Source: Candidatus Zixiibacteriota bacterium
GTDB lineage: Bacteria > Zixibacteria > MSB-5A5 > GN15 > FEB-12
Assembly (NCBI GenBank): GCA_020346225.1
Contig: CP070777.1
Span: forward strand, 2,764,736-2,828,735
DNA: 64,000 nucleotides
Direction: 5' to 3'
The notes beneath the pieces were generated by a model. That model saw only the letters and a list, made by a program, of their open reading frames with translations. It had not been told where the DNA came from and did no database searches. This document shows, piece by piece, positions 1 to 64,000 of the stretch. The translations under genes and the position numbers were made by a program. Numbering within the stretch: position 1 is the stretch's first letter; every line of letters starts with the position of its first letter.

Positions 1-662
1 AGTCGCTGCCGGACGGTACCAGCGTATTCGAGCGCGTGCTGCCGGGTCCGGATCGCATGTACCCCGACACCGACTCGGCGCCCATTCCCATCGACGAAGC
101 GCTGATCGAGAAGAACCGGAAACTGCTGCCCGCCGAAGTCCACACGCAGCTTAAGCAGTTGCTCGAATGGGGCGTGCCGGAAGACACTTTCACTTACATT
201 CTGCGCAACAACCTCATGCCGACCCTGCGCCGTGTTGTCGATGAGTGCGGCTATGATCCCGTTTTCGTGGCGACCACCTTTGGCCACACCCTGAAGAATA
301 TCAGCGGCAAGGCCGCCGCGTCGGACGGTTTCACCTACAACAAGGTCTATGGTTTGTTCAAATGGGTCAAGGACCACGGTTTGCGGCAGGAGATAATCAG
401 GGAGATGCTTCCCGTGGTCTATGAGCATCCCAACATACTCTTCGATTCCGTCCTGTCTTCTATCGACTACCGGAAAAACAGCAAAGAGAAGATCCTTGCC
501 TATATACCCACGTTGAAAGAGAAGTTCCGTGGGCGAAAAGCCTCGACGAAACCGGATGCCTGTTCCCGGTGGATCATGGGACACCTGAGAAAGTATGCTC
601 TCGGCAACATGCCCCTGAGGGAGTTGCGCACGCTCGTCGACAAGGAGCTGACGGATGGCTGA
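1..662 (+). CDS. gatE: Glu-tRNA(Gln) amidotransferase subunit E (GatE), C-terminal part; the 5' end lies upstream of the window
   Basis: The frame is open from base 3 (SLPDGTSVFERVLPGPDRMYPDTD...). The RMYP(D/E)TD motif and tail domain resemble archaeal GatE. The stop (660-662) overlaps the gatD start (655). Confidence 0.75.
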   Translation, partial: SLPDGTSVFERVLPGPDRMYPDTDSAPIPIDEALIEKNRKLLPAEVHTQLKQLLEWGVPEDTFTYILRNNLMPTLRRVVDECGYDPVFVATTFGHTLKNISGKAAASDGFTYNKVYGLFKWVKDHGLRQEIIREMLPVVYEHPNILFDSVLSSIDYRKNSKEKILAYIPTLKEKFRGRKASTKPDACSRWIMGHLRKYALGNMPLRELRTLVDKELTDG

Positions 663-2037
663 TATATTCAAAGGTTACAAGGGAAGAGCTCTCGACCTGC
701 TGAAGTCTTACAATGTCAGGGTCTGGAGCCAGGCCGTGATTAAGACCACGCGCGGCGATTTCAAGGGCATAATCCTGCCGCGAAGTGAATTCGACGATGA
801 CCGCCATATAGTGCTGAAAATCGCATCCGGCTACAATGTCGGCATCGATGTTGACACCATTCTCGATATGATCGAGGAAGGTTACAAGGAGGCCCACTAC
901 AAAATCCCCGAGAAGGAATTTCCGTTCTCCGAAGACAAGCCCAATGTTAAACTGTTCGGCACCGGTGGTACCATAGCCTCGCGTCTCGACTATCGCACCG
1001 GCGCCGTCATTCCCGCTTTCTCTCCCGGCGAGCTTTACGGCGCCGTTCCGGAACTGGCCGACATCTGCAACCTCACCACCGAAAAGCTCTTCGCCGTTTT
1101 CAGCGAAAACATGGGCCCGCAACAGTATACCAAGCTGGCCGTTTCGATCGGCAAGGAGATAGAAAAGGGCATCGACGGCATCGTCATCGGTCACGGCACC
1201 GACACCATGCACCACACCGCCTCGGCTCTGGCTTTCATGATTCAGAAGCCGCCCGTGCCGATAGTCATGGTCGGCTCGCAGCGCTCCTCCGACCGGCCGT
1301 CGTCCGATGCCGCCCTCAACCTGATGCACGCCACCAAGGCCGCCGCCGAATCTGACATCGCCGAGGTTATGGTGTGTATGTTTGGCCCCACCTCCGACGA
1401 ATACGGCCTTCTGCACTCCGGCTGCCGGGTGCGCAAGATGCACTCATCCTATCGCTCGACTTTCCGCACCCTGGGCGATATCCCTCTGGCCATGATCGAT
1501 CGCGAAAAGATCACCCCCCTGCGCAGGAACTATAACCGTCGGCGCGGTGACAAGAATGTCACCATCCTGCCCTACTTCGAAGAGAAAGTTGCCCTGATAT
1601 ATTACTATCCCAACATGATGCCTGATATCATCGATGCCCTCGTCGACAACGGCTACAAAGGCATCGTCATAGCCGGTACCGGCTTGGGTCACGTCAACAA
1701 GCCGGTTTATCCTGCGGTGGAGCGGGCCACCAAAGCCGGCGTGGCCATCTTCATGACCGTCCAGACCCTGTGGGGTTTCGTGCATATGTTCGTTTACGAC
1801 ACAGGCCGCGACCTGATGAGCAAGGGGATCATCCCGGCCGAAAACATGCTACCCGAAGTTGCCTACGTCAAGCTCGGCTGGGCGCTGGGTCAGACCGGCG
1901 ACCTGGAAAAAGTCAAAGAGATAATGCTGACGCCGATCTGCGACGAAATCACCGAGCGCGAACCGTACAACGGCTACCTCGTCTTCCAGGGTGGCATTCC
2001 CGAAATCGAAGAATTCCTCAAACGTATCCACAAGTAG
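655..2037 (+). CDS. gatD: Glu-tRNA(Gln) amidotransferase subunit D (GatD), asparaginase-like
   Basis: 460 aa with a GatD-type N-terminal domain followed by asparaginase motifs FGTGGTIAS and HGTDTM. The start overlaps the gatE stop, suggesting translational coupling. Confidence 0.88.
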   Translation: MADIFKGYKGRALDLLKSYNVRVWSQAVIKTTRGDFKGIILPRSEFDDDRHIVLKIASGYNVGIDVDTILDMIEEGYKEAHYKIPEKEFPFSEDKPNVKLFGTGGTIASRLDYRTGAVIPAFSPGELYGAVPELADICNLTTEKLFAVFSENMGPQQYTKLAVSIGKEIEKGIDGIVIGHGTDTMHHTASALAFMIQKPPVPIVMVGSQRSSDRPSSDAALNLMHATKAAAESDIAEVMVCMFGPTSDEYGLLHSGCRVRKMHSSYRSTFRTLGDIPLAMIDREKITPLRRNYNRRRGDKNVTILPYFEEKVALIYYYPNMMPDIIDALVDNGYKGIVIAGTGLGHVNKPVYPAVERATKAGVAIFMTVQTLWGFVHMFVYDTGRDLMSKGIIPAENMLPEVAYVKLGWALGQTGDLEKVKEIMLTPICDEITEREPYNGYLVFQGGIPEIEEFLKRIHK

Positions 2038-2065
2038 ATTGGCGTTCTGAGCATGGGAGAGGCAG

Positions 2066-2803
2066 ATGCAAAGTAACCAGCTTCACAGCCACTCCTGGCG
2101 GGGCGACAAGCTCCGGGTCGAGATTCCCTACACCCGGGCCGGCGTGGCGCAACATGTTGTTATATCAGGTGGGCAGACCTGCATTCTGATTGACGCCGGC
2201 GATGGGGTCCTGCGTGACCTGCTGGCCGGTGACCTTAGCCCGCAGGATATCGACGCCGTGTTCTTCACGCACGGTCACTATGACCACATGGGCGGCCTGC
2301 ATACCCTGCTCGGCTTTATGCGCATGATCGGTCGAACCGAACCGTTGCTGCTGGGGGTACCGCCGCGATGCACCGAAGTCCTGGCCGCGGCGAGAACATT
2401 CATGGAATGCTACCCCGAAAGTATCCCGTTTCAGATAGAAGTGAACGAGTTGCCCCCGTCAGGGCAGGTGAATATCGGCGAGATGGAAGTAACGAGTTAC
2501 CCTGTGGTTCACTGCGGGAGTATTGTCGGGGCGGAAGTGCTCGACCCCATTCCGGCTGTCGGTTACCGGATCGGCTGCGGGGGGGAGACAGTGGCCGTTA
2601 CGGGCGATACCGGCATGTGTCCGCAGCTGGAAGATATTGTCCGCGATGCCGACCTGGCTGTCATCGAGGCCACCTATGAAAGCAGCGAAGGCCGAAGCAG
2701 GGAACTGCTCGAGAAGGTGCATCTATCCGAGGACCTCGCCCGGCCACTCGGTGATCTGGCCAAAGAGTATATTCTCGTTCACAAGGGGAGAAGACGCGGG
2801 TAA
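2066..2803 (+). CDS. MBL-fold metallo-hydrolase (RNase Z/beta-lactamase-like)
   Basis: Carries the HxHxDH motif (FFTHGHYDHMGG) and later His/Asp ligands. 245 aa. Confidence 0.8.
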   Translation: MQSNQLHSHSWRGDKLRVEIPYTRAGVAQHVVISGGQTCILIDAGDGVLRDLLAGDLSPQDIDAVFFTHGHYDHMGGLHTLLGFMRMIGRTEPLLLGVPPRCTEVLAAARTFMECYPESIPFQIEVNELPPSGQVNIGEMEVTSYPVVHCGSIVGAEVLDPIPAVGYRIGCGGETVAVTGDTGMCPQLEDIVRDADLAVIEATYESSEGRSRELLEKVHLSEDLARPLGDLAKEYILVHKGRRRG

Positions 2804-2816
2804 TCCGCAGCTTGCG

Positions 2817-3548
2817 TCAACGCCACGTGGCGGTAGTCGCGCCTCGCCGGATTGAGCCAAACAAATCGCTCAGGCGCGAGGCTGTGTCGATCGCCTGTTT
2901 CAGCCGCTCCGTCTCGATCGCCTCAAAACCGCCTCTTTGCCGCCGTGCCGCCCAGTCGAAGGCCGAGAAAACAATTACGTCGCCTTCGCCGCGCAAAAAT
3001 AATTGCAGCCCCACTCCGGCTATGCCGTGCCATACGTCTTCGGGAACTTCACTTCGGAGCCGATCGGGGTCTGTGGTTACCAGCGTGTACTTGTCCGCGA
3101 ATTCCCTGATGTGACTGAATTCGACATGCTCAAAGCCACCCTGTTTCAACGCGAGTTTCGTGAGCTGGCGGAAGATCCCGGAGAACATCGTTTTGGAGGC
3201 GAATCTCGCGGCCAGCCGAAAGGCCGGAAGGTCCAGTCCCCGCACCACCAGTACCGAACTCGGGGCGCCTGAATTGGATTTCTGACTGCTGGATATATGA
3301 CAATCGTACAGGACGCTCGAGCCCTGGTCCCGCTTGTACAGCCGGCTGACTCTGACTTTGTGTTTGCCGGTGCCGGCAATTGAGCTGATTCTTTCGAGCA
3401 GGTCCTGCTCCAGGTTGTCGACCGGGCTGAACCCCAGCCGCATTCTGACCTGTCGGATCATTTCCCTGCGGTTTCTTATGGTGCGAATCATCAGGGCGAC
3501 CATCCCCATTATTGCGAAAACCATCAGGGGAGCCAACCACGATTCCAT
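2817..3548 (-). CDS. Hypothetical membrane-anchored protein
   Basis: One N-terminal TM helix (WLAPLMVFAIMGMVALMI) and no recognisable motif. ATG at 3548 is preceded by GAGG; GTG at 3554 is an alternative start. Confidence 0.55.
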   Translation of the reverse strand: MESWLAPLMVFAIMGMVALMIRTIRNRREMIRQVRMRLGFSPVDNLEQDLLERISSIAGTGKHKVRVSRLYKRDQGSSVLYDCHISSSQKSNSGAPSSVLVVRGLDLPAFRLAARFASKTMFSGIFRQLTKLALKQGGFEHVEFSHIREFADKYTLVTTDPDRLRSEVPEDVWHGIAGVGLQLFLRGEGDVIVFSAFDWAARRQRGGFEAIETERLKQAIDTASRLSDLFGSIRRGATTATWR

Positions 3549-3584
3549 ATTCACCTCGCTCAGTTGGACGTATACTGATTAATC

Positions 3585-3881
3585 TCAACCTTTAGAGTGA
3601 TTATCGGACGTATGCGGGAATACTGAATCGGGGCTCCGGACTTTCCGAATTACGCCGTTGACACGTGGCTGACTACCCGCGTTGAACGTGCTGTCACGTG
3701 GCTCACTGCAACGGAAAACGGCCGTGGTGTTAATACCCCCTTTATCGGTCAGGTCCGTATGTCGGACATAAAAGGGATAATCTATCGTGATTTCGCCTCG
3801 TCCTGTAACCCGTAAGTCAATCCGGGATGGTGCGTTGTCTGCGTGACCCGCCATGAGCGTTCCCCTGTCTCCGGTCGTCAT
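3585..3881 (-). CDS. Small protein, probably a 5'-degraded paralog of the 6635-6970 lipoprotein
   Basis: Shares TIDYPFY(V/I)RHTDLTDKGGINTTAVF(R/C)CSE with ORF 6635-6970 (DNA about 85% identical over about 95 nt by eye). It has no signal peptide. The upstream in-frame sequence (SGSACGCQPNN) resembles the paralog's lipobox region but has no start codon. Confidence 0.4.
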   Translation of the reverse strand: MTTGDRGTLMAGHADNAPSRIDLRVTGRGEITIDYPFYVRHTDLTDKGGINTTAVFRCSEPRDSTFNAGSQPRVNGVIRKVRSPDSVFPHTSDNHSKG

Positions 3882-4149
3882 TGCAGAGCCCCGAAAATGT
3901 GTATCACTGAGACCATTATTCGGTTGACAGCCACAAGCTGAGCCGCTAGTTTTGAGTGGGATTGGAGTCTACTCCGACGTCTTTGTCAGCAGCACATTTT
4001 AATCCGGTGATTATATAGCTTACATTAAGCTCAATATCACGCAAATTAGTTTGGGGTGAACTGTAAGTAGCCCTGTCTTCGTGACTGCCGAACAGCGCAA
4101 CCGCTAGCGAGTGTGAGCCGCTCTCAGCAAAAGTAAAGGAGGCAATAAG

Positions 4150-6558
4150 ATGGTAAAAACGATGACCGCTGCAGTTCTTGTGCTGCTTGTCACCGGTGGG
4201 GCCCTGATGTCACAGCCTCTCTTTGACACCAGGCTTCCCCATCCCGTAGGCTATTCTGCCCAGGCCATTGTCTCAGACGACTTTGATGACCTCCCCTGGT
4301 TCGATGTCGCCGTTACTTGTTCTGAAACCGATGAGGTAATTGTTGTCCTCGGTACGAGCGACGGCCGCTTTTACAACAGCGGTACCTATGAGGTCGGTCT
4401 GGGGGGGACCGGGGTAAGCGACGAGCCCTGGGCCATCGCTGCGGCCGACCTCGATGGAATTAATGGTCCTGACCTGGCCGTGGCCAACCGGTCGGGACCG
4501 GGTTCCGCCAGCATCTCCATTCTATTTAACAACGGTGATGGCACGTTTGCCGATGCCGTCCACTATGCGGCCGGGTCCACCTGCGATTACGTTTCGATAA
4601 CATCGGCAGATGTCGATGGCCTTAACGGTATCGATCTTATCACCACGAATTCTTATGACAACACCGTTTGCGTGATGCTAAATGATGGATCCGGAAACTT
4701 CGGAACCGGGGTTACTTACTCCACCGGTAACTTTCCCGTGGCCGTCTGCGCCATTGACGTGTATGGCACTGGCCTTTCCGATCTGGCTGTGGTTAATGAA
4801 GCAGATGACAATGTGTTAATACTGAGCAACAACGGTGACGGTACTTTCTCGCCTGGCTCCTATTGCCCGGTTGGAGACTCTCCGCGGTCGATTGTCTCGC
4901 GCGACTTTGACGGTGATAACAGCCCCGATCTTGCTGTAGGCAACTACGGCTCTTCTCAGGTTTCCGTTCTGCTTAATGACGGTTCCGGTGTTTTCGGTGC
5001 TGCTGTCAACTACGACGTGCCGGTCGGACCAACTCATCAGTCGATTTGTGCCGGCCCACTTGACGGCGACGCCAGCCGTGACCTGGCCGTGCTTGGAAGT
5101 ACGGACAGTGTTTATGTTCTACTTAATTCCGGCGACGGCACTTTCGACGGCTACACGGCATATCCGGCCGGGGACTCAACGTATGCGGTGGTTGCCATGT
5201 ACTTCAACATGGACTTCTTTGAAGACCTGGTCGTATCAAGCATGTCCAACGCCCCTGGGGACTCGGGCTATGTTTCCGTCCTTCTGAACAAGGAAGACGA
5301 GGGCTTTCCCCTGCCGGCCGCCTATAGTGTCGGCGGTGATCCCAGTACCGTGATCGCAGTAGATCTCGACGGTTCCGACGGCCTCGATCTGGTGACGGCG
5401 AATCCAGGCTCCGACAACATATCGGCGCTTTATAATGACGGTGATGGAAACTACGACAACATCGTGAGCTATAGCGCCGGCGACGAGCCGCGCTCAGTGG
5501 CAGCCGGGGATTTCGATAGCGACAACGATTATGATGTTGCGGTAGCTAACTTTGGGTCGAAAACAGTTACCATATATGCTAATAACAGCGGATCACTTTC
5601 CCTTTCGGGGCAATTGGCTTTCTCTAATGAACCGATTGCGATCGAGTCTGCTGACTTTGATGATGACGGCGACGATGATCTGGCTGTGGTGTGTTCCCTG
5701 TCGAACCAGGTTTACGTCATGATTTGCGACGGTTCGCTCGGCTTTTATGACCCCATCAGCTATGGGACCGGTGCTGACCCGCGGGCCGTCCATTCCGCCG
5801 ATTTCGATGGCGTCAACGGTCCCGATCTGGCCGTGGCCAATTGGGGGAGCAACGATGTCTCGGTCTTTCTCAGCAACGGCGACGGGTCGTTCAGCACGGC
5901 CGGGAATTTTCCTGCGGGAAACAACCCCATATCTATCACCTCGGCTATGTTTGACGGGGACAACGATTATGACCTGGCGGTGGCTTCCGAGACGGATGAT
6001 TCCTGTGCCATACTCTGGAATGACGGTTACGGTAATTTCTCCACATGCTCTTTCTTCTCAGCCTTGTGGAGCGGTTATACCTGCGTTGCCGCCGCTGACG
6101 TTGATGGGTCTGACAGTCCTGACCTCATCCTGAGCCACCGGCCCCTTTCCGCTGTCACCGTGATGCTCAACGACGGGGCCGGCAACATGTCCGACGGCAG
6201 TGGCGCCCTTCATTTCGGAACCGGAATGCATCCCTCATGCGTCGTTGCTGCCGACGTAGATGGCGACACCGACGATGATCTGGTTACGGTTCATCCCGAG
6301 GAGTATCGGGTTTGTACCTTCCTCAATACGACTATCGAGCCATGCTGTGAGCTGCGCGGTGATGTCAACCATGACGGCCAAATCGATGTACTCGATGTCA
6401 CCCATCTGGTATTTTGGATTTTCAAGGCCGGCTCCCCGCCTCCCCCGTGTATGGACGAGGCAGACGTCGACGGCAACGATGTCGTAAACGTTCTCGATGC
6501 AATATACATGGTCGACTTCATCTTCAAGTTGGGTCCGCCGCCAGTTCCGTGCCCGTAA
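4150..6558 (+). CDS. Secreted FG-GAP/VCBS-repeat (beta-propeller) protein with a C-terminal dockerin-like domain
   Basis: AAGGAGG RBS 8 nt upstream and an N-terminal signal peptide. More than 10 repeats of the D.DGD...DL.V.N....V.VLLN.GDG.F type. The tail has two EF-hand-like segments (DVNHDGQIDVLDV, DVDGNDVVNVLDA). Confidence 0.85.
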   Translation: MVKTMTAAVLVLLVTGGALMSQPLFDTRLPHPVGYSAQAIVSDDFDDLPWFDVAVTCSETDEVIVVLGTSDGRFYNSGTYEVGLGGTGVSDEPWAIAAADLDGINGPDLAVANRSGPGSASISILFNNGDGTFADAVHYAAGSTCDYVSITSADVDGLNGIDLITTNSYDNTVCVMLNDGSGNFGTGVTYSTGNFPVAVCAIDVYGTGLSDLAVVNEADDNVLILSNNGDGTFSPGSYCPVGDSPRSIVSRDFDGDNSPDLAVGNYGSSQVSVLLNDGSGVFGAAVNYDVPVGPTHQSICAGPLDGDASRDLAVLGSTDSVYVLLNSGDGTFDGYTAYPAGDSTYAVVAMYFNMDFFEDLVVSSMSNAPGDSGYVSVLLNKEDEGFPLPAAYSVGGDPSTVIAVDLDGSDGLDLVTANPGSDNISALYNDGDGNYDNIVSYSAGDEPRSVAAGDFDSDNDYDVAVANFGSKTVTIYANNSGSLSLSGQLAFSNEPIAIESADFDDDGDDDLAVVCSLSNQVYVMICDGSLGFYDPISYGTGADPRAVHSADFDGVNGPDLAVANWGSNDVSVFLSNGDGSFSTAGNFPAGNNPISITSAMFDGDNDYDLAVASETDDSCAILWNDGYGNFSTCSFFSALWSGYTCVAAADVDGSDSPDLILSHRPLSAVTVMLNDGAGNMSDGSGALHFGTGMHPSCVVAADVDGDTDDDLVTVHPEEYRVCTFLNTTIEPCCELRGDVNHDGQIDVLDVTHLVFWIFKAGSPPPPCMDEADVDGNDVVNVLDAIYMVDFIFKLGPPPVPCP

Positions 6559-6582
6559 CCGAAGACCCAATGTGCAGAAGCA

Positions 6583-6614
6583 GGGCAGGACTCTCCGTAG
6601 TCCTGCCTTTTTTA
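6583..6614 (+). terminator. Rho-independent terminator of the FG-GAP gene
   Basis: 10-bp perfect stem AGGCAGGACT/AGTCCTGCCT (6583-6592 / 6599-6608) with a 6-nt loop, followed by TTTTTT. Confidence 0.85.
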
Positions 6615-6634
6615 TTGATGGGTTGGAGTCCCCT

Positions 6635-6970
6635 TCAAGACCGTGTCGCCCACTTTCTCGCCGTGGTTCGGATCTGACTACCTGTACTGGGTATGCTGTC
6701 GCGCTCCTCACTGCAGCAGAAAACAGCCGTGGTGTTGATCCCCCCTTTGTCGGTCAGATCGGTATGGCGGATATAAAAGGGATAATCTATAGTGGTTTCG
6801 CAGAACTCGACCAGCTCGCCGGTGCTGTACTCGCCCAGCGGGATGAAAAATGTCTTACATGGATCATCGTACTGCGGTGTTACTGCGTTGTCGGGAATGT
6901 TCTGGTCGCAACTGACCAGCGTCAAAAAAAGAGCGGTGGCGGCAAAAGCTGCGGTTCGTGTGGTGTCCAT
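6635..6970 (-). CDS. Small lipoprotein of unknown function
   Basis: Signal peptide with lipobox LTLVSC. AAAGGAA RBS. The C-terminal 60 aa are paralogous to ORF 3585-3881. Confidence 0.7.
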   Translation of the reverse strand: MDTTRTAAFAATALFLTLVSCDQNIPDNAVTPQYDDPCKTFFIPLGEYSTGELVEFCETTIDYPFYIRHTDLTDKGGINTTAVFCCSEERDSIPSTGSQIRTTARKWATRS

Positions 6971-7050
6971 CGTTCCTTTCGGCCCGGACCGGTCGAACGT
7001 TTCTCAAGAATCTCAACAAAACCTCCGGGCCCAAAGGTCCCGCCCCGAGG

Positions 7051-7097
7051 TAATAAATAAGGGCCAAGCCTGCGGGGAGGGGAAACAGACTTGGCCC
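7051..7097 (-). repeat. Terminator-like hairpin repeat with C-rich loop, copy 1
   Basis: Minus-strand RNA reads GGGCCAAGUCUG-UUUCCCCUCCCCG-CAGGCUUGGCCC followed by UUAUUUAUU. The single non-Watson-Crick pair is a U-G wobble on the minus strand only. Confidence 0.6.
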
Positions 7098-7259
7098 GTT
7101 CATAGGTGTCGGTCAAAGTAGAGACTACCTCAACCAACACCCGGAACTGGATATTCCCGAACCTTGGTAATTCGGAAACATATAACCTCACTAATACTAT
7201 ACGAAATTCTAATCCCGGCCGTAAGTCAAATCGAAAATTCCCGTCGGATTCTGAACAGG

Positions 7260-7302
7260 CAAAAAAGGGCCAAGCCTGCGGGGAGGGGAACAAGCTTGGC
7301 CC
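7260..7302 (-). repeat. Terminator-like hairpin repeat with C-rich loop, copy 2
   Basis: Minus-strand RNA reads GGGCCAAGCUUG-UUCCCCUCCCCG-CAGGCUUGGCCC followed by UUUUUU. Confidence 0.65.
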
Positions 7303-7507
7303 AGTCACAGATGTCGATCAAAGATGCAGTTAATTTTTGCTAACATAACATGATACGCGACCTGAGGGTTCCCCCGGTTGAGAAAATTTGTAAAAAATAA
7401 TCCATTTAATGCTCTTTTCCGATAAGTCCCGGCTGTCGAGCACTCGTCTGTTTCACAACATCTTAGGTATCTGTGGTGGCTTATGTAAGACGGTGGCGAC
7501 CCGGACC

Positions 7508-7551
7508 AAATAGAAACGGCCAGGCTCGAGGGGAGGGAAACGAGCCTGGCC
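7508..7551 (-). repeat. Terminator-like hairpin repeat with C-rich loop, copy 3 (likely terminator of gene 7650-8276)
   Basis: Minus-strand RNA reads GGCCAGGCUCG-UUUCCCUCCCCU-CGAGCCUGGCC followed by GUUUCUAUUU. The stem differs from copies 1 and 2 by compensatory changes while the loop is conserved. Confidence 0.6.
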
Positions 7552-7649
7552 TAACCAGAGTGTCAATCAGAACAGATGATCAAGCAAATTCTCAAACGCG
7601 CTTTGCAGTCAAAAGGTTCCCGCAAAGTGGCCCGGAATCGGGGGCCGGA

Positions 7650-8276
7650 TTATTTCTTCTTCTTGCCGGAGCCTTTCTTGCCGCCCTTGTCCTTCTTGGC
7701 CGGTTTGTCGGCCTCCTTTTTGGACTTCTCTTTCTTGATCTTGTCGGAAATCGCTATAAAGCTCTGTCCCTGCTCTCGCATGCGGACCACCTCGTCCGGA
7801 GACCAGCCGTAATGCTCCGAGACAAATTTGAGATTGACGAAATTTACGATATCAACATCAGTCAGCTTGATTGATTTCCACTGGTCCCGGTGACGGTTGC
7901 GAAAATGGCCGCAGGCCTTGCCGTAAGGCGGTCCGGAGACCTTCGCAATTTCGACATAGTAAATAGCCGCGCTGAGTTCGAAGTGGGTCGTGATTTCCAT
8001 CCAGGTGCGCCCGCCCAGTCGCAGGTCGACGATGACACTTGGCGCTACATTGGCATGCCGCGCAAGGAAAAAGACTACAGCCAGGTCGTCATCCGATATC
8101 TCCTTCTTCTTGACGACGATGATTTCTTTCTCCGGTACCCGGTAGTGGTCGCCGATAGCGAGATAGAAGCTGCTTACGCGGCCATCGGTGATGGAAAGAG
8201 CCGCCTCAACGCTCGCCTGCACTGCAGACGGCACCATGGCCAGAACAAGAACCATAATCAGCATGATCCGTTTCAT
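7650..8276 (-). CDS. Secreted hypothetical protein with a lysine-rich C-terminal tail
   Basis: AGGAGG lies 7 nt upstream of the ATG at 8276. Signal peptide MKRIMLIMVLVLAMVPSAVQA. Tail KKEKSKKEADKPAKKDKGGKKGSGKKKK. Confidence 0.65.
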   Translation of the reverse strand: MKRIMLIMVLVLAMVPSAVQASVEAALSITDGRVSSFYLAIGDHYRVPEKEIIVVKKKEISDDDLAVVFFLARHANVAPSVIVDLRLGGRTWMEITTHFELSAAIYYVEIAKVSGPPYGKACGHFRNRHRDQWKSIKLTDVDIVNFVNLKFVSEHYGWSPDEVVRMREQGQSFIAISDKIKKEKSKKEADKPAKKDKGGKKGSGKKKK

Positions 8277-8582
8277 CTTACGCCTCCTCATTGTCAAAAC
8301 CCGGACGCGGCCGGGTATTTTCGATTTCTGATCCGATATGATTAAATTCGGCGGATTACGACCGGCAATTTAACTTTTTCCTGAGAAGTCTTGACGGGGT
8401 GATTCGGAGTTGGCCGGATAGTCGACCGCCGGGGGCGTACGAAACCGGTTGAGCGCCCCATCTTGCTGTTTTACAGCGCATTGCGCGTCCCTAAAGATTG
8501 TTGTGGTTCCCGCTTTGGCTCAAGTATGGAGGGAACCGGTCGATATCAGGTTATAGCAAAGCTAGGAAAAGAGGCTAGGAAA

Positions 8583-9437
8583 ATGAGGTCCTACCAAGCG
8601 GCATCTCTTATTCTGGCATTGTTGGCGTTTGTCGGTGTCGTCTGGGCGAATTCCAACGGCACCAATTTCGAGGCTCTCACGGGTGCACCGGGCGAGTCTA
8701 CGTGCGCCGACTGCCACAATAATCTTAACACCGGGTCCGGTTCCGTGTCGATCACAGCCCCGGCCGATTACAACCCGGGAGACACTCTTGACATCACCGT
8801 CGCGGTGGCGCACACCGGCCAGAGTCACTGGGGGTTCGAGCTCACCGTTCTGGATGACTCCGACCAGCCCGTCGGGGAGTTACTTGTCACCGATGCAGCG
8901 CGCACCCTGAAATCGGTGGCCGGCACCGGCCGCGAGTACGTCAAGCAGACCAGTGACGGTTCTGACGCCGGCAAAGGTAACAGTACCGACTGGAGCTTCC
9001 AATGGGTGGCGCCGCCGGCCGACGCCGGGGCAGTGACTTTCTATACGGCTTCGGTAGCCGCCAACCAGGCTTCCGGCCCCAATGGTGATTTCACATACAC
9101 CACCACGCACGTCATGCTGGTCACCGATATACGGCGAGAGGAAACAGGGTCGCTACCGAACGGCTTCCATGTGGCGCAAAATTACCCCAATCCGTTCAAC
9201 CCCGCCACCACCATAGCCTTCAGTCTACCGGTACGGAGCCACGTTTCGGTTGCCGTTTATAACGTTCTGGGGCAGCAGGTGCGGGTTCTTGGCGACGGCG
9301 TTTTACCGGCCGGGAACTATACCTCGCGGTGGGACGGGACCAGCGAGGACGGCCGTCAGGTGGCCAGCGGCATCTACTTCTACCGTGTGCATGCCGGTGA
9401 CCGGACGGAAGTCAGGACAATGGTGTTGCTGAAGTAG
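8583..9437 (+). CDS. Secreted protein with one CxxCH motif and a T9SS-type C-terminal sorting domain
   Basis: ATG at 8583 follows an AGGAAAA RBS. Signal peptide present. CADCH motif near the mature N-terminus. C-terminus NYPNPFNPATTIAFSLP...GIYFYRV...MVLLK. Confidence 0.75.
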   Translation: MRSYQAASLILALLAFVGVVWANSNGTNFEALTGAPGESTCADCHNNLNTGSGSVSITAPADYNPGDTLDITVAVAHTGQSHWGFELTVLDDSDQPVGELLVTDAARTLKSVAGTGREYVKQTSDGSDAGKGNSTDWSFQWVAPPADAGAVTFYTASVAANQASGPNGDFTYTTTHVMLVTDIRREETGSLPNGFHVAQNYPNPFNPATTIAFSLPVRSHVSVAVYNVLGQQVRVLGDGVLPAGNYTSRWDGTSEDGRQVASGIYFYRVHAGDRTEVRTMVLLK

Positions 9438-9468
9438 TTCTTCGGAAAGGCTCCCCCGGTCAGAGACG

Positions 9469-10830
9469 TCATTTCACCAGAATCATCTTGCGGCAGGCCG
9501 TGAACGCATCGGCCCGTACTCTGTACAGGTATACTCCGGATGCAAAAGCGCGCGCATCCCAGAGCACCCGGTGCTCGCCTGCCTCAAACCAGCCGTCTGC
9601 AGGCACACCAACCACCCGTCCGGTAATGTCGATGACCTCCAATCTCACATGGCAACTGCGGGGAAGGTCGAACCTGATCCACGTGACCGGGTTAAACGGG
9701 TTGGGTGAGTTCTGATGAAGGGCGAATCTAGCCGGCAACTGGATTTGGTCACCCTCGCTTGAAGCCGTTTCGGTACAGGCTGGGTCAAAGGCTCCGATGA
9801 GGACGCCGCAGTCATTGTGTTCCGGCGCACAGGGCGAGGTGGTGCTGATACTGAAATCTCCCCCGGCGGCGTCGCAAAACAGGGGGTCTTGGGAGAAGTT
9901 ACCGTAATCGTCTTCGGGCTCCTCGCCGACATACTCGAAGTCCTTGATGCCGTTGCCGTAAGCATCGTTGCAGCTGACCACCACGTCGCCCGCCCAGATG
10001 TGCGAAATCAGCCCGTACTCCTCGTTAAAAGCCATGATGCAGTTTTCTATGGTCGATGTTTCAGTGGACGTCGCTGTGGGCATGCTTACCACGGCTTTCG
10101 GGAAATCCCATTCGTATTCAGCCCCGATGCGGTTGCCCACAAAAGTACAGTTTTGAACGTGAAACAGTCCAGAGCCCACCAGTAGCCACAATCCGTGACC
10201 GCCGTTGTTGCGCACCAGGCAATCGGTCATCTCGAATTCATATCCGTACCACCGGGCGTTCCAGATGACCCCGTAATCCTCGTTGAAAGATATCTCGCAG
10301 CCGGAAACAACGGCGCCGCACGCATCAACCCAGATACCGCGGCTCTCATTTTCGGTAACTACACAGTCATAGACCCGCAGTGTGGCCCTCTCGTAGCGGA
10401 CACCGTTGCAGTTGTTGGCGGTGATGATGCAATTGCGCAGGGTCGGTGAAGCCCCTTCGCACCTGACGGCGGCATCCCACCAGTCCGGGCCATAGGCATC
10501 AGTGATGGTGAAACCGTCGATTTCAGAGGTCTCATCCTCGCCCGAATGGAGATAGAAACCGCAGTGTGGCTCTGCTTCGCTGCCGTCACAATCGATTATC
10601 GTAAACTCAGGCCCGTTTTCGGACCTCAGGACGATATTCTTGCCTTTGAAGTCGATATCGCGGTTGCCGTCGCCTGAATAGGTGCCGTCGCCTATCACTA
10701 CCGTCCCGCCTTCCTCGGCGGCGTTTATGGCCGCCTGGATGGTGGGATGGTCGCCGGGCACGCGGACCTCGGCCGAAGCGAATTCCACCAATAACAGGGC
10801 AGTCAGCAGAATCGCGGCAGATTTTTTCAT
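9469..10830 (-). CDS. Right-handed parallel beta-helix repeat protein with a T9SS-type C-terminal sorting domain
   Basis: Signal peptide present. Repeated beta-helix-like segments (NC.I..N...G....). C-terminus NSPNPFNPVTWIRFDLP...GVYLYRV...MILVK. Confidence 0.75.
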   Translation of the reverse strand: MKKSAAILLTALLLVEFASAEVRVPGDHPTIQAAINAAEEGGTVVIGDGTYSGDGNRDIDFKGKNIVLRSENGPEFTIIDCDGSEAEPHCGFYLHSGEDETSEIDGFTITDAYGPDWWDAAVRCEGASPTLRNCIITANNCNGVRYERATLRVYDCVVTENESRGIWVDACGAVVSGCEISFNEDYGVIWNARWYGYEFEMTDCLVRNNGGHGLWLLVGSGLFHVQNCTFVGNRIGAEYEWDFPKAVVSMPTATSTETSTIENCIMAFNEEYGLISHIWAGDVVVSCNDAYGNGIKDFEYVGEEPEDDYGNFSQDPLFCDAAGGDFSISTTSPCAPEHNDCGVLIGAFDPACTETASSEGDQIQLPARFALHQNSPNPFNPVTWIRFDLPRSCHVRLEVIDITGRVVGVPADGWFEAGEHRVLWDARAFASGVYLYRVRADAFTACRKMILVK

Positions 10831-11037
10831 AAGCGTGTTCCCCCCGCCGTTAAGAAGTTATTGTTGTAATATACGTGCCAACCCATATTATGTCAAAACA
10901 AGCGCAATTCCGGCGACCCTGAGCCAGAGCCGCCTCTCTTTGTCTCCAGCCGGTTCATCACGGCTCATCTCGGGGCCGACAACGACGTAATGGCGATAAA
11001 ATCTCAAATCAGGCAGAATCATAACAGGGGGAATGCT

Positions 11038-12744
11038 ATGCGCACAAGATCAGGGAGGATAATGCTGGCCATGACTATCATACTGCCGGTAGTTCTGGCC
11101 GGATACGCGGGCGGTGCTGAAGAGCCGACCAGGGCCCCGTTGCGGCCGGTGACTGAGCGGGAGGTGTCACCCGGCCGGGGATTTGTCCAGCCTCGCCTGG
11201 ACCTGTCGCATCTTACCGGCCAGCAGTTGCCCGCCGGTGTTACCGCCTCGGCGCTGCCGGCCCAGTGGGACTGGCGAGCGCAGGGAGTGGTCACGCCGGT
11301 GAAGAACCAGGGCTTGTGCGGCTCCTGTTACTCCTTTGCCGCCCTGGCAAATTTCGAATCGCGAATTCTTGTTGTCGGCGGGCCGCCTTTTGACTTCTCG
11401 GAGAACAACGCCAAGGAATGTAACTGGTACCAGAGCAGCTGCGGCGGCGGCTCCTGTGATATCATGGCCAACTGGTTGTCGAAAACGGGCACTGTCGACG
11501 AAATATGCGACCCGTACGTTCCGAGCGACGTAGCCTGCAACTCGAGTTGCCCTTATATCAAAACTCTGCTGGACTGGCGTATTATCAGCGAATTGAGCGT
11601 ACCGTCCACGGCGGTGCTCAAACAGTACATCTATGACTATGGTCCCGTCTACACCAGTTTTTATGCCGGTGACGGCAATGACCCCGACTGGGAAGACGAG
11701 TTCAATGACTACGACGGCTTATACACGATGTACTATGACGGTGTCTGGCTGCCCAACCACGCCGTCCTTATTGTCGGCTGGGACGATGCCATGCCGCACG
11801 ACGGCGGCACCGGGGCCTGGATCGTGAAAAACAGCTGGGGGCCGTCCTGGGGCGGGACCTGCGGCTACGGCACCGAGGGGGGTTATTTCACTCTCGCCTA
11901 CGGCTCGGCCAACATCGGTATGAATTCGTCGTTCATAAAGGCCTGGCAGGATTACGACTCCGACGGCGACGTGCTCTTTTACGATGAGGCCGGCGCCACC
12001 AGCTACTTTGGCTCCGGCAGCACCACCGGCTGGGGCATGTGCAAATTCGTTATGCCCGCGACAGCCTATGTCTACCGGATCGAGTTCTGGACGAGCGATA
12101 TCACCACTGATGTTGACGTGTATCTATGGGACGATTTCACAGGCGGGACTTTGAGCACCCCCATCGACAGCAAACTGAACTCGAGTTTCGCCGAGGCCGG
12201 ATACCACTCGGTTGAACTTGATTCTCCTCACGAGCTTACCACCGGCGAGGACTTCTATGTAGCGGTCAAGTTCACCAATAATTCCCACGCCTGGCCCATA
12301 CCGGCCGACGTGACAGGTCCCAATGAGATGGGTACTACGTATATCAGTTCCGATGGCTCGACCTGGACGGACCTGGGCGCCGCTTGGGGCGACGATGTTG
12401 CCATCCGTGCACGTACCAGCGTCGACCTGCCCGTGTCTGTTGCCGATACCCCCGAGCCGACGCCTTACGCATACAGTCTCTCGCACAACTATCCCAACCC
12501 GTTCAATCCCGCCACCAGGATTTCTTATTCGCTCGAAAGGCGTTCCCAGGTTCAGCTCGTGGTCTACAATATCCTGGGGCAGCGGGTGGCGACCCTGGTG
12601 GATGAGGTCATGCCTGCCGGCCAGCATACCGTCAGCTGGAACGGCACCGACGATTCCGGAAACATGCTTGGTTCCGGTGTCTACTTTTATCGGTTCAAAG
12701 CGGGTGACTTCACTGACACCAAGAAGATGGTGTTGCTGAAATAG
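11038..12744 (+). CDS. C1 (papain-like) cysteine peptidase with a T9SS-type C-terminal sorting domain
   Basis: GGGGGA RBS 6 nt before the ATG at 11038. Signal peptide present. Catalytic Cys motif NQGLCGSCYSFA, with HAVLIVGWD and NSWG. C-terminus NYPNPFNPATRISYSL...GVYFYRF...MVLLK. Confidence 0.88.
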   Translation: MRTRSGRIMLAMTIILPVVLAGYAGGAEEPTRAPLRPVTEREVSPGRGFVQPRLDLSHLTGQQLPAGVTASALPAQWDWRAQGVVTPVKNQGLCGSCYSFAALANFESRILVVGGPPFDFSENNAKECNWYQSSCGGGSCDIMANWLSKTGTVDEICDPYVPSDVACNSSCPYIKTLLDWRIISELSVPSTAVLKQYIYDYGPVYTSFYAGDGNDPDWEDEFNDYDGLYTMYYDGVWLPNHAVLIVGWDDAMPHDGGTGAWIVKNSWGPSWGGTCGYGTEGGYFTLAYGSANIGMNSSFIKAWQDYDSDGDVLFYDEAGATSYFGSGSTTGWGMCKFVMPATAYVYRIEFWTSDITTDVDVYLWDDFTGGTLSTPIDSKLNSSFAEAGYHSVELDSPHELTTGEDFYVAVKFTNNSHAWPIPADVTGPNEMGTTYISSDGSTWTDLGAAWGDDVAIRARTSVDLPVSVADTPEPTPYAYSLSHNYPNPFNPATRISYSLERRSQVQLVVYNILGQRVATLVDEVMPAGQHTVSWNGTDDSGNMLGSGVYFYRFKAGDFTDTKKMVLLK

Positions 12745-12768
12745 ACTGCTGAAGACGGGCTGTCTTAA

Positions 12769-12803
12769 GGGCCGGGCGCCATCAGCACCCGGCCCTTTTC
12801 GTT
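12769..12803 (+). terminator. Rho-independent terminator
   Basis: Stem GGGCCGGG/CCCGGCCC with an 11-nt loop, followed by TTTTCGTTT. Confidence 0.75.
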
Positions 12804-12919
12804 TCCGCTTGCCGCGGCATCGCCAATCAGCTATACTGACGGCAACAATCGAACCCGCAGCAACTTTTTCTAAGCCGCTGCGATTCCAGAGTCAATCAGA
12901 ATTTGGGAGGATAGCTCAG

Positions 12920-15499
12920 ATGAATTCACGCCGGCCAACTACATCCTTTATCCTCATGATCGCTCTAACCGTCTTTGCGGTGCTCGGTCCGCTTGCCTGC
13001 GGCGCGGCTCTGGCCGACACCCAGCCGCCTTGTGCCAAAACGTGCAAGAAAACCGGCGTGAAAGCCTGTCAGGCCGATACGACAAAAGCTGAATCAACCC
13101 GCTGTAATACCAAATGCTGCCCGGCCGGTCCGGCGGGCGCAATCCGGGGCGATGACCTGCTCACCCTGCCGGTGCGCACGGTCGAAGAGGCCCTGCTTTT
13201 CCGGAACGGCGTGGTCGAAATCCGACCGGCCGAAACGTCGAACGGTTTTACTCTCGGCGTTCGCTCCGGCGACCCGTGGGAAACCGGGTATTTCCTCAAC
13301 AATGTTCCGGTGAACAACCAGCAGATTGGCCTGTCAACATTTTCAGCCAGCCGCCATGCGGTTTGTTGTCTGGATTTTCAGCCCGGCGGATACCCCGCTC
13401 ATCGCGGTTTTCTCGGTTCCGGCATTGTTGATGTCATCGCTCCGCACAGGCAGCGTGCCCTGTCGGCCATGGTGGAAACCGTCTCCGACGACCTGATGGG
13501 CGACGGTGCCGGTCAGAACTGGTACACGGCGCGCCTGAGCGGCCCGGTTCCGATCTCCGACGGCAGCTCCTTTTTCGGCCTTGTCGAACGGCGTGATTTC
13601 GTTGACCGCAATCCGTCATCGATAACGACCGAAATCCTTCCCGATGAGCCGGACTGTCTTCCGCATAACTGGCTCGACGGCTGGAGCTATCATGGCCGCG
13701 TAGATCTTAAGCTGCACGCGATGGCGAAGCTGGCTTTCACGGTCGACGGTTCAACCGATGAGTGGAGCCGCTATCTGCACGAGTATCTTTTTGATCTCGA
13801 CCACACACCGTACTACAAGCAGGAGAATCTCGCCCTCGGTTTCCGTTTAAGCGGCAGGCTATCTGATAGGGCCCGATACGGTCTCGGCCTGCAGCTGTTT
13901 CGGACAGAGTACTTCCGGGGCGACGGTCTCTACCGCGAAGATCTGCTAGACTACTATGTAGCGAATGGCAACCTGAGATTCGACCCCACCGCCTTGTTCT
14001 GGGCGGACGGTCACGTGTGGGATGACTATTTGCGTAAGAAATCTTCGTATCTGGCTGTCGGCGGCAATCTTAATACATCTGTTACGTCTGACATTGAGGT
14101 CGGTGGCAGCTTTCAAGTCAGGCCGCACGTTGTCAGGTCGTATAACCATCTTTTCCCGACCAGAGTCCTGGGTCTCGGCGGGTTTTACGACATTGACCGC
14201 TACGGCTATGACTCCGTCGGCAGCGAGATCGAAGAAGAGGGCTGGCGCAACGCCGTCAAACAACCCAAGGATCTGGCCGCCAGCCTGTCGGCCCGGCTCG
14301 AGCGCGGTAATATTGTCGGCACGGTGGGAATACGGGTGGACCGTTTCCGCTATGATGCCCGGCCACTCCGCAATCTGGAGCGGCCTCTCGACCCCGATAC
14401 GCTCGAGGATGATGCGAGCTTCACGCTTGACGAATCCGACCTCGATGAGGAATCGTCGTTCACTTATCTCTCGCCCCGGCTGGCGCTGGGTGCCCGGGTA
14501 TCCGAAAACACGCGAATCCACGCCGGTGTCGGGCGATACATGCAGCGTCTGCCGTTCGACCTGCTTTATTTCGGCGAAGACTACGCCGAGCATAAGATTC
14601 AGTTGGGAGGCTACTTCTATGCGCTGGGCAATCCGGCCCTGGAGCCCGTCAAGACACTCCTTATCGAAGTCGGGGTCGAGCAAAGACTGGGCGCTTCCGT
14701 GCGCGCCGGCTTGACCTACTTTCGCAAAGAAATTGATGGCCTGCCGCAGGTGTACGCTCAGGGTGCGTTCCCAAGCAGCTACATCACGTATCGGAACGGG
14801 GATGAACGGTTGAGCACCGGCCTGGAATTCAGCTTGCTTGCAACGCCGACGCATTACCTGGGTATCAATGTTCGCTATACGGTGTATCCTTCCGCGGTAT
14901 CTGCTCTGTTCTTGCCGCGCAATGTGGCCTGGTCATCAGAGACACCGCTGAACGAAGGTTTCTATGCAGGTTTCCAGCGGCACAAGATTGTCGGTCATGT
15001 GGACCTGAACCTTGGCCGGGGGGAGGGCCCCAGGCTGGGGTCGGTTCGTCCACTGGAGAATTTCAGGCTGGGTGCGCTCGTAAGAGCCGGCAGCGGTCTT
15101 CCTTATTCGCCTTCTGAGGTATACAACGAGGTAACCCTGAGTGCTTCGGCGCCGACTGTGAGCGCTGCCCGGAACTCCGCCTTCGGACCGTGGACGTTCC
15201 ACCTTGACCTCGTGATCGAGAAGACTTTTGAGGTTGCCGGACTGAAGATTGTGCCGTTTGTGTGGGTCAAGAACCTGATGGATCGTGACAACGTCTACGA
15301 TGTTTATGAGGGTACCGGCGAGGCTAACACTACCGGCTGGCTTGAGACTGAAGCCGGCCTGTATTTCATCGATCGTTACTCGGATCCGACTCCAACGACC
15401 GGTCTCGATGGAGAGGATTCGTACATTCTGAAAGAAAACGACCCGCTTCACTACGGTTTGCCTCGTCAGATATTCGTGGGGCTGAGAGCCGCCTTCTGA
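12920..15499 (+). CDS. TonB-dependent-receptor-like outer-membrane beta-barrel protein with a Cys-rich N-terminal extension
   Basis: GGGAGG RBS before the ATG at 12920. Signal peptide present. Plug-like segment (LPVRTVEEALLFRNGVVEIR). Long beta-rich body ending in an aromatic terminus ...FVGLRAAF. Confidence 0.6.
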   Translation: MNSRRPTTSFILMIALTVFAVLGPLACGAALADTQPPCAKTCKKTGVKACQADTTKAESTRCNTKCCPAGPAGAIRGDDLLTLPVRTVEEALLFRNGVVEIRPAETSNGFTLGVRSGDPWETGYFLNNVPVNNQQIGLSTFSASRHAVCCLDFQPGGYPAHRGFLGSGIVDVIAPHRQRALSAMVETVSDDLMGDGAGQNWYTARLSGPVPISDGSSFFGLVERRDFVDRNPSSITTEILPDEPDCLPHNWLDGWSYHGRVDLKLHAMAKLAFTVDGSTDEWSRYLHEYLFDLDHTPYYKQENLALGFRLSGRLSDRARYGLGLQLFRTEYFRGDGLYREDLLDYYVANGNLRFDPTALFWADGHVWDDYLRKKSSYLAVGGNLNTSVTSDIEVGGSFQVRPHVVRSYNHLFPTRVLGLGGFYDIDRYGYDSVGSEIEEEGWRNAVKQPKDLAASLSARLERGNIVGTVGIRVDRFRYDARPLRNLERPLDPDTLEDDASFTLDESDLDEESSFTYLSPRLALGARVSENTRIHAGVGRYMQRLPFDLLYFGEDYAEHKIQLGGYFYALGNPALEPVKTLLIEVGVEQRLGASVRAGLTYFRKEIDGLPQVYAQGAFPSSYITYRNGDERLSTGLEFSLLATPTHYLGINVRYTVYPSAVSALFLPRNVAWSSETPLNEGFYAGFQRHKIVGHVDLNLGRGEGPRLGSVRPLENFRLGALVRAGSGLPYSPSEVYNEVTLSASAPTVSAARNSAFGPWTFHLDLVIEKTFEVAGLKIVPFVWVKNLMDRDNVYDVYEGTGEANTTGWLETEAGLYFIDRYSDPTPTTGLDGEDSYILKENDPLHYGLPRQIFVGLRAAF

Positions 15500-15532
15500 A
15501 GGGCACCGGCGGCAGCTCTGCGATCGGCAACT

Positions 15533-15577
15533 GTCCGGGTCAGCATCGAGACATCCGATGCCGGACCCTTCTTATTG
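15533..15577 (+). terminator. Probable intrinsic terminator (two-tier hairpin)
   Basis: Nested stems GTCCGG...CCGGAC and GCATCG...CGATGC, followed by the T-rich CTTCTTATT. Confidence 0.5.
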
Positions 15578-15709
15578 CCCGCCATAATTTTTCCTTTCTT
15601 TCAGCAGGCAGGTGTATAATATTCCGTATGCTGCTTGAGATAACCACATATCAGGGCAGTCCAAAACCAGCGTAAACGGTAACAACCTTTAGTTCTTGCG
15701 AGGTTTACC

Positions 15710-17872
15710 ATGTCGGTGAAATTTTCTTCTCGAATCTTAGCTGCTGTCATTGTATTGGCTTTTGTTCTAAGCGGTCAGGTCCTGGCCGCCGGGTATGTCG
15801 TCTTTGACAGCCATAATACAACCCTGAAGCTCGATGTCCCGGCTCATGCTGTCAGTATCGAAGATACCGGCACCATGACGGTCGCCAAAGACTGGAACCT
15901 CTTCTTGCTTAACGCCGCCGCCGCCGTGGAGAGCTTCACCATAAACGGCCAGGCTTTCGAATATATGGCGGTGCCTTTCAACGATGTCGCCGGCTTGCCC
16001 GACAAAATGACCAGGGACATGCCAGAAATCGACTCGGCCGGTCATCCGCAACTGGTCTTCCTTAACTGGAGAGATAACCCCGGCCCGGTGGAGTTTGCCC
16101 TTAAGTACCGGGCCGAGCTTTACCAGGATGTGTCCAATATCCGCTTCTCTAATGAGAAGGTGGGCGGTGAGGTAACGGCCACCATCGCGGAGCAGGGCGC
16201 CTATCTGAGTCCCCAGTCTTATTTTGTCCCTGTTGGCGACGAGACTCCGTGCACTTACAGACTTACGGCCGACATTCCCGGAGAATGGGAGTCGATCAGC
16301 GACGGGAACCTTCTGGCCGAGGAAACGGTCGACGGCCGTAAGGTTCAGACTTGGGAGAATCCCTACAAGTCCGATGGTGTCACTTTCTTCGCCTCGGCAT
16401 TCACGACGGCTTCGGTCGAGGTCGACAGCGTCTGGGTGCATTGTTATTTCTTCCCCGAAGACGCTCACCTGATGAACAATTACCTGCGGGCCACCACCGA
16501 TTATGTCCGCATGTACAGTGAATTGATCGGCCCGTATCCGTTTGACCGCTTTACCATTGTGGCCAACTTCTTTCCGACCGGCTACGGCATGCCGGGCTGG
16601 ACTTTGCTGGGTCAGCAGGTGCTGCGTTTGCCGTTTATAATCAGCACCTCGCTGGGCCACGAGGTACTCCACAACTGGTGGGGCAATTCCGTCTTCGTCG
16701 ACTATGAAAGCGGCAATTGGTGCGAGGGGCTTACGGTCTACGGCGCCGACTACCGCTATAAGCTCCTGCAGTCACCCGATATGGCCCGCGATTACCGCAA
16801 GGATATCCTCAAGCAGTACGACAGTTATGTCACCGAGGAAAACGATTTTCCGCTGACCGAGTTCAAGTCACGCACCAGCCCCAAGACCCGCACAGTCGGT
16901 TACAACAAAGCGATGATGATCTTCCACATGATCGAACGGGAGATCGGCACTGAAGCTTTCTTCCAGGCCTGGAAGAATATTTATTCGCGCGCGAAGGGGC
17001 AGAAAGTGGCCTGGCAGGACTGGATCGACGCTTTCCAAGAGGCCTCACGGGTGAAACTGTCGCATATCATCCCGGATTGGGTGGAGCGTCCCGGAGCTCC
17101 CACGCTGAGTCTGGAAGTGCAGGACTTCTCCTGCGACGGGGTTACCCGCAACTGCACGGTCAAATTCAAATTGATGCAGACCGGACAGCCCAATTATCGC
17201 CTGCAGGTTCCGGTCAGGGTCAGTGGTCCGGGTGGGGTCGTCGATACGGTGCTTGCCTTAAAGGGCGGCGATGCCTCTTACGAGATAACCCGCCGCATGC
17301 TTATGCAGACAATCGAGGTCGACCCCGACTACCACCTGTTCCGGCGGCTCTATCCCGAGGAGGTCGAGCCGGTGGTTTCGGCCATTCTGGGAAACCCGAA
17401 CAAGGCCTTTGTATCCTTCGTCGATACGGACACGGCGGGGGCCTTCGGCGCCTTCGGTCTGAACATGACCGAGGACACGGTTGATATTTTGCCGGCGGCC
17501 ATGGTCGACAGCCTGCCTGATTCGGACTATGCCGTGGTGCTGAACCCCGCCGAACTTCCCGACTACTTCCGGGGCCGGGTAATTCTGCGCGATGATTCCG
17601 TGCGCGTCAAGAACATCCCCTATCCCCGCGGCGGGCATACCTACATCCTGACCGGTCAGGACTGGAACACGGTGGGCAAATACATGGTCATACTCACCGA
17701 CGATTACGAGTCTCTCCCGCGCATCGGTCAGCTGATTCCGCACTACGGCAAGTACTCGTTCCTTGTCTTCGAGGGCGCCCGCAACGTCGGTAAGGGCCAG
17801 TGGGAGGTCGGTCAGTCACCGCTGAAAAAGAAGCTGGTTCTGGAAGCTGTAAAGAAGACCGAATCGCCGTGA
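15710..17872 (+). CDS. M1-family zinc metallopeptidase (aminopeptidase N-like), secreted
   Basis: HEXXH motif HEVLHNWWGN plus a downstream WCEGLTVY glutamate. Signal peptide present. GAGG RBS. Confidence 0.85.
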   Translation: MSVKFSSRILAAVIVLAFVLSGQVLAAGYVVFDSHNTTLKLDVPAHAVSIEDTGTMTVAKDWNLFLLNAAAAVESFTINGQAFEYMAVPFNDVAGLPDKMTRDMPEIDSAGHPQLVFLNWRDNPGPVEFALKYRAELYQDVSNIRFSNEKVGGEVTATIAEQGAYLSPQSYFVPVGDETPCTYRLTADIPGEWESISDGNLLAEETVDGRKVQTWENPYKSDGVTFFASAFTTASVEVDSVWVHCYFFPEDAHLMNNYLRATTDYVRMYSELIGPYPFDRFTIVANFFPTGYGMPGWTLLGQQVLRLPFIISTSLGHEVLHNWWGNSVFVDYESGNWCEGLTVYGADYRYKLLQSPDMARDYRKDILKQYDSYVTEENDFPLTEFKSRTSPKTRTVGYNKAMMIFHMIEREIGTEAFFQAWKNIYSRAKGQKVAWQDWIDAFQEASRVKLSHIIPDWVERPGAPTLSLEVQDFSCDGVTRNCTVKFKLMQTGQPNYRLQVPVRVSGPGGVVDTVLALKGGDASYEITRRMLMQTIEVDPDYHLFRRLYPEEVEPVVSAILGNPNKAFVSFVDTDTAGAFGAFGLNMTEDTVDILPAAMVDSLPDSDYAVVLNPAELPDYFRGRVILRDDSVRVKNIPYPRGGHTYILTGQDWNTVGKYMVILTDDYESLPRIGQLIPHYGKYSFLVFEGARNVGKGQWEVGQSPLKKKLVLEAVKKTESP

Positions 17873-17894
17873 TCGGCCGGGAAGAAGGATAAGA

Positions 17895-18392
17895 TCAGGA
17901 ATCTTTGGCGACACGCTGCGTGACCCACTGTGACTCGATCTTCTTCACGTGGTTGCGGGTGTCTTCAGCGAGCTTGCGGTAGACGTCGATACATTTCTGG
18001 GAATCGGTGTTGAAGATCTCGAAAAACTGGCCGTCGATCATGGCTTTCTCGAAGTCGAGCGCCGTTGCCAGGGCCTCGTTCATCGTGTAGGCGCCGCCGT
18101 TAAGCTGGGCCGTCGAATCTTTCACATAACTCAGCGATGTAGCCACGGCCGCCGATTTGAACCGGGCCATGTTCAACGTCACGGTGACGTCGAAAAGATC
18201 GCGGATGGCCTCGGCGTGCCCGGCTTCATCGGAGGCTATTTCGAGCCAGTAATTCTTGTGCTCCGGGAAAGCCTCGGCACAGGCCTCGTAGAATTCTTTC
18301 AGAGCCAACTCGTGCTCGATCAAAAGGAGCAGAGTTGATGCTTCGCTTTCTCTGGGCGTCATGTTGTCTACCTCAAACCCGTTTTGGGGCAT
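17895..18392 (-). CDS. Ferritin-like/rubrerythrin-like di-iron domain protein
   Basis: Four-helix pattern with E...E..H-type ligands (EHELALKEFYE, DEAGHAEAI). Weak assignment. Confidence 0.45.
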   Translation of the reverse strand: MPQNGFEVDNMTPRESEASTLLLLIEHELALKEFYEACAEAFPEHKNYWLEIASDEAGHAEAIRDLFDVTVTLNMARFKSAAVATSLSYVKDSTAQLNGGAYTMNEALATALDFEKAMIDGQFFEIFNTDSQKCIDVYRKLAEDTRNHVKKIESQWVTQRVAKDS

Positions 18393-18525
18393 CGATTAAT
18401 CTGCCGTGAGGACCAAAAAGGGCTTTGAATAAGTATCGGCCACCGAGTGAAATTTTCTTAGCATTAATTGAATATAATTCCGCCTGCCGGGAGGGCGAAT
18501 TCGCTATTCGCTAATTGGCACGATC

Positions 18526-19719
18526 TTAGAGCGAATTCAGGGCCTTTTCGAGGGTGTCGAGATATTTGTATCCGCTGCCGGTGAGGAAGACGACAACTTT
18601 CTCATTGCCATGGAGATACCCGGCCTCGAGCAGGTTGTGAAAAGCCGCCAGGGCCGCCCCGGCCTCCGGCGCCGCAAAAACGCCCTCTTTTGAGGCCAAC
18701 TCAAATGTTGCCTTCAGCATATCTTCTTCGGAAACAGCCACCGCGGCTCCGCCGCTTTCGCGGACCGCCTGAAGAATAAGAAAATCACCCACTGCAGCCG
18801 GTACGCGCAGTCCCGCCGCCACTGTTTGTGGATTGTCCCACGGTTCGGCGCTGGCCTTGCCCTGCTCAAAGGCTCTGACAATCGGAGCGCACCCCCGGCA
18901 CTGCACTGAGATCATTCTGGGTTTGGCGCCCGTCAGCCAGCCCATCGTTTCCATCTCTGCAAACGCTTTCCACATCCCGATCAGCCCGGTTCCGCCGCCG
19001 GTGGGGTAGATGATAATATCCGGAAGTTCAAACTCGAATTGCTCAGCCAGTTCGTAGCCCATCGTTTTCTTGCCCTCGATCCGGTACGGTTCCTTTAACG
19101 TGGCAAATGAAAACCAGTCTTCGCGGCTGCATTTATCGGCGACCACCCTGCCGCAGTCGGCAATGGTACCGTCAACGAGTTCGATGGTCGCGCCGTGATA
19201 GCGGCAGTCGACCAAAAACGGCGTCGGTGTTTCTTTCGGCATTACGATATGACATTTCATCCCGGCCAGCGCGGCATAGGCGGCCAAAGCCGAACCGGCG
19301 TTACCTGCGGTGGGAATGATGACGCGCCCAACACCGAGTTCTTTCGCCCGTGAGACCGCCATGGCAAGGCCCCGCGCCTTGAACGACCCGGTCGGGTTGA
19401 CACTTTCGTCTTTGAAATAAAGTCCGGGAAAACGGCGCACTGTACCGATGCGCCTTGACGGCAGAAGCGGCGTGCCGCCCTCATCGAGACTTACGACATT
19501 TACATCATCCTGAACCGGCAGCACCTCGCGGTACTTCCACATGGTCGGCAATCTCGACCTGAGTTGTTCGCGCGGCATCATCTGCGCGGCCAGCATCAGG
19601 TCATAGGCAACCAGCAGGGGAGAGCCGCACTTGCACAGATTGATGACCTGACGCAGGTCATAACGCTCTTTGCATTTGGGGCAGTGAAGGTAGGTAGCGG
19701 CGCTTTTGTCCGAACTCAT
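18526..19719 (-). CDS. thrC: Threonine synthase
   Basis: N-terminal Zn-ribbon CPKC...CKCG. PLP lysine motif SFKARG. GGAGAA RBS. Confidence 0.88.
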   Translation of the reverse strand: MSSDKSAATYLHCPKCKERYDLRQVINLCKCGSPLLVAYDLMLAAQMMPREQLRSRLPTMWKYREVLPVQDDVNVVSLDEGGTPLLPSRRIGTVRRFPGLYFKDESVNPTGSFKARGLAMAVSRAKELGVGRVIIPTAGNAGSALAAYAALAGMKCHIVMPKETPTPFLVDCRYHGATIELVDGTIADCGRVVADKCSREDWFSFATLKEPYRIEGKKTMGYELAEQFEFELPDIIIYPTGGGTGLIGMWKAFAEMETMGWLTGAKPRMISVQCRGCAPIVRAFEQGKASAEPWDNPQTVAAGLRVPAAVGDFLILQAVRESGGAAVAVSEEDMLKATFELASKEGVFAAPEAGAALAAFHNLLEAGYLHGNEKVVVFLTGSGYKYLDTLEKALNSL

Positions 19720-19737
19720 CGAATTCTCCGTGAAAAA

Positions 19738-20577
19738 TCACAGCCCCTTGACATATTCCTCGAGCGGCTTTCTCGGCGGCGTTTCAATCTGTCTCTGCGA
19801 AGGATAGCCCAGCGGCGTGATGGTGGCAATATAGTGATCCTGCGGGATCCCCAGTCGCTGCTTGATATCATCGCGGTCCATCGCCGCAATCCAGCAGGTC
19901 CCCAGCCCGTAGAACCAGGCGGCCAGGATAAAGTGATAGGCGGCGATACAGCCGTCCTGAACGGCGCGCTTGGTGACTTCCGGGTCGGCGCATATGGCTA
20001 CGGCCATCGGGGTGTTGGCGATGGGGGAAGTGCTGCTGCTTCTGGTTTCCGACAGCCAGCCAAGCATCTGTCTGTCGCGGATTATCCTGAAATAGTAACC
20101 CTGACGGTTCATCGATGTCGGCGCAAAGCGCGACAGGTCCAGCACCCGGGTCAGAACCTCTCGGGGAATCTCATCCGGCAGAAATTCCCTCACGCTTCGG
20201 CGGGTCAGAAGCAGATCATCGCCCGCCAGATACCGGATAACCGGGTCGTCGAAATACTGAAGCTCGACCATCCGCCCGTCGGGATCGCGCACGAAACACT
20301 GGTAGATACTATATTTGTCGTTATGTTTCGGCTCGGATACGGCTGTGTCCCTCAGAGCGTCGAACATCCGATCGACCTCCTCGGTGCCGTTGTAGAAGAA
20401 GGTCAGCATGGCGTCGGTTTCGACTGTATCTCGCTGGCAGAAGCCGAAGAGGAAATTGCCGTGCCGGAAGATGGTACAATCGGCCTGCTCCAGCCAGACC
20501 TCGCAGCCAACCTTTTCAACGTAGAACTCTCTCAGTGGCCCCAGCTCTTTCGTCTTAAGGAATAATATTCCACTCAT
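19738..20577 (-). CDS. VOC (glyoxalase-like) domain fused to a nitroreductase domain
   Basis: GAGG RBS 5 nt before the ATG at 20577. The N-terminal ~115 aa are VOC-like. The C-terminal part carries the nitroreductase signature LTRRSVREF...APTSMNRQ. Confidence 0.7.
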   Translation of the reverse strand: MSGILFLKTKELGPLREFYVEKVGCEVWLEQADCTIFRHGNFLFGFCQRDTVETDAMLTFFYNGTEEVDRMFDALRDTAVSEPKHNDKYSIYQCFVRDPDGRMVELQYFDDPVIRYLAGDDLLLTRRSVREFLPDEIPREVLTRVLDLSRFAPTSMNRQGYYFRIIRDRQMLGWLSETRSSSTSPIANTPMAVAICADPEVTKRAVQDGCIAAYHFILAAWFYGLGTCWIAAMDRDDIKQRLGIPQDHYIATITPLGYPSQRQIETPPRKPLEEYVKGL

Positions 20578-20706
20578 GTCAGCCTCATTTGTTTTGGGGA
20601 AAGATAGGGGATTGCCGGTGAGGAGAAAAGAGATTATCCGTAAGAGCACCAGGCTGATTACCTTGAATTAGCACACAGTTGCCTGCGGTTGCCGACCGGC
20701 ACGATG

Positions 20707-21039
20707 CTACTGTTCCAGCTCGATATTCACACCACCAACGAGTTTCGTGATGGCATTGTAGGCGATACCGGTATAAAGGCCGACGATCAACCCGTAGATC
20801 CCGTAAATCAGGGGCCAGGTGATGATCCCGTAGAGGCCAAGCCACTTTTGGACGCCGGCTCCATAAGACCCGTAACATGCGGGCTCACAGAGCGCGATTA
20901 TCATCAGCACGCATCCAACCAATAGGCCGATAGGGATGTGAATAATGACGCTCACTTTGGCCAAAGATGCGATGCCTATTTTCTTGAGAACCATAAATTG
21001 TATCCAATCTGATTTATCATGCTTTGCTGTGTCGCGCAC
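20707..21039 (-). CDS. Small integral membrane protein, unknown function
   Basis: Three predicted TM helices. The start is uncertain (GTG 21039 or ATG 20994). Confidence 0.5.
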   Translation of the reverse strand: MRDTAKHDKSDWIQFMVLKKIGIASLAKVSVIIHIPIGLLVGCVLMIIALCEPACYGSYGAGVQKWLGLYGIITWPLIYGIYGLIVGLYTGIAYNAITKLVGGVNIELEQ

Positions 21040-21056
21040 GTACTTCCCGTGATGGT

Positions 21057-21623
21057 TTAACCGGACTCTGCTTTCGAAACTGTGCGTTGCTTGAGTCCGA
21101 ATACGGCCTTTTTATACCTCTCGTGATAATGCCTGAATCTGTAGATGAATCCATACGTTACGAGCATGCCGGCAAGTATAGCTGCTCCCCCCGGTAGATA
21201 CCCCTCCCGCGAGGCAATATCCAAGGCTAAAGCTACGGAAGCAATTGCGGTTGGTGTAACCATGGCAATTGTGAACCTGGTCAAGCTGCGGTCTCTGAAT
21301 ATAATGGCTACGTAGAAAATCTCGTGCGAATTCAACAATTCGCTGTGCCTGTGTGAGAATTCCGGGTCTTCCTCTATCCAACCGCCGGGCGCCAGCCACC
21401 TTCGCAACGGGAGACTAATTGGATAAATAGCGTGGCCGAGAAAATAAGCGACCAACAAGAACAACAGAACACGGCCCAGGTCTTCGCCGGTGACAGACAC
21501 GATATTAGCCAGGGGGAAGAAGAAAAGTAAAACACCCACGAGCGCTATGCTGCCAGGGAAAAAGTACAGTAGAAAATCTCGCAGTCCGAAGTGCAGTGTC
21601 TTTGGTTCCATGATTGTGCTCAT
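21057..21623 (-). CDS. Integral membrane protein, unknown function
   Basis: GGGAGG RBS 8 nt before the ATG at 21623. Four or more hydrophobic helices. No known motif. Confidence 0.55.
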   Translation of the reverse strand: MSTIMEPKTLHFGLRDFLLYFFPGSIALVGVLLFFFPLANIVSVTGEDLGRVLLFLLVAYFLGHAIYPISLPLRRWLAPGGWIEEDPEFSHRHSELLNSHEIFYVAIIFRDRSLTRFTIAMVTPTAIASVALALDIASREGYLPGGAAILAGMLVTYGFIYRFRHYHERYKKAVFGLKQRTVSKAESG

Positions 21624-21662
21624 ACACATAACCTCCCTCAGATATCGCTTTTGTGTTGGGCA

Positions 21663-21746
21663 TGCCCAACCAGCTCAAAAGTTGCCTTTTATACGAACCC
21701 GTTTAAAATGGTACCCCCGATTGAATAAAATATTCAACTCGCTTCT
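21663..21746 (-). repeat. Decayed copy of the tRNA-Arg 3' half plus its 3' flank (copy C)
   Basis: Contains CGGGGGTACCA (21709-21719, minus strand), identical to the tRNA-Arg 3' end. The adjoining ~55 nt resemble the flank at 23414-23458. Confidence 0.6.
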
Positions 21747-21835
21747 TTCATGGGCGGCAGACGTCCCCGTCTGCCCCTGTTTCACGGCACCTCTTCGCCA
21801 ACCCAACTCCAATCTTTGTCAGTTGTAGGCGTCGA

Positions 21836-21918
21836 GCCCAACCCGCTCAAAAGCTCCTTTGTATATGAATGCATCTGAGATGGTACCCCCAATTGGACGA
21901 AATATGCAACTCTCTTCT
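21836..21918 (-). repeat. Decayed copy of the tRNA-Arg 3' half plus its 3' flank (copy B)
   Basis: Contains GGGGGTACCA (21881-21890). The flank is about 79% identical by eye to 23414-23469. The upstream part retains T-arm-like GCA..TTTCGTCC. Confidence 0.6.
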
Positions 21919-22039
21919 GGGGCCGGAGGTGGAGATTATAGCTAACCGGCTGAAAGAATTGATGATAGCGTGACCTCTATTCGGGGGAGTAGAATATCCG
22001 GCCGCCCACAGAACTGTGCGTTCAGCCTGACCAGGGTAA

Positions 22040-22507
22040 TCAATTCTCTCCATGTTTGGTCAGTGACCAATGGGAATGCACCAACTTCCACTCCCCCTTT
22101 TCAAGGTGATATACCTCGGTGCTGTTCCAGCGGGTCTTTACACTGTCGTTGCTGTCGTAATTCACCAGATTGAAAGTCAGAATTCCTACATTGTCGTAAA
22201 GTTGCACCCGCCAGTTCGGCATCTCGAACCGATGAATATCGATCTTCCCCTGCGCCGGAACCAGCAACTCTTTGAAAGCAGCAAGGCCATCCAGTCGCTT
22301 TTCCTGTTCCGGGTCAAAGTATGATATATCCTCAGAAGCCAGGTCAATATAACCATACACATCCCCGTTCCCCCAGCGTGTCAGAGCCACTTTCTCCAGC
22401 TCGACGATCACACTCTGAGTTTCCCCCTGTCCGCTGTCTTTAGCAAAGCCTGTCGTACTTGAAGCCATAAAAACAGCCACAGCGGCCAATCGTAGAATTC
22501 TCCACAT
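22040..22507 (-). CDS. Secreted SnoaL/NTF2-like (DUF4440-type) protein
   Basis: AAGGAGAG RBS and a signal peptide. NTF2-like pattern ending ...GEWKLVHSHWS. Confidence 0.65.
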   Translation of the reverse strand: MWRILRLAAVAVFMASSTTGFAKDSGQGETQSVIVELEKVALTRWGNGDVYGYIDLASEDISYFDPEQEKRLDGLAAFKELLVPAQGKIDIHRFEMPNWRVQLYDNVGILTFNLVNYDSNDSVKTRWNSTEVYHLEKGEWKLVHSHWSLTKHGEN

Positions 22508-22895
22508 AGAGTCTCTCCTTAAACGAGCAACCGATTCATTGGCAACTCAGGCTCGCACGTTAACCGGCAAGCATCTGAATTGCCGCTTCAGAAATTTCAA
22601 CTGTGAATCCCAACCCAATGTAAACAGACATGGCCTATGCCACCAATATAAGGTTCGGATCTGCCCCGCGATGTGCCAATTATCCTCTAACTTCACCACT
22701 TAAGTCTCATGTCCGGCACAACAGCGCCGGAACTCTCATTGGCCCCGCCTACTTTAACGAAATAAGCTCCCGAATGGCACCCGTTACGCAATTTCTGCTC
22801 GACGACGACCCCTCCGGTAACCTCAAGCCCGCTAGTGCACTCAGGAGCCTAGCGGCAATCTCTGTAACCCGTTACAATGCAATAAAACCGGGTAA

Positions 22896-22913
22896 CCCAC
22901 AGCTTGCTGTGGG
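22896..22913. repeat. REP-like palindrome, copy 1 (inverted relative to copies 2 and 3)
   Basis: CCCACAGC-TT-GCTGTGGG with a conserved GGTTACCC flank. Confidence 0.7.
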
Positions 22914-22934
22914 ATCCTTGCGCGGTGGCACTCG

Positions 22935-23189
22935 CTACAACTCATAATCATCCATCCTCAGCGGCACATCCTTCACACTGCCGCGCGCGGGCAGCATGAC
23001 CAAATGCACATGCTCCGGCATGACAACATACCCCAGCAGACGGAAACGATGCCTGAGGCGAGCGGCGTCAAGCTCTTGGATCGGCAGTTCTGTAGCGCGG
23101 AGACAGGTAAGGTAGGGCTGGAGTCGATAGCAGCAGAAAGTCACAAAGCGACCGGTGCCGGCATGATCATAGTGTCGCAGTTTCGGCAT
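22935..23189 (-). pseudogene. Truncated REP-associated tyrosine transposase (RAYT, IS200/IS605 Y1 family)
   Basis: The 84 aa carry FVTFCCY and the HUH motif PEHVHLV, then stop far short of the catalytic-Tyr region. A possible C-terminal remnant (TGGVVVEQ) lies out of frame at about 22780-22850. Confidence 0.7.
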
Positions 23190-23219
23190 GATATCAGTGC
23201 CCTGCCAGATTGGTGCGAC

Positions 23220-23237
23220 CCCACAGCAAGCTGTGGG
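23220..23237. repeat. REP-like palindrome, copy 2
   Basis: CCCACAGC-AA-GCTGTGGG followed by GTTACACAGGTTACCTG. Confidence 0.7.
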
Positions 23238-23361
23238 TTACACAGGTTACCTGATTTCAAATGACGCTGAAGTATCCTCCCGCTTGCAGGCCCTGCTGAA
23301 ATAACGGGGATGAAAGCGGGTTTGTCAAATGGTTTAGGGCGCTGTGCCCAGGCAGTGTGAT

Positions 23362-23379
23362 CCCACCGCAAGCGGTGGG
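23362..23379. repeat. REP-like palindrome, copy 3
   Basis: CCCACCGC-AA-GCGGTGGG. An A>C / T>G compensatory pair keeps the palindrome intact. Confidence 0.65.
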
Positions 23380-23458
23380 GTACCAAGTTGCCTGATGTCG
23401 TTTGTGCTCGTTGAGCCGAACAACTCAATAGCTGCTTTTTACATGAATCCATCAAAGA

Positions 23459-23535
23459 TGGTACCCCCGGCAGGACTCGAACCTGCTACCCTCTGCTTAG
23501 AAGGCAGATGCTCTATCCGGATGAGCTACGGGGGC
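23459..23535 (-). tRNA. tRNA-Arg (anticodon TCT), CCA encoded
   Basis: Manual cloverleaf: GCCCCCG-TA-GCTC-ATCCGGATA-GAGC-A-TCTGC-CTTCTAA-GCAGA-GGGTA-GCAGG-TTCGAGT-CCTGC-CGGGGGT-A-CCA. Confidence 0.9.
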
Positions 23536-23667
23536 ACAAGCTGTGCTTGTTTTTAGGGACGCGAGGCGCCTCTAAAAACCGAAACTCCCCAGGATGTGAT
23601 TCCTGTTAATCTTACCCACAGAATCTAAAATATTCAATACCACGCGTCAAGCAGGGATTGCCGCCCA

Positions 23668-23696
23668 GCAAAAAGCCCCCTGGCAGGCAGGAGGCT
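23668..23696 (-). terminator. Rho-independent terminator of the cytochrome operon
   Basis: Minus strand reads AGCCUCC-loop-GGGGGCU (one G-U pair) followed by UUUUU. Confidence 0.7.
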
Positions 23697-23724
23697 TGAA
23701 GTATCTTCAATAAAGCCGAGGGTG

Positions 23725-24879
23725 CTAGTGCAGCGACAGGCTCCGGACATATTCGCCCGGAGGTGCATCCTCGTGGGTACGGCCGTCGTCGTGGCAGCCG
23801 GAGCAGTCCGGCATCTTGTCAAATGCCTTGCCCGGGTGGCAGTCGGTGCATTCCAGTTCGACATGAATTTCATCTAGCTGCAGCCCCACTCTCACGTGGT
23901 TGAAATTGGCCTGGTTCCAGCCGCCGTGACAGGCGGCGCACTCTCTGTTAAGTCGGGCAATTTTCCGGCCCGTCGGGTGGCAGCTGCGGCAGCCGAGTTT
24001 CTCATGATATTTGTTCAGCGGCCAGCCGACCGAGGCGTGCGAGAACCCGGGTTTCTGGCCGGTGTCATGACACTTGCCGCAGGGATCGTTGAGATGGCAG
24101 TCGTTGCAGATAGCATGAATCTCCTCGTCGGTCTTGCCCAGCCGCAGCTCTTTGTCCAGGTCATGGCAATAGCTGCAGTTTTCCTGCTGGTGACAGTCCA
24201 CGCAGCGCAAACCGTACAGGTCGATGTGGTCCTGGTGATGCAGGGTGACCGTGGGCGCCTCTTCATGAGGCGTGACCCAGACCTTTACGTCGGGGACGGT
24301 AATTTCCGGGTGGGGGATACCCACGATATCGGTCGAATCATGCGGAGCGGCGGAGAAGGCCGAGCCTTCGTGTGGAAGATGGCATACGACACACTTGGTG
24401 TCGTGGCTCCATTCGCGGTGGCATCCCATACACTGGCGGTGGAAAGCGCCTTTCAGTCCCGGCTGCCTCAGGTTCGGCGGGCCGGCCGGTTCCTCGCCGT
24501 GACATTCCGCGCAGGGAGGGAATTTGCCGGCCGGGCTGTAATGGTGGCAGATGCTGCAGCCTTCACCCATTCCGACCATCTCGGCATGATGCTTGTGGTC
24601 GAACCTGACCGGCCCGTACAACTGCTCCAGTTCGTCCAGCATGGCCATATCGGGGCCCTCAGTGGCCGAGTGAGCCGGCGTGCTCGTGACGCCTGTCCGC
24701 AGGCATTTGCTGAGGCATGGTTCGCTCCTTGTAGGTGTCTGGCAAACGTGGCAGTCGCTGCACGGGGTGCGAGTGGCGTCCGGAACCGGTCGGTCCTCGG
24801 GCTGACCCAGCACGGTTATTCCCGACAGAGTTATCAACAGCAACAAACACGCCAGCGCAATGCCTATATTTCTGTCCAT
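23725..24879 (-). CDS. Periplasmic multiheme cytochrome c (13 CxxCH motifs), paralog 2
   Basis: AAGAGGAG RBS before the ATG at 24879. Signal peptide present. 13 CxxCH motifs counted by hand. Collinear with the upstream paralog. Confidence 0.88.
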   Translation of the reverse strand: MDRNIGIALACLLLLITLSGITVLGQPEDRPVPDATRTPCSDCHVCQTPTRSEPCLSKCLRTGVTSTPAHSATEGPDMAMLDELEQLYGPVRFDHKHHAEMVGMGEGCSICHHYSPAGKFPPCAECHGEEPAGPPNLRQPGLKGAFHRQCMGCHREWSHDTKCVVCHLPHEGSAFSAAPHDSTDIVGIPHPEITVPDVKVWVTPHEEAPTVTLHHQDHIDLYGLRCVDCHQQENCSYCHDLDKELRLGKTDEEIHAICNDCHLNDPCGKCHDTGQKPGFSHASVGWPLNKYHEKLGCRSCHPTGRKIARLNRECAACHGGWNQANFNHVRVGLQLDEIHVELECTDCHPGKAFDKMPDCSGCHDDGRTHEDAPPGEYVRSLSLH

Positions 24880-24930
24880 TCTACGAGACTCCTCTTGATT
24901 AGATGTGGGCCCAGCCTGCCATTGCAAACC

Positions 24931-26091
24931 TTAGCCGCTGGATAGCGGTTTCACATACTCTCCGGGCGGGCCGTCTTCATGGTTGCGGCAATCGTCGTGG
25001 CATGCCGAGCACTTCGGTATCCGGTTGTACGCCTGGTTCATATGGCAATCGCCACAATCCAGCTCGCCATGCAGGTCATCCAGCCGCAGCCCGGTCACGA
25101 CATGCCGGAAATTTGTCTGGTTCCATCCGGCGTGACAGTCAACGCACCGATTGCTCAGGTGGCCGATAGGCCGTCCGGTGGGATGACAGGAACGACAATT
25201 CAATTCCTGATGGTATTGATTCAGGACCCAGCCGCCGTTGGCCGCATGTGAGAAAGCGGGCTTTTCCGAATGACCGTGGCACCTGGCGCAGGGATCGTTG
25301 GCGTGGCAGTCGTTGCAGATCGCGTGAATCTCCTCGTCGGTCTTGGCCACCCGCTTTTCCTTCTGGTAATCGTGACAATAGCTGCAGTTTTCCTGCTGGT
25401 GGCAATTGACACAGCGAAGCCCGAACAAATCGATATGCTCCTGGTGGTGAAACGTCACCACCGGCCCGGCGTCATACGGGGTCCTCCAGACTTTCTTCTC
25501 CGGCGCTGTGATGACCGGATGCGGTGTGCCGAGTATATCGGTGCCGTCAGCACTGGCCGAGGCCAGAGTGGCTCCATTGGCCGGCAGGTGACATAACACG
25601 CACTTGGTGTCATGGCTCCACTCGCGGTGGCAACCCATACACTGACGATGGTAGGCGCCTCTTAAACCGGGCTGTCTCAAAGTCTGGGCCTCGGTCGGCT
25701 CGTTGGCGTGGCATGTTTTGCACGGCGGGTATTTGGCGTCTGTGCTGTAGTGATGGCAAATACCGCAGCCTTCGCCCATACCGACCATCTCGGCATGGTG
25801 CTTGTGGTCGAACCGGACCGGCTGGTACAACCTCTCCAGTCCGCTCAATATGGCCACGTCCGGACCCTCCGACGGTGAATGGACCCTGGTCTCGCGATCG
25901 TGCGTCCAGAGACACATTTCCAGACAGGGGTCGGCCGTGGTCGGCGTGGAACAGGCATGACAATCGGTGCAGGGCGGCTGAGTGGCGTCCTGCTGCGACG
26001 ACATGTCCGGTGATTGGGCCAGGATCGGCAGTCCCGTGAAGGCCAATATTAGAAGCGAAGCGGTAAGCCAAAGGCTAGTCATCTTTTTCAT
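24931..26091 (-). CDS. Periplasmic multiheme cytochrome c (13 CxxCH motifs), paralog 1
   Basis: Signal peptide MKKMTSLWLTASLLILAFTGLPILAQ. 13 CxxCH motifs at positions matching paralog 2. Confidence 0.9.
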   Translation of the reverse strand: MKKMTSLWLTASLLILAFTGLPILAQSPDMSSQQDATQPPCTDCHACSTPTTADPCLEMCLWTHDRETRVHSPSEGPDVAILSGLERLYQPVRFDHKHHAEMVGMGEGCGICHHYSTDAKYPPCKTCHANEPTEAQTLRQPGLRGAYHRQCMGCHREWSHDTKCVLCHLPANGATLASASADGTDILGTPHPVITAPEKKVWRTPYDAGPVVTFHHQEHIDLFGLRCVNCHQQENCSYCHDYQKEKRVAKTDEEIHAICNDCHANDPCARCHGHSEKPAFSHAANGGWVLNQYHQELNCRSCHPTGRPIGHLSNRCVDCHAGWNQTNFRHVVTGLRLDDLHGELDCGDCHMNQAYNRIPKCSACHDDCRNHEDGPPGEYVKPLSSG

Positions 26092-26157
26092 CTCTCGAGA
26101 CTCTTTCCACCGGGTACTTCCCGGTAATCAGGCTGTAGTAGCCGGCACCGAAGCTTA

Positions 26158-26277
26158 CTACTTGCTTTCCTTCCTGTCAAGCAGCAACCAGAATATCATG
26201 AACAGCGCCATGGCTCCGATGGCTATCAGGTATTCCTGCCCCTTGGTTAGCATCATGAAATCGTGTAGTACATGCAT
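26158..26277 (-). CDS. Small single-TM protein (39 aa), below the ORF-track length cut-off
   Basis: Hand translation gives MHVLHDFMMLTKGQEYLIAIGAMALFMIFWLLLDRKESK*. AAGGAGAA RBS 6 nt upstream of the ATG (GGAG core 9 nt), immediately after the NrfD stop. Fills the gap between NrfD and the cytochrome. Confidence 0.6.
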   Translation of the reverse strand: MHVLHDFMMLTKGQEYLIAIGAMALFMIFWLLLDRKESK

Positions 26278-26289
26278 CTTCCGTTCTCC

Positions 26290-27510
26290 TTAATGATCCG
26301 GATCATCGGCATAAGCCGGGTGCTTTCTCAGGATGGGCATACGGTTGACAATGAACCGGAACGTGAGGACGCCAATGGTAATAACCGTAATGGTGACCCC
26401 GAACTCCATCCAGTGCGGAACATAGCGGTCGGGCTGCTGCCAGTTGAGGGCAATAATCGAGACATTCACGCGGTTGAAAATAACGCCCAGAATGGACCAT
26501 ACGGCGCCGACCCGCACCCAGCCCGGGGAGTGCCGGCGGGTGGCCCAGAACAACAGCAGGCAGGGCGCCAGCACAAAGCCGAGCACCTCGAGCAGGAACC
26601 ACGAACCGAGAGGAGTGGCCAGGTAATCCCAGTTGTGGTCGTGCGCCACCCCGACCCATTTGAGGCAGAAGTAGGTGAACAGCAGGGCCGTGGCCCCTTT
26701 GCCCAGGCCGAGGGTTATATCGTCGAGATTCTTGTGGTCCTGATGCGTGACCTGGTCGCCGAAAATCCGGTGTGACAGCATACTCTCGAAGATCACCATG
26801 GTCATGCCGGCGATAATCGCCGAGACAAAGAAGAACACCGGAATAAAGGGCGAATACCAGAGCGGGTGCAATTTGGCTCCGGCGAGCAAGAACAGCGCCC
26901 CCAGGGCCGACTGATGAAGGGTGGACAGGATCACACCAAGGATGGTCGCTCCGATGGTGATACGAACGGCCCACTTGCGGAAATTCTTCCAGCCCAGCCA
27001 TTCGAACAAAGCCGGACAGAATTCCAGAAACTGGACGGTCAGGTAGGTGGCCACGTGCCATCCGACCAGGAACATGACGGAGGTGACGCCGTAAGAAACG
27101 ACCATAGGGAAAGGAAGGCGCCACGGCCGTCCCAGGTCATAGCACAGTCCGACGACGACAAAGGCGTATCCAAGGAAACCCGTCAAGACGGCGGGACGGA
27201 CCACCGGTCTGTACTTCTTCATGCCGAACAGGTACACGGCCGTGCCGGTCGTGAAACCACCGGCCGCCAAAGCGACGCCACTGAGAACGTCGACGCCGAT
27301 CCAGAGCCCCCAGGGATTAGTATCCGTCAGATTGGAGATCGCCCCGATGCCCTGGGTGAAGCGGATGTAAGTCAGGGGAATCCCGACCGCCAGTATGGCC
27401 GCCACGACGGCGTTAAACGGGGTGATCAGGCCCCTGAGATAATCGGGCCAGCTCATGCCCAGAAGCAGTTTCTCGGATACCCAGTTCGCTCTTCTATCTA
27501 TCGTTGCCAT
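26290..27510 (-). CDS. NrfD/PsrC-family polytopic membrane quinone-interacting subunit
   Basis: 406 aa with about 10 hydrophobic helices. NrfD-like pattern. The start overlaps the stop of the upstream FeS gene. Confidence 0.82.
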   Translation of the reverse strand: MATIDRRANWVSEKLLLGMSWPDYLRGLITPFNAVVAAILAVGIPLTYIRFTQGIGAISNLTDTNPWGLWIGVDVLSGVALAAGGFTTGTAVYLFGMKKYRPVVRPAVLTGFLGYAFVVVGLCYDLGRPWRLPFPMVVSYGVTSVMFLVGWHVATYLTVQFLEFCPALFEWLGWKNFRKWAVRITIGATILGVILSTLHQSALGALFLLAGAKLHPLWYSPFIPVFFFVSAIIAGMTMVIFESMLSHRIFGDQVTHQDHKNLDDITLGLGKGATALLFTYFCLKWVGVAHDHNWDYLATPLGSWFLLEVLGFVLAPCLLLFWATRRHSPGWVRVGAVWSILGVIFNRVNVSIIALNWQQPDRYVPHWMEFGVTITVITIGVLTFRFIVNRMPILRKHPAYADDPDH

Positions 27511-28430
27511 CGTGTATCCCTTTCTCCGGTGTCAGCGTCCGACTCGGTTTTGGCTGCTTCGCGGCTCTGAGTGAACTTGTAGAATCCCGTAAACAGAACC
27601 GGCCAGATGGTTAGAACCAGCGGTACGACGCTCAGGAATCCGCGCGTCAATTCCGGGTACGGTGTATTACCCAGGTTGTTGGAGAAACCGATGTTGGTGA
27701 AATCGGTCCCGGCCAGGTAGAGCCAGCCGGTGCCGCCAACCTCGGACTCACCGTAAAGGTATGGGTGATACCGCTCCGGGTTGTGACGGATTTTCTCGCG
27801 GGCCAGCGTGATGAGATCGCTGCGCTTGCCGAACGTTATCGCCTCCTTCGGGCAGACATCGGCACAGGCCGGGATCTTGCCCTCCTTGATCCGGTCATAG
27901 CACATGGTGCATTTGCGCACCTGCGGGGCAAAGGCGTCGAAGTAGTCGTAGGTGGGAACGTAAAACGGACAGGCCATCATGCAGTACCGGCAACCGATAC
28001 AGACGTCTTTATTGTAAATGACCGGGCCCTCTTTGGTCTTGGTGAAGGCGGCGACGAGGCAGGCCGAGGCACAGGCCGGCTCGTTGCAGTGCATACACTG
28101 CTTCTTGACATAGATGGGCGTTTCCGGGTCCCTGGGATTGGGAAAGCGGTTGACAACCGTGTAACTGTTGGGGTCAGTCCGACGGGTGCGCTCAAAAACG
28201 CTGTTGTCGTTCAGGTCCAGGCCGTCCATAGGCCTGTCATTGGCCTTCTTGCAGGCTTCCTCGCACCGGCGGCAGTTGGCACCGATACAGAGTGTCGTAT
28301 CGGTGAGCATGCCGTATCGATCTGGCCACCCCGTGAAACTCTCCATGCCCTTGGCGGCCGAAGATGTTGCCAGAGCGGCGGTGGCAGCAGCGGTGGTAAT
28401 TTTGAGGAATTCCCTTCGTTTGATGCTCAT
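27498..28430 (-). CDS. Tat-exported 4x[4Fe-4S] ferredoxin-type subunit (NrfC/HybA-like) with a C-terminal TM anchor
   Basis: Twin-arginine signal SIKRREFLK. Four Cys clusters (CxxCxxC..., CMHCNEPACASAC, CIGCRYCMMACP, CTMC...CADVCP). Hydrophobic tail FLSVVPLVLTIWPVLFTGFY. Confidence 0.88.
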   Translation of the reverse strand: MSIKRREFLKITTAAATAALATSSAAKGMESFTGWPDRYGMLTDTTLCIGANCRRCEEACKKANDRPMDGLDLNDNSVFERTRRTDPNSYTVVNRFPNPRDPETPIYVKKQCMHCNEPACASACLVAAFTKTKEGPVIYNKDVCIGCRYCMMACPFYVPTYDYFDAFAPQVRKCTMCYDRIKEGKIPACADVCPKEAITFGKRSDLITLAREKIRHNPERYHPYLYGESEVGGTGWLYLAGTDFTNIGFSNNLGNTPYPELTRGFLSVVPLVLTIWPVLFTGFYKFTQSREAAKTESDADTGERDTRWQR

Positions 28431-28622
28431 TGATTACCTCTTGCTGATATTAATATTGCTTACGTTACGTCGTCACTATGTGAAAAGATTCACATTTTTC
28501 GCCAAAAAAAACCCTCAAGCTGCGGCCAAAATACTGCCATCCGGCATCTTTGTCAACCATAACTGACAGCCTGGAGTTGAAATCGAAAACAAACCTTCGG
28601 TGGGCCTCGACTCCGAGCTTAA

Positions 28623-28696
28623 TCGGGGTGAGAGGATTTGAACCTCCGACATCTTGCTCCCAAAGCAAGCGCGCTGCCAGACTGCGCCACACCCCG
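28623..28696 (-). tRNA. tRNA-Pro (anticodon TGG), CCA not encoded
   Basis: Manual cloverleaf: CGGGGTG-TG-GCGC-AGTCTGGCA-GCGC-G-CTTGC-TTTGGGA-GCAAG-ATGTC-GGAGG-TTCAAAT-CCTCT-CACCCCG-A. Confidence 0.88.
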
Positions 28697-28851
28697 ATTG
28701 GTCGGCCTCAATTATACCGTTTCATTAAATATGTGTCAAGCCTTTGTCCTCGGCTAATCTCGTTTAAGATATTATCCTAAGGTCAGTTATCGACGCCACG
28801 GGTTTTATTCTCACTTGCCAAATCTCGTTTTTGTCTTAAATTCCGGTCATC

Positions 28852-29892
28852 ATGTCAAAACAGAACTTACTCGGCTATACCTCGCGGGAACTCGAAGACC
28901 TGGTTGCGGCCATGGGTGACAAGGCCTACCGCGGCCGTCAACTCTTCCGCTGGCTCTACAAGACACGGCAGTACGACTTCAACCTGATCACCGACCTCTC
29001 CAAGGACCTCCGTCGCCGCCTCCATGAATCATACGACTTCACGGGGCTGTCACTGGCCCGATCGGCCGTTTCCGAGGATGGTACCAAAAAGTTCGTATTC
29101 CGTCTTTACGACGGCCAGCCGCTGGAAACCGTGCTGATACCGGACGAGAGCGGCCGAAGCACCGTTTGCCTGTCGACCCAGGTGGGTTGTGCCCTGAACT
29201 GCGGTTTTTGTGCCACTGGCAAGATGGGCTTTCGCCGCAACCTGTCGGTGGGGGAGATTATCGGCCAGCTCATCTACCTGCGCGACTGGCTGGGTGACAA
29301 TGCCTTCACCAATATCGTCATGATGGGCATGGGCGAGCCGCTGCTTAATTTCGATAACGTGGTCAAAGCCGTTTCCGTCATTTCAGCGGGCGACGGGCTG
29401 TCGGTCAGTGCTAAGAAAATCACCGTTTCGACGGTCGGCATTCTCGACAAGATCCGCCGTTTGGCCGATTTGAAACTAAAGGTTCGTCTGGCTGTATCAC
29501 TGAATGCAGCTATTCAGGACAAGCGTATCCGGATTATGCCGATTGCCCAATCGTGCAGCCTGGAGGAGCTGTCCGACACGCTCAGGTATTACACGGAGAA
29601 GACATCGACCAGGGTCACTTTCGAGTATATTTTGTTTGACGGCTTCAACGATAGTATAGACGATGTAATGGCTATCAGTCGCTATATTCAGGGGATTCCC
29701 TGTAAGATCAATTTGCTGGCCTATAACCCGGTCGAGGGCGCCGAATTCGGCCGGCCCTCGGATGAAAAGGTGGACTGGTTTGCCAGACAACTGTATCCTC
29801 GAGCTCCCGCCGTTACGGTCAGGAAAAGCCGGGGAAGGGATATCGATGCCGCCTGTGGTCAACTGGCTGCCCGGCACCTAATGAAGGAGTGA
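28852..29892 (+). CDS. rlmN: 23S rRNA/tRNA (adenine-C2)-methyltransferase RlmN (radical SAM)
   Basis: Radical-SAM motif CALNCGFCATG. RlmN-type N-terminus (YRGRQLFRWLY) and C-terminal DIDAACGQL. Confidence 0.92.
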   Translation: MSKQNLLGYTSRELEDLVAAMGDKAYRGRQLFRWLYKTRQYDFNLITDLSKDLRRRLHESYDFTGLSLARSAVSEDGTKKFVFRLYDGQPLETVLIPDESGRSTVCLSTQVGCALNCGFCATGKMGFRRNLSVGEIIGQLIYLRDWLGDNAFTNIVMMGMGEPLLNFDNVVKAVSVISAGDGLSVSAKKITVSTVGILDKIRRLADLKLKVRLAVSLNAAIQDKRIRIMPIAQSCSLEELSDTLRYYTEKTSTRVTFEYILFDGFNDSIDDVMAISRYIQGIPCKINLLAYNPVEGAEFGRPSDEKVDWFARQLYPRAPAVTVRKSRGRDIDAACGQLAARHLMKE

Positions 29893-29897
29893 ACCGA

Positions 29898-31301
29898 ATG
29901 ACCAAATTTTCCATCATCGGAGGACTGATTTTACTGGTTGGCGTTTTCCTGAACGCTTTCGCCCAACAGCCTGATCTTGTTATTAATGAGTTTAAGGAAC
30001 CTTCCTGGAAGTGGGGCGACCAGACCCTTGGTTTCGACATCTCCAATACCACCGATATGGTCAAATTCGTGGTCACCGAGGTGGATATCGAGTTTCCTGA
30101 CAGCCGTACCGGGTGCCACAGACAGTTTCTCTCGAGCGGTTACATCGAGCCCGGCGCCCATACCCTGCTTGAAACCGACTTCTTCGTGCCCGGAAACTAT
30201 GGCGAGGCCAGGGTGACGGTGGTCCTTCACGACGTGGTGGACACGCTTGACGCCCTGTTCCCGGGACAGGATTTTCACCGTGAGGAGATTGCTTTCACCG
30301 TGGTGCGTCCGGAATCCATGCTGGAGTGGCGCGATTACCGAATAGAGCTACCTCCCCGAATCGAGGAGCATCCTTATTTCGACAGCGAATTCAGCCGAGT
30401 ACTTCTGGCCCTCATTGACCGGGGTGTGTCCGTTGAGCGCATGGCCGAGATGGCCGGTACCAGCGTGCTTTTCGTAAACGGGCAGATTGTTCCGATGGTG
30501 ACTCACGGTCTGATGACACAGACGGCCGACGGTTACCGGCTCAATTTCCCGATAATTGGTGTCGATGAGTCCCGCGAGGCGGTGCGGCTGGCCGAAACCG
30601 CGGCCGGCTCTCTCGCCCCTATCATTGCGGCCAACCTGCAGCGGTATCCGGCCTTTCTGGACAGTTTGACGCGCAGCGGGCTGGTTGAGCCGACCAATAT
30701 TCTGGGCGGGACCAGCGTGCTCGAACGCCTGTACCCGATGGTGGGCGGTCTGCTTCTGTGGTTCGACCTGGGAGACCGGTTCGTTGACAGCGGCGTAACG
30801 ATGGCGCCGTTCGTCGCCAGCGACATATGCAACGCCCTCAGTCACCGCTATATGTATGCCGCGCCCGCAGGTGAGGGATACAACGGCAACCACCTCTATG
30901 CGTATCTGGGCGAGGTAAAGTCCTACAAGATCGTCTTTGCCGATAACCCGGTTGAGGTCGATTGCAGTCGCAGTTATTCATTTGTGGGTCGACCGGGCAC
31001 CCAGCGGAGTTGGCAATGGGGCGACGATCTTCGGCCCGATTTCTTCATAGTCGACACCCTGGCGATACGCCCGGCCCTAGACTTCCTGGCGTCGGGCTGT
31101 GAAACCGTCCTGGCGGCTGCTGCCGGCTCTCTCGACGATCTGGGCGGCAGGTTCGGACACGGCCAGAATATGAGAGGCGTGCGTTATTGGTTCTGGAATA
31201 TCGTGGCGACACGCTGCCTCGAAACGCTGGTCGCCAACGGTGCCCTCAAAGATGATGGCAAGGGACTCTATGAGTTCAGCGCCATGCGGGGGAAATTATG
31301 A
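29898..31301 (+). CDS. Secreted hypothetical protein
   Basis: AAGGAG RBS 8 nt before the ATG at 29898. Signal peptide ...FLNAFAQ. No recognised motif. Confidence 0.6.
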   Translation: MTKFSIIGGLILLVGVFLNAFAQQPDLVINEFKEPSWKWGDQTLGFDISNTTDMVKFVVTEVDIEFPDSRTGCHRQFLSSGYIEPGAHTLLETDFFVPGNYGEARVTVVLHDVVDTLDALFPGQDFHREEIAFTVVRPESMLEWRDYRIELPPRIEEHPYFDSEFSRVLLALIDRGVSVERMAEMAGTSVLFVNGQIVPMVTHGLMTQTADGYRLNFPIIGVDESREAVRLAETAAGSLAPIIAANLQRYPAFLDSLTRSGLVEPTNILGGTSVLERLYPMVGGLLLWFDLGDRFVDSGVTMAPFVASDICNALSHRYMYAAPAGEGYNGNHLYAYLGEVKSYKIVFADNPVEVDCSRSYSFVGRPGTQRSWQWGDDLRPDFFIVDTLAIRPALDFLASGCETVLAAAAGSLDDLGGRFGHGQNMRGVRYWFWNIVATRCLETLVANGALKDDGKGLYEFSAMRGKL

Positions 31302-31708
31302 TACGGCCCGGGGTAGTGGCAGTGGTCCTGTTGCTTCTTACCGGCTGCGGTCAGGAAACACCCAGCCGCGACCAGATACCCCCGCTCAGGCAGCGGCTTT
31401 TCGACCTGCAGCAGGCCGTGTACAACCATGACCGTGCCGCTATTGACTCCCTGCTCTCGGTCAAGATAATCTCTCGTGACCAGGGGTCCGATTCACTGCT
31501 CAGTTTCGTGTATGGACCTGCCGGCGACTTCCCGTTCGAGCGGTTCGGCAATTATGATATCGTGTATACCACTGACCGGGCTCGTATCGGATGTTTCATC
31601 ATGGACTCCACCGCTTCCGCTGACCGTCCCTTTACGCTGTTTCTCGCCTACGAACATGATATGTGGCTCTTCACGAGCTTTGAGCCCGGGACCGACAGCG
31701 TGCCCTAG
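31298..31708 (+). CDS. Small lipoprotein, unknown function
   Basis: ATGA start/stop overlap with the upstream gene. Lipobox LLLTGC. Confidence 0.6.
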   Translation: MIRPGVVAVVLLLLTGCGQETPSRDQIPPLRQRLFDLQQAVYNHDRAAIDSLLSVKIISRDQGSDSLLSFVYGPAGDFPFERFGNYDIVYTTDRARIGCFIMDSTASADRPFTLFLAYEHDMWLFTSFEPGTDSVP

Positions 31709-31754
31709 TAGTCCAGCCGGAAACAGGTCGAATCGCCGAAATTCGGCTGACATC

Positions 31755-31782
31755 AGAAAAAAGGCGCCGGTAAAGGCGCCTC
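31755..31782 (-). terminator. Rho-independent terminator (for the S41 peptidase gene; may act bidirectionally)
   Basis: Stem AGGCGCC/GGCGCCT with a 6-nt loop. Followed by UUUUUU on the minus strand. Confidence 0.75.
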
Positions 31783-31813
31783 TTACTTTGCAGCAGGTTC
31801 TCGCAGCGCAGCT

Positions 31814-33634
31814 TTACAGTTCCGCCTTTTTCTGTCCCTTCAGCAGCAGCTCGGCGTACTTGTCGGGTGTTGAAAGAATGTCGATGGCCTGCTTGACGGC
31901 CCGGTCGGTCTGGAGAATGATCTCTTCGTACACGCCGCGCTCACCGGAAATCGAGGCCACGATTTCCCGCTTGATTGTCCGGCGGATGTAGTCAACTGAT
32001 TCGTCGAAGTCATTCTCCTTCTCTTTCTCGACCAGAATCGTCAGGCTGTCGAGCTGGGCCTGGAACACTTCCTGCTGACCCTCATCCGCGACCTCCTCGG
32101 TGAGCTTCTCCAGAGCCACCTGCAGCGACGTCTGATAGTCAAACTCTTTTTCCTTTGTGAAAGCCCGGAACTCGGCGACGATGTCGTCGGTAATTTCCAG
32201 ATCACGTTTGACATCAGGGTGCTCTGACACGTACTTGACGGCGAAATCGAAAAACAGCGACTTACGCTCCAGGTTTATTTCGATGGGCTTCCAGGTTTCC
32301 CGATCGACTTCGATATCCGGGATAATGCCGCCGCCGCCGTAAACCACCCGGCCGCCGTTGGTGTAGTATATCTCCTGCTCGGAAACCGTCAGGCTGTCTT
32401 CAGCCTCTTTTTCTTCTTCATCCAAAGCCACCGGGTGCGGGGCACGGGAGGATCGCTTGTTCTGCTTTTCGGGTTTCTGTATGCAGCGGCCGGACGGCAC
32501 GTAGTACTTGGCCGTGGTTAGCTTGAGAGCCATGGAACCGTCACTGGAAATATTGAAGATCTGCTGCACCAGGCCCTTGCCGTAGGTGTTGTTGCCCATA
32601 ATCAGGCCGCGATCCCAGTCCTGCACGGCCCCGGCTACGATTTCCGAGGCTGAGGCGGTGCCTTCGTCCACCAGAATGATCAGCGGCTTGCCCGGCGCGT
32701 AGAGCGGCTGGCGATCGGCGTAATAATGACGCTCGTCTTCCTCCATGCGGCCCTTGGTGTACACGATCTCACGGCCGCGCTCGAGAAACAGTTCGGCGGT
32801 TTCGTTGGCTTGGTCCAGCAGCCCGCCGCCGTTGCTGCGCAGGTCGAAGATCAGGCCGGTGATGTTTCTCTCGTTCAACGAGGTAATGGCCTCGCGCAGC
32901 TCGTGGCTGGTTTCCTCGGCAAAACGGGACAGACGCACATAGCCGATATCGGTACCCGGCACCACGCCGTAGTAGTTCACTGATTTCAGCTCGATGACGG
33001 CGCGCTCGATCTCGAACTCCAGCGGGTCTTTAAGGCCGGTGCGCTTGATGGTGAGAACCACCGACGTGCCGGCTTTGCCGCGCATCAGGCCGGAAGCCTC
33101 CGACGAGGTCATGCCCTCCGTATCCTGACCGTCAATGGCATAAATGACATCACCCGCCCGCAAACCCCGGCGATAGGCCGGCGTGCCTTCGATAGGCGTG
33201 ATAATGATGATGCGGTTGTCCCGGGCGTCGATCTGCATGCCCAGGCCTTCGTACTTGCCGTGAGTGGATTCCAGAAGGGCGTCGTACGACGACCTCTCCA
33301 GCAAGACCGAAAAGCGGTCGAGGTCCTGAAGCATCCCCACGATACCCGCTTTGATGATATCGCGAGTGTCAACTTCCTCCATGTACTGGTTGCGAATGCT
33401 GAAGGCGGTCTCGGTCAGATTCCGGACATCCTTGAGAAAAGTGTCCCGGCTCTTCTTCTCAGTTTCCTGCGGCGGGAACTCCTGGTCTGCGTTGATGTGA
33501 ACGGTATCGGCCCACAGGACCGGATCAGGCGTTTGCGCGCTCGAAGTCTGCACGGCTTCACCGGAACCCACCAGCCATATCAGGGCTATGGCAAAAACTG
33601 TTATCCCGAATAGTTGAACAGTGTAGCGAATCAT
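31814..33634 (-). CDS. S41-family C-terminal processing peptidase with PDZ domain
   Basis: PDZ segment GLRAGDVIYAIDG. S41 motifs DLRSNGGG and LVDEGTASASEI. GGAG RBS before the ATG at 33634 (alternative ATG at 33646). Confidence 0.88.
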   Translation of the reverse strand: MIRYTVQLFGITVFAIALIWLVGSGEAVQTSSAQTPDPVLWADTVHINADQEFPPQETEKKSRDTFLKDVRNLTETAFSIRNQYMEEVDTRDIIKAGIVGMLQDLDRFSVLLERSSYDALLESTHGKYEGLGMQIDARDNRIIIITPIEGTPAYRRGLRAGDVIYAIDGQDTEGMTSSEASGLMRGKAGTSVVLTIKRTGLKDPLEFEIERAVIELKSVNYYGVVPGTDIGYVRLSRFAEETSHELREAITSLNERNITGLIFDLRSNGGGLLDQANETAELFLERGREIVYTKGRMEEDERHYYADRQPLYAPGKPLIILVDEGTASASEIVAGAVQDWDRGLIMGNNTYGKGLVQQIFNISSDGSMALKLTTAKYYVPSGRCIQKPEKQNKRSSRAPHPVALDEEEKEAEDSLTVSEQEIYYTNGGRVVYGGGGIIPDIEVDRETWKPIEINLERKSLFFDFAVKYVSEHPDVKRDLEITDDIVAEFRAFTKEKEFDYQTSLQVALEKLTEEVADEGQQEVFQAQLDSLTILVEKEKENDFDESVDYIRRTIKREIVASISGERGVYEEIILQTDRAVKQAIDILSTPDKYAELLLKGQKKAEL

Positions 33635-33980
33635 CGTTTTCTCCATTTATAAGCAGGTCGCACTTGGCAAGTTAATCATTTAACCCGCCGTGTCAAGCCT
33701 AACCGTGAAAGCGGTTTAGGCGTATCTTTTTGCTAATTATACGTTTACCAATATAGGCAAGTTGCAAATATGTTGCCGGTCGGGGACCAATATCCTAACC
33801 CGATGAGTCCTTTGTGCTTAATCCTTTCGACCTCTATCCTGAGTGCCTCCGGTGCACGTGAATGCGAATGCCGATTGTGAATATCGTTTCAGCTTGCTTA
33901 ACTTAGATACTTTCACAATTATACCTAACGATACAGCCGCCTGAATGTTCAGAATGTGAACAGAATCGCGATTCAAGCGC

Positions 33981-34760
33981 ATGAACAAAAGAAACTCGCC
34001 GTCGTTTGCCTTCCTTCTCAACCTCCTGCTGCCGGGGTTGGCGCACCTCTACTGGAGAGATTATCTTTTCGGCGTCTTCATATTTCTGATCATGTTGATC
34101 GCGGCCGTGCTGTTTTTTGTTTCTTTCTTTTTGTCGCTCTCTTTCTGGCCCAAAGCCCTCCTTCTGGCCCTGCCGATTCTCTTTTACCTGTTTACCTTCA
34201 TGGATCTGTTTCGCGTGATCAAGACCAAGAAACGACTGTCGGCCCGAGGCAAACGCGCCGTGATCATCTTCCTGGTGGTGGGCGTGGTCTATCAGCTGGC
34301 ATCGCCGATCGCCGCCGCCAATTTCCTGATCCGCAATCGTCCCGAGACCTTTGTTCTCGACAACACCGACCTCAGCCCGCTGTACGCGCGCGGCGACCTG
34401 CTCAAGGCCAGCCGGCTGTCTTATTCGGTTAACGTATTCTTCTTGAAAAAGCCGGTCCTGCATAGCCTCCCGGCGCGTTACGACGTTGTCCGCTTTGTCG
34501 ACGCCGACGGGCGCAGGCGCAACGGCCTTGTCCTCGGCCTGCCCGCCGACGAGATTGCCATGCTCAGCGGCGTGCTGGTGGTGAACGGCGCCACCGATTT
34601 CGGCACCCCGCCGGGCGGGCTGACCCTGTGGGGCGATCTGCCGTTGACTTACGTCGATGACTACTCTATTTTGGTGGCGACTTTAAGACTGGGAAGAGTG
34701 GACACCGTTCACATGGTTGCTCTTCCGGATGTTGTCGGGAAAGTTGGCAAGCTGTTGTAA
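33981..34760 (+). CDS. Polytopic membrane protein with a C-terminal S26 signal-peptidase-I-like domain (possibly degenerate)
   Basis: N-terminal TM helices. The C-terminal part resembles LepB segments (GDLL..., GLVLGLPADEIAMLSGVLVVNG), but the canonical SM.PT and K motifs are not evident. Confidence 0.4.
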   Translation: MNKRNSPSFAFLLNLLLPGLAHLYWRDYLFGVFIFLIMLIAAVLFFVSFFLSLSFWPKALLLALPILFYLFTFMDLFRVIKTKKRLSARGKRAVIIFLVVGVVYQLASPIAAANFLIRNRPETFVLDNTDLSPLYARGDLLKASRLSYSVNVFFLKKPVLHSLPARYDVVRFVDADGRRRNGLVLGLPADEIAMLSGVLVVNGATDFGTPPGGLTLWGDLPLTYVDDYSILVATLRLGRVDTVHMVALPDVVGKVGKLL

Positions 34761-35416
34761 TGACAATCGACAATCTCATTTTCGACCTGGACGGCACCCT
34801 CATCGACTCTTCCGAAGGCGTGGTTGAGGCGGTAAACTACTCCCTGCGCCGCATCGGCGAACCGGAACAACCCCCCGAGCGCATAAAAGCCTTCATCGGT
34901 TATCCCCTGAGTCAGATGTATCCCACTTTCACTTCGGCCCCGGTCAAAGAATTGTACCGTCATTTTCAGGAGAAAGCCTCCGAAACGGTCGTGTCCTCAA
35001 CTGTTGTCCTGCCCGGAGTTGCCGAAATGCTCCATTTTCTGCACGATCAGGGCTATCGTCTCGGTATCGCCACCACCAAAATCAAGAATCACGTGCATGG
35101 TATAATAGAGAAATTTCAATGGCACCGTTTGATCGCGGCTTACTGCGGCGGCGACGAAGTGCGCCGTGTAAAGCCCGACCCGGAGATTCTGCTTCTGGCC
35201 CTCCGGCGCATGGGCGTGGGTGCGGACAACTCTATGGCTGTCGGTGACACCATCAACGATGTTCTGGCCGCGCGGGCCGTGCCGATGACGGTGACCGGGG
35301 TGGCCTCGCTTTACGGCGGCCGGCAGAAGCTGCTCGAAGCGCGCCCGGATTTCTTCATCGAATCGCTGCCAGAGTTGCCGTCGGTGCTGAACGGCCTGCA
35401 AAAGGAGGCTTTATGA
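34760..35416 (+). CDS. HAD-superfamily hydrolase (phosphoglycolate-phosphatase-like)
   Basis: Motif I IFDLDGTLIDS, a later T/S motif, and GDTINDVLAA. Confidence 0.85.
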   Translation: MTIDNLIFDLDGTLIDSSEGVVEAVNYSLRRIGEPEQPPERIKAFIGYPLSQMYPTFTSAPVKELYRHFQEKASETVVSSTVVLPGVAEMLHFLHDQGYRLGIATTKIKNHVHGIIEKFQWHRLIAAYCGGDEVRRVKPDPEILLLALRRMGVGADNSMAVGDTINDVLAARAVPMTVTGVASLYGGRQKLLEARPDFFIESLPELPSVLNGLQKEAL

Positions 35417-35913
35417 AAAACGTCTATACACATTCGTTCAAGACCGGGTTCGGAACCATCCGCACGGCGGCCACCAACAGGGGCCTGGCGGTGGTGACGC
35501 TGCCGGGCGAAACGGCGGCGCAATTCTCCCGCAAGGTGGCACAACTTTTCCCCGATCACGAGATGCGTCGCGGCGGCCGTGTTAATCTTTCCGCAGAAAA
35601 ACAGCTTCGCCGCTATCTCGACGGCCGCCTGAAACAGTTCACGCTACCGCTTGATATTCAGGGAACGCCGTTTCACAGGAAGGCCCTCAAACGGGTCGCT
35701 CGGATCGGCTACGGCCAGACCATGACCTACGGCCAGGTGGCTGAGGCCATCGGCAGTCCCGGTGCCGCGCGCGCGGTCGGCGGCGCCAACGCCGGCAACA
35801 ACCTCCCCCTGGTCATCCCGTGTCATCGCGTCGTGGCGGCCGGCGGTCTGGGCGGTTATGGCGGCGGCGTGGCCATGAAACGCCGGCTGCTCATGATGGA
35901 AGGCGCTCTGTGA
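35413..35913 (+). CDS. ogt: Methylated-DNA--protein-cysteine methyltransferase
   Basis: Active-site motif PCHRVV and helix-turn-wing region YGQVAEAIGSPGAARAVG. Confidence 0.9.
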   Translation: MKNVYTHSFKTGFGTIRTAATNRGLAVVTLPGETAAQFSRKVAQLFPDHEMRRGGRVNLSAEKQLRRYLDGRLKQFTLPLDIQGTPFHRKALKRVARIGYGQTMTYGQVAEAIGSPGAARAVGGANAGNNLPLVIPCHRVVAAGGLGGYGGGVAMKRRLLMMEGAL

Positions 35914-35963
35914 GCCGATCGCGGCTCGATACACTTATCACCTGATTGTTATGGAGAAAACGT

Positions 35964-37064
35964 ATGGATCCCCGTGTGGAAAAACTGGCCAAAGTGCTTC
36001 TGCATTATTCACTGAAACTGAAGAAGGGACAGATTCTGAAGATTCAGGGCGAAACGGTGGCGTTGCCTCTGATCAAAGCCGCCTATGCCGAGGCCGTCAA
36101 GATCGGCGCCCACCCGTTTGTCAGCATGCTTATCCCGGACAACGAAGAAGCGTTCCTGAAACATGCTTCGGAAGAGCAGCTGAAATTCATCTCGCCCCTG
36201 GCGCGGGCCGAAGTGAACAAAATCCATGCCCTTTTGCATATCTGGGCCAGTGAGAATTTAAGATACCTGTCCTCGGTCGACCCGAAACGCCAGGCCCGGT
36301 TCTACCGTATTCGTCGCGTGCTCAAAGACCGTTTTTACAGACGCGTCGAGAAAAAGGAAGTGTCGTGGGTGGGCACGCAGTTTCCCACGCTGGCCGACGC
36401 CCAGGATGCGGACATGTCGCTTGCCGATTACGAGAACTTCGTCTTCCGCGCCGGTCACGTGCATGCGGGCAACGCGATAGCACACTGGAAGAAGGTGCAC
36501 CGCGAGCAGCAGCGCCTGGTCAGGATCCTCAACCGCTGCGACCGACTGCATCTTCAGGCACGCGACACCGACCTGAAACTCCGCGTCAAGGGCCGCCGGT
36601 GGATCAACTGCGCCGGCACCGAGAACTTCCCCGACGGGGAGATATTCACCTGCCCGGTCGAGAACTCGGCTGCAGGCTTCATACGCTATACCTATCCCGC
36701 CGTGTTCGGCGGCCGGGAAGTCGAGGACGTGCGCATGGAATTCAAAGAAGGCAAGGTCGTCAATGAGACCGCCGGGAAGAATGAGCGGTTTCTGACCGAG
36801 ATGCTCAATTCCGACAGAGGCGCCCGATACCTCGGCGAATTCGCCATCGGGACCAATTACGAGATAAAGCGTTTCTCCAAGAATACCCTCTTCGACGAAA
36901 AAATCGGCGGGACCTGTCACCTGGCCGTTGGCAACGGCATGGAAGAGGCCGGCGGCAAGAACAAAAGCGCCATTCACTGGGATATGGTGTGTGACCTGAA
37001 AAAGGATTCGCTGATTACGGCCGACGGCAAGGTTATTTACCGTAACGGCAAATTCTCGATCTGA
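35964..37064 (+). CDS. M29-family aminopeptidase (AmpS/PepS-like)
   Basis: GGAG RBS before the ATG at 35964. M29-like segments FPDGEIFT, GEFAIGTN and DEKIGGTCHLAVG. Confidence 0.8.
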   Translation: MDPRVEKLAKVLLHYSLKLKKGQILKIQGETVALPLIKAAYAEAVKIGAHPFVSMLIPDNEEAFLKHASEEQLKFISPLARAEVNKIHALLHIWASENLRYLSSVDPKRQARFYRIRRVLKDRFYRRVEKKEVSWVGTQFPTLADAQDADMSLADYENFVFRAGHVHAGNAIAHWKKVHREQQRLVRILNRCDRLHLQARDTDLKLRVKGRRWINCAGTENFPDGEIFTCPVENSAAGFIRYTYPAVFGGREVEDVRMEFKEGKVVNETAGKNERFLTEMLNSDRGARYLGEFAIGTNYEIKRFSKNTLFDEKIGGTCHLAVGNGMEEAGGKNKSAIHWDMVCDLKKDSLITADGKVIYRNGKFSI

Positions 37065-37066
37065 GA

Positions 37067-38758
37067 TTACGGCGAGGGCGGGGGCGAGCCGCCCTGGAAG
37101 AAGTATTCGACCATGTAGATGATGTCATTGATATCGACCACTTCGTCGGCGTTGGCGTCGGCCGACTGAAGGGCCGTCGGCACCGGCGTAAACTCGAAGA
37201 TATATCCCACCAGAAACACCAGGTCTCTGATATCGATCTGACCGCTGAAATCGGTGTCGCCGCGGTCGCCGCAGGCGGCGGCCGTTTCGGCGTTGACGAT
37301 TCCCCGGCCGTAGTCGTTGTCGGGCGCGTCCGCCTGCGAGCCGGTGGCCATCATCGCCTGACGAATCATCAGCGGCGTGTAATCGGGGTGGGCCTCGATT
37401 AGCAGACAGGCGGCGCCCGCCACAAGCGGCGCCGACAGCGAGGTGCCGCTGGCCGTGCCGTAGGTGGCGTCGCCGGATGCCGTGGCGCACGAGGTCGATA
37501 CGCCGCGAGCGCATACCTCCGGCTTGGTGCGGCCGTCATAGGTGGGGCCGCGCGATGAGAAGTAGGCAATATTCCCCAGCGCATCGACGGCTCCTATCGC
37601 CAGCATGTCGAAGGCGTCGGCCGGCGGGGCCAGCGTACCGGGATCCGGTCCATAATTGCCCATCGAGTTACAAACCACAATGCCAAGCCCGGCCGCGGTG
37701 TTGGCTGCAATCGTAATCACAGCTGTGGCTCCATCGAGGTCCGCATAGGTGTACCAGTCGGGATACGCCAGCGACGATGACACGACGTCGGCGCCCAGCC
37801 CTTCCGCCCACTCCAGCGCCGCTACCCAGTTGTCTTCTTCCACCGGCGTTTCGCTGGCGACGTCCTCCGTCTTGGCCAGAAGAAAATTGGCGCCGTAGGC
37901 CGGACCGTACAGGTGACCGTCCAGCCACCCGCCCGCCACCGACCAGACTATCGTGCCGTGATTCCACTGGCTGTAGGCATCCTCGGCTTCGTTGGCGGTT
38001 TCTTCGTCGTCGAAGACAAAATCGTATTCCGCCAGCACCCGGCCGTCAACGTAGTGCTGCGCGAACACCTCGTGGGTTTTGCGATAGCCGGTATCGAATA
38101 TCGCCAGAGTAACGCCCTGGCCGCTCAGGCCGCGCTGATGAAGGGCCGGGACCTTGATCTGTTCGAGTTGCGCCAGCGCCATGCCGTAATCGAGATCACC
38201 GGGCACCGCCGGCGCGTAGTCGGGGACATCGGGCTGTGGCAGGTCAACGTCCGGCCTGGCTTCGAAAGCGGCGACCGGTTTGATGGCCTGGACAAAGTCG
38301 TGATCGGCAATAACGTCTAACTGCGTCATCGGTATATCGAAAGAGGCGGCGTTGAGCCATCTCGAGACCCGCCTCAGCCGTCCGCCGTGGCCGGTTGCGG
38401 CCCGGACGTACGCGTCATTGACGGGAAGGTCGGCCATCAGCACCCGGGCGCGTCCGACCTTTGCCCGCCGCGTGAGGGCTCTGTCGCTTATCGTCACGGC
38501 GGCCGCAGCGGCGTCGAATTCGGCCTGTGTGAAGAGACCTTTATCGGTGAAGAAAACCCACACGCGGGCGACATCGGCGTTTCGCTCGGTCAGAAACCGG
38601 CGCACTTCGTCCGTCACCGGTCGAACTTCGCGAACGAGGGAGTGCGGTTCGCTTTCGAACGCAGTCGTTTGTGAAATCACAGCGTCGGGAAACCCGGTCA
38701 GGCTGAAGACTGTCGCTGCGAAAAGCAACCTGAGTGTAATGCGAGGTGCGGTTTTCAT
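37067..38758 (-). CDS. S8 subtilisin-like serine peptidase with a C-terminal dockerin-like domain
   Basis: Catalytic triad contexts IFDTGY (D), HGTIVWS (H) and GTSLSAPLVAG (S). Signal peptide present. Tail DFSGQIDIRDL / DANADEVVDINDI. Confidence 0.88.
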   Translation of the reverse strand: MKTAPRITLRLLFAATVFSLTGFPDAVISQTTAFESEPHSLVREVRPVTDEVRRFLTERNADVARVWVFFTDKGLFTQAEFDAAAAAVTISDRALTRRAKVGRARVLMADLPVNDAYVRAATGHGGRLRRVSRWLNAASFDIPMTQLDVIADHDFVQAIKPVAAFEARPDVDLPQPDVPDYAPAVPGDLDYGMALAQLEQIKVPALHQRGLSGQGVTLAIFDTGYRKTHEVFAQHYVDGRVLAEYDFVFDDEETANEAEDAYSQWNHGTIVWSVAGGWLDGHLYGPAYGANFLLAKTEDVASETPVEEDNWVAALEWAEGLGADVVSSSLAYPDWYTYADLDGATAVITIAANTAAGLGIVVCNSMGNYGPDPGTLAPPADAFDMLAIGAVDALGNIAYFSSRGPTYDGRTKPEVCARGVSTSCATASGDATYGTASGTSLSAPLVAGAACLLIEAHPDYTPLMIRQAMMATGSQADAPDNDYGRGIVNAETAAACGDRGDTDFSGQIDIRDLVFLVGYIFEFTPVPTALQSADANADEVVDINDIIYMVEYFFQGGSPPPSP

Positions 38759-39168
38759 CGACTCAGTCCTTTAAACGCCGTTCGCGCCGGGGCGGGTAGC
38801 CTCGAGAAGTGGTTAGACATTACTAAGTTAGCCACGTTTTGCCGATTGTCAACCGAATAGCTCGGCTCCCACTGGTATGGGAGCCATCCCATACTTCTAC
38901 ATCGGCCGATTGCCCGTCAACTTTGGCCGCCCGCCGGGAATCGCCGCCAGATCGCCGGTAACTCCTTTTGACGCATGACACTTGCCCCAGCCGCCGGCAG
39001 AACGGCACAATCCTCGGGTTTAGGTATGGGATATGCTCCATTTTGATCCTGGAATGGGTCTTGTGGCCCATCGGAGCTGAAATATATGAGAAAAACCGCT
39101 TATACAGCGGTCAACAGCGGTCCGGTAAGCGGGTCTAAATTAACGTGAGAATGGATGGTGAAATAGTT

Positions 39169-39684
39169 ATGAAAAAGAGGCTGATATCCTGTCGCGGCAT
39201 AACGCTCATGGAAATTATGATCGGCGTGGTCATCGTCAGCGTCGTCGCCAGCATGGCCGTGCCGAGCTTTCAAAACGCGATCGAACGGGCCAATTTTCGC
39301 TCGGTCAACCGGGACATCGTCTCCGACCTGAGAATGGCCCGCTCGCGCGCCATCTCCGAGCGGGAGAGCTTCGGGGTGCACTTCGACGACCTTAAGCGCC
39401 AGGTGACCTTCTTTCTGAAGGTAGATAGCCTGACACCCGACAAGTACGTGATTGGCACCGACTCAGTCGTAAGAATAGACACTCTCGAGGACGAGCTTGA
39501 CTTTTTGTCGACCCTTACGGACACCGTTTTTGCTAGCGGCACGTTCGTGTTCAGTCCGAACGGGTCGGCCAGCACCGGCGGATTGATAGTCACCATCAAG
39601 GCTTCCCCGGAATATGTCGGGGTGGGCACAGTCGATATCCTAGCCTCCACGGGGCGAATCAAGCAGCTAACCTGGATCTGGTAA
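39169..39684 (+). CDS. Type IV pilin-like pseudopilin (GspH/FimT family)
   Basis: Prepilin leader and methylation site ...CRG/ITLMEIMIGVVIVSV, with a FimT/GspH-like SDLRMARSRAI segment. Confidence 0.75.
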   Translation: MKKRLISCRGITLMEIMIGVVIVSVVASMAVPSFQNAIERANFRSVNRDIVSDLRMARSRAISERESFGVHFDDLKRQVTFFLKVDSLTPDKYVIGTDSVVRIDTLEDELDFLSTLTDTVFASGTFVFSPNGSASTGGLIVTIKASPEYVGVGTVDILASTGRIKQLTWIW

Positions 39685-39718
39685 ATAGATACAGCCGGCG
39701 AGAACAGCAGCCCTGACG

Positions 39719-39747
39719 CCCCCTCTTTCGAGAGGGGGTTTCTATTT
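39719..39747 (+). terminator. Rho-independent terminator
   Basis: Stem CCCCCTCT/AGAGGGGG with loop TTCG, followed by TTTCTATTT. Confidence 0.8.
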
Positions 39748-39966
39748 GTGTACCAACGGGTTACCCCGGCATCGATTATAATGATATTTAGGTAAAGGGT
39801 AGCTTCAGTTTTTCCGATAACTATCTAAACGGATTGACCGGCCGAGTTGAGAGGCCGGGGCGGTTCGGATTATGCAGCGCCTGATTTTTGAGGCGGGGCG
39901 CTTAATTGAGTACAGAATTTGACGATAATAACGGTTAGGAACAAAAGTAACTCATAAGCAAAGAGA

Positions 39967-41028
39967 ATGACATATATGCTGTTATCACGCGGTAAAAGAA
40001 GCACGGTTGGTCTGGACATCGGGGCGAATTCGATAAAGTTGGTCAAGCTTGATCACTCCAAGTCCGGTTACTCTGTGTCGGCCATCGGCGTCCGCGAACT
40101 GCCGCCGGAAGCTATTGTGGCCGATGAAATCAGAGACCGTGAAGCAGTGATTTTCAATATCCAGTCCCTGATTGACCAGACGGACCCCAAGATAAAGGAC
40201 GTTGTCGTTTCAATATCGGGCCACAGCGTCATTACCGACCGCTTCTGTATCGACAAGAAGACCGGCGCCGAAGCCGAGCAGGCCATTCTTTTCGAGACCG
40301 AGCAGCGCGCGCCGTTTGATATCGAAGACGTGTCGCTTGATTATCACGTTGTCAAAACCGACGATGACAGCAACAAGATGGACGTGTTGCTGGTGGCCGC
40401 GCGTAAGGAATATCTGCGCATGTACCTCGAACTGATCCAGGATTGCGGTCTGCACCCGGTGATCGTCGACGACGACGCTCTGGCCATCTACAACGCCTAC
40501 ACGGAGAACTACGAAGTCGACCCGACCAGGGTGACGGCTCTGGTGAATATCGGCCATGATGTCACCAATATCACTTATCTGCAGGACGGTATGTTCCAGT
40601 CGACGCGCGACGTTTCGGCCGGCACCAGGGAAATCTACAACGCCATCCAGAAAGAATTCCGACTCAATCCTGAATTGACGGCCAAGGCCATAAAGGGCGA
40701 CATGAAGGACTCCATCGACGAGGATATGCTCAAGGCGACCATCATCTCATCGACCGACGAGCTTATCTCGGGCGTGGAACTGGCCTTCTCGTACTTCAAG
40801 TCTCAGGCCAAGGTCGAAAGTATAGATTGGATCGTGCTCTCGGGCGGCGGCTCGTTGGTACCGTATCTTCCGGAGTTCCTTCAGTCCAAGCTAAACGTGC
40901 CTCTGGAAATCGCCAACCCGCTGCGCAACGTGGACTACGATCCGGAGTTGTTCCAGTACCTCCAACCGGAAAAGATTGCGCCGCTGCTGACGGTTTCGGT
41001 TGGTTTAGCCATGCGGAAGGTGAGGTAG
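39967..41028 (+). CDS. pilM: Type IV pilus assembly protein PilM (actin-like ATPase fold)
   Basis: GLDIGANSIKLVKL N-terminus. Length and position upstream of pilN/O/P/Q fit PilM. Confidence 0.88.
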   Translation: MTYMLLSRGKRSTVGLDIGANSIKLVKLDHSKSGYSVSAIGVRELPPEAIVADEIRDREAVIFNIQSLIDQTDPKIKDVVVSISGHSVITDRFCIDKKTGAEAEQAILFETEQRAPFDIEDVSLDYHVVKTDDDSNKMDVLLVAARKEYLRMYLELIQDCGLHPVIVDDDALAIYNAYTENYEVDPTRVTALVNIGHDVTNITYLQDGMFQSTRDVSAGTREIYNAIQKEFRLNPELTAKAIKGDMKDSIDEDMLKATIISSTDELISGVELAFSYFKSQAKVESIDWIVLSGGGSLVPYLPEFLQSKLNVPLEIANPLRNVDYDPELFQYLQPEKIAPLLTVSVGLAMRKVR

Positions 41029-41035
41029 AGCACTT

Positions 41036-41776
41036 ATGATAGATATAAATCTACTTCCAAAGGATTACCTGAAAAGGTCATTCGACCTCTCCCTGGGTAA
41101 GACCGGCATGTATGCCCTCGGTGGGGCGGCCGCAGTCCTGGTGACGCTGGCAATTGTGACCGTCTCGATGAAGGCCAGACTGGGCAGCACCGATGACAAA
41201 ATCGCCAAAGCCCGTCAGAGACAGGCGGTGCTTATGGAGGATATCAAGGTGGTCGATGCTCTCACCGACGTGAAACAGAAAATCACGCACCGGATGAGAG
41301 CCGTGGAGAAGCTCGACAGCCGGCGCTCGGCCTGGGTCAGGGTCCTTGAAGACGTTGCCCGCAACGTGCCGGAGTTCGTCTGGCTGGGCCGGTTCCAGGA
41401 GAAATCTCCCGAAGCCGACAACCTCGATAAGGCCAAGCGGGGGGCCACCGCCGCAAAACAACAGCAGGAGCCGAAAGCCGAACCGCAAAAGGCCCCACCC
41501 CTGCCGCCTTTTCAGAAGGGCGAAGTGGAGGGCTATGCCTTCACCCTTAACGCCCTGGCCTCGTTTATGATCAAGATGATGCGCTCGGACTATTTCGACG
41601 AGGTTGAGCTGGTCACCACCAATGAAGTAAGTATAGATGAGAAGAAAGCTTATAACTTCGTGCTGAGCTTCAATATTCACTATCTCTCGGATGAGCAGCT
41701 GCGCAGTCTGATTGCCTCCGAGGATGAACAGAGCCAGCCGCAAGACTCCAAAACTACCCATAAGAGCTTAAACTAG
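41036..41776 (+). CDS. pilN: Type IV pilus assembly protein PilN (with a charged insertion)
   Basis: N-terminal IDINLLP motif, a single TM helix and a coiled segment. Synteny supports the call. Confidence 0.8.
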   Translation: MIDINLLPKDYLKRSFDLSLGKTGMYALGGAAAVLVTLAIVTVSMKARLGSTDDKIAKARQRQAVLMEDIKVVDALTDVKQKITHRMRAVEKLDSRRSAWVRVLEDVARNVPEFVWLGRFQEKSPEADNLDKAKRGATAAKQQQEPKAEPQKAPPLPPFQKGEVEGYAFTLNALASFMIKMMRSDYFDEVELVTTNEVSIDEKKAYNFVLSFNIHYLSDEQLRSLIASEDEQSQPQDSKTTHKSLN

Positions 41777-41787
41777 GATAAACCGTT

Positions 41788-42408
41788 ATGGATTTGAAAG
41801 ATTCGAAAACGCAGAAAATAGCGCTGGGAGTCCTGGCTTTCTTTATCGTCGTCTATTTCTGGTATACCCGGGTCTATACCGACATTTCCGAGCAACTGAC
41901 CGTCAAGACCCAGGAGCTGGAGACTATTTCGACCAACCTCAAGAACGTCGAGCTGAAGGCCAAATCTCTTGAAGCGTTGAAGATTGAGTACGATGAACTG
42001 CTTGAGAGATATCAGGAAATCGAGCAACTGCTCCCCGAAGTGAAGCAGATTCCGTCGTTCCTGGTGCAGCTTCATACCGCCTCATCCATAACCGGCACCA
42101 AGATCACCCGCGTTCACCCGTTGCCGATCAAGAGCCAGGAATTCTACAACATAGCCGAATTCGACATCGAAGTGACCGGTACCTACCACGATTTCGGAAC
42201 CTTCATCAGCTACGTGGCCAACTTCCCCTTTATAGCAAACGTTTCGGCGGTCAAGGTCAATGCGGTCGACGTGGCAATCAAGAAGAGCGATAACGATAAG
42301 GAAGGCGGCTTGAACGAACTGCGCAAGCGGGAGACCATTACGGCGCAGTTCAAACTGGCCACCTATTTCGTCAAGGAAGAAGAGCGGCTCAGAGAGCTGG
42401 TCTTATAG
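41788..42408 (+). CDS. pilO: Type IV pilus assembly protein PilO
   Basis: Single TM helix, coiled coil and a ferredoxin-like C-terminal part. Synteny supports the call. Confidence 0.75.
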   Translation: MDLKDSKTQKIALGVLAFFIVVYFWYTRVYTDISEQLTVKTQELETISTNLKNVELKAKSLEALKIEYDELLERYQEIEQLLPEVKQIPSFLVQLHTASSITGTKITRVHPLPIKSQEFYNIAEFDIEVTGTYHDFGTFISYVANFPFIANVSAVKVNAVDVAIKKSDNDKEGGLNELRKRETITAQFKLATYFVKEEERLRELVL

Positions 42409-42419
42409 GAGGTAATTAG

Positions 42420-43763
42420 GTGATGAAGAAGATTCTGATATTTGCGATCGCTGCAATTGCTCTGTTCGCTTCCGGACAAGCGGCCGCCTCCGACGTGACC
42501 AATATATCCTTGAGCTGTGCCGATGGTTCGACGATGGCCGCTATATATGTGGACGGGGCCATTCGTTTTACCCATCAAACCGAGCCGGCCAAAGACGGCA
42601 AGCCCTTCAGGGTTATTGTAGACATTCTCACGGCGTCCCACCGCCTGAGTGCCAACAACTTCCATGCGCTGCCGGACTGCCCGGTCAAGGCGATACGTAC
42701 CAGCCAGTACTCTCGCCAGCCCGAGGCCATCGTCCGGGTCGTTTTCGACATGGAGGGCGAGCAGGTATACCGGGTACAATCTGACGCCAATTCGATAAAG
42801 TTGTATTTCGCCGACAGGGCCAAACGAAGCTTCGCGGCCTGGTCCAGCAGCGGTCCGACCCCGAAACCGGCCGCGGCCAAGCCGGCCCGCAAATCGACGG
42901 CCGAACTCAACAATACTATAGATAAAGACCGCATGGCCAGCCTGACGCCTCAGGAAACGGCGGCCCCCAGGAACAAGGCGAAAGCCGCGCCGCCGCAGGC
43001 TGTCTCCAAAAGCTCTCCCCAAAAGGTGAGTTCGCAGCAACCCTCGGTCTGGTCAACCGGTGATTCTTACGGGCCTTATGTCGATGCCTCCTTGCTGGAG
43101 AAGACCGCGACGCCGTCAAAGCCGGTGGCAAAGCCGGCGGCCAAACCAAAGGCGACGCCGGAGAAAAAGGCTCCGGCCAAGACCGTCCAGCAGCCCTTGA
43201 AATCCGAGGCAAAACCGCCTGCGGTAAAAGAGAAGCCTCAACCGGCTCCGGTAAAGGCTCAGAAGAAGCCGGTTCTTGCTACAGTAAAGGCTAATCCGGC
43301 ATCCGAGCCGCCGGCCCGGCCGACGAATGTAGCCGAGAAACCGGCCCAGCCCGAGAAGCAGCCCCCGTCCCGGTCTACTTCGCGCTTCCGCCGTTCGCCA
43401 GTGACTTCGAAGAAGATCAAGGGCACCATGGTAGCGGAATTCCCCAAGCGGCTGGTCATCAAATACAAGTCGAAGCGGTACCGCGACCCGTTTGCGACGC
43501 TTATCGATGAAACCAAGACCTATGATAATCCGGTCGAAAGACAGGTCCCCAACGTCGAGGGCCTCAAGCTGGTCGGTGTGCTCCAGGCCGGTTCCCGCGA
43601 CAACCGGGCGCTCTTTGAGGACAAGGAAGGTTACGGATATATCCTCAAGACCGGTGATAAGGTTCAGAAAGGATATGTCCTTCGCGTAGAGTCCGACCGC
43701 GTCTACTTCCAGATATTCGAATATGGCTGGAGTCGAACGGTGGCTCTTTATCTCGAAAGTTAA
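42420..43763 (+). CDS. AMIN-domain / long K-P-A-rich linker / PilP-like domain fusion protein
   Basis: Signal peptide present. AMIN-like N-terminal domain (..RVIVDIL...IRTSQYSRQPEAIVRVVFDM..). About 200 aa of low-complexity KPAAKP-type sequence. C-terminal PilP-like LKLVGVLQAG..ALFEDKEGYGYILKTGDKV. Confidence 0.75.
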   Translation: MMKKILIFAIAAIALFASGQAAASDVTNISLSCADGSTMAAIYVDGAIRFTHQTEPAKDGKPFRVIVDILTASHRLSANNFHALPDCPVKAIRTSQYSRQPEAIVRVVFDMEGEQVYRVQSDANSIKLYFADRAKRSFAAWSSSGPTPKPAAAKPARKSTAELNNTIDKDRMASLTPQETAAPRNKAKAAPPQAVSKSSPQKVSSQQPSVWSTGDSYGPYVDASLLEKTATPSKPVAKPAAKPKATPEKKAPAKTVQQPLKSEAKPPAVKEKPQPAPVKAQKKPVLATVKANPASEPPARPTNVAEKPAQPEKQPPSRSTSRFRRSPVTSKKIKGTMVAEFPKRLVIKYKSKRYRDPFATLIDETKTYDNPVERQVPNVEGLKLVGVLQAGSRDNRALFEDKEGYGYILKTGDKVQKGYVLRVESDRVYFQIFEYGWSRTVALYLES

Positions 43764-43782
43764 CGAAAGGCAGGTAGGAAAT

Positions 43783-45069
43783 ATGTCTGGGAAAATTCTA
43801 AAATCACCGATCTGGGTTCCGCTGTTATTGTTTTTGGCGGTTACGTTTATCGGCACCACGGCGGCCCAGGAGGAACATGATCCTTCGGTTCCGATAGCGA
43901 ACCTGCAGTATCAGTCGGCTGATATCAAGTCGGTGTTTACCTTCCTGGCGGACTACGGCGGCGTTAATGTGGTTATCGCCCCGGACGTCAGCGGAACGGT
44001 CACCATCAAACTAAGAGACGTTCAGTGGCGTGCCGCCATGGACATTATCGGCCGCACCTACGCGCTGGCCGTGGTGGACGAGGAAGATGGTTATATCCGG
44101 GTTCTTCCCGCCGAGGCTTACCGCAAGGAAGTCACCGAGCAGGAAAAGCACAAGAAGGAAACCCGCGAGCTGGCGGCCCTGGAGACGAAGATCGTCAAGA
44201 TTTCAAACTCCACTTCGGACGATGTTGTCGCGGCGGTCAAGTCGTTGATGACCGAGCGCGGAGTGGCGTCCAGCGATGCCCGCTCCAACTCGATCATCAT
44301 TCAGGAGGTGCCCAGCAACATGCCTAATGTGCTGAGCTACATCTCCGAACTGGACAAACCTGCCAAGCAGATCAAGATTTCCGCCAGGCTTCTGGAGATA
44401 TTCTCCGAGGACATGCAGGAACTGGGTATCGAGTGGATGGCTGAAGGTACTTATACCACCGAGTCCGGCCGTTCCTATCCCCAGGCCGGCGGCGTTAACG
44501 CTCTCCGTAACACCGATTTCGCGGTCGGCTATCGGGTCACGGCCCTGCAGCACGGCTGGAGCGCGGACGCTATCGTTGAGGCTATCGTCCAGAACGACAA
44601 GGGCCGGATTATCGCCCATCCCGAAATCACCACCATCGACAACAAGGAAGCCAAGATTCAGATGGGGCAGAAGATCCCGGTGAAACAGTTTGACGAAGCC
44701 GGCAACGTCGTCATCAGGTTTGAAGAGGTCGGTACCATCCTGCTGGTCACCCCGCACCTGACCGCCGAAGACCAGATTCTTATGGAGCTGCAGCCGGAAC
44801 GGTCGACCTACCAGTTCGACCCTAACGGAGTTATTATCAACACCAGCAACGCCCGGACCAATGTCATCGTGAACAATGGCCAGACGGCGGTGATCGGCGG
44901 CCTGACGACCGAAGACGATGTCGAGACCGAAATCGGTGTCCCCATTCTGAAAGATATTCCGCTACTGGGAAATCTTTTCAAGTATACCAACAAGCGCACG
45001 GAAAGCCGGGACCTGATAATCTTCGTGACGCCGACCATCGTCGAGGACGGCCTGGCCATGGAGGGATAA
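43783..45069 (+). CDS. pilQ: Type IV pilus secretin PilQ (no AMIN domain)
   Basis: Signal peptide, N0-like domain and secretin C-terminal domain ...GQTAVIGGL...GVPILKDIPLLGNLF...IFVTPTIV. Confidence 0.88.
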   Translation: MSGKILKSPIWVPLLLFLAVTFIGTTAAQEEHDPSVPIANLQYQSADIKSVFTFLADYGGVNVVIAPDVSGTVTIKLRDVQWRAAMDIIGRTYALAVVDEEDGYIRVLPAEAYRKEVTEQEKHKKETRELAALETKIVKISNSTSDDVVAAVKSLMTERGVASSDARSNSIIIQEVPSNMPNVLSYISELDKPAKQIKISARLLEIFSEDMQELGIEWMAEGTYTTESGRSYPQAGGVNALRNTDFAVGYRVTALQHGWSADAIVEAIVQNDKGRIIAHPEITTIDNKEAKIQMGQKIPVKQFDEAGNVVIRFEEVGTILLVTPHLTAEDQILMELQPERSTYQFDPNGVIINTSNARTNVIVNNGQTAVIGGLTTEDDVETEIGVPILKDIPLLGNLFKYTNKRTESRDLIIFVTPTIVEDGLAMEG

Positions 45070-45093
45070 TCCCAGACTAATTTTGTCCACTCA

Positions 45094-45127
45094 AGCCCTC
45101 TCTTTTCTTAAGGGGGGGCTTTTTGGT
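45094..45127 (+). terminator. Probable intrinsic terminator after pilQ
   Basis: Stem AGCCCTC/GGGGGCT (one G-U pair) followed by TTTTGGTT. Confidence 0.55.
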
Positions 45128-45221
45128 TCTAAATGATGGGCCATAAGTTTCCGATAATCTATACAAGGGTTATATCGCGATAACGGAAGACAAATCAAAG
45201 TAACTAAATCTAGGAGCAGTT

Positions 45222-47336
45222 ATGTTCAAGCAGAAGTCAAGTTTGCTGTATCTACTGACAGCTTTGGTGGCGGCCGTCTCCTTTTCAATGTTCACGGGCT
45301 GCGATTCGTCCAGTTCCGGGGGAGATGACACCAGCGGCGTGGATGTCACCGTTACCGCCGCTCCGATATCGGTCTCCATCGGCAGCTACTGCGTGGTCGA
45401 GGCGCTGGTAAGGTCCAATTCGGTGGCCTCGGCCGACCAGATCGTGACCTTTTCCGTCTCGCCGTCAAGCGGCGGAAGCTGCAGCCCGGCGGTTGATACT
45501 ACCGGTGCCGACGGCATCGCTGCGACCATGTTCACGCCGACCGCTACCGGCTCGGCCACAATCACCGCTAGCGTGGAAGGCACGGCCAGTACCGGCACGG
45601 CCAACGTAACGGTAACCGAGGAGGGAGAAACCGGCAGCGGCAGCGTTTCGATGACCGTCAATCCGACCCTTCTGTTCGCCAACGGCGAGGACACCTCGCG
45701 CGTGACCGTTCTGGTCCGCGACGCCAACGCCAACCCGGCTCCGGAGTCGACGCTGGTGAAGCTGTGCGCCGGTGAGAAGTTCGTCGACGAAGACGGCAAC
45801 GGGTACTGGTCCGAAGGCATCGACTCGCTCGTGTATGACCTGAATGAGAACGGTGAATGGGACGCGGTCGGTATCCTCCCGTCGGTGGCCTACACCAGCG
45901 GTGCTACCGGGACCGCTTCGGTCGATTTCGTCTCCGGTGAGAGAGCCGGTACCTACTATATCAAAGCTACTGTTGACGAGTCCGGCATCGAGGGCAGTGA
46001 TGAACAATCCGTCCAGCTCAACCCGGAAGCTGTTCTGCACTCGATTTACCTCGCCTCCGATAGCATCAACCTCGTGGTGGCGCATACCGGAGGGATTGAG
46101 ACAGCCGATCTGAGGGCAATCGGGTACGATATCCACGGCAATACCGTGCCGGAAGGCATGAGTATTACCTTCACCATCGTCAGCGGCCCTGACGGCGGCG
46201 AGTTCCTGGGCACCGATCCTCTGGCCACGGAGGCCGTGGCTCTCACCAACAGCCAGGGCGTGGCGACCGTTCAGCTTCATTCCGGTACCGTTTCGGGAAC
46301 GGTACGGATTCGCGCCTATTCCGGCACGGTTCTCTCCAACGCCACCCAGGTTATGATCTCGGCTGGCCCGCCCAAGTATATCGACGTTGCCATCGGCGAA
46401 GAGTGCAACTACCCCTACTGGGGCGTTGTCGGCGAGTATGTCGATGTGGTTGCAGTGGTAGTGGATACCTTCATGAACCCGGTCAACGATTCCACCGTCG
46501 TCTACTTCACCTGTGACGAAGGAAGCATGAAGTCCCACGAGGAAAGAACCGAAGAACTGGAAGGTGTTGCCTATACGCAGTGGATCTCATGTGAAAGCGA
46601 AGAAGGAGGCGATGGTATCGTCTGGGCCTACGCCGAAACCGCCGGCGGCACCGTGCGCGATTCATCCTATATGATAAATTCGGGGTGCCTCGCGTCGGTG
46701 GTTGCGACACCCAGCCTCGTCTATATGTATCCCGACGGTGTCTCCGAGGTGGACATTACTGTTTTCGGCGTTGACTCAAACTCCAACTTCGTTTACGGTG
46801 GTTACGTTATCGAAATATCGAACCCGCCGTTTCTTTCCCTTGACAACATCATCCTTGAGGACGGTTGCTACCGGTCTGAGGATCATGTGAAGTTACGGTC
46901 GACCGGATACCTGCGAATGGATTACTCGATGGACGGTGTCGCCGACGATGCCAGGGGTGACTCCGTAACTTATACCGCCTTTACCACCTGTGGCGGAAAC
47001 ATCAACTTCCTTACGGTCGTCCTCGTAACCGGTCCGGCTTACGGCTCGCAGTGCGATATTCAGGGGCCCGGCACCGGGCAGCCCAGCCAGACCCTCCAGT
47101 ATGTTGTCACGATCAAGGACCGCTGGGGCAACCCGCTCGGAGACCACGACCTTAATATCACCTGCAGCAGCGGCTCCCTGACAGTGGTAGACACACAGAC
47201 GAACGAGTATGGTGAGGTGTACTTCAACTGGACCGCTCCCGGGGCCGACGGCGACTATGTGATAACCGTCGACGATACCGATCCTCGCGGCGGTGTCATC
47301 CTCTATATGAAAGTCACCATCGAGACCCCGGCCTAA
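45222..47336 (+). CDS. Large lipoprotein with repeated bacterial Ig-like (Big_1/invasin-type) domains
   Basis: AGGAG RBS. Lipobox MFTGC. Repeated about 90-aa beta-rich modules (..A.V.D..GNP......V.F....G..). Confidence 0.75.
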   Translation: MFKQKSSLLYLLTALVAAVSFSMFTGCDSSSSGGDDTSGVDVTVTAAPISVSIGSYCVVEALVRSNSVASADQIVTFSVSPSSGGSCSPAVDTTGADGIAATMFTPTATGSATITASVEGTASTGTANVTVTEEGETGSGSVSMTVNPTLLFANGEDTSRVTVLVRDANANPAPESTLVKLCAGEKFVDEDGNGYWSEGIDSLVYDLNENGEWDAVGILPSVAYTSGATGTASVDFVSGERAGTYYIKATVDESGIEGSDEQSVQLNPEAVLHSIYLASDSINLVVAHTGGIETADLRAIGYDIHGNTVPEGMSITFTIVSGPDGGEFLGTDPLATEAVALTNSQGVATVQLHSGTVSGTVRIRAYSGTVLSNATQVMISAGPPKYIDVAIGEECNYPYWGVVGEYVDVVAVVVDTFMNPVNDSTVVYFTCDEGSMKSHEERTEELEGVAYTQWISCESEEGGDGIVWAYAETAGGTVRDSSYMINSGCLASVVATPSLVYMYPDGVSEVDITVFGVDSNSNFVYGGYVIEISNPPFLSLDNIILEDGCYRSEDHVKLRSTGYLRMDYSMDGVADDARGDSVTYTAFTTCGGNINFLTVVLVTGPAYGSQCDIQGPGTGQPSQTLQYVVTIKDRWGNPLGDHDLNITCSSGSLTVVDTQTNEYGEVYFNWTAPGADGDYVITVDDTDPRGGVILYMKVTIETPA

Positions 47337-47356
47337 GGCACCAAACGTCAATATCA

Positions 47357-47387
47357 AACCGCCGGCTTTAGCCGGCGGTTTTTTTAT
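47357..47387 (+). terminator. Rho-independent terminator
   Basis: 10-bp stem AACCGCCGGC/GCCGGCGGTT with loop TTTA, followed by TTTTTTT. Confidence 0.88.
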
Positions 47388-47457
47388 TGCAGCCGCCGGA
47401 AGCGGCAAGCCAAGTTTTCGCTTTCCCGTGGTGAGAGTTTTGCCTTAATTTGATATC

Positions 47458-49149
47458 ATGCCGTCCAACGACGATATCGATACCAGGCAGCAAACGAGCC
47501 TCTTTGAAGCATTCGAAGAAGTCGCCCTGGGGTGCCCCAAACAGGTTGCCTTCAAAGCCGACGGCGGTAACGGGAAGCACTATACCTACTGCGAGGTGGC
47601 CCAATTGGTGCGGCGGCTGGCCAACGGCTTGGCAGCGGCGCCGTACGCCGACTGCGATGAAATCGGCCTCCTCTCCGAAAACCGACCCGAATGGTGCCTG
47701 GCCTACTTGGCCGTAACTGCCGCCGGCAAGACGGTGGTGCCCATCGACGCCAACCTGAAGCCTGCCGAGATCGGTTACATCCTGGGGCACGCCCGCCTTA
47801 AGGCACTCTTTGCCTCCGGGCGTTTCGAAGGGCAGCTGACCGAAACCTACCCTCACCTGAAAGTCATCTCTTTTGAAAAGGGTTCGTCGACCTTCTGGCG
47901 AAAACTCCTGACCGAGAGCCCGCCCGAAGCGCTGACGCTGGTCAACCCGGTGGCGGCGCTAATCTATACTTCCGGTACGACCGGCAGCCCCAAAGCGGTT
48001 CAGCTTACCCATCGCAACCTGCTGGCCAACATCGAGGGCGTCAAACCGTCGCTGCCGTTCGACAACAGCGATATTTTCCTGTCGATCCTTCCTCTGCACC
48101 ATACTTTCGAGGCCACCTGCGGTTTTCTGGTCCCCCTGATGTCCGGCTCGACCATAATCTATGCCCGGTCTTTAAAATCGAAGGAAATCAAAGAGGATAT
48201 CGAAGCCAACCGGGTAACCGTCATGAGCGGGGTGCCGTTGCTTTACGAGAAGCTCTACCACTCGATCAAGCGGGGCATCGGCTCGGCGCCGCCGCAGACG
48301 AGGGCCGTTTTCAAGGTCCTCTACGGCCTGTCGGCGATCGGCTGGATGGTCGGGGGCAAGTGGGGGCGGGGCCTGTATCGCGGTCTGCGCCGGAAGGCCG
48401 GACTGAGGTCAATCAGAATGTTTGTTGCGGGCGGCGCTGCTCTGCCACCGCACATTTGCCGGTTTTTTAACCTGCTGGGCCTGGATATGCTTCAGGGCTA
48501 CGGCATGACCGAGTGTTCACCGGTAATCTCGGTGAATCGGCCCGATAACATCAAGTTCGGGTCGGTGGGGTTGCCCCTTAAGAATGTCCAGGTTAGAATC
48601 GACCGGCCTGACTCCTCCGGCGTCGGCGAGATACTCATCAAGGGGGACAATGTCACCCCCGGTTATCGGAACGACCCGGAAAAGAATGCCGAACTGCTCA
48701 GAGACGGCTGGCTGCACACCGGGGACCTGGGGCGGCTCAAAGACGGTCACCTCTGGATTACCGGTCGAAAGAAGAACCTGATTGTGTCGGCGGCGGGAAA
48801 GAACATCTATCCGGAACAGATTGAGGAGATGCTGCTTCAGTCGGACTTCATCCTCGAATCGGTTGCTTTCGGCCGCAGGAAGGCCGGCAGGCAGGGGGAA
48901 GAGGTCTGCGCCATTATTGTCCCCGATCTGGAGCAGTTTCAGGTGGCTCACGGGATCGAGCCGGTTAAGCCCGACCGGGGTAAAATTGAATCGGTGATTC
49001 GAGCGGAAGTTAACCGGATAAATCGTCAGATGGCCGACTACAAGCGGGTCAGCGACTTTCAGGTCAGGCTCGAGGAGCTGGAAAAGACCTCGAGCAAGAA
49101 GGTCAAGCGATTCATTTATAAGCAGGGCGAAAGCGGCGAACGGGAATGA
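47458..49149 (+). CDS. AMP-dependent long-chain acyl-CoA synthetase/ligase
   Basis: AMP-binding motif YTSGTTGSPKAV, with later GYGMTE and TGDLG..DGHLWITGRKK. Confidence 0.88.
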   Translation: MPSNDDIDTRQQTSLFEAFEEVALGCPKQVAFKADGGNGKHYTYCEVAQLVRRLANGLAAAPYADCDEIGLLSENRPEWCLAYLAVTAAGKTVVPIDANLKPAEIGYILGHARLKALFASGRFEGQLTETYPHLKVISFEKGSSTFWRKLLTESPPEALTLVNPVAALIYTSGTTGSPKAVQLTHRNLLANIEGVKPSLPFDNSDIFLSILPLHHTFEATCGFLVPLMSGSTIIYARSLKSKEIKEDIEANRVTVMSGVPLLYEKLYHSIKRGIGSAPPQTRAVFKVLYGLSAIGWMVGGKWGRGLYRGLRRKAGLRSIRMFVAGGAALPPHICRFFNLLGLDMLQGYGMTECSPVISVNRPDNIKFGSVGLPLKNVQVRIDRPDSSGVGEILIKGDNVTPGYRNDPEKNAELLRDGWLHTGDLGRLKDGHLWITGRKKNLIVSAAGKNIYPEQIEEMLLQSDFILESVAFGRRKAGRQGEEVCAIIVPDLEQFQVAHGIEPVKPDRGKIESVIRAEVNRINRQMADYKRVSDFQVRLEELEKTSSKKVKRFIYKQGESGERE

Positions 49150-49152
49150 GAG

Positions 49153-49569
49153 ATGGTCAAAACCGATGAGCTGAAATTCCACACCCGCGGCGCCGGTGAT
49201 ATAATCGATATAACCTCGCGCATTCAGAAGCTGGTGTCAAAGTCCGGACTGTTATCGGGAACGGCCACCGCCTTCGTGCCAGGGTCGACGGCCGGGTTGA
49301 CGACCATCGAGTACGAACCGGGTCTCTTGAAAGACCTGCCGCAACTCATGGAAAGGCTGGTTCCATCGGGCCAATCCTATCATCACGATGAAACCTGGCA
49401 CGACGGTAACGGTTTTTCGCACCTGCGCTCCGCCATGATTGGACCCGATGTGACGGTGCCGTTCGCTGGCGGCAAATTGCTGCTGGGTACCTGGCAGCAG
49501 ATCGTCTTTCTGGAGTTCGACAACCGGGCTCGTGACCGCCGGGTCATACTGCAAATAATGGGTGAGTGA
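49153..49569 (+). CDS. YjbQ/UPF0047-family protein (secondary thiamine-phosphate synthase-like)
   Basis: Typical size of about 138 aa and motifs HTT/SAGLTINE-like (TAGLTTIEYEPG) and H.R..L.G. Confidence 0.8.
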   Translation: MVKTDELKFHTRGAGDIIDITSRIQKLVSKSGLLSGTATAFVPGSTAGLTTIEYEPGLLKDLPQLMERLVPSGQSYHHDETWHDGNGFSHLRSAMIGPDVTVPFAGGKLLLGTWQQIVFLEFDNRARDRRVILQIMGE

Positions 49570-50570
49570 CGCTCATGATAAAATCGATTGAAAGGGCCGG
49601 CGCCGGACTTCGCTGGATAGACCAGACCAAGCTGCCGGGTAAACTCAGTTACAGGGAATCGACCGATTATTTCGAGATCATCCGGGCCATCAAGCGGCTC
49701 GAAATTCGCGGGGCCCCGGCTATCGGCATTGCCGCCGCCTATGGAATGGCGGTGGCGGTGGAAAAAGCGCGGGTGTTCGATCTGGCCTTTATCAAGCAGG
49801 TAGGCAGTCAGTTCAAGAAGGCCCGTCCGACCGCGATCAACCTGTTCTGGGCGGTGGACCGTGTCGTTGCGCGGGCCGAAGCGGACGGCTCGGGGGCGGT
49901 TTCTGACTCTGGCTGTCTCTGGCAGGAAGCCGAGGCCATCCATTCCGAGGACGCCGAGATGTGCCGAAAAATAGGCGAGAACGGCGCGGAACTGATCGAA
50001 GACGGCGAGACCGTCCTGACGCACTGCAACACCGGGGCGCTGGCCACGGGGGGTATCGGCACGGCCCTCGGGGTTATCTACACCTGTCGCAACCGGGGCA
50101 AGAACCTCCGCGTGTTTGCCGACGAAACCCGGCCGCTTCTGCAGGGAGCGCGGCTGACCGCCTGGGAACTCAAGCAGGAGAATATCGACGTCACATTGAT
50201 TTGCGACAACACGGCCGGTAGCCTCATGCGTCAGGGTCGAATTGACCGTGTCATCGTCGGGGCCGACCGTATCGCCCGCAACGGCGACGTGGCCAATAAG
50301 ATAGGCACTTATTCGCTGGCCGTACTGGCCAGAGAAAACAATGTCCCTTTCTATGTGGCGGCGCCATCCTCGACTTTTGACCGCCAGGTTGAATCAGGCG
50401 ACCTGATCCCCATCGAAGAGCGGCCGGCCGAGGAAGTCACCGACTGTTTCACAACCCGGACTGCCCCCGAAGGAATCGCCGTCTACTCGCCCGCCTTCGA
50501 CATCACCCCCCGCGACCTCGTCAGCCGGTATATCAGCGATACCGGGGTCGAAACCGGCGGTCGCGCCTGA
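49566..50570 (+). CDS. mtnA: S-methyl-5-thioribose-1-phosphate isomerase (eIF-2B-like family)
   Basis: IRGAPAIG, RPTAINL and GADRIA.NGD.ANKIGTY motifs. The start is GTG 49566 or ATG 49575. Confidence 0.85.
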   Translation: MTLMIKSIERAGAGLRWIDQTKLPGKLSYRESTDYFEIIRAIKRLEIRGAPAIGIAAAYGMAVAVEKARVFDLAFIKQVGSQFKKARPTAINLFWAVDRVVARAEADGSGAVSDSGCLWQEAEAIHSEDAEMCRKIGENGAELIEDGETVLTHCNTGALATGGIGTALGVIYTCRNRGKNLRVFADETRPLLQGARLTAWELKQENIDVTLICDNTAGSLMRQGRIDRVIVGADRIARNGDVANKIGTYSLAVLARENNVPFYVAAPSSTFDRQVESGDLIPIEERPAEEVTDCFTTRTAPEGIAVYSPAFDITPRDLVSRYISDTGVETGGRA

Positions 50571-50684
50571 GTCGCCTCTCTTCTTTACCGGCTGGCCGCA
50601 GAATACCCAAACTTAAAGTTGCTTTTCACTCCTTCCGATTAATATCATAGGCGAATCGGACAGGAGTGAAGTGCGGTAACGAGT

Positions 50685-51320
50685 ATGGCACGCCGTAAGA
50701 CGCAAAGAAAGGCCCTGCGGGCCCTCAACTACGACATGTTCAGGCCGGAAAATGTCGCCCCGCCGCCCCCGGCCACGATCGATACAAAAATAAAACGTCA
50801 CACCGAGCGACAGCCAAGTGCCGCGCTCGAGCTACCGGTACCCGGTGCTGGCAAGCTGCCTCAGGATAACGAACTGTATCGGATGTATGACCTTTACAAC
50901 TGGCTGTACTTCGGCGGCAAGTTGCCCCGGGTCAGCATCGAGTATTCCGGCCGTATGACTTCGGCCGGCTCTTACTCCTGGCACAACAAGTGCATCAGAA
51001 TAAGCCGCAAGTATCACGAGATCTTCCCCGACGAAATCTCCGACACTCTCAAACATGAGATGCTGCACATCAAGCACCATCGCCACGATGCCGCCTTCAA
51101 AAAGGAAGCCGCACGGATCGGTGCGTCGGTACGGGCCAAAAGGCACCCATTGCTGGAACGGTCGCCGCGGTACGTGTATATCTGCCCGAAGTGCAGGTCG
51201 GAATACCCCCGCCAGAAGCGCCTGCGGATGGCCTCCTGCGGCGACTGTTCGCGCGGCGGGCGCTTCGATCCGAGATATAAGCTGGTTCTTATAAGAAGCA
51301 TAAAGCGGTCCCAGAAGTGA
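50685..51320 (+). CDS. SprT-like zinc metallopeptidase domain protein with a C-terminal Zn-ribbon
   Basis: HEMLH motif. C-terminal CPKC...CGDC. Confidence 0.7.
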   Translation: MARRKTQRKALRALNYDMFRPENVAPPPPATIDTKIKRHTERQPSAALELPVPGAGKLPQDNELYRMYDLYNWLYFGGKLPRVSIEYSGRMTSAGSYSWHNKCIRISRKYHEIFPDEISDTLKHEMLHIKHHRHDAAFKKEAARIGASVRAKRHPLLERSPRYVYICPKCRSEYPRQKRLRMASCGDCSRGGRFDPRYKLVLIRSIKRSQK

Positions 51321-51435
51321 GTCATTCGCCGGCAACCCTGCCCTAACCTTTTATAACTAAACATATTGCCGCAACGACCGATATCTGTGATGGGCCGGCC
51401 GATAGAGTGGCGGCTCTATTTTTTGAACCTTTGTG

Positions 51436-51463
51436 TTGACAAGAGAGAAAAGTTAATTATCTT
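51436..51463 (+). promoter_or_regulatory. Candidate sigma70-type promoter for rplM-rpsI
   Basis: TTGACA (51436-51441), a 16-nt spacer, then TATCTT (51458-51463), about 45 nt upstream of the rplM start. Confidence 0.4.
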
Positions 51464-51508
51464 TACGGGCTATTTTTGTAAACGCTAATGGGATAACCGG
51501 GTTGGAAG

Positions 51509-51943
51509 ATGAAGACATTTGTGCCGAAAATTGACCCCAGAAACCGAAAGTGGTTCGTCATCGATCTTGACAACGTCGTTCTCGGCCGGGCTGCGGTCAA
51601 AGTCGCCAATATCTTACGGGGCAAGGACAAGCCGATTTTCACGCCTCACCTCGATACCGGCGATCATGTTATCGCCGTCAACGCCAAAGGCATTCGGGTG
51701 ACCGGCAAGAATACGCCCAATAACCTGAGATATTACCGTTATTCGGGGTATCCGGGGGGGCTTAAGGAAGCCACATATGCCGAGTTGATGCAGAAACGGC
51801 CGGATGAAGTATTTCGGCTGGCTGTGAAACGGATGTTACCTAAGAACCGGTTGGGACGCAAGATGTTCAGGAAGCTGCATGTCTATGCCGGCCCGGAACA
51901 TCCGCACCAGGCTCAGAAACCGGAAGTATTAAAACTCAGTTAG
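51509..51943 (+). CDS. rplM: 50S ribosomal protein L13
   Basis: Canonical L13 sequence (WFVIDL...LGR.A..VA..LRGK). Confidence 0.96.
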   Translation: MKTFVPKIDPRNRKWFVIDLDNVVLGRAAVKVANILRGKDKPIFTPHLDTGDHVIAVNAKGIRVTGKNTPNNLRYYRYSGYPGGLKEATYAELMQKRPDEVFRLAVKRMLPKNRLGRKMFRKLHVYAGPEHPHQAQKPEVLKLS

Positions 51944-51956
51944 AATATAAAGTAGT

Positions 51957-52349
51957 ATGGAGCAACAGAATTTTGCCGCGACGGGTCGTCGCAAGGAATC
52001 CGTCGCACGCGTTGAATTGAAGCCCGGCAAAGGCAAGTTCGTCATAAACGGCAAGCAAATCGCCGCTTATCTGACACGCGAAACACTGGTCAATCACGCC
52101 CAGAGACCTCTTGAGGTCACCGAGACCATGGGCAAGGTGGACGTGCGCTGCACCGCCACCGGCGGCGGCCTCTCCGGCCAGGCCGGAGCTGTCAGATTGG
52201 CCGTAGCCCGGGCGCTCGTCGCCATGAATCCGGATTTCCATCGAACTCTGCGGTCAGGGGGTTATCTCACCCGCGACCCGCGTGAAGTCGAGAGGAAAAA
52301 ATACGGTCAGCCTAAAGCCCGTAAGCGCTTCCAGTATTCGAAGCGTTAA
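51957..52349 (+). CDS. rpsI: 30S ribosomal protein S9
   Basis: Canonical S9 ending ...ERKKYGQPKARKRFQYSKR. Confidence 0.96.
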   Translation: MEQQNFAATGRRKESVARVELKPGKGKFVINGKQIAAYLTRETLVNHAQRPLEVTETMGKVDVRCTATGGGLSGQAGAVRLAVARALVAMNPDFHRTLRSGGYLTRDPREVERKKYGQPKARKRFQYSKR

Positions 52350-52389
52350 AATTTGAATAGTGATCCCCGACGGCGGGGAAATAAACAAT

Positions 52390-52449
52390 CCCGGTGGACC
52401 TGTCTCCTCGGTCCCGCTTCTTCGGGCTGGAGACGGGAGGGAAGCCGGG
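52390..52449 (+). promoter_or_regulatory. Structured 5' leader upstream of rpsB (three-tier stem-loop)
   Basis: Nested complementary pairs CCCGG/CCGGG, GTCTCC/GGAGAC and CCCG/CGGG, located 30-90 nt upstream of the rpsB ATG. Confidence 0.35.
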
Positions 52450-52480
52450 GTGAAGGTTAACCATTAAATCCAAGGCTGGT

Positions 52481-53275
52481 ATGATCTCACCACAGATTAA
52501 GGAACTACTTGAAGCCGGGGTCCATTTCGGGCATCAGACTCGTCGCTGGAACCCCAAAATGAAGCCGTTTATTTTCGGCGCCCGCAACGGTATCTACATC
52601 ATTGATCTGCACAAGACGCTCGATGCCCTCGAGAACGCCAAGAAGAAGATTCGCGAGGTTATCAGCAAGGGCCGCAGCATTCTGTTTGTCGGCACCAAGA
52701 AGCAGGCCAAAGAAGTGCTGGAAGCGGAAGCGGTCCGCTGCGGGGCCTTCTACGTGACCGAGCGATGGCTCGGCGGTATGCTGACCAATTTCAATACCAT
52801 CAAAAATTCCATTAAGAAGCTTAAGGATATCGAGCGCATGGGCGAAGACGGCACTCTGGAGAAGTTCACCAAGAAAGAGCGCGCCGGTATCGAGAAAGAG
52901 GCGGAGAAACTGAACAAGGTGCTGGGCGGTATCAAGCAGATGAATTTCCTCCCGGGCCTGGTGATTGTGGTCGATGCCAAGAAAGAGCGCATCGCCGTCG
53001 CCGAAGCCTCCAAGCTCAACATCCCGATTATAGGCATCGTCGACACCAATGCCGACCCTGACCCCATTGACTTTCCCATTGCCGGTAATGACGACGCCAT
53101 CAAATCCATTCGCGTACTGATAAGGCATCTGGTCGATGAAGCGGTTAATGTCAAGCACGGCGCCACGCCGCAGATGATCGAGGCCGCCGCCGATGAAGAC
53201 AGAGAAACGCAACTAAAGACATATTCCACCGCTTCAGAAAGCGATGAGGTCGCTGGAGGCGGGGAGGAAAGATAG
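52481..53275 (+). CDS. rpsB: 30S ribosomal protein S2
   Basis: [19 protein letters not shown] and the rest of the canonical S2 sequence. Confidence 0.96.
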
Positions 53276-53280
53276 ATCCT

Positions 53281-53874
53281 ATGCAGATTACAGCCAAGAT
53301 GGTCAAGGAGCTCCGGGAGAGAACCGGGGCCGGCATGATGGACTGCAAGAAAGCCCTAACGGCCACCGAAGGCAACTTCGATAAAGCGATCGAGCACCTG
53401 CGCCAGCAGGGCATCGCCCGGGCAGCGTCAAAAGAGGGTCGCCGCACGGCCGAAGGCGTCATCGCTACTTATGTGCACACCGGGGATAAGCTCGGTGTTA
53501 TGGTGGAAATCAATTGCGAAACCGACTTCGTCGCGCGGACCGATAAGTTCAAGGATTTCGCCCGCGACGTGGCCATGCATATCGCGGCTTCCAGCCCGCT
53601 TTGCGTCAGGCGGGAGGAACTGCCCGAAGATACCGTCAGTAAGGAACGGGAGATTTATCGTCAGCAGGCGCTCAACGAAGGCAAACCCGAGAAGGTTCTT
53701 GACAAGATTGTAAGCGGCAAGCTGGACAAGTACTTCAGCGACGTCGTCTTGCTGGAGCAGCCTTTTGTCAAGGACAACGACCTGACCGTAGAAGAATTCG
53801 CCAAGAACATGGTCGCCTCTCTCGGTGAAAACATTATCATCCGTCGCTTCTCCCGTTTTCGATTGGGTGAATAG
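53281..53874 (+). CDS. tsf: Translation elongation factor Ts (short form)
   Basis: [22 protein letters not shown]-like N-terminus. rpsB-tsf synteny. Confidence 0.94.
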
Positions 53875-53876
53875 AC

Positions 53877-54602
53877 ATGGATACCGAAGGCAGCGAACCT
53901 GTATTCAAGCGCGTCCTTCTGAAGATCTCCGGTGAGGCCCTCATGGGCTCCCGTCAATTTGGCATCGACCCGGGCACCCTCGAGTCCATTTGCCGCCAGA
54001 TACAGGAAATCAAGCAGCTTGGCCTGGAGATAGGGGTGGTCGTCGGCGGCGGCAATATCTTCCGCGGCCTTCATGCCACCGAGCGCGGTATGGACCGTGT
54101 GACCGCCGACAACATGGGCATGCTGGCCACCGTCATCAATTCCCTGGCCATGATGGACACGCTGGAAAACCTGGGTATTTATACCCGCGTTATGTCGGCG
54201 GTGGGGATTGAAGCTTTCGCCGAGCCGTACATAAGGCGGCGGGCGGTGCGGCACATGGAAAAGGGCCGGCTGGTGATATTCGCGGCGGGGACGGGCAATC
54301 CTTATTTCAGTACCGATACGGCCGCCTCGCTGCGGGCTATGGAAGTCGGCGCCGAAATTCTCGTCAAGGCCACCAATGTCGACGGCGTCTACTCGGCCGA
54401 CCCCAAGAAGCACCGTGATGCCGTGTTTTATCCCCGGCTGAGCTATATGGATGTTCTCACCAAAGAACTCAGGGTTATTGACTCGACGGCTATCTCGCTG
54501 CTCAAGGAGAATGATATACCGGTGCGGGTCATCGACCTCAACACCCCGGGCAATCTGATGCGGGTGGTGATGGGTGAGGAGGTAGGCACCCTCATTTCTT
54601 AA
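53877..54602 (+). CDS. pyrH: UMP kinase
   Basis: [22 protein letters not shown] and TNVDGVY motifs. Confidence 0.95.
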
Positions 54603-54644
54603 GTCGATAAACGAGGCGGGCGTTATAAAACAGGAGTTGCAAGC

Positions 54645-55202
54645 ATGTTCGAATCCATACTAAGGGAAACCAAACAGAGGATGCAAAAGAGCGTCGAGGC
54701 GGTTTCGCGGGAACTGGCCACCGTGCGGACCGGCAAGGCCTCGGTTCATCTGCTGGATTCCGTCAAGGTGGAAGCTTACGGAACGGTCATGCCGCTGAAT
54801 CAGGTGGCCAGCCTGAGCACCCCGGAACCGCGCCTTCTGGTGGTGCAGGCTTTCGACAAATCGACCGTGGGTGAAATCGTCAAGGGGATACAGAAGGCCG
54901 ATCTCGGCCTGAATCCCGTGGTGGAGGGGCAGATAGTCCGCGTACCGGTCCCGCCGCTCAACGAAGAACGCCGCAAGGAACTGGTCAAGCACTGTCGCAA
55001 TATCGCCGAAGACGGACGCGTGGCCGTCAGGAATATCCGTCGCGACGCCAACGAGCAGGCCAAAAAAGCACAGAAGGCCAAGGAGCTCTCCGAAGACCAG
55101 GAAGCTGACGCTCACGACGAAGTTCAGAAGCTGACCGATGACAGCATCAAGGCCATTGATGAGTTGCTCGGCAAGAAAGAAAAAGAGGTCATGGAAGTCT
55201 GA
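54645..55202 (+). CDS. frr: Ribosome recycling factor
   Basis: Canonical Frr sequence (..VRTGKAS..LLD.V.VE.YG...PL.Q.A..). Confidence 0.95.
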   Translation: MFESILRETKQRMQKSVEAVSRELATVRTGKASVHLLDSVKVEAYGTVMPLNQVASLSTPEPRLLVVQAFDKSTVGEIVKGIQKADLGLNPVVEGQIVRVPVPPLNEERRKELVKHCRNIAEDGRVAVRNIRRDANEQAKKAQKAKELSEDQEADAHDEVQKLTDDSIKAIDELLGKKEKEVMEV

Positions 55203-55234
55203 ACCTGCCATGGCTCCAATTGAAACGGACTGAG

Positions 55235-55262
55235 AACCGGGTCGGCGACCCGGTTTTTTTTT
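55235..55262 (+). terminator. Rho-independent terminator after frr
   Basis: 9-bp stem AACCGGGTC/GACCCGGTT with loop GGC, followed by a T9 run. Confidence 0.9.
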
Positions 55263-55275
55263 CTGACGGCTGGCC

Positions 55276-55716
55276 TCAGCAGGGGTAAGAACCGTCAATG
55301 TACTGCTTCAGGTACCGATTCTCGACTGTGATGTCATCCATCTGGGATTTGACGATATCGCCGATCGATATCAGCCCGATCAGCCTGTCCTCGTCGACAA
55401 TGGGAATGTGTCGCACCCGGTTGTTGGTCATGAGGCCGGCGATGTAGTTCAAATCGTCGTTTTCCACGCCGACGATAACTTCACTGGACATCAGGTCGCA
55501 CACCGTCAGGCCGGCAAAGGAATCATGGTTCCGGTGTACGGCGGCAAAAATATCCTTGTCGCTTATTATGCCGCAAAGCCTCATCTCTTCATCGGTTACG
55601 AGCAGGCAGCTGATTTTGTTGTCGATCAGCAAACTCATGGCGGAGAGAATATCGGTCGCCGTTCGCACCGTTATCAACTCCTTGGGGTTGGCTTTCAACA
55701 AGTCTCTGACCAGCAT
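55276..55716 (-). CDS. CBS-pair domain protein
   Basis: GGGAGG RBS 7 nt before the ATG at 55716. Two CBS repeats (..ISCLLVTDEE.., ..VRHIPIVDED.LIGLISIGDIV). Confidence 0.8.
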   Translation of the reverse strand: MLVRDLLKANPKELITVRTATDILSAMSLLIDNKISCLLVTDEEMRLCGIISDKDIFAAVHRNHDSFAGLTVCDLMSSEVIVGVENDDLNYIAGLMTNNRVRHIPIVDEDRLIGLISIGDIVKSQMDDITVENRYLKQYIDGSYPC

Positions 55717-55867
55717 GTAAAAACCTCCCTGGCTTAGCGTTTCGTGTTTGTAAATTGTGACCCGTTTCTCTGCGGACAGGGGTCCGCGAGCAGATGTCAA
55801 CTCCCCGGATGCCCAAAATGAAGACTTGACTGACATCCTCGATTGTTATACGTATGAAGCCGTAGAT

Positions 55868-56533
55868 ATGCTTGGCAAACCGGCTTCAAAGCCACTGTTT
55901 CTGCTGGTTGCGGCGCTGCTGGCCGTCCCGCGACCGGGCGCCCAGGATGCTCCGGACCCGGTTCTCGAGTTCTACTGCGAGCGCGCGGCGAGCACGTTCC
56001 CGACGCGTGATCCCATCGAAAGCGGCGCCGACTTCTCTTTCCGTGCTACCACCTTTTACAAGAGTATCGGTGAAAATGGCGAGGTGACGGGGGTCGATTC
56101 CGGTATCGCTGACTATTTCTACAGTTCGGGAGAGCTTGATTCGCTGGCGGTCGTGCTGGCTCCCCGGAACCGGCAGAAGGACATCGACCTGACCTTTCTA
56201 AACGTGTTTTCCGGTGACTACGACTTCTACTTCTTTCCCAATGATACCGGCGGGTCCGATCTGGCTATCGGATTTGACACCTACACCGGCGAGGACCCGG
56301 CCCCGGTCGGTCTGGCCGTTATTGACCGGACTCAGTATTTGCTGCGCCGGCTCCACCTTCACTACCCCAACCGCAAATACCACAAGCGGTATTCGCGCTC
56401 TTTCCGTTTTGTTGAGCGCGACGGGTACATTTTCGCCGACTCGGTCTGGGTGGTATCCGCCAAAAAAGGCGTCTTCACCACTGATTTCTTCCGGATTGAA
56501 ACCGGTATAACGAATATCAGGGTCCGTCGCTGA
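55868..56533 (+). CDS. Secreted hypothetical protein
   Basis: The internal ATG at 55868 gives the signal peptide MLGKPASKPLFLLVAALLAVP. No known motif. Confidence 0.5.
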   Translation: MLGKPASKPLFLLVAALLAVPRPGAQDAPDPVLEFYCERAASTFPTRDPIESGADFSFRATTFYKSIGENGEVTGVDSGIADYFYSSGELDSLAVVLAPRNRQKDIDLTFLNVFSGDYDFYFFPNDTGGSDLAIGFDTYTGEDPAPVGLAVIDRTQYLLRRLHLHYPNRKYHKRYSRSFRFVERDGYIFADSVWVVSAKKGVFTTDFFRIETGITNIRVRR

Positions 56534-56615
56534 AAGAGGATTTCTCAGGTTCATTTTCACTCTCGCTTCGATTCAACTTGAAAATCGCGCCTGTCCTGTT
56601 TTAATTTCCGGTAGA

Positions 56616-57380
56616 ATGGCCGGGCAGTTGGACAGGCTGAAAGACAAGATTCTCTCCGCGGCGGAGCGGGTCCCCTCGCACGTGGCCATCATCATGGACG
56701 GCAACGGGCGCTGGGCGGAGTTGCGTCATAAACCGCGCACGTTCGGGCACGAAGCCGGAGTGAGAGCCGTCAAAAAAGTGGTCAAGGCGGCGGCCGAAGT
56801 GGGTATCAAGTATCTGACCCTTTACACTTTCTCGGTCGAGAACTGGAAAAGACCTCGCAGCGAGGTCTCGGCGCTGATGTCTCTGCTGACTCGCGCTACG
56901 CGAAACGAACTCAACGAGCTCATTAAGAATAACGTCAAGCTGATGACCATAGGCCGGGTCAACGGTCTTCCCCAGACGCGCCAGAAGGTGTTGCTCGACG
57001 CCGTTGAAAAGACGCGCGGCAACACCGGCCTGGTGCTGACCCTGGCCCTTAACTATGGCGGACGTGCCGAAATTCTCGATGCCGTTAAGGCTATCGCCAA
57101 CTCGGTGCGCGCCGGTATTGTCGATATGCAGGACATCAACGATGAGCTGTTTTCCGATTTTCTGTATACCGCCGGTCTGCCCGACCCGGATCTGTTGATT
57201 CGTACTTCCGGCGAGCATCGTATCTCCAATTTTCTGTTGTGGCAGACCAGCTATACCGAACTCTATATTATCGACACGCTGTGGCCGGATTTCGGTCGCC
57301 AGGAGCTTTTCGAGGCCGTTCTGGATTTTCAAAAACGCGAGCGGAGATTCGGCAAAGTCAGTTCGGCAGCCAGGAAATGA
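56616..57380 (+). CDS. uppS: Undecaprenyl-diphosphate synthase (cis-prenyltransferase)
   Basis: HVAIIMDGNGRWA, FSVENW.R and RTSGE.RISNFLLWQ motifs. Confidence 0.95.
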   Translation: MAGQLDRLKDKILSAAERVPSHVAIIMDGNGRWAELRHKPRTFGHEAGVRAVKKVVKAAAEVGIKYLTLYTFSVENWKRPRSEVSALMSLLTRATRNELNELIKNNVKLMTIGRVNGLPQTRQKVLLDAVEKTRGNTGLVLTLALNYGGRAEILDAVKAIANSVRAGIVDMQDINDELFSDFLYTAGLPDPDLLIRTSGEHRISNFLLWQTSYTELYIIDTLWPDFGRQELFEAVLDFQKRERRFGKVSSAARK

Positions 57381-58225
57381 GCAAGAACCTTGTCACTCGT
57401 ATCATAGTCGCCGCTATCGCCATCCCGGTGATTCTCTGGATTTCCTATCAGGGGGGAACCTGGCTGGCCGGCATGGTGTTGCTGCTGGCCCTGTTGGCCA
57501 TCTCTGAATTCCTCGTCAATGAGGGATATCGGGCCAGTTCGTGTCTCTTCTGGTTCGGGCTGGCAATAGCCGGCCTGATGGTGGCCAGGTTTCATATCTT
57601 CGGCTACTCGCTGTGGTATATGTTCGTGTTCGGAGGTCCGGTTTTTGTCCTGATCATCATGCTGTTCGTGGGCATGGCCTTCGCCACCGGCCGCCGACCG
57701 CCGGACGAGCTGTTCCGGGGGTATGTTCGCTTCGTTTGGGGAGTGCTTTATATCGGGTTGCTCTATCCGTATGTTTATCTGGTCGGGGCGGACCATATCG
57801 GTGTGGCAGTGGCGGCTTCCGGGGGCGACTGGCTGCTCTTTCTGTTCGGTCTTCTGTGGGTCGGGGATACGGCGGCGATGGGCTTCGGGAAATGGCTCGG
57901 CCGTAGAAAACTGGCGCCGGCGGTATCGCCCAACAAAACAGTCGCGGGCTTTGTGGGCGGCATTGCCGGAGCGCTGGCGATCGGCGTGGTCATGTACTTC
58001 TGGAAATTCCGGGACCTGGAATGGTATCATGTGCTGATTCTGGCGGCCCTGTGCTCGGTCTTCGGTCAACTGGGTGATCTGGTCGAATCGATGTGGAAAC
58101 GGTCGCTGAACATCAAGGACTCCTCATCCATAATTCCGGGTCACGGCGGCGTTCTTGACCGCTTCGACTCTCTTCTGTTCGCGGCGCCGGCTATGTTTTT
58201 CTACCGGCTGATTTTTCTGACATAG
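57377..58225 (+). CDS. cdsA: Phosphatidate cytidylyltransferase
   Basis: ATGA overlap with the uppS stop. Polytopic membrane protein with the C-terminal signature SPNKT.AGF.GG...K....KD.S..IPGHGGVLDR.DS. Confidence 0.9.
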   Translation: MSKNLVTRIIVAAIAIPVILWISYQGGTWLAGMVLLLALLAISEFLVNEGYRASSCLFWFGLAIAGLMVARFHIFGYSLWYMFVFGGPVFVLIIMLFVGMAFATGRRPPDELFRGYVRFVWGVLYIGLLYPYVYLVGADHIGVAVAASGGDWLLFLFGLLWVGDTAAMGFGKWLGRRKLAPAVSPNKTVAGFVGGIAGALAIGVVMYFWKFRDLEWYHVLILAALCSVFGQLGDLVESMWKRSLNIKDSSSIIPGHGGVLDRFDSLLFAAPAMFFYRLIFLT

Positions 58226-59136
58226 TGAAAATCTTGGATTACATATTCGCGGCCAGACCGATGTTGCACCTTCCGCTGTGGTCGATCTACCTGGTCTCGC
58301 TGCACTATCATCTGAAACTCAGCGGCGAGTCGTTTCAATGGCAGGATCTGGTGATACTGGCCGGCACCACGCTGCTGGCGGCCGCGGCTTACTATATCAA
58401 CCAGGTTTACGATGTTGGCACCGACCGGGTCAACCGAAAGCTCGGCTTTCTTCAGGGCAATTTTGTTTCCGTCGGCGGCCTGACGGCCCTGTATATCGCC
58501 CTTTCGGTGGCGGCCGTGGCGGTGGTGGCGATGCTCTCACCGGTCACCCTGGGCATCTTTCTGGCGGCGTTTGTTCTGGGATATTTTTACTCGACGCCGC
58601 CGTTGAAACTGAAGGATCGGCCGGTTGCGGGCCTCGTGGTCAACGCCGTGGGCATCGGGTTTATGGTTCCCGTGCTGGTGATGCCGGACGCCTCCGTTCA
58701 CAACATTGGCCTGCTGGGATGGGACAACCCGCTCTATTTCATGCTGGCAGTCGGTTCGATCTACCTGTTGACGACCTTGCCGGACAGAGAAGGTGATGCA
58801 GCCGCGGGTAAGCGCACGGCGGCGGTGGTCTTGCCCCGTATGTTTGTTCTGCTTGGGGCGTTGATATTGATACTGTTGGCGGCCTACACGGCCCGGCGTT
58901 CGGGACACGAACTTCTTTCTTATCTGGCGCTGGCGTCAAGTGCCCTGATACTCGTTAATTTGATGCTCCGAAAAGCCGCCCTGGAACTGGCGGCCGCCAA
59001 AATTCCGATCTTGCTGCTGACCGCGCTCGCCGGGTACTTTTTCCCTCTGTATCTCCTTATTATTGTTGCCATCATTTTTGCCGGCCGGATATATTACAAA
59101 AAACGATTTGGCGTGATATATCCCAGGCTGGCCTGA
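58225..59136 (+). CDS. UbiA-family aromatic/isoprenoid prenyltransferase
   Basis: Asp-rich motifs NQVYDVGTDRVN and LPDREGDAAAGKRT. About 8 TM helices. Confidence 0.75.
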   Translation: MKILDYIFAARPMLHLPLWSIYLVSLHYHLKLSGESFQWQDLVILAGTTLLAAAAYYINQVYDVGTDRVNRKLGFLQGNFVSVGGLTALYIALSVAAVAVVAMLSPVTLGIFLAAFVLGYFYSTPPLKLKDRPVAGLVVNAVGIGFMVPVLVMPDASVHNIGLLGWDNPLYFMLAVGSIYLLTTLPDREGDAAAGKRTAAVVLPRMFVLLGALILILLAAYTARRSGHELLSYLALASSALILVNLMLRKAALELAAAKIPILLLTALAGYFFPLYLLIIVAIIFAGRIYYKKRFGVIYPRLA

Positions 59137-59630
59137 TGAAACACCTTCTACCCGTCATACTCGCTTTTCTGGTGGGCTGTACGGCGCACCCGCGCTACCG
59201 TACCGGCGGTGAGGAGAGCCTTCAAAAGATCAATAAAAGCACCGAGAAATACGATACCGAAGACTTTATCCGTTTGGGTAACATCATGCAGGGTTACCTC
59301 GGCAAGCCGTACAGGGGCGCCTCCAAATACGAACAGGGGCTGGACTGTTCCCATTTTGTCCAGACGGTGTTCCGACGGTTTGACAACATTAAGCTGCCCC
59401 GGATGGCGGCCGACCAGTATCAGGCGGGACGCGACGTCAAGTACAAACATCTCAGATACGGCGACTTGGTCTTCTTCAAAACCGACCGCAAGAAAGTATC
59501 GCATGTGGGCGTATATATCGGCGACCGGGACTTCATTCATGTCTCATCGTCGCGAGGCGTGATTATCAGCAGCCTGGGCGAAACGTACTGGGCCGAAAGA
59601 TACGTCGGTGCCCGCCGAATCCTGGAATAA
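59136..59630 (+). CDS. NlpC/P60 (C40) peptidoglycan endopeptidase lipoprotein
   Basis: Lipobox FLVGC. Catalytic Cys context GLDCSHFV and His context SHVGVYIG. Confidence 0.88.
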   Translation: MKHLLPVILAFLVGCTAHPRYRTGGEESLQKINKSTEKYDTEDFIRLGNIMQGYLGKPYRGASKYEQGLDCSHFVQTVFRRFDNIKLPRMAADQYQAGRDVKYKHLRYGDLVFFKTDRKKVSHVGVYIGDRDFIHVSSSRGVIISSLGETYWAERYVGARRILE

Positions 59631-59673
59631 GCCCGCCGAACCGCGCGCCCGTTTCATCGTTTAGATTATTGTT

Positions 59674-61497
59674 ATGAGCCGCTCGAATTTGAAACTCCGG
59701 TTGAAGAACCTGCCCGCCTCCCCCGGCGTGTACATGTTCAAAAGCGAGCGCGGCCGGATTATATACATCGGTAAAGCCAAGAACCTGCGCAACCGGGTGC
59801 GCACGTACTTTGGCAGCGGCAACCAGCTTGACCCCAAAACACAGCGCATGATCGCCCGGGCCGCCGATTTCGAGCTGATGGTCACGGCCAGCGAGGTGGA
59901 GGCGCTCATCCTGGAGGCCAACCTGGTTCGGGAGCACAAGCCCCGCTACAATGTCGCCCTGAAAGATGACAAGCATTTCCCCTACATAAAAATCACCGCC
60001 GAACCGTTCCCGCGGGTTCTCATCGTTCGCCGCCTCGAAAAGGACGGTGCCAGATACTTCGGTCCTTACACCAGCGCCAAAGGAATGCGTCGCACGGTGA
60101 CGTTCCTCTCCCGCCTGTTCACTATTCGCGCCTGCAATCTGGTCATCCCGCCGCCCGAAGGGAAGACTCACAAGGTTTGCCTCGATTATCATATCAAAAG
60201 GTGCGGGGGCCCGTGCGAGGGACTCCAGACGCAGGAGGAATACAAGGAGCTGGTGGATTCGGTGGTGATGGTTCTTTCCGGCCGCTCCAAGAAGCTCGTC
60301 GACCTGCTCGGCGAAAAGATGAAGCGGGCCAGTAAGCTGACGAATTTTGAAGAAGCGGCGCGAATCCGAGACCAGATCGAGGCTTTGAAATCGGTCATGA
60401 TTAAACAGCACGTGGATGTGGGAGAGGTGATCGACCGGGACATAATTTCGGTAGCGCGCGAGGAGCGGGACGCCGTGGCGGTGGTAATGCAGCTTCGAGA
60501 GGGCGTCCTTATCGGCCGGCAGGATTTCCAGTTGACCGCCGATGCCGACGAGAGCGATGAAAACGTCGTTGAAACGTTCGTTGCTCAGTACTACAATCAT
60601 CAACCCAACATGCCCGAAGAAGTGATCCTGCCCCTTAACCTGTCCGGCGAGAAACTGCTGCAGAAATGGCTGCGCCGCGTGAAGGGCGGCCGGATCAAAG
60701 TGATCTCGCCGCAGATCGGCGAGAAGGTGCGGCTGGTGGAACTGGCCGCCCGCAACGCCCGGCTGCTCCTGGACGAGTTGCTGATTCAAAAGAAACGTTA
60801 TCAGGAGCGGACCAGCAAGATGGTTACGGCGCTTAAAGATGAGCTGCACCTGAGCCGCTCGCCGCGCCGGATTGTCTGCTTCGACATATCCAACACCGGT
60901 GAAGGTGATGCTGTCGGCTCCTGCGTCCTTTTCGAGAACGGCAAACCCCGCAAAAGCGGTTACCGGCATTTTAAGGTCAAAGGTGTGACCGGGCAGGACG
61001 ATTTCAAAATGATGCGCGAAGTCGTCGGACGCCATTTTCACCGCATCAAAAAGGAACAGGCCGCCCCGCCCGATCTGGTCATCGTCGATGGCGGCAAGGG
61101 GCAACTGTCGGCGGCGCTGGCCGAGCTTAAGTACCTGGGTTTCGATGAGCAGCCGGTTATGGCGCTGGCCAAGAAGCTGGAGGAGGTCTATCTACCGGGG
61201 CGAACCGAGTCACTTGTCATCAGTCGCAGTTCCCCGGCCCTTTTGCTCATCAAACAGGTTCGGGACGAGGCTCATCGCTTCGCCATCACCTACGGCCGGA
61301 AAGTGCGCTCGAAGCGGACAATAAAATCGGCCCTCGACGATATACCCGGTATCGGCCCGGCCCGCCGGGCGCTGCTACTTAAGACCTTCGGCTCGGTCGA
61401 GGACATCAAAAAACTCTCGGTTGCCCAACTGACCCGTATTAGAGGGATAACACCGACTCTGGCCGAAGGTATCCTCAAACATCTCAGCCGGTTATAG
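59674..61497 (+). CDS. uvrC: Excinuclease ABC subunit C
   Basis: GIY-YIG N-terminus (PGVYMFK...IIYIGKAKNLRNRV), UVR domain and C-terminal (HhH)2. Confidence 0.95.
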   Translation: MSRSNLKLRLKNLPASPGVYMFKSERGRIIYIGKAKNLRNRVRTYFGSGNQLDPKTQRMIARAADFELMVTASEVEALILEANLVREHKPRYNVALKDDKHFPYIKITAEPFPRVLIVRRLEKDGARYFGPYTSAKGMRRTVTFLSRLFTIRACNLVIPPPEGKTHKVCLDYHIKRCGGPCEGLQTQEEYKELVDSVVMVLSGRSKKLVDLLGEKMKRASKLTNFEEAARIRDQIEALKSVMIKQHVDVGEVIDRDIISVAREERDAVAVVMQLREGVLIGRQDFQLTADADESDENVVETFVAQYYNHQPNMPEEVILPLNLSGEKLLQKWLRRVKGGRIKVISPQIGEKVRLVELAARNARLLLDELLIQKKRYQERTSKMVTALKDELHLSRSPRRIVCFDISNTGEGDAVGSCVLFENGKPRKSGYRHFKVKGVTGQDDFKMMREVVGRHFHRIKKEQAAPPDLVIVDGGKGQLSAALAELKYLGFDEQPVMALAKKLEEVYLPGRTESLVISRSSPALLLIKQVRDEAHRFAITYGRKVRSKRTIKSALDDIPGIGPARRALLLKTFGSVEDIKKLSVAQLTRIRGITPTLAEGILKHLSRL

Positions 61498-61581
61498 CGG
61501 CCCCTTCAGCCTTGCTCACATCTCCATAGCCAGGCGCGATAATGGTTGCCAAGTTGAAACAGGGGTAACTATCTTCAGGCT

Positions 61582-62799
61582 ATGTCGCAACGACCGCAGG
61601 CATATACCGTAACGGCTATCACCCGCATGATCAAGACGGCTCTCGAGGAGTCCTTCTGCGATATCTGGGTCGAGGGGGAGATATCCGGATACCACCACCA
61701 CACCTCCGGCCATCGCTATTTAAATCTGAAAGACGAAAACGCCGTGCTCCGGGTAACTATCTGGAGGTCGGTCGGGGCCACTCTGAAATTTGAGCCGGAA
61801 GATGGCCAGAAGGTTATGGTGTACGGCGATATCACTGTCTATGAAAAGGGCGGCAGCTACCAGCTGAACTGCCGCAGGCTGGTGCCGATGGGCGTCGGCG
61901 AACTCGAGTTGGCCTTCCGGCAGTTTTACGAGAAGCTGGCCGCGGAGGGTCTCTTTGACGAAGACCGCAAAAAAGAGATACCGCGCTTCGCTGAAAAGAT
62001 CGGCATCGTCACATCGCCGACCGGCGCCGCCATCCGTGACATTATCCAGATAGCCCGTCGCCGCAATCGCGCCGTGGAACTGGTTGTTTATCCGGCGCAG
62101 GTTCAGGGGGACGGCGCCGAGCATACCATCGCCGCCGGTATCGAATATTTCAATGGTCGCGACGATATCGATTTGATTATTACCGGTCGCGGCGGTGGTT
62201 CGCTCGAAGATCTCTGGCCGTTCAATACCGAGATTACCGTGCGGGCCATCGCGGCCTCTGATATTCCCGTTATATCCGCCGTGGGTCATGAAGTTGACAC
62301 CACTCTGGCCGATCTGGTGGCCGACCTGCGCGCGCCCACGCCTTCGGCCGCGTCGGAGCTTGCCGTTTGGTCAAAGGCCGACTTTCTAGACGAAGTCACG
62401 GAGCACCTGAGGCGTCAGGCCGGTCTTCTGAAAGCCTCCGTGGAAGCAGCCCGCGCCGCTCTTGATTCGCTTTTGAAGCGCCCGGTTTTTGCCCGACCGA
62501 TGGACATGGTTCTTCAGAAACAACAGTATTTCGATAACCTGTGCCGGGTGCTGCGGTCGGCGGGAAAAAACAACTTTGAAAAACAGAAAAACCGGTTATC
62601 TTTATTAGTTTCAAAACTTGACAGCCTTTCACCGTTAAGGATACTGGCCCGCGGTTACAGCGTTACCAGAAAACTGCCGGCGCGTTCGCTGGTCAGGTCG
62701 ATAGAAGACGTCGCTATAAGCGACCGTTTGGAGACCATCCTTGGTGACGGTCGGCTTGTCTCGCGGGTGGAAGACGTCAAAGGTGACAGGAAATCATGA
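61582..62799 (+). CDS. xseA: Exodeoxyribonuclease VII large subunit
   Basis: OB-fold N-terminus (..WVEGEISG...SGH.Y..LKD). VTSPTGAAIRD and RGGGS.EDLW motifs. Confidence 0.93.
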   Translation: MSQRPQAYTVTAITRMIKTALEESFCDIWVEGEISGYHHHTSGHRYLNLKDENAVLRVTIWRSVGATLKFEPEDGQKVMVYGDITVYEKGGSYQLNCRRLVPMGVGELELAFRQFYEKLAAEGLFDEDRKKEIPRFAEKIGIVTSPTGAAIRDIIQIARRRNRAVELVVYPAQVQGDGAEHTIAAGIEYFNGRDDIDLIITGRGGGSLEDLWPFNTEITVRAIAASDIPVISAVGHEVDTTLADLVADLRAPTPSAASELAVWSKADFLDEVTEHLRRQAGLLKASVEAARAALDSLLKRPVFARPMDMVLQKQQYFDNLCRVLRSAGKNNFEKQKNRLSLLVSKLDSLSPLRILARGYSVTRKLPARSLVRSIEDVAISDRLETILGDGRLVSRVEDVKGDRKS

Positions 62800-63050
62800 C
62801 TCCGAAGAAGAAGTATGCGGATTTTGAGACGGCTCTGGCACGTCTCGAGGAGATCACGGATCTTCTCGAAGAGGGTGAACAGTCGCTCGAAGAGTCCATA
62901 AAATTTTACACCGAAGGTCTGGAGATCGCCAAATTCTGCAGTGACCGCCTTTCCGACGCCGAGAAGAAAATCAAGCTGATTTCCGGGAAAGACGGCGAGA
63001 CGGTCGAAGAAGACTTTTCAGCAGGTCAGGGGTCCGACGATGCCGTCTAA
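62796..63050 (+). CDS. xseB: Exodeoxyribonuclease VII small subunit
   Basis: FE.AL.RLEEI...LE.GE.SLEES motif. The start overlaps the xseA stop. Confidence 0.9.
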   Translation: MTPKKKYADFETALARLEEITDLLEEGEQSLEESIKFYTEGLEIAKFCSDRLSDAEKKIKLISGKDGETVEEDFSAGQGSDDAV

Positions 63051-63924
63051 GGCGGTCGATACCGGGAAATATCTGAAACAGGTTCAGGCGCGCACCGACA
63101 AGCTGCTCGACCGGTATCTTCCCGGCGTAGACGTGCCGCCCCACCTGCTGCATGAAGCCATGCGCTATTCCGTTATGGCCGGCGGCAAGAGGCTGCGACC
63201 GATTCTGGCCTGGGCCGCCTATCAATATTGCGGCGGTGATACCGAGGGTGACGATCTCGCCATCCATTATGCCATGGCGGCCCTGGAGATGGTTCATACC
63301 TATTCGCTGATACATGACGACCTGCCGTGCATGGACGATGATGACCTTCGGCGCGGCATGCCCACCTGCCATAAGAAATACGGCGAAGCCGTGGCGGTTC
63401 TGGCCGGCGATGCCCTGCATGATGTCGCCTTCAACCTGATGGCCTCGACCGGTTCAACTGCCGTTGTGGTCGAGCTGGCTCACGCCATCGGAACTGACGG
63501 TATGCTCGGCGGCCAGGTGGCCGATATTCAGGCCGAGGGCCGCGATGTCGACCGCGAGGAGATCATAGATATCCACCGGCGCAAAACCGGTGCCCTGATT
63601 CGCTGTTCGGTGCGAGTCGGTGCCATTCTCGCCGGGGCCTCAGCGGACACGCTCGAGAAGCTGTCCACCTACGGGGCCCGTATCGGCCTGGCTTTTCAGA
63701 TTATCGATGATATTCTTGATATTGAAGGTGACCAGAGTTTGTTGGGAAAGGCTGTCGGCGCCGATTGTAAAAAACAGAAAGCGACCTATCCCGGGGTGGT
63801 GGGCCTGAACCAGGCCCATGACGATGCCGCCGAGTTGATCGCGCAGGCAAAAGCGGTGCTCGATGAATATGATGACAACATGCTGGTACATATAGCGGAT
63901 TACATCGCCCAAAGAAGGAACTGA
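63040..63924 (+). CDS. ispA: (2E,6E)-farnesyl/geranylgeranyl diphosphate synthase
   Basis: First Asp-rich motif LIHDDLPCMDDDDLRRG and second motif FQIIDDILD. Confidence 0.92.
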   Translation: MPSKAVDTGKYLKQVQARTDKLLDRYLPGVDVPPHLLHEAMRYSVMAGGKRLRPILAWAAYQYCGGDTEGDDLAIHYAMAALEMVHTYSLIHDDLPCMDDDDLRRGMPTCHKKYGEAVAVLAGDALHDVAFNLMASTGSTAVVVELAHAIGTDGMLGGQVADIQAEGRDVDREEIIDIHRRKTGALIRCSVRVGAILAGASADTLEKLSTYGARIGLAFQIIDDILDIEGDQSLLGKAVGADCKKQKATYPGVVGLNQAHDDAAELIAQAKAVLDEYDDNMLVHIADYIAQRRN

Positions 63925-63945
63925 CCCCGGTCGTATTGAGTTCGA

Positions 63946-64000
63946 ATGAAGTATCTTAAGGACATAAAATCCCCGGTAGATACCAGGAAACTGTCCCCGG
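63946..64000 (+). CDS. dxs: 1-deoxy-D-xylulose-5-phosphate synthase, N-terminal 18 codons (continues beyond the window)
   Basis: MKYLKDIKSPVDTRKLSP matches the usual DXS N-terminus (L..I.SP.DL.KLS). Conserved xseB-ispA-dxs synteny. Confidence 0.6.
   Translation, partial: MKYLKDIKSPVDTRKLSP

Follow-up and report, generated by a model that had tools for sequence, protein, structure and literature searches.

Candidate tandem small RNA genes with a conserved C-rich terminator loop in a clade of Zixibacteria

Described small RNAs and the Zixibacteria locus

The sigma-E-dependent RNAs MicA, RybB and MicL of Enterobacteria are small, terminator-ended transcripts in which an ECF promoter with an AAC-containing -35 element is the sole conserved upstream feature, and one stress sigma factor can control several such RNAs. 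In Firmicutes, sRNAs with C-rich motifs, RsaE/RoxS among them, leave these motifs unpaired and use them to target G-rich Shine-Dalgarno regions. A third group, the CcsR1-4 or 'cuckoo' RNAs (Rfam ar14, RSs0680) of Rhodobacter, Sinorhizobium and other Alphaproteobacteria, comprises tandem homologous sRNAs encoded downstream of a small conserved gene, and each RNA displays a C/U-rich anti-Shine-Dalgarno motif in two CCUCCUCCC loops (PMC8034643). CcsR RNAs are transcribed from one RpoHI/HII promoter and then processed by RNase E, and some of the copies in relatives have sigma-70 promoters (PMC8034643).

We analysed a 64-kb stretch of a Candidatus Zixiibacteriota metagenome-assembled genome (hereafter the window), in which an intergenic gap of ~680 nt (6971-7649) is flanked by two minus-strand ORFs, as an initial annotation of this DNA had described. 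The best reading of this gap is that it encodes two or three tandem, separately transcribed candidate sRNAs of ~75-82 nt that are analogous, but not homologous, to the CcsR/cuckoo RNAs. As in that system, homologous copies stand in tandem beside a conserved gene on the same strand (two or three units, in nine genomes or contigs) and carry anti-Shine-Dalgarno-like loops. The likeness seemingly extends to an alternative, stress-related sigma promoter that some copies replace with a sigma-70 promoter, as judged here from motifs.

The two systems nevertheless differ in several respects. They share no sequence or covariance model (CM) similarity, and ar14/CcsR gives no match even at E <= 10 in region 6900-7700. 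Each Zixibacteria unit has a single C-rich loop, UUCCC(C)UCCCC, which lies in the terminator hairpin (the 5' stem-loop, if present, has no C-rich loop), and each has its own promoter motif and terminator. The neighbouring gene encodes a 208-aa secreted helical protein rather than the DUF1127 protein found beside the cuckoo RNAs, and the host phylum is Zixibacteria, of the FCB group.

Comparison to the other described RNAs leads to a similar picture. The units resemble MicA, RybB and MicL in being small, terminator-ended and preceded by an ECF-type promoter (sigma dependence being predicted here from the motif), whereas their sequence is unrelated, the enterobacterial seeds are located at the 5' end rather than in C-rich loops, the enterobacterial genes are not tandem paralogs and the -10 box is GTT (SigH/SigE/SigR type) instead of TCAAA. 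From RsaE/RoxS they differ in architecture, phylum and promoter type, and no Rfam match links the two. A search of the whole window with Rfam 15 at gathering score returned two tRNAs only, and a search of region 6900-7700 at E <= 10 returned only sub-threshold, chance-level matches (ar7, PK-BYV, let-7, mir-5345, Pseudomon-1/ErsA and sR40). The best of these, the alphaproteobacterial sRNA ar7 (RF02342), also shows a CCCCUCUCC-like hairpin loop with a second hairpin after it, but the match reaches 22.5 bits where the gathering score is 60 (E = 0.033 for a search of 800 nt) and its alignment spans non-homologous flanks, so that the resemblance is of motif type only. A full-text literature search for described regulatory RNAs in Zixibacteria found none and returned one unrelated paper. 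The units appear to constitute a previously undescribed RNA family.

Three covarying hairpins with an invariant loop

The gap contains three hairpins whose coordinates and 11-12 bp arms agree with the initial annotation (Table 1). The arms (7061-7072/7086-7097, 7267-7278/7291-7302 and 7518-7528/7541-7551) are 11-12 nt long and 92-100% complementary. A degenerate hairpin pattern matches exactly these three sites in the 64 kb (0.00 expected from 100 shuffles), and the loop word GGGGAGGGRAA likewise occurs at the three hairpin sites only (0.12 expected).

Table 1. Coordinates of the candidate sRNA units and associated features in the window
Feature	Position	Strand	Details
Unit A, gene-proximal candidate sRNA, ~80 nt	7508..7588	-	CM match 7504-7585, 79.5 bits
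Predicted ECF-sigma-type promoter motif, unit A	7595..7620	-	GGAAC (7620-7616), N18, GTT (7597-7595); pattern match
Terminator hairpin, unit A	7518..7551	-	11-bp stem; 12-nt inter-arm interval 7529-7540 = UUUCCCUCCCCU
Unit B, middle candidate sRNA, ~82 nt	7259..7340	-	CM match 7254-7335, 83.2 bits; ortholog in L178
Predicted ECF-sigma-type promoter motif, unit B	7347..7372	-	GGAAC (7372-7368), N18, GTT (7349-7347)
Terminator hairpin, unit B	7267..7302	-	12-bp stem, one U·G pair; loop UUCCCCUCCCC
Unit C, distal candidate sRNA, ~74 nt	7052..7125	-	CM match 7048-7130, 84.7 bits
Predicted ECF-sigma-type promoter motif, unit C	7132..7157	-	GGAAT (7157-7153), N18, GTT (7134-7132)
Terminator hairpin, unit C	7061..7097	-	12-bp stem, one U·G pair; loop UUUCCCCUCCCC
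TATAGT, possible sigma-70-type -10 box 5' of unit C	7196..7201	-	Alignment with L178; role uncertain
Stop codon of 208-aa gene 7650-8276	7650..7652	-	Conserved 5' neighbour anchoring the array; outside the RNA genes

Each unit consists of a conserved 5' segment followed by the hairpin and a U-rich tail. Unit A is composed of a weak 5' stem-loop (GAUCA-N7-UGAUU), the linker GACACUCUGGUU, the terminator hairpin and the tail, and its conserved loop is the UUUCCCUCCCC core of the 12-nt interval UUUCCCUCCCCU. Unit B begins with a variable 5' part, continues with the conserved box UUUGAUCGACAUCUGUGA and the terminator hairpin and ends in a U6 tail, while unit C comprises the box UUUGACCGACACCUAUGA, the terminator hairpin and the tail UUAUUUAUU. 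We infer 5' ends at ~7588 (±3) for unit A, ~7340 for unit B and ~7125 for unit C. The conserved sequence that had been noted next to each hairpin is real and, read on the minus strand, corresponds to the box UGAYYGACAYCU.UG immediately 5' of each stem. The U-rich tracts noted after the hairpins are also present, with 6-7 T in the 9 nt that follow each window stem on the minus strand and 4-8 T across 24 units. Folding of each unit yields the predicted structure, with z-scores relative to shuffles of -4.45 for unit A, -3.28 for unit B and -5.52 for unit C.

An alignment of 21 homologous units shows that the stem is maintained by covariation. Paired bases account for 97.2% of stem cells, and seven of the 12 stem pairs change on both sides. 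None of 500 shuffles reaches any of five structure measures, and in a control in which the 3' partner was slid by 1-3 columns pairing is at most 61%. The compensatory stem changes originally noticed in the third copy are correct and generalise across the homologous units. The same holds for the sole imperfect pair of the first two copies, a U·G on the minus strand: the 11 core pairs include 30 G·U cells, no A·C cell and no unpaired cell. The RNA strand is therefore the minus strand, since its opposite would carry 30 A·C mismatches. This asymmetry also rules out a CsrA-type decoy that would present GGA loops on the plus strand. A small ORF was considered as well and rejected. Unit A has a single ATG-initiated frame, 22 aa long in L002, which neither the window nor L178 retains because CTG replaces the ATG in both.

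The loop is 10-12 nt long and retains UU(U)CCC(C)UCCCC while the stem around it covaries. Only four length variants are found in 24 units, namely UUUCCCUCCCC (11 units), UUUCCCCUCCCC (10 units), UUCCCCUCCCC (two units) and UUCCCUCCCC (one unit), while nine of the 12 stem pairs vary. Conservation of the loop on a covarying stem, proposed from the three window copies, thus extends to the further copies.

Promoter motifs, neighbouring genes and distribution

Upstream of 20 out of 25 units, at a fixed register, lies the motif GGAA(C/T)-N18-GTT, with an unconserved spacer. In 17 of 22 units GGAA[CT]-N18-GTT is situated 73-82 nt before the loop, and three more instances occur in L185. An information profile reveals islands at gGGAACc and at GTT, whereas the spacer and the region upstream are unconserved, and conservation resumes ~8 nt past GTT. 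Unit A illustrates this arrangement: the motif keeps an equal register, around an unconserved spacer, in every orthologous A unit, and conservation with L178 begins ~8 nt past the GTT motif. Across both strands of 120 kb of ingroup DNA, GGAAC-N18-GTT occurs 22 times, of which 18 are at units and four elsewhere, compared to an estimated ~3.7 by chance. A GGAA(C/T) -35 element and a GTT -10 element separated by an 18-nt gap represent a documented ECF promoter of the SigH/SigE/SigR type (PMC10012870; bioRxiv 10.1101/172254). On sequence grounds, GGAA(C/T)-N18-GTT is an ECF-sigma promoter of this type, and the dependence of the units on such a sigma factor is predicted from the motif.

Five units are without the ECF motif, and four of them have sigma-70-like promoters. 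Three of these promoters are at the proper distance (TTGAGA-17-TATAAT, 11/12; TTGATA-17-TAATAT; and CTTACA-18-TATATT), and the fourth, before the third unit of L171, was read by eye. The TATAGT 5' of unit C is kept as TATATT in relatives, with no good -35 box in the window, and in L034 the scan detects no promoter for the distal unit other than this upstream one. A sigma-70 promoter scan of the window gap returned no sites. A test of 10 small window ORFs identified no ECF sigma gene.

Two or three complete units are present at the syntenic site in eight related Zixibacteria genomes or contigs. The total is 24 complete units in nine genomes or contigs plus one unit truncated by the end of a further contig, though these counts overstate independent events because the sampled genomes represent few close groups (the CM has an effective sequence number of 3.5). 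All units lie downstream of an ortholog of gene 7650-8276 and on the strand of that gene. Near-identical unit A orthologs are found in L002, L034, L171-L174, L178 and L185 and unit C orthologs in L172, L173, L178 and L185; each of the three unit types (A, B and C) has orthologs across genomes, which indicates that the duplication is old and stable. In an alignment of the window with L178, conservation is limited to the motifs and the putative transcribed units, and the spacers have diverged.

A tree of the neighbour protein shows that the sRNA-positive genomes are monophyletic, and so far the units are known from a single clade of this uncultured phylum. Downstream of the same gene, distant relatives have either an ordinary terminator with a 3-7 nt loop, lacking an ECF motif, or just a short stretch before the next gene. 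The CM matched none of 80 more distant metagenome loci encoding neighbour-protein homologs (41-61% identity); 53 of the 80 were scanned for the ECF motif and have none, and ordinary terminators mostly occupy these loci. A pattern scan of species-representative genomes, which demanded the canonical box, gave 90 matches, two of them real and the others chance occurrences without a hairpin. A strict hairpin pattern had no match in metagenomes, an unreliable negative in that the collection apparently lacks JGI contigs L172 and L185, whose sites fit the pattern by eye.

The genes on either side of the array differ in their constancy. The product of gene 7650-8276 is a secreted, all-helical protein of 208 aa. 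It has no Pfam domain, no significant NCBIfam match and neither a sequence nor a fold match in the PDB, so the neighbour gives no clue to function. The gene on the far side, 6635-6970 in the window, varies among genomes and is convergent in L171-L173. For this reason, we reject a reading of the units as a leader or riboswitch of the downstream gene.

Alternative readings and proposed function

We think it reasonably probable that the gap holds three tandem, independently transcribed minus-strand sRNA genes (~80, 82 and 74 nt) that are driven by ECF promoters and whose C-rich loop would block translation. The suggestion in the initial annotation of tandem paralogous sRNAs on the minus strand is supported by the two or three syntenic units in eight relatives, the covarying stem around a conserved loop, the strand asymmetry and the promoter-like motif of each unit. 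The annotation had offered a novel terminator family as the alternative, which we do not favour in view of the normal short-loop terminators or short gaps of distant relatives. The hairpins could still be plain intrinsic terminators or insulators, stacked against read-through from 7650-8276 into 6635-6970 and devoid of an RNA function. Each stem is G+C-rich and precedes a U-rich tract, as in an intrinsic terminator, and because no convincing terminator separates unit A from the stop codon at 7650 in the window, unit A probably terminates gene 7650-8276 here. The earlier proposal that the third copy doubles as the terminator of this gene is thus plausible in the window but does not carry over to several close relatives: in L172, L173, L176 and L185 a terminator of the gene itself precedes unit A, and the units lie further downstream. 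Intrinsic terminators moreover have short, unconserved loops of 3-8 nt, and a scanner for such loops does not call these hairpins, in which a 10-12 nt loop stays invariant on a covarying stem. Taken with the single ordinary terminator, of variable short loop, that distant orthologous genes use, the promoter motif and conserved segment of 25-45 nt 5' of the stem in each unit, and the differing genes beyond the array, these features make a purely terminating role quite unlikely. A related reading, in which the units are not transcribed from promoters of their own, draws on their sharing strand and position with the 3' UTR of the gene, on the lack of a strong terminator before unit A in the window and on the documented CcsR precedent (PMC8034643). 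We judge it improbable to a similar degree, because a terminator with a U tract ends every unit, which would make read-through to units B and C inefficient, a strong terminator separates the gene from unit A in close relatives, and the promoter motifs before each unit are conserved while the spacers are not.

Chance accumulation of a repetitive extragenic or miniature mobile element in the gap would also produce three similar palindromic units in one gap, and a different, clearly repetitive C-rich/G-rich element does occur, direct or inverted, near the same gene in other Zixibacteria (L113 and L105). Such elements are characterised by many dispersed, non-syntenic copies in both orientations, whereas the 24 units are all oriented alike and occupy the syntenic site. 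We observed no dispersed distribution in the sequence searched: the 64-kb window holds no further copy, across 422 kb of Zixibacteria loci the CM detects copies at the syntenic site only, the loop-plus-box pattern has one match in the complete 3.6 Mb chromosome CP070674.1 and viral contigs have no match. Together with the orthology of unit types A, B and C across genomes, this leaves a repeat element very improbable. The mode of action allows a further alternative, that the RNAs are real but serve as protein-binding sites or decoys, their C-rich loop being bound by a KH- or CSD-type protein or titrating some factor with no Shine-Dalgarno pairing. The loop is nucleotide-invariant across paralogs that split before the sampled genomes did, a stricter constraint than on many base-pairing seeds, and the presence of several near-identical loops at one locus is reminiscent of multi-site decoys. 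The target matches within the window are not compelling either. Only two plausible ribosome-binding-site matches were found there, gene 9469-10830 (-18.6 kcal/mol) and tsf (-17.7 kcal/mol), and comparable scores occur inside coding sequence; the L174 ortholog of gene 9469-10830 retains only GGGGAG. We nevertheless consider a decoy rather unlikely, since the loop contains CCUCC, the exact anti-Shine-Dalgarno core, many window genes have strong Shine-Dalgarno motifs, the closest analogues (the CcsR/cuckoo RNAs) are described with anti-Shine-Dalgarno loops (PMC8034643) and the locus offers no candidate binding protein.

The preferred sRNA reading suggests the following mechanism. Each unit would start ~7-9 nt downstream of GGAA(C/T)-N18-GTT, expose the single-stranded box UGAYYGACAYCU.UG and end in an intrinsic terminator (an 11-12 bp G+C-rich stem and then a U tract) whose unusually large 10-12 nt loop would display the invariant UUCCC(C)UCCCC. 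Activation of an ECF sigma factor, for example by envelope or oxidative stress, would lead to production of the RNAs. Their C-rich loop may then mimic the anti-Shine-Dalgarno sequence of 16S rRNA and, we infer, pair with the G-rich ribosome-binding sites (GGGGAGGGAA-like, with GGGGAGGG-like Shine-Dalgarno sequences) of target mRNAs, which would block translation initiation, while the box could provide a second seed, a chaperone site or an RNase site. More tentatively, and as a possibility about which we remain somewhat doubtful, this clade may have evolved two or three ECF-sigma-controlled sRNAs with anti-Shine-Dalgarno-mimicking loops that, under envelope or oxidative stress, jointly shut off translation of mRNAs with extended G-rich ribosome-binding sites, possibly those of type IX secretion cargo such as the neighbouring gene 9469-10830.

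The units provide a well-delimited candidate sRNA family with comparative support from uncultured organisms. The promoter motif predicts the class of the regulator (an ECF sigma factor), the loop predicts a targeting rule (G-rich Shine-Dalgarno sites) and the covariance model is ready for MAG annotation and metatranscriptome mining. To our knowledge, these RNAs would be the first riboregulators described for the uncultured phylum Zixibacteria. On the more tentative reading above, they would be the convergent counterpart of two known systems, the sigma-E sRNA arm in Enterobacteria and the CcsR/cuckoo RNAs in Alphaproteobacteria. As a second and independent example of tandem sRNAs that carry anti-Shine-Dalgarno loops beside a conserved gene, they would suggest that the CcsR/cuckoo design is recurrent rather than a peculiarity of Alphaproteobacteria.

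Three hairpin units and their homologs

The gap at 6971-7649 lies between two minus-strand ORFs and contains three inverted repeats (see table). On the minus strand, each stem directly follows a common box (UGAYYGACAYCU.UG) and precedes a U-rich tract, and RNAfold returns the expected hairpins, with loops of 10-12 nt and z-scores of -3.3 to -5.5. A degenerate hairpin pattern finds three sites in 64 kb, all of them array hairpins (shuffles expect 0.00), and the loop word GGGGAGGGRAA is confined within the window to these sites (expected 0.12). The initial annotation of three hairpins with a shared adjoining box and U-rich tails was accurate in every checkable particular. Ends of the predicted sRNA genes (units A, B and C) were placed from a GGAA(C/T)-N18-GTT (ECF-type) promoter motif and the onset of conservation (5') and from the U tracts (3').

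Features of the array and related loci (window coordinates unless a locus is named)
Feature	Position	Strand	Remark
ORF	6635-6970	-	111-aa lipoprotein-like product
ORF	7650-8276	-	208 aa
Inverted repeat, unit A	7518-7528/7541-7551	-	
Inverted repeat, unit B	7267-7278/7291-7302	-	
Inverted repeat, unit C	7061-7072/7086-7097	-	
Unit A (predicted)	~7588→7508	-	~80 nt
Unit B (predicted)	~7340→7259	-	~82 nt
Unit C (predicted)	~7125→7052	-	~74 nt
ECF motif, unit A	7595-7620	-	
ECF motif, unit B	7347-7372	-	
ECF motif, unit C	7132-7157	-	
TATAKT box	7196-7201	-	~45 nt upstream of unit C ECF motif
GGAAC-N18-GTT match	57455-57480	+	60 nt upstream of possible 121-aa ORF
GGAAC-N18-GTT match	63917-63942	+	extreme end of ORF 63040-63924
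Secreted protein gene	4150-6558	+	FG-GAP repeats, dockerin domain
Secreted protein gene	8463-9437	+	Reeler domain, Por_Secre_tail
Secreted protein gene	9469-10830	-	beta-helix, weak Por_Secre_tail match
tRNA gene	23462-23535	-	
tRNA gene	28623-28696	-	
Flanking element, L113	2740-2812 and 3781-3855		direct
Flanking element, L105	2732-2801 and 3709-3778		inverted, 91% complementary

A scan of species-representative genomes that required loop and box but left the stem free gave 90 matches, about chance level. Only two had the hairpin, both in Zixibacteria (L002, and L034 on the complete chromosome CP070674.1), and both loci are syntenic with the window: an ortholog of the 208-aa gene, then two units on the same strand. 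Contigs fetched for closer homologs of the 208-aa protein contained further arrays, with three units each in L171, L172 and L173, three in L178, L179 and L180, three in L185, two in L174 and a single one, cut off by the contig end, in L176; the total is 24 complete units in nine genomes or contigs. A strict hairpin pattern had 0 matches in a metagenome contig collection, which is not evidence of absence, since JGI contigs Ga0123573_10001334 (L172) and Ga0074469_10248445 (L185) hold sites that fit it by eye. Units A, B and C each have orthologs across genomes, so the duplications predate the sampled divergence. In an alignment of the window with L178, promoter motifs and units are conserved, the spacers have diverged and no conservation extends beyond.

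More distant relatives provide an outgroup. None of 80 metagenome loci encoding homologs of the 208-aa protein at 41-61% identity has a hairpin with the loop motif downstream of that gene or a match to the covariance model built from the units. In most of the 53 that were scanned, an ordinary terminator, its loop 3-7 nt long, follows the stop codon by 40-90 nt, and the ECF motif was found in none. L181, L183 and L184 gave no credible model match; in the last two, the next gene lies only ~55 nt past the stop codon of the homolog.

The 208-aa protein is identical to hypothetical protein JSW34_12265 of a Candidatus Zixiibacteriota MAG (3.18 Mb contig). Its family comprises 183 matches, the named sources almost all Zixibacteria; searches of Pfam, NCBIfam and PDB sequences with the protein gave no match. 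By eye, it has a signal-peptide-like N-terminus and a Lys-rich C-terminus. AlphaFold2 predicts an all-helical fold (13 helices, mean pLDDT 84.6, pTM 0.74), and a Foldseek search against the PDB found no significant match (best E = 0.83, designed helical repeats). In Zixibacteria outside the sRNA clade, a different element of ~70-75 nt (…CTCCTCGCAATGACTGC…CCCCTCCCTTGCCCTCCCCTAAGAGGAGAGGGAAC…) flanks the homologous gene in L113 and L105; it has C-rich/G-rich palindromes and the look of a REP/MITE-type repeat. Large secreted proteins are encoded around the array. Possession of a Por_Secre_tail domain points to cargo of type IX secretion, and a Peptidase_C1/Por_Secre_tail gene is retained close by in relatives.

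Stem covariation and loop constraint

In a model-based alignment of 21 units, which is fitted to the model and drawn from few close groups of genomes (effective sequence number 3.5), 97.2% of stem cells are standard pairs and both sides change in 7 of 12 pairs; 0 of 500 column shuffles reach any of five measures. Pairing falls to 26-61% when the 3' partner is slid by 1-3 columns, and stem sequences are diverse (for example, GGCCAGGYYYG, GGGCCRAGYYUG, GAACAGGUCUG, GGGGCCGGCCUG and GGGCUGGCCUG). The 11 core pairs include 30 G·U or U·G cells and 0 unpaired cells, and the opposite strand would carry 30 A·C mismatches; L173 unit 2 has three wobble pairs in succession. Given the slide control and the stem variety, the conclusion that the array encodes RNA on the minus strand is robust to both alignment caveats. 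The earlier proposal of a minus-strand RNA with compensating stem changes is upheld by homologs, covariation and G·U strand asymmetry.

The stem varies in 9 of 12 pairs while the loop is nearly fixed, with only four variants among 24 units, differing by one U or one C within the run. An internal control comes from the 208-aa gene's own terminators in L172, L173, L176, L185 and the outgroup, which have short loops of unrelated sequence. A consensus terminator scanner that accepts loops of 3-8 nt did not call the array hairpins. Judged from these comparisons, the loop is under a constraint separate from and stronger than that on the stem, in line with the initial annotation of a conserved loop on a covarying stem.

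Promoter-like motifs

Of 22 units, 17 have the ECF motif at a distance of 73-82 nt 5' of the loop; the window's three are among them. The motif also precedes all three L185 units. A motif-anchored information profile contains two islands, gGGAACc and GTT; the 17-18 nt spacer between them and the sequence upstream of gGGAACc are unconserved, and conservation restarts ~8 nt past GTT, where unit A opens (U)GCUUGAUCAUCU. Both strands of 120 kb of ingroup DNA contain 22 copies of GGAAC-N18-GTT, 18 at units and 4 elsewhere, with ~3.7 expected by chance by our own estimate from motif length. Chlorobaculum and Zixibacteria belong to the same FCB superphylum. A similar ECF-type motif was found by dRNA-seq in Chlorobaculum tepidum, in a study that also cites GGAAT-N18-GTT for Streptomyces SigR and related consensus sequences for mycobacterial SigE and SigH (bioRxiv 10.1101/172254). 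In Corynebacterium, GGAAC-N18-GTT is the motif of SigH/SigE-dependent promoters and GGAAT-N18-GTT that of the rshA stress promoters (PMC10012870).

Five units lack the ECF motif. Sigma-70-like promoters were detected by tool at the right distance for unit 2 of L174 (TTGAGA-17-TATAAT, 11/12), L002 and L034, and TTACAT-17-TATATT was read by eye at L171 unit 3; for L171 unit 2, neither an ECF motif nor another promoter was found. New here is that each unit, L171 unit 2 excepted, has its own promoter-like motif.

The TATAKT box upstream of unit C is conserved in L172, L173, L178, L185 and L034, and relatives have TTCCCA or TTACAT 16-18 nt upstream of it. The distal unit may be served by two promoters. 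Its ECF -35 box has decayed in L034 and L171, which leaves the sigma-70-like promoter alone. Apart from the array, the window has two GGAAC-N18-GTT matches; both are compatible with chance, and any gene downstream of the one at 63917-63942 would lie beyond the window end.

Competing explanations and possible function

The units could be plain stacked terminators, each stem being followed by a U-rich tract. No good terminator separates the 208-aa gene from unit A in the window, so the unit A hairpin probably also ends that mRNA, as had been proposed. The conserved large loop, the per-unit promoter motifs and the outgroup contrast argue against terminators as the whole explanation. Uniform orientation, strict synteny and the lack of other copies in the sequence searched speak against REP/MITE elements. 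Processing from the upstream mRNA is possible for unit A in the window and unlikely for units B and C, and a protein-binding or decoy RNA is an alternative to a pairing role. Small ORFs, a leader for the downstream gene and a plus-strand CsrA-type decoy were considered and rejected. The tandem-sRNA interpretation of the initial annotation stands, with added support from homologs, covariation, strand asymmetry and the promoter footprint.

No array sequence matches Rfam 15 at gathering score; the two tRNA genes are the window's sole such matches. The best sub-threshold match is ar7 (22.5 bits versus 60), whose aligned hairpin has a CCCCUCUCC-type loop, a motif resemblance rather than homology. 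Among documented analogues, the CcsR/cuckoo family comes closest: its homologous sRNAs stand in tandem next to a small conserved gene, display CCUCCUCCC loops of anti-SD type and have an alternative-sigma promoter (PMC8034643). The Zixibacteria units, however, have no match to that family's covariance model, one C-rich loop each rather than two, no DUF1127 neighbor, and a predicted promoter and terminator apiece. By analogy they would work like cuckoo RNAs, and these differences place them outside the family. In function they are also reminiscent of MicA, RybB and MicL, which depend on ECF sigma factors, and of RsaE and RoxS, sRNAs with C-rich motifs.

The loop contains the anti-Shine-Dalgarno core CCUCC, with further C and U on either side, and is complementary to GGGGAGGG(G)AA; genes of the window do use strong SD motifs, a 5-mer SD being present in 17 of 46 long ORFs by a crude count. 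In the simplest reading, the loop would occlude G-rich ribosome-binding sites, and the box immediately preceding the terminator would be a second seed or a chaperone or RNase site. The window's best real gene starts for loop pairing are 9469-10830 (GGCGGGGGGAAC, -18.6 kcal/mol), encoding a beta-helix protein with a secretion C-terminal sorting domain, and tsf at 53281 (GGGGAGGAAAG, -17.7 kcal/mol), though coding-sequence interiors score similarly. The L174 ortholog of 9469-10830 retains only GGGGAG. On both counts, occlusion is a step that we infer.

Sequence comparison indicates that the array represents a genuine and conserved family of predicted tandem sRNA genes, not catalogued before, in one Zixibacteria clade. 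Since the outgroup loci lack it and the sRNA-positive genomes form one clade in a neighbor-joining tree of the 208-aa protein, the array is an innovation of one lineage of Zixibacteria, placed on the 3' side of a gene that is much older.

Follow-up and report, generated by a model that had tools for sequence, protein, structure and literature searches.

The repeated 3' end of tRNA-Arg(TCT)

In the window (the whole stretch of DNA analysed here, 64 kb), an intact tRNA-Arg(TCT) gene is followed on the minus strand by low-GC DNA, and three same-orientation copies of a unit of ~104 nt are present, including the one at the intact gene. Each unit combines the identical 11-nt core (GGGGGTACCAT) with a related tail of ~63 nt and with ~30 nt that weakly resemble the tRNA body. 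The features of the locus are as follows:

20707-21039, minus: 110-aa membrane protein, not an orphan (tblastn)
21057-21629, minus: 190-aa multi-pass membrane protein, near-orphan, beyond copy C
21646-21748, minus: copy C, the most diverged, exact core at 21708-21718 (repeat search, nhmmer, alignment)
21756-21775: REP-like palindrome GGCAGACGTCCCCGTCTGCC within the 66 nt that separate B from C, found once in the window
21817-21921, minus: copy B, degraded tRNA 3' portion, exact core at 21880-21890, related tail (repeat search, nhmmer, alignment)
22040-22802, minus: transferred block comprising the gene for an NTF2/SnoaL-like secreted protein (22040-22507; Pfam SnoaL_3, E=1e-7) and ~290 nt upstream
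22885-22916: REP palindrome 1 (CCCACAGCTTGCTGTGGG), inverted partner of REP 2 (repeat search)
22935-23189, minus: truncated RAYT gene, N-terminal half with HUH motif only (NCBIfam NF047646)
23217-23248: REP palindrome 2 (CCCACAGCAAGCTGTGGG) (repeat search)
23362-23379: REP palindrome 3 (CCCACCGCAAGCGGTGGG), 17 nt past the end of copy A
~23396-23500, minus: copy A, tRNA positions ~38-77 plus ~63 nt of downstream tail (nhmmer, alignment)
23449-23461, minus: tail hairpin CCATC-TTT-GATGG, overlapping the CCA end and followed by ATTCAT (predicted fold)
23458-23468, minus: core of copy A, consisting of the acceptor-stem 3' strand, discriminator base, CCA and one further nucleotide (exact match)
23459-23535, minus: intact tRNA-Arg(TCT) with encoded CCA, placed here by the initial annotation and called identically by ARAGORN and the Rfam tRNA model (67.1 bits, E=1.4e-13)

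Aligning the regions, as had been proposed earlier, confirmed that these are genuine direct repeats, anchored on the 3' end of the tRNA. All 11 nt of the core recur at B and C in the orientation first reported, giving three exact occurrences in the window, all on the minus strand; when one mismatch is allowed, the total is four (the fourth at 964-974) against a shuffle mean of 0.95, and at least four such matches were found in 0 of 100 dinucleotide shuffles. A repeat search recovered a 54-nt family of three copies (76% identity to the reference copy), together with a B/C pair of 83 nt at 78% identity. Local alignment scores were 61 (A-B) and 45 (A-C), compared with 17-18 ± 2 (maximum, 28) for shuffles, and with 84% identity over 45 nt for A-B, the by-eye estimates of 79% (A-B) and 70% (A-C) proved roughly correct. 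An nhmmer profile of the three copies matched only A, B, and C in the 64-kb window (E <= 1e-29, a circular recovery, as the profile was built from these same sequences), with the next match at E > 1 and no fourth copy of the unit.

Similarity to the tRNA body, described as weak in the initial annotation, is real but modest: anchored at the core, A-B share 17/30 positions (p=0.002) and A-C 16/30 (p=0.006). This core-anchored test was used in place of an alignment with free end gaps, which lacked power (z ~0). The similarity can be traced as far as about tRNA position 38-39, in the 3' part of the anticodon loop; more than ~40 nt upstream of the core it is at chance level, so that B and C do not include the tRNA 5' half. 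Integrases that target tRNA genes usually cross over at this position, and a limit at this loop fits site-specific exchange better than random break points. A tRNA pseudogene formed by whole-gene duplication was rejected, as the similarity does not take in the whole tRNA with its 5' half. Neither B nor C gave a tRNA or other match in Rfam, even at E up to 1, and copy B does not fold like a tRNA (excess folding z=0), so that a structured RNA is not supported. A T-arm-like hairpin in C (TTGAA...TTCAA), considered as possible covariation, is offset by one position relative to the tRNA and lost in B, and is therefore not evidence of selection.

The relationships among the copies differ on the two sides of the core. 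Across 29 tRNA-body columns, B and C depart from the tRNA in the same way at 10, with only one change private to B and four private to C, and they are therefore sister copies. The description of B and C as degenerate tRNA 3' halves thus stands in that they are tRNA-derived and not fortuitous, but they are not two halves that decayed independently. On the downstream side of the core, these counts become 7 (B=C≠A), 8 (B private), and 13 (C private), such that A, B, and C are about equidistant there; a Fisher test of pre-split versus post-split changes upstream and downstream of the core gave p ~0.01. Uniform decay of the copies does not describe this mosaic, which fits exchange at the core; the invariant run of the core is only marginally significant (p=0.04). 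Changes from GC to AT outnumber the reverse in the tRNA body (B, 7:2; C, 10:1), as a relic free of selection would be expected to show. Start-to-start spacing is 1578 nt for A-B (interval, ~1.5 kb) and 172 nt for B-C (interval, 66 nt). The spacers adjoining the units are unrelated (p=0.37-0.97), on which ground a simple 172-nt tandem duplication was rejected. By these sequence differences, B and C go back either to a single copy that had already diverged or to the arms of related elements.

The intervening DNA and the search for an element

The DNA between the tRNA gene and the flank beyond copy C is foreign in nature. As stated in the initial annotation, it is more AT-rich than its surroundings, with a GC content of 51.2% (20650-23458) versus 56.5% in the window, the third lowest of 306 windows of 2.8 kb. 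The NTF2/SnoaL block is 84.9% identical in DNA over 484 nt (protein, 85%) to CP070756, a level well apart from the 66-72% DNA identity of other genes common to the window and that contig, and the low GC of the segment and this match point to foreign composition or horizontally acquired cargo. In CP070756, the block lies at an unlinked locus with no tRNA nearby, and no tRNA was found near the SnoaL homologues in three further contigs (L011-L013).

The fragment of RAYT (REP-associated tyrosine transposase) matches positions 3-68 of 146 of NF047646 (E=1.2e-9, 38.2 bits), below the family cutoff of 80 bits, as expected of half a protein. Its HUH half is present and flanked by REPs, but the C-terminal half with the catalytic tyrosine is missing, and the gene is therefore a relic. 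All three REP palindromes of the 64-kb window lie in this segment beside the truncated gene, and the inventory of a broken RAYT, REP palindromes, and one small secreted protein given previously was borne out. As in REP/RAYT systems, an inverted REP pair brackets the RAYT gene, here right beside the tRNA tail; unlike in those systems, the gene is cut down to its N-terminal half. REPs are not known to generate direct repeats of 100 nt, and so the REP/RAYT module probably did not cause the repeats but settled later in DNA that was dispensable. The palindrome in the B-C spacer (GGCAGACGTCCCCGTCTGCC) recurs in L006, 3' of a tRNA-Arg(CCG), with a compensatory G/C swap.

Beyond copy C, which ends 17 nt ahead of its open reading frame (ORF), the 190-aa membrane protein has no family match in Pfam or NCBIfam and just two distant homologues (37-40%) among 5.8 billion proteins. 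The 110-aa protein has homologues (32-38% identical) beside the nitroreductase gene in L004 and L009, so that of the two membrane-protein genes first described as orphans, only the former comes close to being one.

Among the main ORFs of 20.6-23.5 kb, searched against Pfam and NCBIfam, there was no integrase, excisionase, or other element gene, the only matches being SnoaL_3 and the RAYT fragment. This agrees with the earlier remark that no integrase survives; the integrative elements invoked there can thus only be inferred. A phage BLAST of 21640-23460 gave no match, viral contigs contained neither an A-type nor a B/C-type pattern, and pattern scans of genomes and metagenomes did not reveal any element with a corresponding attachment site. 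Every match to the core-plus-tail pattern in these scans lay at a tRNA-Arg(CCG) locus, L006 being a 1.4-kb contig with a tRNA-Arg(CCG), a related tail, and the same REPs; matches in L005 and L007 (Dehalococcoidia) were judged to be chance. Promoter and terminator scans gave nothing above chance at the units.

The locus in Zixibacteria relatives

Alignment of the window with its relatives breaks off at 20608 and resumes at 23444, which lies 15 nt beyond the end of the tRNA. The DNA between these points, from the nitroreductase gene to the tRNA, has no counterpart at the locus in any relative compared, all of which are distant (64-68% identity in the neighbouring protein, 68% at best). Orthologues of tRNA-Arg(TCT) are present in L002, L004, and L009. 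Different genes lie 3' of it in L002, L004, and the window. In all, three relatives differ in what comes right after the tRNA, and in a fourth, L009, the tRNA directly abuts the next conserved gene, which is LIM/DA1-like. Because the downstream content varies in this way, tRNA-Arg(TCT) behaves like a hotspot for insertions. The window lacks the conserved LIM gene, indicating that the region was remodelled and not simply inserted into.

In L004, a 2.65-kb insert is bracketed by direct repeats of the tRNA gene, the distal copy being decayed. This repeat spans 200 nt, taking in the promoter region of the tRNA (93% identity) and almost all of the tRNA itself (86%), and ends at the T-stem/acceptor junction, which is the start of the core in the window. 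As with this tRNA pseudogene by duplication, the window has decayed tRNA-Arg sequence downstream of a functional gene and a GC-to-AT drift; unlike the L004 copy, which includes the promoter and the tRNA 5' part, B and C are without the 5' half.

The tail is also found in relatives. Its first ~17 nt (TTTGNTGGATTYA) are conserved 3' of tRNA-Arg genes in L002, L004, L006, and L009, the tails in L004 and L009 being related to that in the window. The hairpin overlapping the CCA is conserved 3' of relatives' tRNA-Arg genes where the CCA is encoded (L002, CCAAC-TTT-GTTGG; L006, CCAAT-TTT-GTTGG), with a compensatory change at one base pair, and the tail of the tRNA-Pro in the 64-kb window is unrelated. 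It is the tail of copy A, not C, that is closest to those of relatives; B and C depart from the relatives' motif the most, as GATGCATTCAT and AACGGGTTCGT, respectively, and the hairpin is weakened in both.

Origin of the repeats

Copies B and C were most likely left as scars when foreign DNA entered a hotspot of a familiar type. More specifically, we favour, with moderate confidence, the reading that they are insertion scars (att-type direct repeats) at the 3' end of tRNA-Arg(TCT), a variable hotspot of the Zixibacteria lineage. Each insertion would have restored the tRNA end and pushed the older tRNA 3' end, with its tail, further downstream, and the inserted DNA would later have been reduced to ~1.5 kb (the NTF2/SnoaL block, RAYT fragment, and REPs) and to 66 nt (one palindrome). 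Strand exchange would probably have taken place in the exact core at the acceptor/CCA end, and the history may have involved either one displaced fragment that was later duplicated or two related elements whose arms flanked the same core. We infer that a site-specific recombinase made the insertions. The serial integration put forward in the initial annotation is therefore upheld in part: direct tRNA-anchored repeats, foreign DNA, and the hotspot speak for it, and the missing integrase, the tiny intervals, and the sister relationship of B and C speak against it.

Integrative elements typically show displaced tRNA fragments and tandem arrays, and the Islander/TIGER approach, with element size limits of 2-200 kb, maps islands by an intact tRNA at one end and a displaced fragment at the other (PMC7192596). 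Like such islands, the locus has an intact tRNA at one boundary, direct-orientation tRNA 3' fragments with an exact core at the other, and lineage-specific low-GC DNA with a transferred gene between them, and as in tandem arrays, there is more than one repeat. Unlike them, it has no integrase, its intervals fall below the 2-kb lower limit, its similarity runs ~63 nt past the tRNA, and its fragments are sisters instead of independent displaced copies.

Several observations count against insertion scars: (i) no functional element is as small as the intervals of 1.5 kb and 66 nt; (ii) the ~63 nt of similarity past the tRNA end is not required for tRNA restoration; (iii) a simple version predicts the original host flank in the outermost copy, and it is the tail of A that is closest to relatives; and (iv) neither an integrase nor a matching element was found, the core run reaches only p=0.04, and the window lacks the LIM gene.

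Duplication or homologous recombination without an integrase, followed by decay of the redundant copies, is a possible but rather doubtful origin. Either DNA from the tRNA-Arg region of a related cell would have entered by a single crossover via homology (Campbell-type), or the tRNA 3' end and tail would have been copied locally by unequal exchange. The 200-nt repeat of L004, with its promoter and nearly whole tRNA, resembles such a homology-driven event and not a short attachment site, and similarity extending well beyond the tRNA end, the absence of an integrase, and two sister copies just 172 nt apart point the same way. However, the unrelated spacers exclude the simple tandem form, the B/C unit has its 5' limit at the anticodon loop without the tRNA 5' half, the intervening DNA is foreign and not duplicated, and a mosaic around the core is unexpected from one duplication with uniform decay.

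It is improbable that selection maintains the tail in all three places as a functional cis element, for instance a signal for termination or tRNA 3' processing or a leader of the membrane operon, and that its likeness to a scar is incidental. The conservation of the tail start and hairpin 3' of relatives' tRNA-Arg genes with one compensatory pair, the better conservation of the tail than of the tRNA body on the branch separating A from B/C, and the position of copy C just ahead of a gene start would suit such an element, but B and C are farthest from the relatives' motif, their hairpins are weakened, and copy B has a folding z of 0. Moreover, Rfam gave no match, the promoter and terminator scans showed nothing above chance at the units, the 64-kb window has no further copies, and the tRNA-Pro tail is unrelated.

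We regard as quite improbable a route without a resident integrase by which small cassettes are gained and lost at Zixibacteria tRNA-Arg genes. Its exchange site would be the acceptor/CCA end plus the conserved tail hairpin (CCAUC-UUU-GAUGG, then AUUCA), and the unit length and L004 junction would reflect a distinct, possibly trans-acting or HUH-enzyme-linked insertion; the same tail does lie 3' of tRNA-Arg(TCT) and of a tRNA-Arg(CCG), with REP/RAYT elements at both loci. Finally, a chance match, for which the shortness of the core might argue, is practically excluded: local alignments scored 45-61, and shuffles 17-18 ± 2; the exact core occurs three times, against an expectation of about one even if a mismatch is allowed; and profile E-values were <= 1e-29 (for the profile's own sequences) against > 1 elsewhere.

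Taken as insertion scars, B and C make the locus a small, eroded case of a well-known phenomenon, real but ordinary and without a new principle. For annotation, attachment-site or tRNA-fragment relic is the appropriate label for B and C, and accessory that for the genes between. The stretch of 2.8 kb holds a layered history, with a foreign NTF2-like gene, a RAYT/REP relic, and the loss of a LIM/DA1-like gene, and it marks tRNA-Arg(TCT) as a hotspot of gene exchange in the little-studied phylum Zixibacteria.

Copies of a tRNA 3' end

The window derives from a metagenome-assembled genome of Candidatus Zixiibacteriota; its nitroreductase and NTF2-like proteins are 100% identical to NCBI proteins encoded on a 3.18-Mb contig. 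On the minus strand, the tRNA-Arg(TCT) gene ends in the 11-nt core GGGGGTACCAT, its 3' end plus one base, which recurs exactly in two further copies within a unit of ~104 nt common to all three:

23459-23535, minus: tRNA-Arg(TCT), called by ARAGORN and Rfam; CCA encoded
23396-23498, minus: copy A, the 3' part of the intact tRNA plus tail
21817-21921, minus: copy B, core at 21880-21890
21646-21748, minus: copy C, core at 21708-21718

A repeat search recovered a 54-nt family of three copies (B/C pair, 83 nt, 78%), and a profile built from A, B, and C found no further copy in the 64-kb window. Chance as the source of the repeats is excluded: local alignment scores were 61 (A-B) and 45 (A-C) against 17-18 ± 2 for shuffles, and with one mismatch allowed in the core, 0/100 shuffles (mean ~1 match) reached the observed four. 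Upstream of the core, the likeness to the tRNA body is weak but significant (B, 17/30 identities, p=0.002; C, 16/30, p=0.006), confirming this similarity and the repeat itself as described in the initial annotation. It falls to chance level more than ~40 nt upstream of the core; therefore, the tRNA 5' half has no representation in B or C. Neither copy was called as a tRNA by Rfam (E up to 1), and no excess folding was found for copy B.

A column-by-column comparison of the three copies shows a mosaic:

Differences among copies A, B, and C by region
Region (columns): B=C≠A; B private; C private
tRNA body (29): 10; 1; 4
Core (11): 0; 0; 0
Tail (63): 7; 8; 13

A permutation test of the run of invariant core columns gave p=0.04, and the column directly before the core holds C in copies A and C and T in copy B. 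Since the sequence of the functional tRNA is fixed (the Zixibacteria relative L004, JBFLZR010000003, has an identical 3' half), the 10 shared body differences arose on a common ancestor of B and C, which are therefore sisters rather than tRNA 3' halves that decayed independently, as had been annotated. Their 5' limit lies on the anticodon loop's 3' side (tRNA positions 38-39), a classical crossover point for tRNA-targeting integrases, and consequently counts as one observation, not two. Within the tRNA part, GC-to-AT changes outnumber the reverse by 7:2 in B and 10:1 in C, the pattern expected of DNA that is not under selection. Pre-split to post-split changes stand at 10:5 upstream of the core and 7:21 downstream (our own Fisher test, p ~0.01), a difference that would be predicted by exchange at the core and not by one duplication with uniform decay. 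A plain 172-nt tandem duplication for B/C is excluded because the sequences flanking the units are mutually unrelated (p=0.37-0.97).

The locus in relatives

In relatives, the closest of which have a nitroreductase 64-68% identical to that of the window, gene order is conserved: Fer4, NrfD, cytochrome, tRNA-Arg(TCT), then LIM/DA1-like and nitroreductase. Alignment of the window with these genomes breaks off at 20608 and resumes at 23444, 15 nt beyond the end of the tRNA, and the segment directly after the tRNA is different in each genome compared:

Content directly after tRNA-Arg(TCT)
L009 (relative): nothing; the LIM gene abuts, 46 nt away
L002 (relative): one 401-aa gene
L004: YceI, DUF5777, copper-binding protein
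Window: REP-associated tyrosine transposase (RAYT)/REP, NTF2 gene, B, C, two membrane-protein genes

The 2.65-kb insert of L004 lies between 200-nt direct repeats (L004:5255-5455 and L004:7901-8102) that span the promoter region of tRNA-Arg (93%) and positions 1 to ~67 of the tRNA itself (86%), stopping at the T-stem/acceptor junction, where the window core starts. The distal repeat holds a decayed tRNA, not called by ARAGORN, at the position that the functional tRNA, adjacent to the LIM gene, takes up in L009. Together, the differing content and the L004 repeat mark tRNA-Arg(TCT) as a site of repeated insertion, and they show that some events there are unlike a classical short attachment site.

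The LIM/DA1-like gene, which adjoins the nitroreductase gene in 5/5 relatives that have this gene neighbourhood (L001-L004, L009), is absent across the whole 64-kb window and has been lost from it; its place is held by the two membrane-protein genes. Their description as orphans suits the 190-aa protein, a near-orphan, but is overstated for the 110-aa protein, which is probably native because L004 and L009 have homologues of it adjoining their nitroreductase genes, on the side opposite the LIM/DA1-like gene. Upstream of the tRNA, beside the NrfD and Fer4 genes, are two tandem paralogous multihaem cytochrome genes (23725-24927 and 24931-26091; ~400 aa, many CxxCH motifs); L002 has DNA matches to both, in two places, and a single cytochrome gene was called at the corresponding position in L004.

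The first ~17 nt after tRNA-Arg genes, TTTGNTGGATTYA, are kept across distant Zixibacteria (window 23444-23461; L002:7340-7360; L009:7971-7995) and also follow tRNA-Arg(CCG) on the metagenome contig L006 (L006:1214-1232). Where CCA is encoded, a tail hairpin overlaps the CCA end, CCATC-TTT-GATGG in the window, CCAAC-TTT-GTTGG in L002, and CCAAT-TTT-GTTGG in L006, with a single compensatory pair and a single wobble. The tail after the window's tRNA-Pro gene shows no relation to this motif.

DNA between the copies

No integrase-type recombinase was found between the tRNA and the nitroreductase gene region (20.6-23.5 kb). The GC content of 20650-23458 is 51.2%, vs 56.5% for the window, the third-lowest value among 306 windows, each 2.8 kb long. 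The DNA between the copies holds:

17 nt past copy A: REP palindrome
Between A and B, after that REP: truncated RAYT gene (model positions 3-68/146, E=1.2e-9)
Bracketing the truncated RAYT gene: inverted REP pair
Between RAYT and copy B: NTF2/SnoaL-like secreted protein gene
B-C spacer, 66 nt: palindrome at 21756-21775

These three REPs are the only ones in the window, and the RAYT fragment scores under the family cutoff, as expected with half a protein. The NTF2/SnoaL block (22040 to ~22802; the gene plus ~290 nt upstream) has 84.9% DNA identity to CP070756 (L008:9771-10468), with a 67-nt indel, and the likeness ends exactly at the stop codon. In CP070756, the locus is unlinked, with no tRNA within 10 kb, and all other genes common to both genomes are 66-72% identical. 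Identity so far above this background is a clear sign of later transfer and suggests a recent single-gene-block transfer between Zixibacteria lineages.

The spacer palindrome, GGCAGACGTCCCCGTCTGCC, is of a second type, present as GGCAGACCTCCCGGTCTGCC (a compensatory swap) at L006:861-880, downstream of tRNA-Arg(CCG). L006 also carries the window REP sequence CCCACAGCTTGCTGTGGG; in both, the two palindrome types lie downstream of a tRNA-Arg gene.

Origin of the repeats

We consider it somewhat probable that insertion at the tRNA-Arg(TCT) 3' end left B and C behind as att-type scars. Exchange would have taken place in the exact core, and the incoming DNA would afterwards have been trimmed and invaded by REP/RAYT. 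Integrative elements are well known for displaced tRNA fragments and for tandem arrays (PMC7192596); B and C resemble such fragments, whereas the locus differs in its lack of an integrase and its tiny intervals between copies. We counted both differences against the scars, as well as (i) the extension of the common unit ~63 nt past the tRNA and (ii) the tails of relatives, which best match copy A's tail and not copy C's. No element-borne copy of the repeat was found in viral, genome, and metagenome pattern scans or by phage BLAST. The earlier proposal of serial integrations was right in kind, with "serial" integrations an overstatement.

Duplication or homology-driven insertion with no integrase involved is supported by the long direct repeat of L004, and we regard it as possible, if rather unlikely. 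That the repeats are a selected cis element seems very doubtful: the start of the tail is kept among relatives, but B and C depart most from that conserved motif. The feature is real but ordinary: a small accessory islet linked to a tRNA gene, eroded and bearing degenerate repeats at its junctions. Its novelty is limited to its description in Zixibacteria.

What the first reader, a model, noticed from the sequence alone, without database searches (positions are those of the whole stretch)
23725..28430. NrfCD-type quinone module wired to two tandem 13-heme cytochromes, bracketed by two tRNA genes
The minus-strand operon encodes five products:
- A Tat-exported four-cluster FeS protein with a C-terminal TM anchor (27498-28430).
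- An NrfD-family membrane subunit (26290-27510, overlapping the FeS stop).
- A 39-aa TM peptide.
- Two collinear paralogous cytochromes (24931-26091 and 23725-24879), each with 13 hand-counted CxxCH motifs.

The operon contains no molybdopterin or other catalytic subunit and no outer-membrane porin-cytochrome partner. It therefore looks like a menaquinol to periplasmic 26-heme wire conduit, reminiscent of Hmc/Nhc/Qrc or ACIII cores but with a different cytochrome complement. The five genes sit exactly between tRNA-Pro (28623-28696) and tRNA-Arg (23459-23535), all on the same strand. The tRNA-Arg side shows integration scars, so the module may be horizontally mobile.
Basis: partly seen in the sequence, partly recalled or inferred. 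Interest (0 to 1): 0.6.

Follow-up and report, generated by a model that had tools for sequence, protein, structure and literature searches.

The report
Hmc-like quinone module, twin 13-haem cytochromes
This is a real, intact five-gene respiratory operon from an uncultured Zixibacteria genome: a membrane module of the Hmc/Nhc type joined to two copies of an uncharacterised but widespread 13-haem cytochrome. It is a new variant of a known kind of quinone-to-periplasm electron gate, not a new kind of system.

Summary
There are five minus-strand genes, 13 CxxCH motifs in each cytochrome, and flanking tRNA-Pro(TGG) and tRNA-Arg(TCT).

The module is more specific than generic "NrfCD". The FeS protein, membrane subunit and 39-aa peptide are best matched by HmcB, HmcC and HmcD. 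HmcE and HmcF are absent, so the layout is Nhc-like.

The cytochromes are not HmcA or NhcA. Only residues about 65-169 (haems 2-5) are homologous to the C-terminal tetrahaem domain of HmcA and of the nine-haem cytochrome.

They belong to a large unnamed family of about 380 aa. All 13 CxxCH motifs, 13 further His and a three-Cys cluster are conserved. Relatives occur in 438 species genomes.

In 73 of 80 loci examined, the cytochrome sits next to an FeS plus NrfD-type pair of the Hmc/HybAB clade.

The tandem pair is a duplication specific to one small lineage.

The tRNA bracket is conserved synteny, not a fresh insertion. The "scars" are a decayed REP-associated transposase with REP palindromes. 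Divergence of the operon compared with its flanks does suggest an old whole-operon replacement at this locus.

The most likely function is menaquinone-to-periplasmic cytochrome electron exchange. The direction is unresolved. Similar NrfCD-plus-multihaem modules have already been proposed for Melioribacter, MBNT15 and Geobacter Cbc3/Cbc4.

The parts
28528..28556 (-). Promoter-like site (TTGACA-17-TATTTT, 10 of 12) between tRNA-Pro and the FeS gene. It is the likely operon promoter.
   Evidence: Consensus scan. This is a pattern match only.
27498..28430 (-). HmcB-like, Tat-exported ferredoxin subunit with four [4Fe-4S] clusters and a C-terminal membrane helix (310 aa).
   Evidence: NCBIfam HmcB scores 408.7 bits (cutoff 420). 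The next hits are HybA at 220.7 and FdnH-type at 126.5. Pfam finds Fer4_11 and a weak TAT_signal. There are 16 Cys in four groups of four and a helix at 265-283. The closest solved chain is FdnH, 1kqf_B.
26290..27510 (-). HmcC-like integral membrane subunit of the NrfD family, with no cofactor motifs (406 aa). It is the presumed menaquinone/menaquinol site.
   Evidence: NCBIfam HmcC scores 519.9 bits (cutoff 550). HybB scores 254, QrcD 89.9 and DsrP 29.6. Pfam NrfD is found. A hydropathy scan shows multiple helices. phmmer finds no solved homologue.
26158..26277 (-). HmcD-like single-helix peptide (39 aa).
   Evidence: NCBIfam HmcD scores 35.7 bits, above its cutoff of 34. It has one hydrophobic helix at residues 15-33. 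It is conserved at 59-79% identity in the five closest loci.
24931..26091 (-). 13-haem periplasmic cytochrome c, copy A (386 aa; Sec signal peptide).
   Evidence: It has 13 CxxCH motifs. All of them, plus 13 other His, are conserved in 84 homologues. Residues 65-169 match the C-terminal domain of HmcA and 9HcA, and residues 286-369 match the small tetrahaem cytochrome STC. NCBIfam HmcA scores 42.6 against a cutoff of 400.
23725..24879 (-). 13-haem periplasmic cytochrome c, copy B (384 aa), a tandem paralogue of copy A.
   Evidence: It is 63% identical to copy A. It has 13 CxxCH motifs. It keeps every invariant column of the family alignment. The duplication is shared with L001 and L002.
23676..23693 (-). 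Terminator-like GC hairpin followed by a T-run, 32 nt after the stop of copy B.
   Evidence: Consensus scan. The sequence was read.
28622..28697 (-). tRNA-Pro(TGG), the upstream boundary. It has its own perfect 12-of-12 sigma-70 consensus promoter at 28711-28739.
23459..23535 (-). tRNA-Arg(TCT), the downstream boundary.

Best explanation
The operon encodes a membrane redox complex of the Hmc/Nhc type.

Composition:
- An HmcC-like NrfD-family subunit exchanges electrons and protons with the menaquinone pool.
- A Tat-exported HmcB-like protein with four [4Fe-4S] clusters sits on its periplasmic face, held by a C-terminal helix.
- An HmcD-like one-helix peptide completes the membrane part.
- The periplasmic electron-transfer arm is a 13-haem cytochrome of a distinct, widespread family, here present as two diverged tandem copies. 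It replaces HmcA and NhcA.

Proposed mechanism:
- The cytochrome probably docks on the FeS subunit through its tetrahaem domain (haems 2-5). This is the only part homologous to the C-terminal domain of HmcA and NhcA.
- Its other nine haems, probably all bis-His, extend into the periplasm.
- Electrons then pass quinol/quinone <-> FeS chain <-> haem chain <-> soluble or outer-membrane redox partners encoded elsewhere in the genome.

Direction: I favour menaquinol oxidation, that is, electron export towards periplasmic or extracellular acceptors, at roughly 55:45 over the Nhc-like quinone-reducing direction.

Shown here: gene content, export signals, cofactor motifs and their conservation, homology of each subunit, and conserved gene adjacency.

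Inferred: complex formation, the docking domain, the direction of flow and the partners.
For: Subunit identities:
- HmcB scores 408.7 against a cutoff of 420, HmcC 519.9 against 550, and HmcD 35.7 against 34 (pass). All are far above Qrc, Dsr, Nrf and Psr-type models.

Cofactors:
- The FeS protein has 16 Cys in four groups of four.
- Each cytochrome has 13 CxxCH.
- In 84 homologues all 13 motifs are conserved: 12 are fully invariant, and C167 of the fifth is conserved in at least 90% of sequences. Exactly 13 further His are invariant.

Domain homology:
- Residues 65-169 match the last domain of HmcA (1gws, 1h29; E=5e-28) and of the nine-haem cytochrome (1ofw, 19hc; about 1e-17).
- Residues 286-369 match Shewanella STC.

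Partnership:
- Among the 80 best of 438 species-level loci, 73 have the FeS gene, the NrfD gene and the cytochrome adjacent. Four more are consistent but truncated.
- The cytochrome partners only with modules of the HmcBC/HybAB clade.

Transcription unit:
- The operon has its own promoter-like and terminator-like sites.

Direction:
- No NiFe-hydrogenase-like ORF was found in any of the 80 loci.
- 15 of 80 loci carry further multihaem cytochromes, including CbcL-like cytochrome c + b fusions.

Literature:
- NrfCD modules lacking a catalytic subunit and paired with multihaem cytochromes have been proposed as quinol:acceptor reductases in Melioribacter roseus (PMC3534657) and MBNT15 (PMC9386147).
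- Geobacter Cbc3/Cbc4 have the same architecture (PMC13591261).
Against: - HmcB and HmcC fall just below NCBIfam's equivalog cutoffs.
- The closest characterised relatives (Hmc, Nhc, Hyd-2 HybAB) work mainly in the opposite direction, feeding periplasmic electrons to quinone or the cytoplasm (PMC8076601, PMC4215793). Homology therefore argues against the export direction I favour.
- Bis-His c3-type haems are usually low-potential (general knowledge). That also suits quinone reduction.
- No partner, donor or acceptor is encoded in the window.
- Complex formation and docking are untested. The AF2 model was too poor to use (pLDDT 59).
- There is no experimental or expression evidence for any family member.
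Confidence: 0.72

Rival explanations
1. It works in the Nhc/Qrc direction. The 13-haem cytochromes collect electrons from periplasmic donors, such as hydrogenase or formate dehydrogenase via small cytochromes, or Fe(II) via an outer-membrane conduit. They then reduce menaquinone through the FeS and NrfD subunits.
For: - The membrane module is closest to HmcBCD and next closest to HybAB.
- The majority type of module partnered with this cytochrome family is HybA/HybB-like.
- Nhc is described as a TpIc3:quinone oxidoreductase and Hyd-2 as an H2:quinone oxidoreductase (PMC8076601).
- Nhc/Tmc-type complexes serve hydrogen utilisation in Desulfovibrio (PMC4215793).
- The probably all-bis-His haem set is typical of low-potential c3-type carriers (general knowledge).
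Against: - No hydrogenase, formate dehydrogenase or tetrahaem c3 gene lies next to the module in the window or, by a crude motif test, in 80 related loci.
- The host lineages are not classical sulfate reducers.
- Neighbouring multihaem and CbcL-like genes in 15 of 80 loci look more like electron-export clusters.
Confidence: 0.33
2. It is a canonical Hmc (or Nhc) complex of dissimilatory sulfate or sulfite respiration, simply with rearranged genes.
For: HmcB, HmcC and HmcD are the top NCBIfam hits, and HmcD passes its cutoff. The cytochrome shares a domain with HmcA and 9HcA.
Against: - The cytochromes score 42.6 and 42.8 bits against the HmcA cutoff of 400, and 28.5 and 35.1 bits against the nine-haem cytochrome cutoff of 640.
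- Residues 170-386 have no counterpart in HmcA.
- HmcE and HmcF are absent from a unit bounded by two tRNAs.
- The gene order is B-C-D-A-A, not A-B-C-D.
- No dsr, apr or qmo genes are in the window.
Confidence: 0.05
3. The five genes are a recently acquired mobile island that integrated between two tRNA genes.
For: - tRNA genes flank the operon.
- A transposase remnant lies beyond tRNA-Arg.
- In relative L002 the tRNA-Pro is duplicated around a 2.9-kb insert, so the site is recombinationally active.
- Operon proteins are far more diverged between module types than the flanking RlmN. The NrfD subunit is 85% versus 38% identical at equal RlmN identity of about 70%.
- The Hmc-type operon also occurs in other contexts (L003, L004, L014).
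Against: - GC content is the same as the flanks.
- There is no integrase, and no direct repeats of tRNA 3' ends.
- The transposase is a truncated REP-associated (RAYT) gene with its REP palindromes. It lies outside the bracket and is not an island-mobilising element.
- The bracket and the upstream synteny block are conserved in at least 6-11 other genomes.
- The tandem duplication predates the split from L001 and L002, which are only about 70% identical in RlmN.
- Any transfer was therefore ancient: a xenologous replacement, not a recent island.
Confidence: 0.1
4. The cytochrome is itself a catalytic multihaem enzyme, a reductase or oxidase for a small molecule. That would make the operon a complete quinol:substrate oxidoreductase like NrfABCD or MccACD.
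For: - No separate catalytic subunit is present.
- Three additional invariant cysteines (C47, C56, C60) directly follow haem 1 and have no explanation.
- The family is self-contained as a three-gene unit in most genomes.
Against: - Exactly 13 invariant non-motif His are available for 13 haems, which is consistent with all-bis-His coordination.
- There is no CxxCK, no CXnCH and no known active-site signature.
- The only homologies are to electron-transfer cytochromes: the HmcA/9HcA domain, STC and c7.
Confidence: 0.08

Closest known systems
Nhc complex (NhcABCD) of Desulfovibrio desulfuricans / D. piger
   Same: - An Hmc-type FeS subunit, an NrfD-like subunit and a small one-helix subunit, with no HmcE or HmcF.
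- A periplasmic multihaem cytochrome as the only peripheral partner.
- The cytochrome shares a homologous tetrahaem c3-like domain (PMC8076601, PMC4215793).
   Different: - The cytochrome has 13 haems, not 9, and is homologous only over about 105 residues.
- It scores 28-35 bits against the nine-haem model's cutoff of 640.
- The gene order is B-C-D-cyt-cyt instead of A-B-C-D.
- There are two cytochrome copies.
- The host is Zixibacteria, not a Desulfovibrio.
Hmc complex (HmcABCDEF), Desulfovibrio vulgaris
   Same: HmcB, HmcC and HmcD are the best-matching models for the three membrane-module genes. Residues 65-169 of the cytochrome match the last domain of HmcA (1gws, 1h29).
   Different: - There is no HmcE or HmcF cytoplasmic module.
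- The cytochrome is not a 16-haem HmcA (42.6 bits against a cutoff of 400).
- It is not in a sulfate-respiration context.
E. coli hydrogenase-2 membrane module HybA/HybB
   Same: It belongs to the same clade of FeS plus NrfD-like subunits. Most partners of this cytochrome family elsewhere (65 of 80 loci) are HybA/HybB-like. In the one such locus tested (L018), HybB scored 353 bits against 299 for HmcC.
   Different: There is no hydrogenase. A multihaem cytochrome takes the place of HybOC. The window's own module scores higher as Hmc than as Hyb.
Geobacter sulfurreducens Cbc3 (CbcVWX) and Cbc4 (CbcSTU); Melioribacter roseus NrfCD (Mros1571-1572); MBNT15 'cluster 2'
   Same: They share the architecture of FeS protein + NrfD-like membrane protein + multihaem cytochrome without a molybdopterin subunit. 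All are predicted to be menaquinol:periplasmic cytochrome oxidoreductases for extracellular electron transfer (PMC13591261, PMC7894505, PMC3534657, PMC9386147).
   Different: - The Geobacter cytochromes have 4-5 haems.
- Their physiological roles are also unknown.
E. coli NrfBCD, Qrc and alternative complex III
   Same: Each is an NrfD-type quinone module with an FeS subunit and periplasmic multihaem cytochrome(s).
   Different: - Scores are low: NrfC 91.7 against 377.6, QrcC 63.5 against 400, and QrcD 89.9 against 570.
- There is no molybdopterin-like QrcB or ActB subunit.
- There is only one NrfD-like subunit.
- There is no terminal NrfA.

Membership tests
Hmc complex (HmcABCDEF) | 16-haem cytochrome HmcA | tested here: not met
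   NCBIfam CxxCH_16_HmcA scores 42.6 and 42.8 bits against a cutoff of 400, aligned only to HmcA positions about 442-538. The cytochromes have 13 haems. PDB profile matches are confined to query residues 31-175.
Hmc complex (HmcABCDEF) | HmcB FeS subunit | tested here: inconclusive
   It is the best hit at 408.7 bits, full length, but just under the equivalog cutoff of 420.
Hmc complex (HmcABCDEF) | HmcC NrfD-like membrane subunit | tested here: inconclusive
   It is the best hit at 519.9 bits, full length, but under the cutoff of 550. The next hit is HybB at 254.
Hmc complex (HmcABCDEF) | HmcD small membrane peptide | tested here: met
   It scores 35.7 bits against a cutoff of 34 and has one hydrophobic helix.
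Hmc complex (HmcABCDEF) | HmcE (cytochrome b) and HmcF (HdrD-like) cytoplasm-facing subunits | tested here: not met
   There are no further ORFs between tRNA-Pro and tRNA-Arg. None of the 33 larger window ORFs scanned had such domains.
Nhc complex (NhcABCD) | Nine-haem cytochrome NhcA | tested here: not met
   NCBIfam 9HemeCytC scores 28.5 and 35.1 bits against a cutoff of 640. Only the C-terminal tetrahaem domain of 1ofw/19hc aligns.
Nhc complex (NhcABCD) | B, C and D subunits of Hmc type, with no E or F | tested here: met
Nhc complex (NhcABCD) | TpI-c3:menaquinone oxidoreductase activity | not testable with these tools
   This needs biochemistry. No c3 or hydrogenase gene is in the window.
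Hydrogenase-2 (HybOABC) | HybA and HybB, plus adjacent NiFe hydrogenase subunits | tested here: not met
   HybA scores 220.7 against 263 and HybB 254 against 450. There are no hydrogenase genes in the window, and no NiFe large-subunit motifs in 80 related loci.
Qrc (QrcABCD) / alternative complex III | Molybdopterin-like QrcB/ActB subunit, with QrcC/QrcD or ActC/ActF | tested here: not met
   There is no such gene in the operon. QrcC scores 63.5 against 400 and QrcD 89.9 against 570. ActB (6f0k_B) matches at only 50 bits over the ferredoxin part.
Unnamed 13-haem 'cytochrome c3 family' proteins partnered with HmcBC/HybAB-type modules | About 380 aa; 13 conserved CxxCH; 13 further invariant His; a CxxCHxC-x8-C-x3-C start; adjacency to an FeS and NrfD gene pair | tested here: met
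   Both window copies keep every invariant column of the 84-sequence alignment. Adjacency holds in 73 of 80 loci.
Geobacter Cbc3/Cbc4-type menaquinol:cytochrome c oxidoreductases | FeS + NrfD-like subunit + multihaem cytochrome, with no catalytic subunit | tested here: met
   The architecture is met. Sequence relatedness to CbcV/W/X and CbcS/T/U was not tested. CbcX has 5 haems and CbcS has 4 (PMC7894505, PMC13591261).

The most novel reading that the evidence does not exclude
The 13-haem family may be the dedicated periplasmic arm of HmcBC/HybAB-clade modules in hundreds of uncultured Zixibacteria, Ignavibacteria-like, Acidobacteriota and related species. It could be their main menaquinone-pool gate for extracellular electron transfer. 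That would make it a fourth inner-membrane 'gateway' class alongside CymA, ImcH and CbcL. Its invariant three-cysteine cluster next to haem 1 might give unusual redox or ligand chemistry. In the window's lineage, the duplicated copies might be tuned to different potentials or partners.
Probability: 0.3. Interest if true: 0.65.

Novelty: new variant of a known kind. Interest (0 to 1): 0.42.

Why it matters
Inner-membrane quinol-to-periplasm gateways are characterised only in Shewanella (CymA) and Geobacter (ImcH, CbcL, CbcBA). For the many uncultured sediment and aquifer phyla with abundant multihaem cytochromes, the gateway is unknown.

This analysis defines a conserved three-gene unit: an FeS subunit, an NrfD-type subunit and a 13-haem cytochrome. 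It is present in at least 438 species-level genomes.

The cytochrome keeps one HmcA/NhcA-like domain, which is a plausible docking domain. The cytochrome combines with either Hmc-type or Hyb-type membrane modules.

That gives a concrete, testable candidate. It also shows how respiratory modules are re-assorted.

The concept itself has already been proposed for Melioribacter, MBNT15 and Geobacter Cbc3/4, so this is incremental rather than surprising.

Tried and rejected
- **Exact-sequence look-up of cytochrome A:** nothing found. The NCBI protein starts 3 residues later.
- **AlphaFold2 with the 84-sequence alignment:** the model was poor (pLDDT 59, pTM 0.31). The Foldseek PDB search on it returned only 9HcA and HmcA at E of about 0.01, TM about 0.2. 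That is consistent with the sequence result but adds no evidence. No further fold searches were run.
- **Literature searches for 13-haem, NhcA and Zixibacteria Hmc:** no description of this family was found. Pereira et al. 2011, where I recall (from memory, unverified) a mention of 13-haem NhcA variants in some sulfate reducers, is not in the library.
- **Second homologue search seeded from a Deltaproteobacteria-labelled member:** it returned only MAG and metagenome proteins with generic names. No cultured host was identified.
- **Cupredoxin lipoprotein downstream of the operon in L001 and L002:** considered as a partner. It is absent from the window and from other loci, so it was rejected as a conserved component.
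- **Rfam:** no regulatory RNA in the operon region.
- **Pseudogenisation of one copy:** rejected, because every invariant residue is retained.
- **Compositional anomaly:** none.
- **tRNA-end direct repeats:** none.

Full report
**1. Observation**

A script count gives 13 CxxCH motifs in each cytochrome, with no CxxCK or extended motifs.

The two cytochromes are collinear and 63% identical. For copy B the ATG at 24879 is preceded by GAGGAG and gives the 384-aa protein that NCBI also annotates, so it is the likely start.

The FeS gene overlaps the NrfD-type gene by 13 nt. The FeS protein carries an RREFLK twin-arginine motif, 16 cysteines in four groups of four, and a single C-terminal hydrophobic helix.

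ARAGORN and Rfam both find tRNA-Pro(TGG) at 28622-28697 and tRNA-Arg(TCT) at 23459-23535 on the same strand.

A promoter-like site (10 of 12) lies between tRNA-Pro and the FeS gene. A GC hairpin with a T-run follows the second cytochrome. tRNA-Pro has its own perfect consensus promoter. The five genes therefore look like one transcription unit, separate from the tRNAs.

**2. What the parts are**

NCBIfam identifies the three membrane-module proteins as follows:

| Protein | Best model | Bits | Cutoff |
|---|---|---|---|
| FeS protein | HmcB | 408.7 | 420 |
| Membrane protein | HmcC | 519.9 | 550 |
| 39-aa peptide | HmcD | 35.7 | 34 (passes) |

The next best families are HybA and HybB of hydrogenase-2 (220.7 and 254 bits). 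Qrc, Dsr, Nrf, Ttr and Arr models score far lower. So this is specifically the Hmc/Nhc/Hyb clade of NrfCD-like modules, and the small peptide is not an orphan.

HmcE and HmcF are absent, which gives the Nhc-like subunit set.

The cytochromes fail the HmcA model (42.6 and 42.8 bits against 400) and the nine-haem cytochrome model (28.5 and 35.1 bits against 640).

A profile of 84 family members was searched against all PDB sequences:
- Residues about 65-169 (haems 2-5) are homologous to the C-terminal tetrahaem c3-like domain of HmcA (1gws, 1h29; E=5e-28) and of the nine-haem cytochrome (1ofw, 19hc; about 1e-17).
- Residues 286-369 weakly resemble the Shewanella small tetrahaem cytochrome.
- The middle part, with two doubled CxxCH-x4-CxxCH pairs, and the N-terminal haem 1 have no solved relative.

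The protein is therefore a mosaic of 1 + 4 + 4 + 4 haems. It is not a truncated HmcA.

**3. The cytochrome family**

The source is a Candidatus Zixiibacteriota MAG (locus tag JSW34_12340).

The family is large:
- More than 1,400 hits in the 5.8-billion-protein set, with more than 120 at about 50% identity and about 380 aa.
- 294 clusters at 50% identity with E <= 1e-30 in the exhaustive search.
- Relatives in 438 species-level genomes.

Members are named only 'hypothetical' or 'cytochrome c3 family protein'.

In an 84-sequence alignment:
- All 13 CxxCH motifs are conserved. Twelve are fully invariant, and one cysteine of the fifth is conserved in at least 90% of sequences.
- Exactly 13 further histidines are invariant, which fits 13 bis-His electron-transfer haems.
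- Three extra cysteines directly after haem 1 (CxxCHxC-x8-C-x3-C) are invariant and unexplained.

Both window copies keep all of these, so neither is decaying.

**4. Conserved partnership**

In the 80 best genome loci, 73 have an FeS gene, an NrfD-type gene and the cytochrome adjacent. Four more are consistent but cut by contig ends. The hosts are labelled Zixibacteria, Ignavibacteria, Holophagae, Thermoanaerobaculia, Myxococcota, Eisenbacteria, Deferrimicrobium and others.

Three arrangements occur:

| Arrangement | Loci | Module type |
|---|---|---|
| B-C-D-cyt | Window plus 5 loci | Hmc-type, 69-85% identical to the window |
| B-C-cyt, no D | 65 loci | B about 46% and C about 38% identical to the window. 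The one locus scanned (L018) scores best as HybB (353 bits against 299 for HmcC) and as HmcB/HybA |
| (GcvH-like membrane protein)-cyt-B-C | 3 loci | Hmc-type module |

So the 13-haem cytochrome is the constant. It combines with different members of the HmcBC/HybAB clade.

This is the strongest evidence that the cytochrome and the module work together. The only domain shared with HmcA and NhcA is a reasonable candidate for the docking surface. That last point is inference.

**5. The tandem pair**

Two cytochrome genes occur only in the window and in L001 and L002, which are two complete Zixibacteria chromosomes. L002 is B-C-D-cyt-D-cyt, so the duplicated unit was probably D + cytochrome.

A neighbour-joining tree places the duplication in the common ancestor of these three genomes. 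The '26-haem' feature is thus a lineage-specific elaboration of a normally 13-haem system.

**6. The tRNA bracket and mobility**

tRNA-Pro(TGG) upstream and/or tRNA-Arg(TCT) downstream of the module recur in about 13 of 80 loci. Six loci (L018, L027, L033, L041, L046, L048) have both within 2 kb. L002 has tRNA-Arg 2.3 kb downstream. Several of these loci also share the window's upstream block of S41 peptidase, lipoprotein, 470-aa protein and RlmN.

GC content equals that of the flanks.

The 'integration scars' are two things. One is an 84-aa fragment of a REP-associated tyrosine transposase (NCBIfam 38 bits, aligned to positions 3-68 of a 146-position model). The other is three copies of the palindrome CCCACAGCWWGCTGTGGG at 22896, 23220 and 23362, against zero expected by chance. 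This is a decayed RAYT/REP element outside the bracket, not an island junction.

There is, however, a clear discordance. L002 (Hmc-type module) and L018 (Hyb-like module) are equally distant from the window in RlmN, but not in the operon proteins:

| Protein | L002 | L018 |
|---|---|---|
| RlmN | 70% | 69% |
| NrfD subunit | 85% | 38% |
| FeS subunit | 77% | 45% |
| Cytochrome | 66% | 53% |

The Hmc-type operon also occurs in unrelated contexts without tRNAs (L003, L004, L014).

The simplest reading is an old replacement of the whole operon by a xenologue at the same tRNA-flanked site. Differential loss of ancient tandem paralogues is not excluded.

In L002 the tRNA-Pro is duplicated around a 2.9-kb insert. 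This shows that the site is recombinationally active.

**7. Function**

Nothing in the 64-kb window supplies a donor, an acceptor or an outer-membrane conduit. The neighbours are peptidases, type IX secretion cargo, a type IV pilus cluster and housekeeping genes.

In the related loci no NiFe-hydrogenase-like ORF was detected by motif. 15 of 80 loci carry further multihaem cytochromes, including CbcL-like cytochrome c + b fusions.

The closest characterised modules (Hmc, Nhc, Hyd-2) carry electrons from the periplasm to quinone or the cytoplasm (PMC8076601, PMC4215793).

Architecturally equivalent modules lacking a catalytic subunit have been proposed as quinol-oxidising entry points for Fe(III) reduction. 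Examples are Melioribacter roseus (PMC3534657) and MBNT15 (PMC9386147). Others are the still uncharacterised Geobacter Cbc3/Cbc4 (PMC13591261, PMC7894505). Zixibacteria RBG-1, which carries a family member (P0064, from accession AMWB02), has MtrAB-like genes elsewhere in its genome (PMC3903129).

I conclude that the complex is a menaquinone:periplasmic multihaem cytochrome oxidoreductase. I lean slightly (about 55:45) towards menaquinol oxidation, but the direction is not resolved by sequence.

**8. Comparison, novelty and score**

It works like Nhc, NrfBCD and Cbc3/4.

It is not a member of Hmc. HmcA, HmcE and HmcF are not met.

It is not a member of Nhc in the strict sense. NhcA is not met, although the B, C and D subunits are.

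It is a new variant of a known kind: a distinct, widespread but unnamed cytochrome family serving Hmc/Hyb-type modules, here duplicated.

No cultured host or experimental datum was found for the family.

Interest is moderate at 0.42. It is a useful, testable candidate for the missing inner-membrane gateway in several uncultured phyla. The concept is already in the literature, and nothing about the anatomy is surprising to a specialist.

Noticed in passing
window 22885-23380: There is a truncated REP-associated tyrosine transposase (RAYT) gene at 22935-23189 (84 aa). It is flanked by 32-nt inverted arms (22885-22916 and 23217-23248). Three copies of the palindrome CCCACAGCWWGCTGTGGG lie here and nowhere else in the 64 kb.
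   Followed up: yes
window 28711-28739 (minus strand): A perfect 12-of-12 sigma-70 consensus promoter (TTGACA-17-TATAAT) lies immediately upstream of tRNA-Pro. This is notable for a Zixibacteria genome.
   Followed up: no
cytochrome A residues 41-60 (window about 25912-25971, minus strand) and all 84 homologues: There is an invariant Cys cluster directly after the first haem motif (CxxCHxC-x8-C-x3-C). It has no counterpart in HmcA or NhcA. Its role is unknown; it could be a disulfide, a haem ligand or a metal site.
   Followed up: partly
L069 6813-7499; L075 7169-7831; L077 7235-7897; L079 2557-3944: In loci with the order cyt-B-C, the cytochrome is preceded by a membrane-anchored GcvH-like protein of about 220 aa (Pfam GCV_H, 68.8 bits). 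In L077 its N-terminal helix resembles HmcD (35% identity over 34 aa, pairwise E=5e-7). L079 has two copies. A lipoyl-carrier-like domain attached to an Hmc-type module is unexplained.
   Followed up: partly
L002 2407-2480 and 5389-5462: A duplicated tRNA-Pro(TGG) brackets a 2.9-kb insert with two ORFs that have no Pfam match (490 and 346 aa). The insert lies between RlmN and the operon. L002 also carries a second HmcD-like gene between its two cytochrome genes (9261-9377).
   Followed up: partly
L002 10876-11283; L001 about 12130-12552: A cupredoxin (plastocyanin/azurin family) lipoprotein is encoded just downstream of the tandem cytochromes in the two closest relatives. It is not in the window. 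It is a possible high-potential periplasmic partner in those genomes.
   Followed up: partly
L014, L029, L042, L043, L058, L059, L064, L066 (e.g. L029 9190-11199): CbcL-like fusion proteins lie next to the module in about 8-10 of 80 loci. They combine an 11-19-haem cytochrome c with a C-terminal cytochrome b561/Ni_hydr_CYTB membrane domain.
   Followed up: partly
proteins P0121, P0127, P0133, P0137: These are giant cytochromes of 1,200-2,300 aa. They contain 17-32 tandem repeats of the unit that forms the C-terminal STC-like part (profile positions about 305-372) of the 13-haem family.
   Followed up: no
window 29889-31301 and 31298-31708: A 470-aa secreted protein and a 136-aa lipoprotein have no Pfam or NCBIfam match. 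Both are conserved in synteny with RlmN and an S41 peptidase across several Zixibacteria-type genomes.
   Followed up: partly
window 39967-45069; 4150-6558; 8463-9437; 10990-12744: There is a type IV pilus assembly cluster (PilM through secretin). There are also several predicted surface proteins: one with FG-GAP repeats and a dockerin domain, and two with type IX secretion sorting domains, including a papain-family protease.
   Followed up: no
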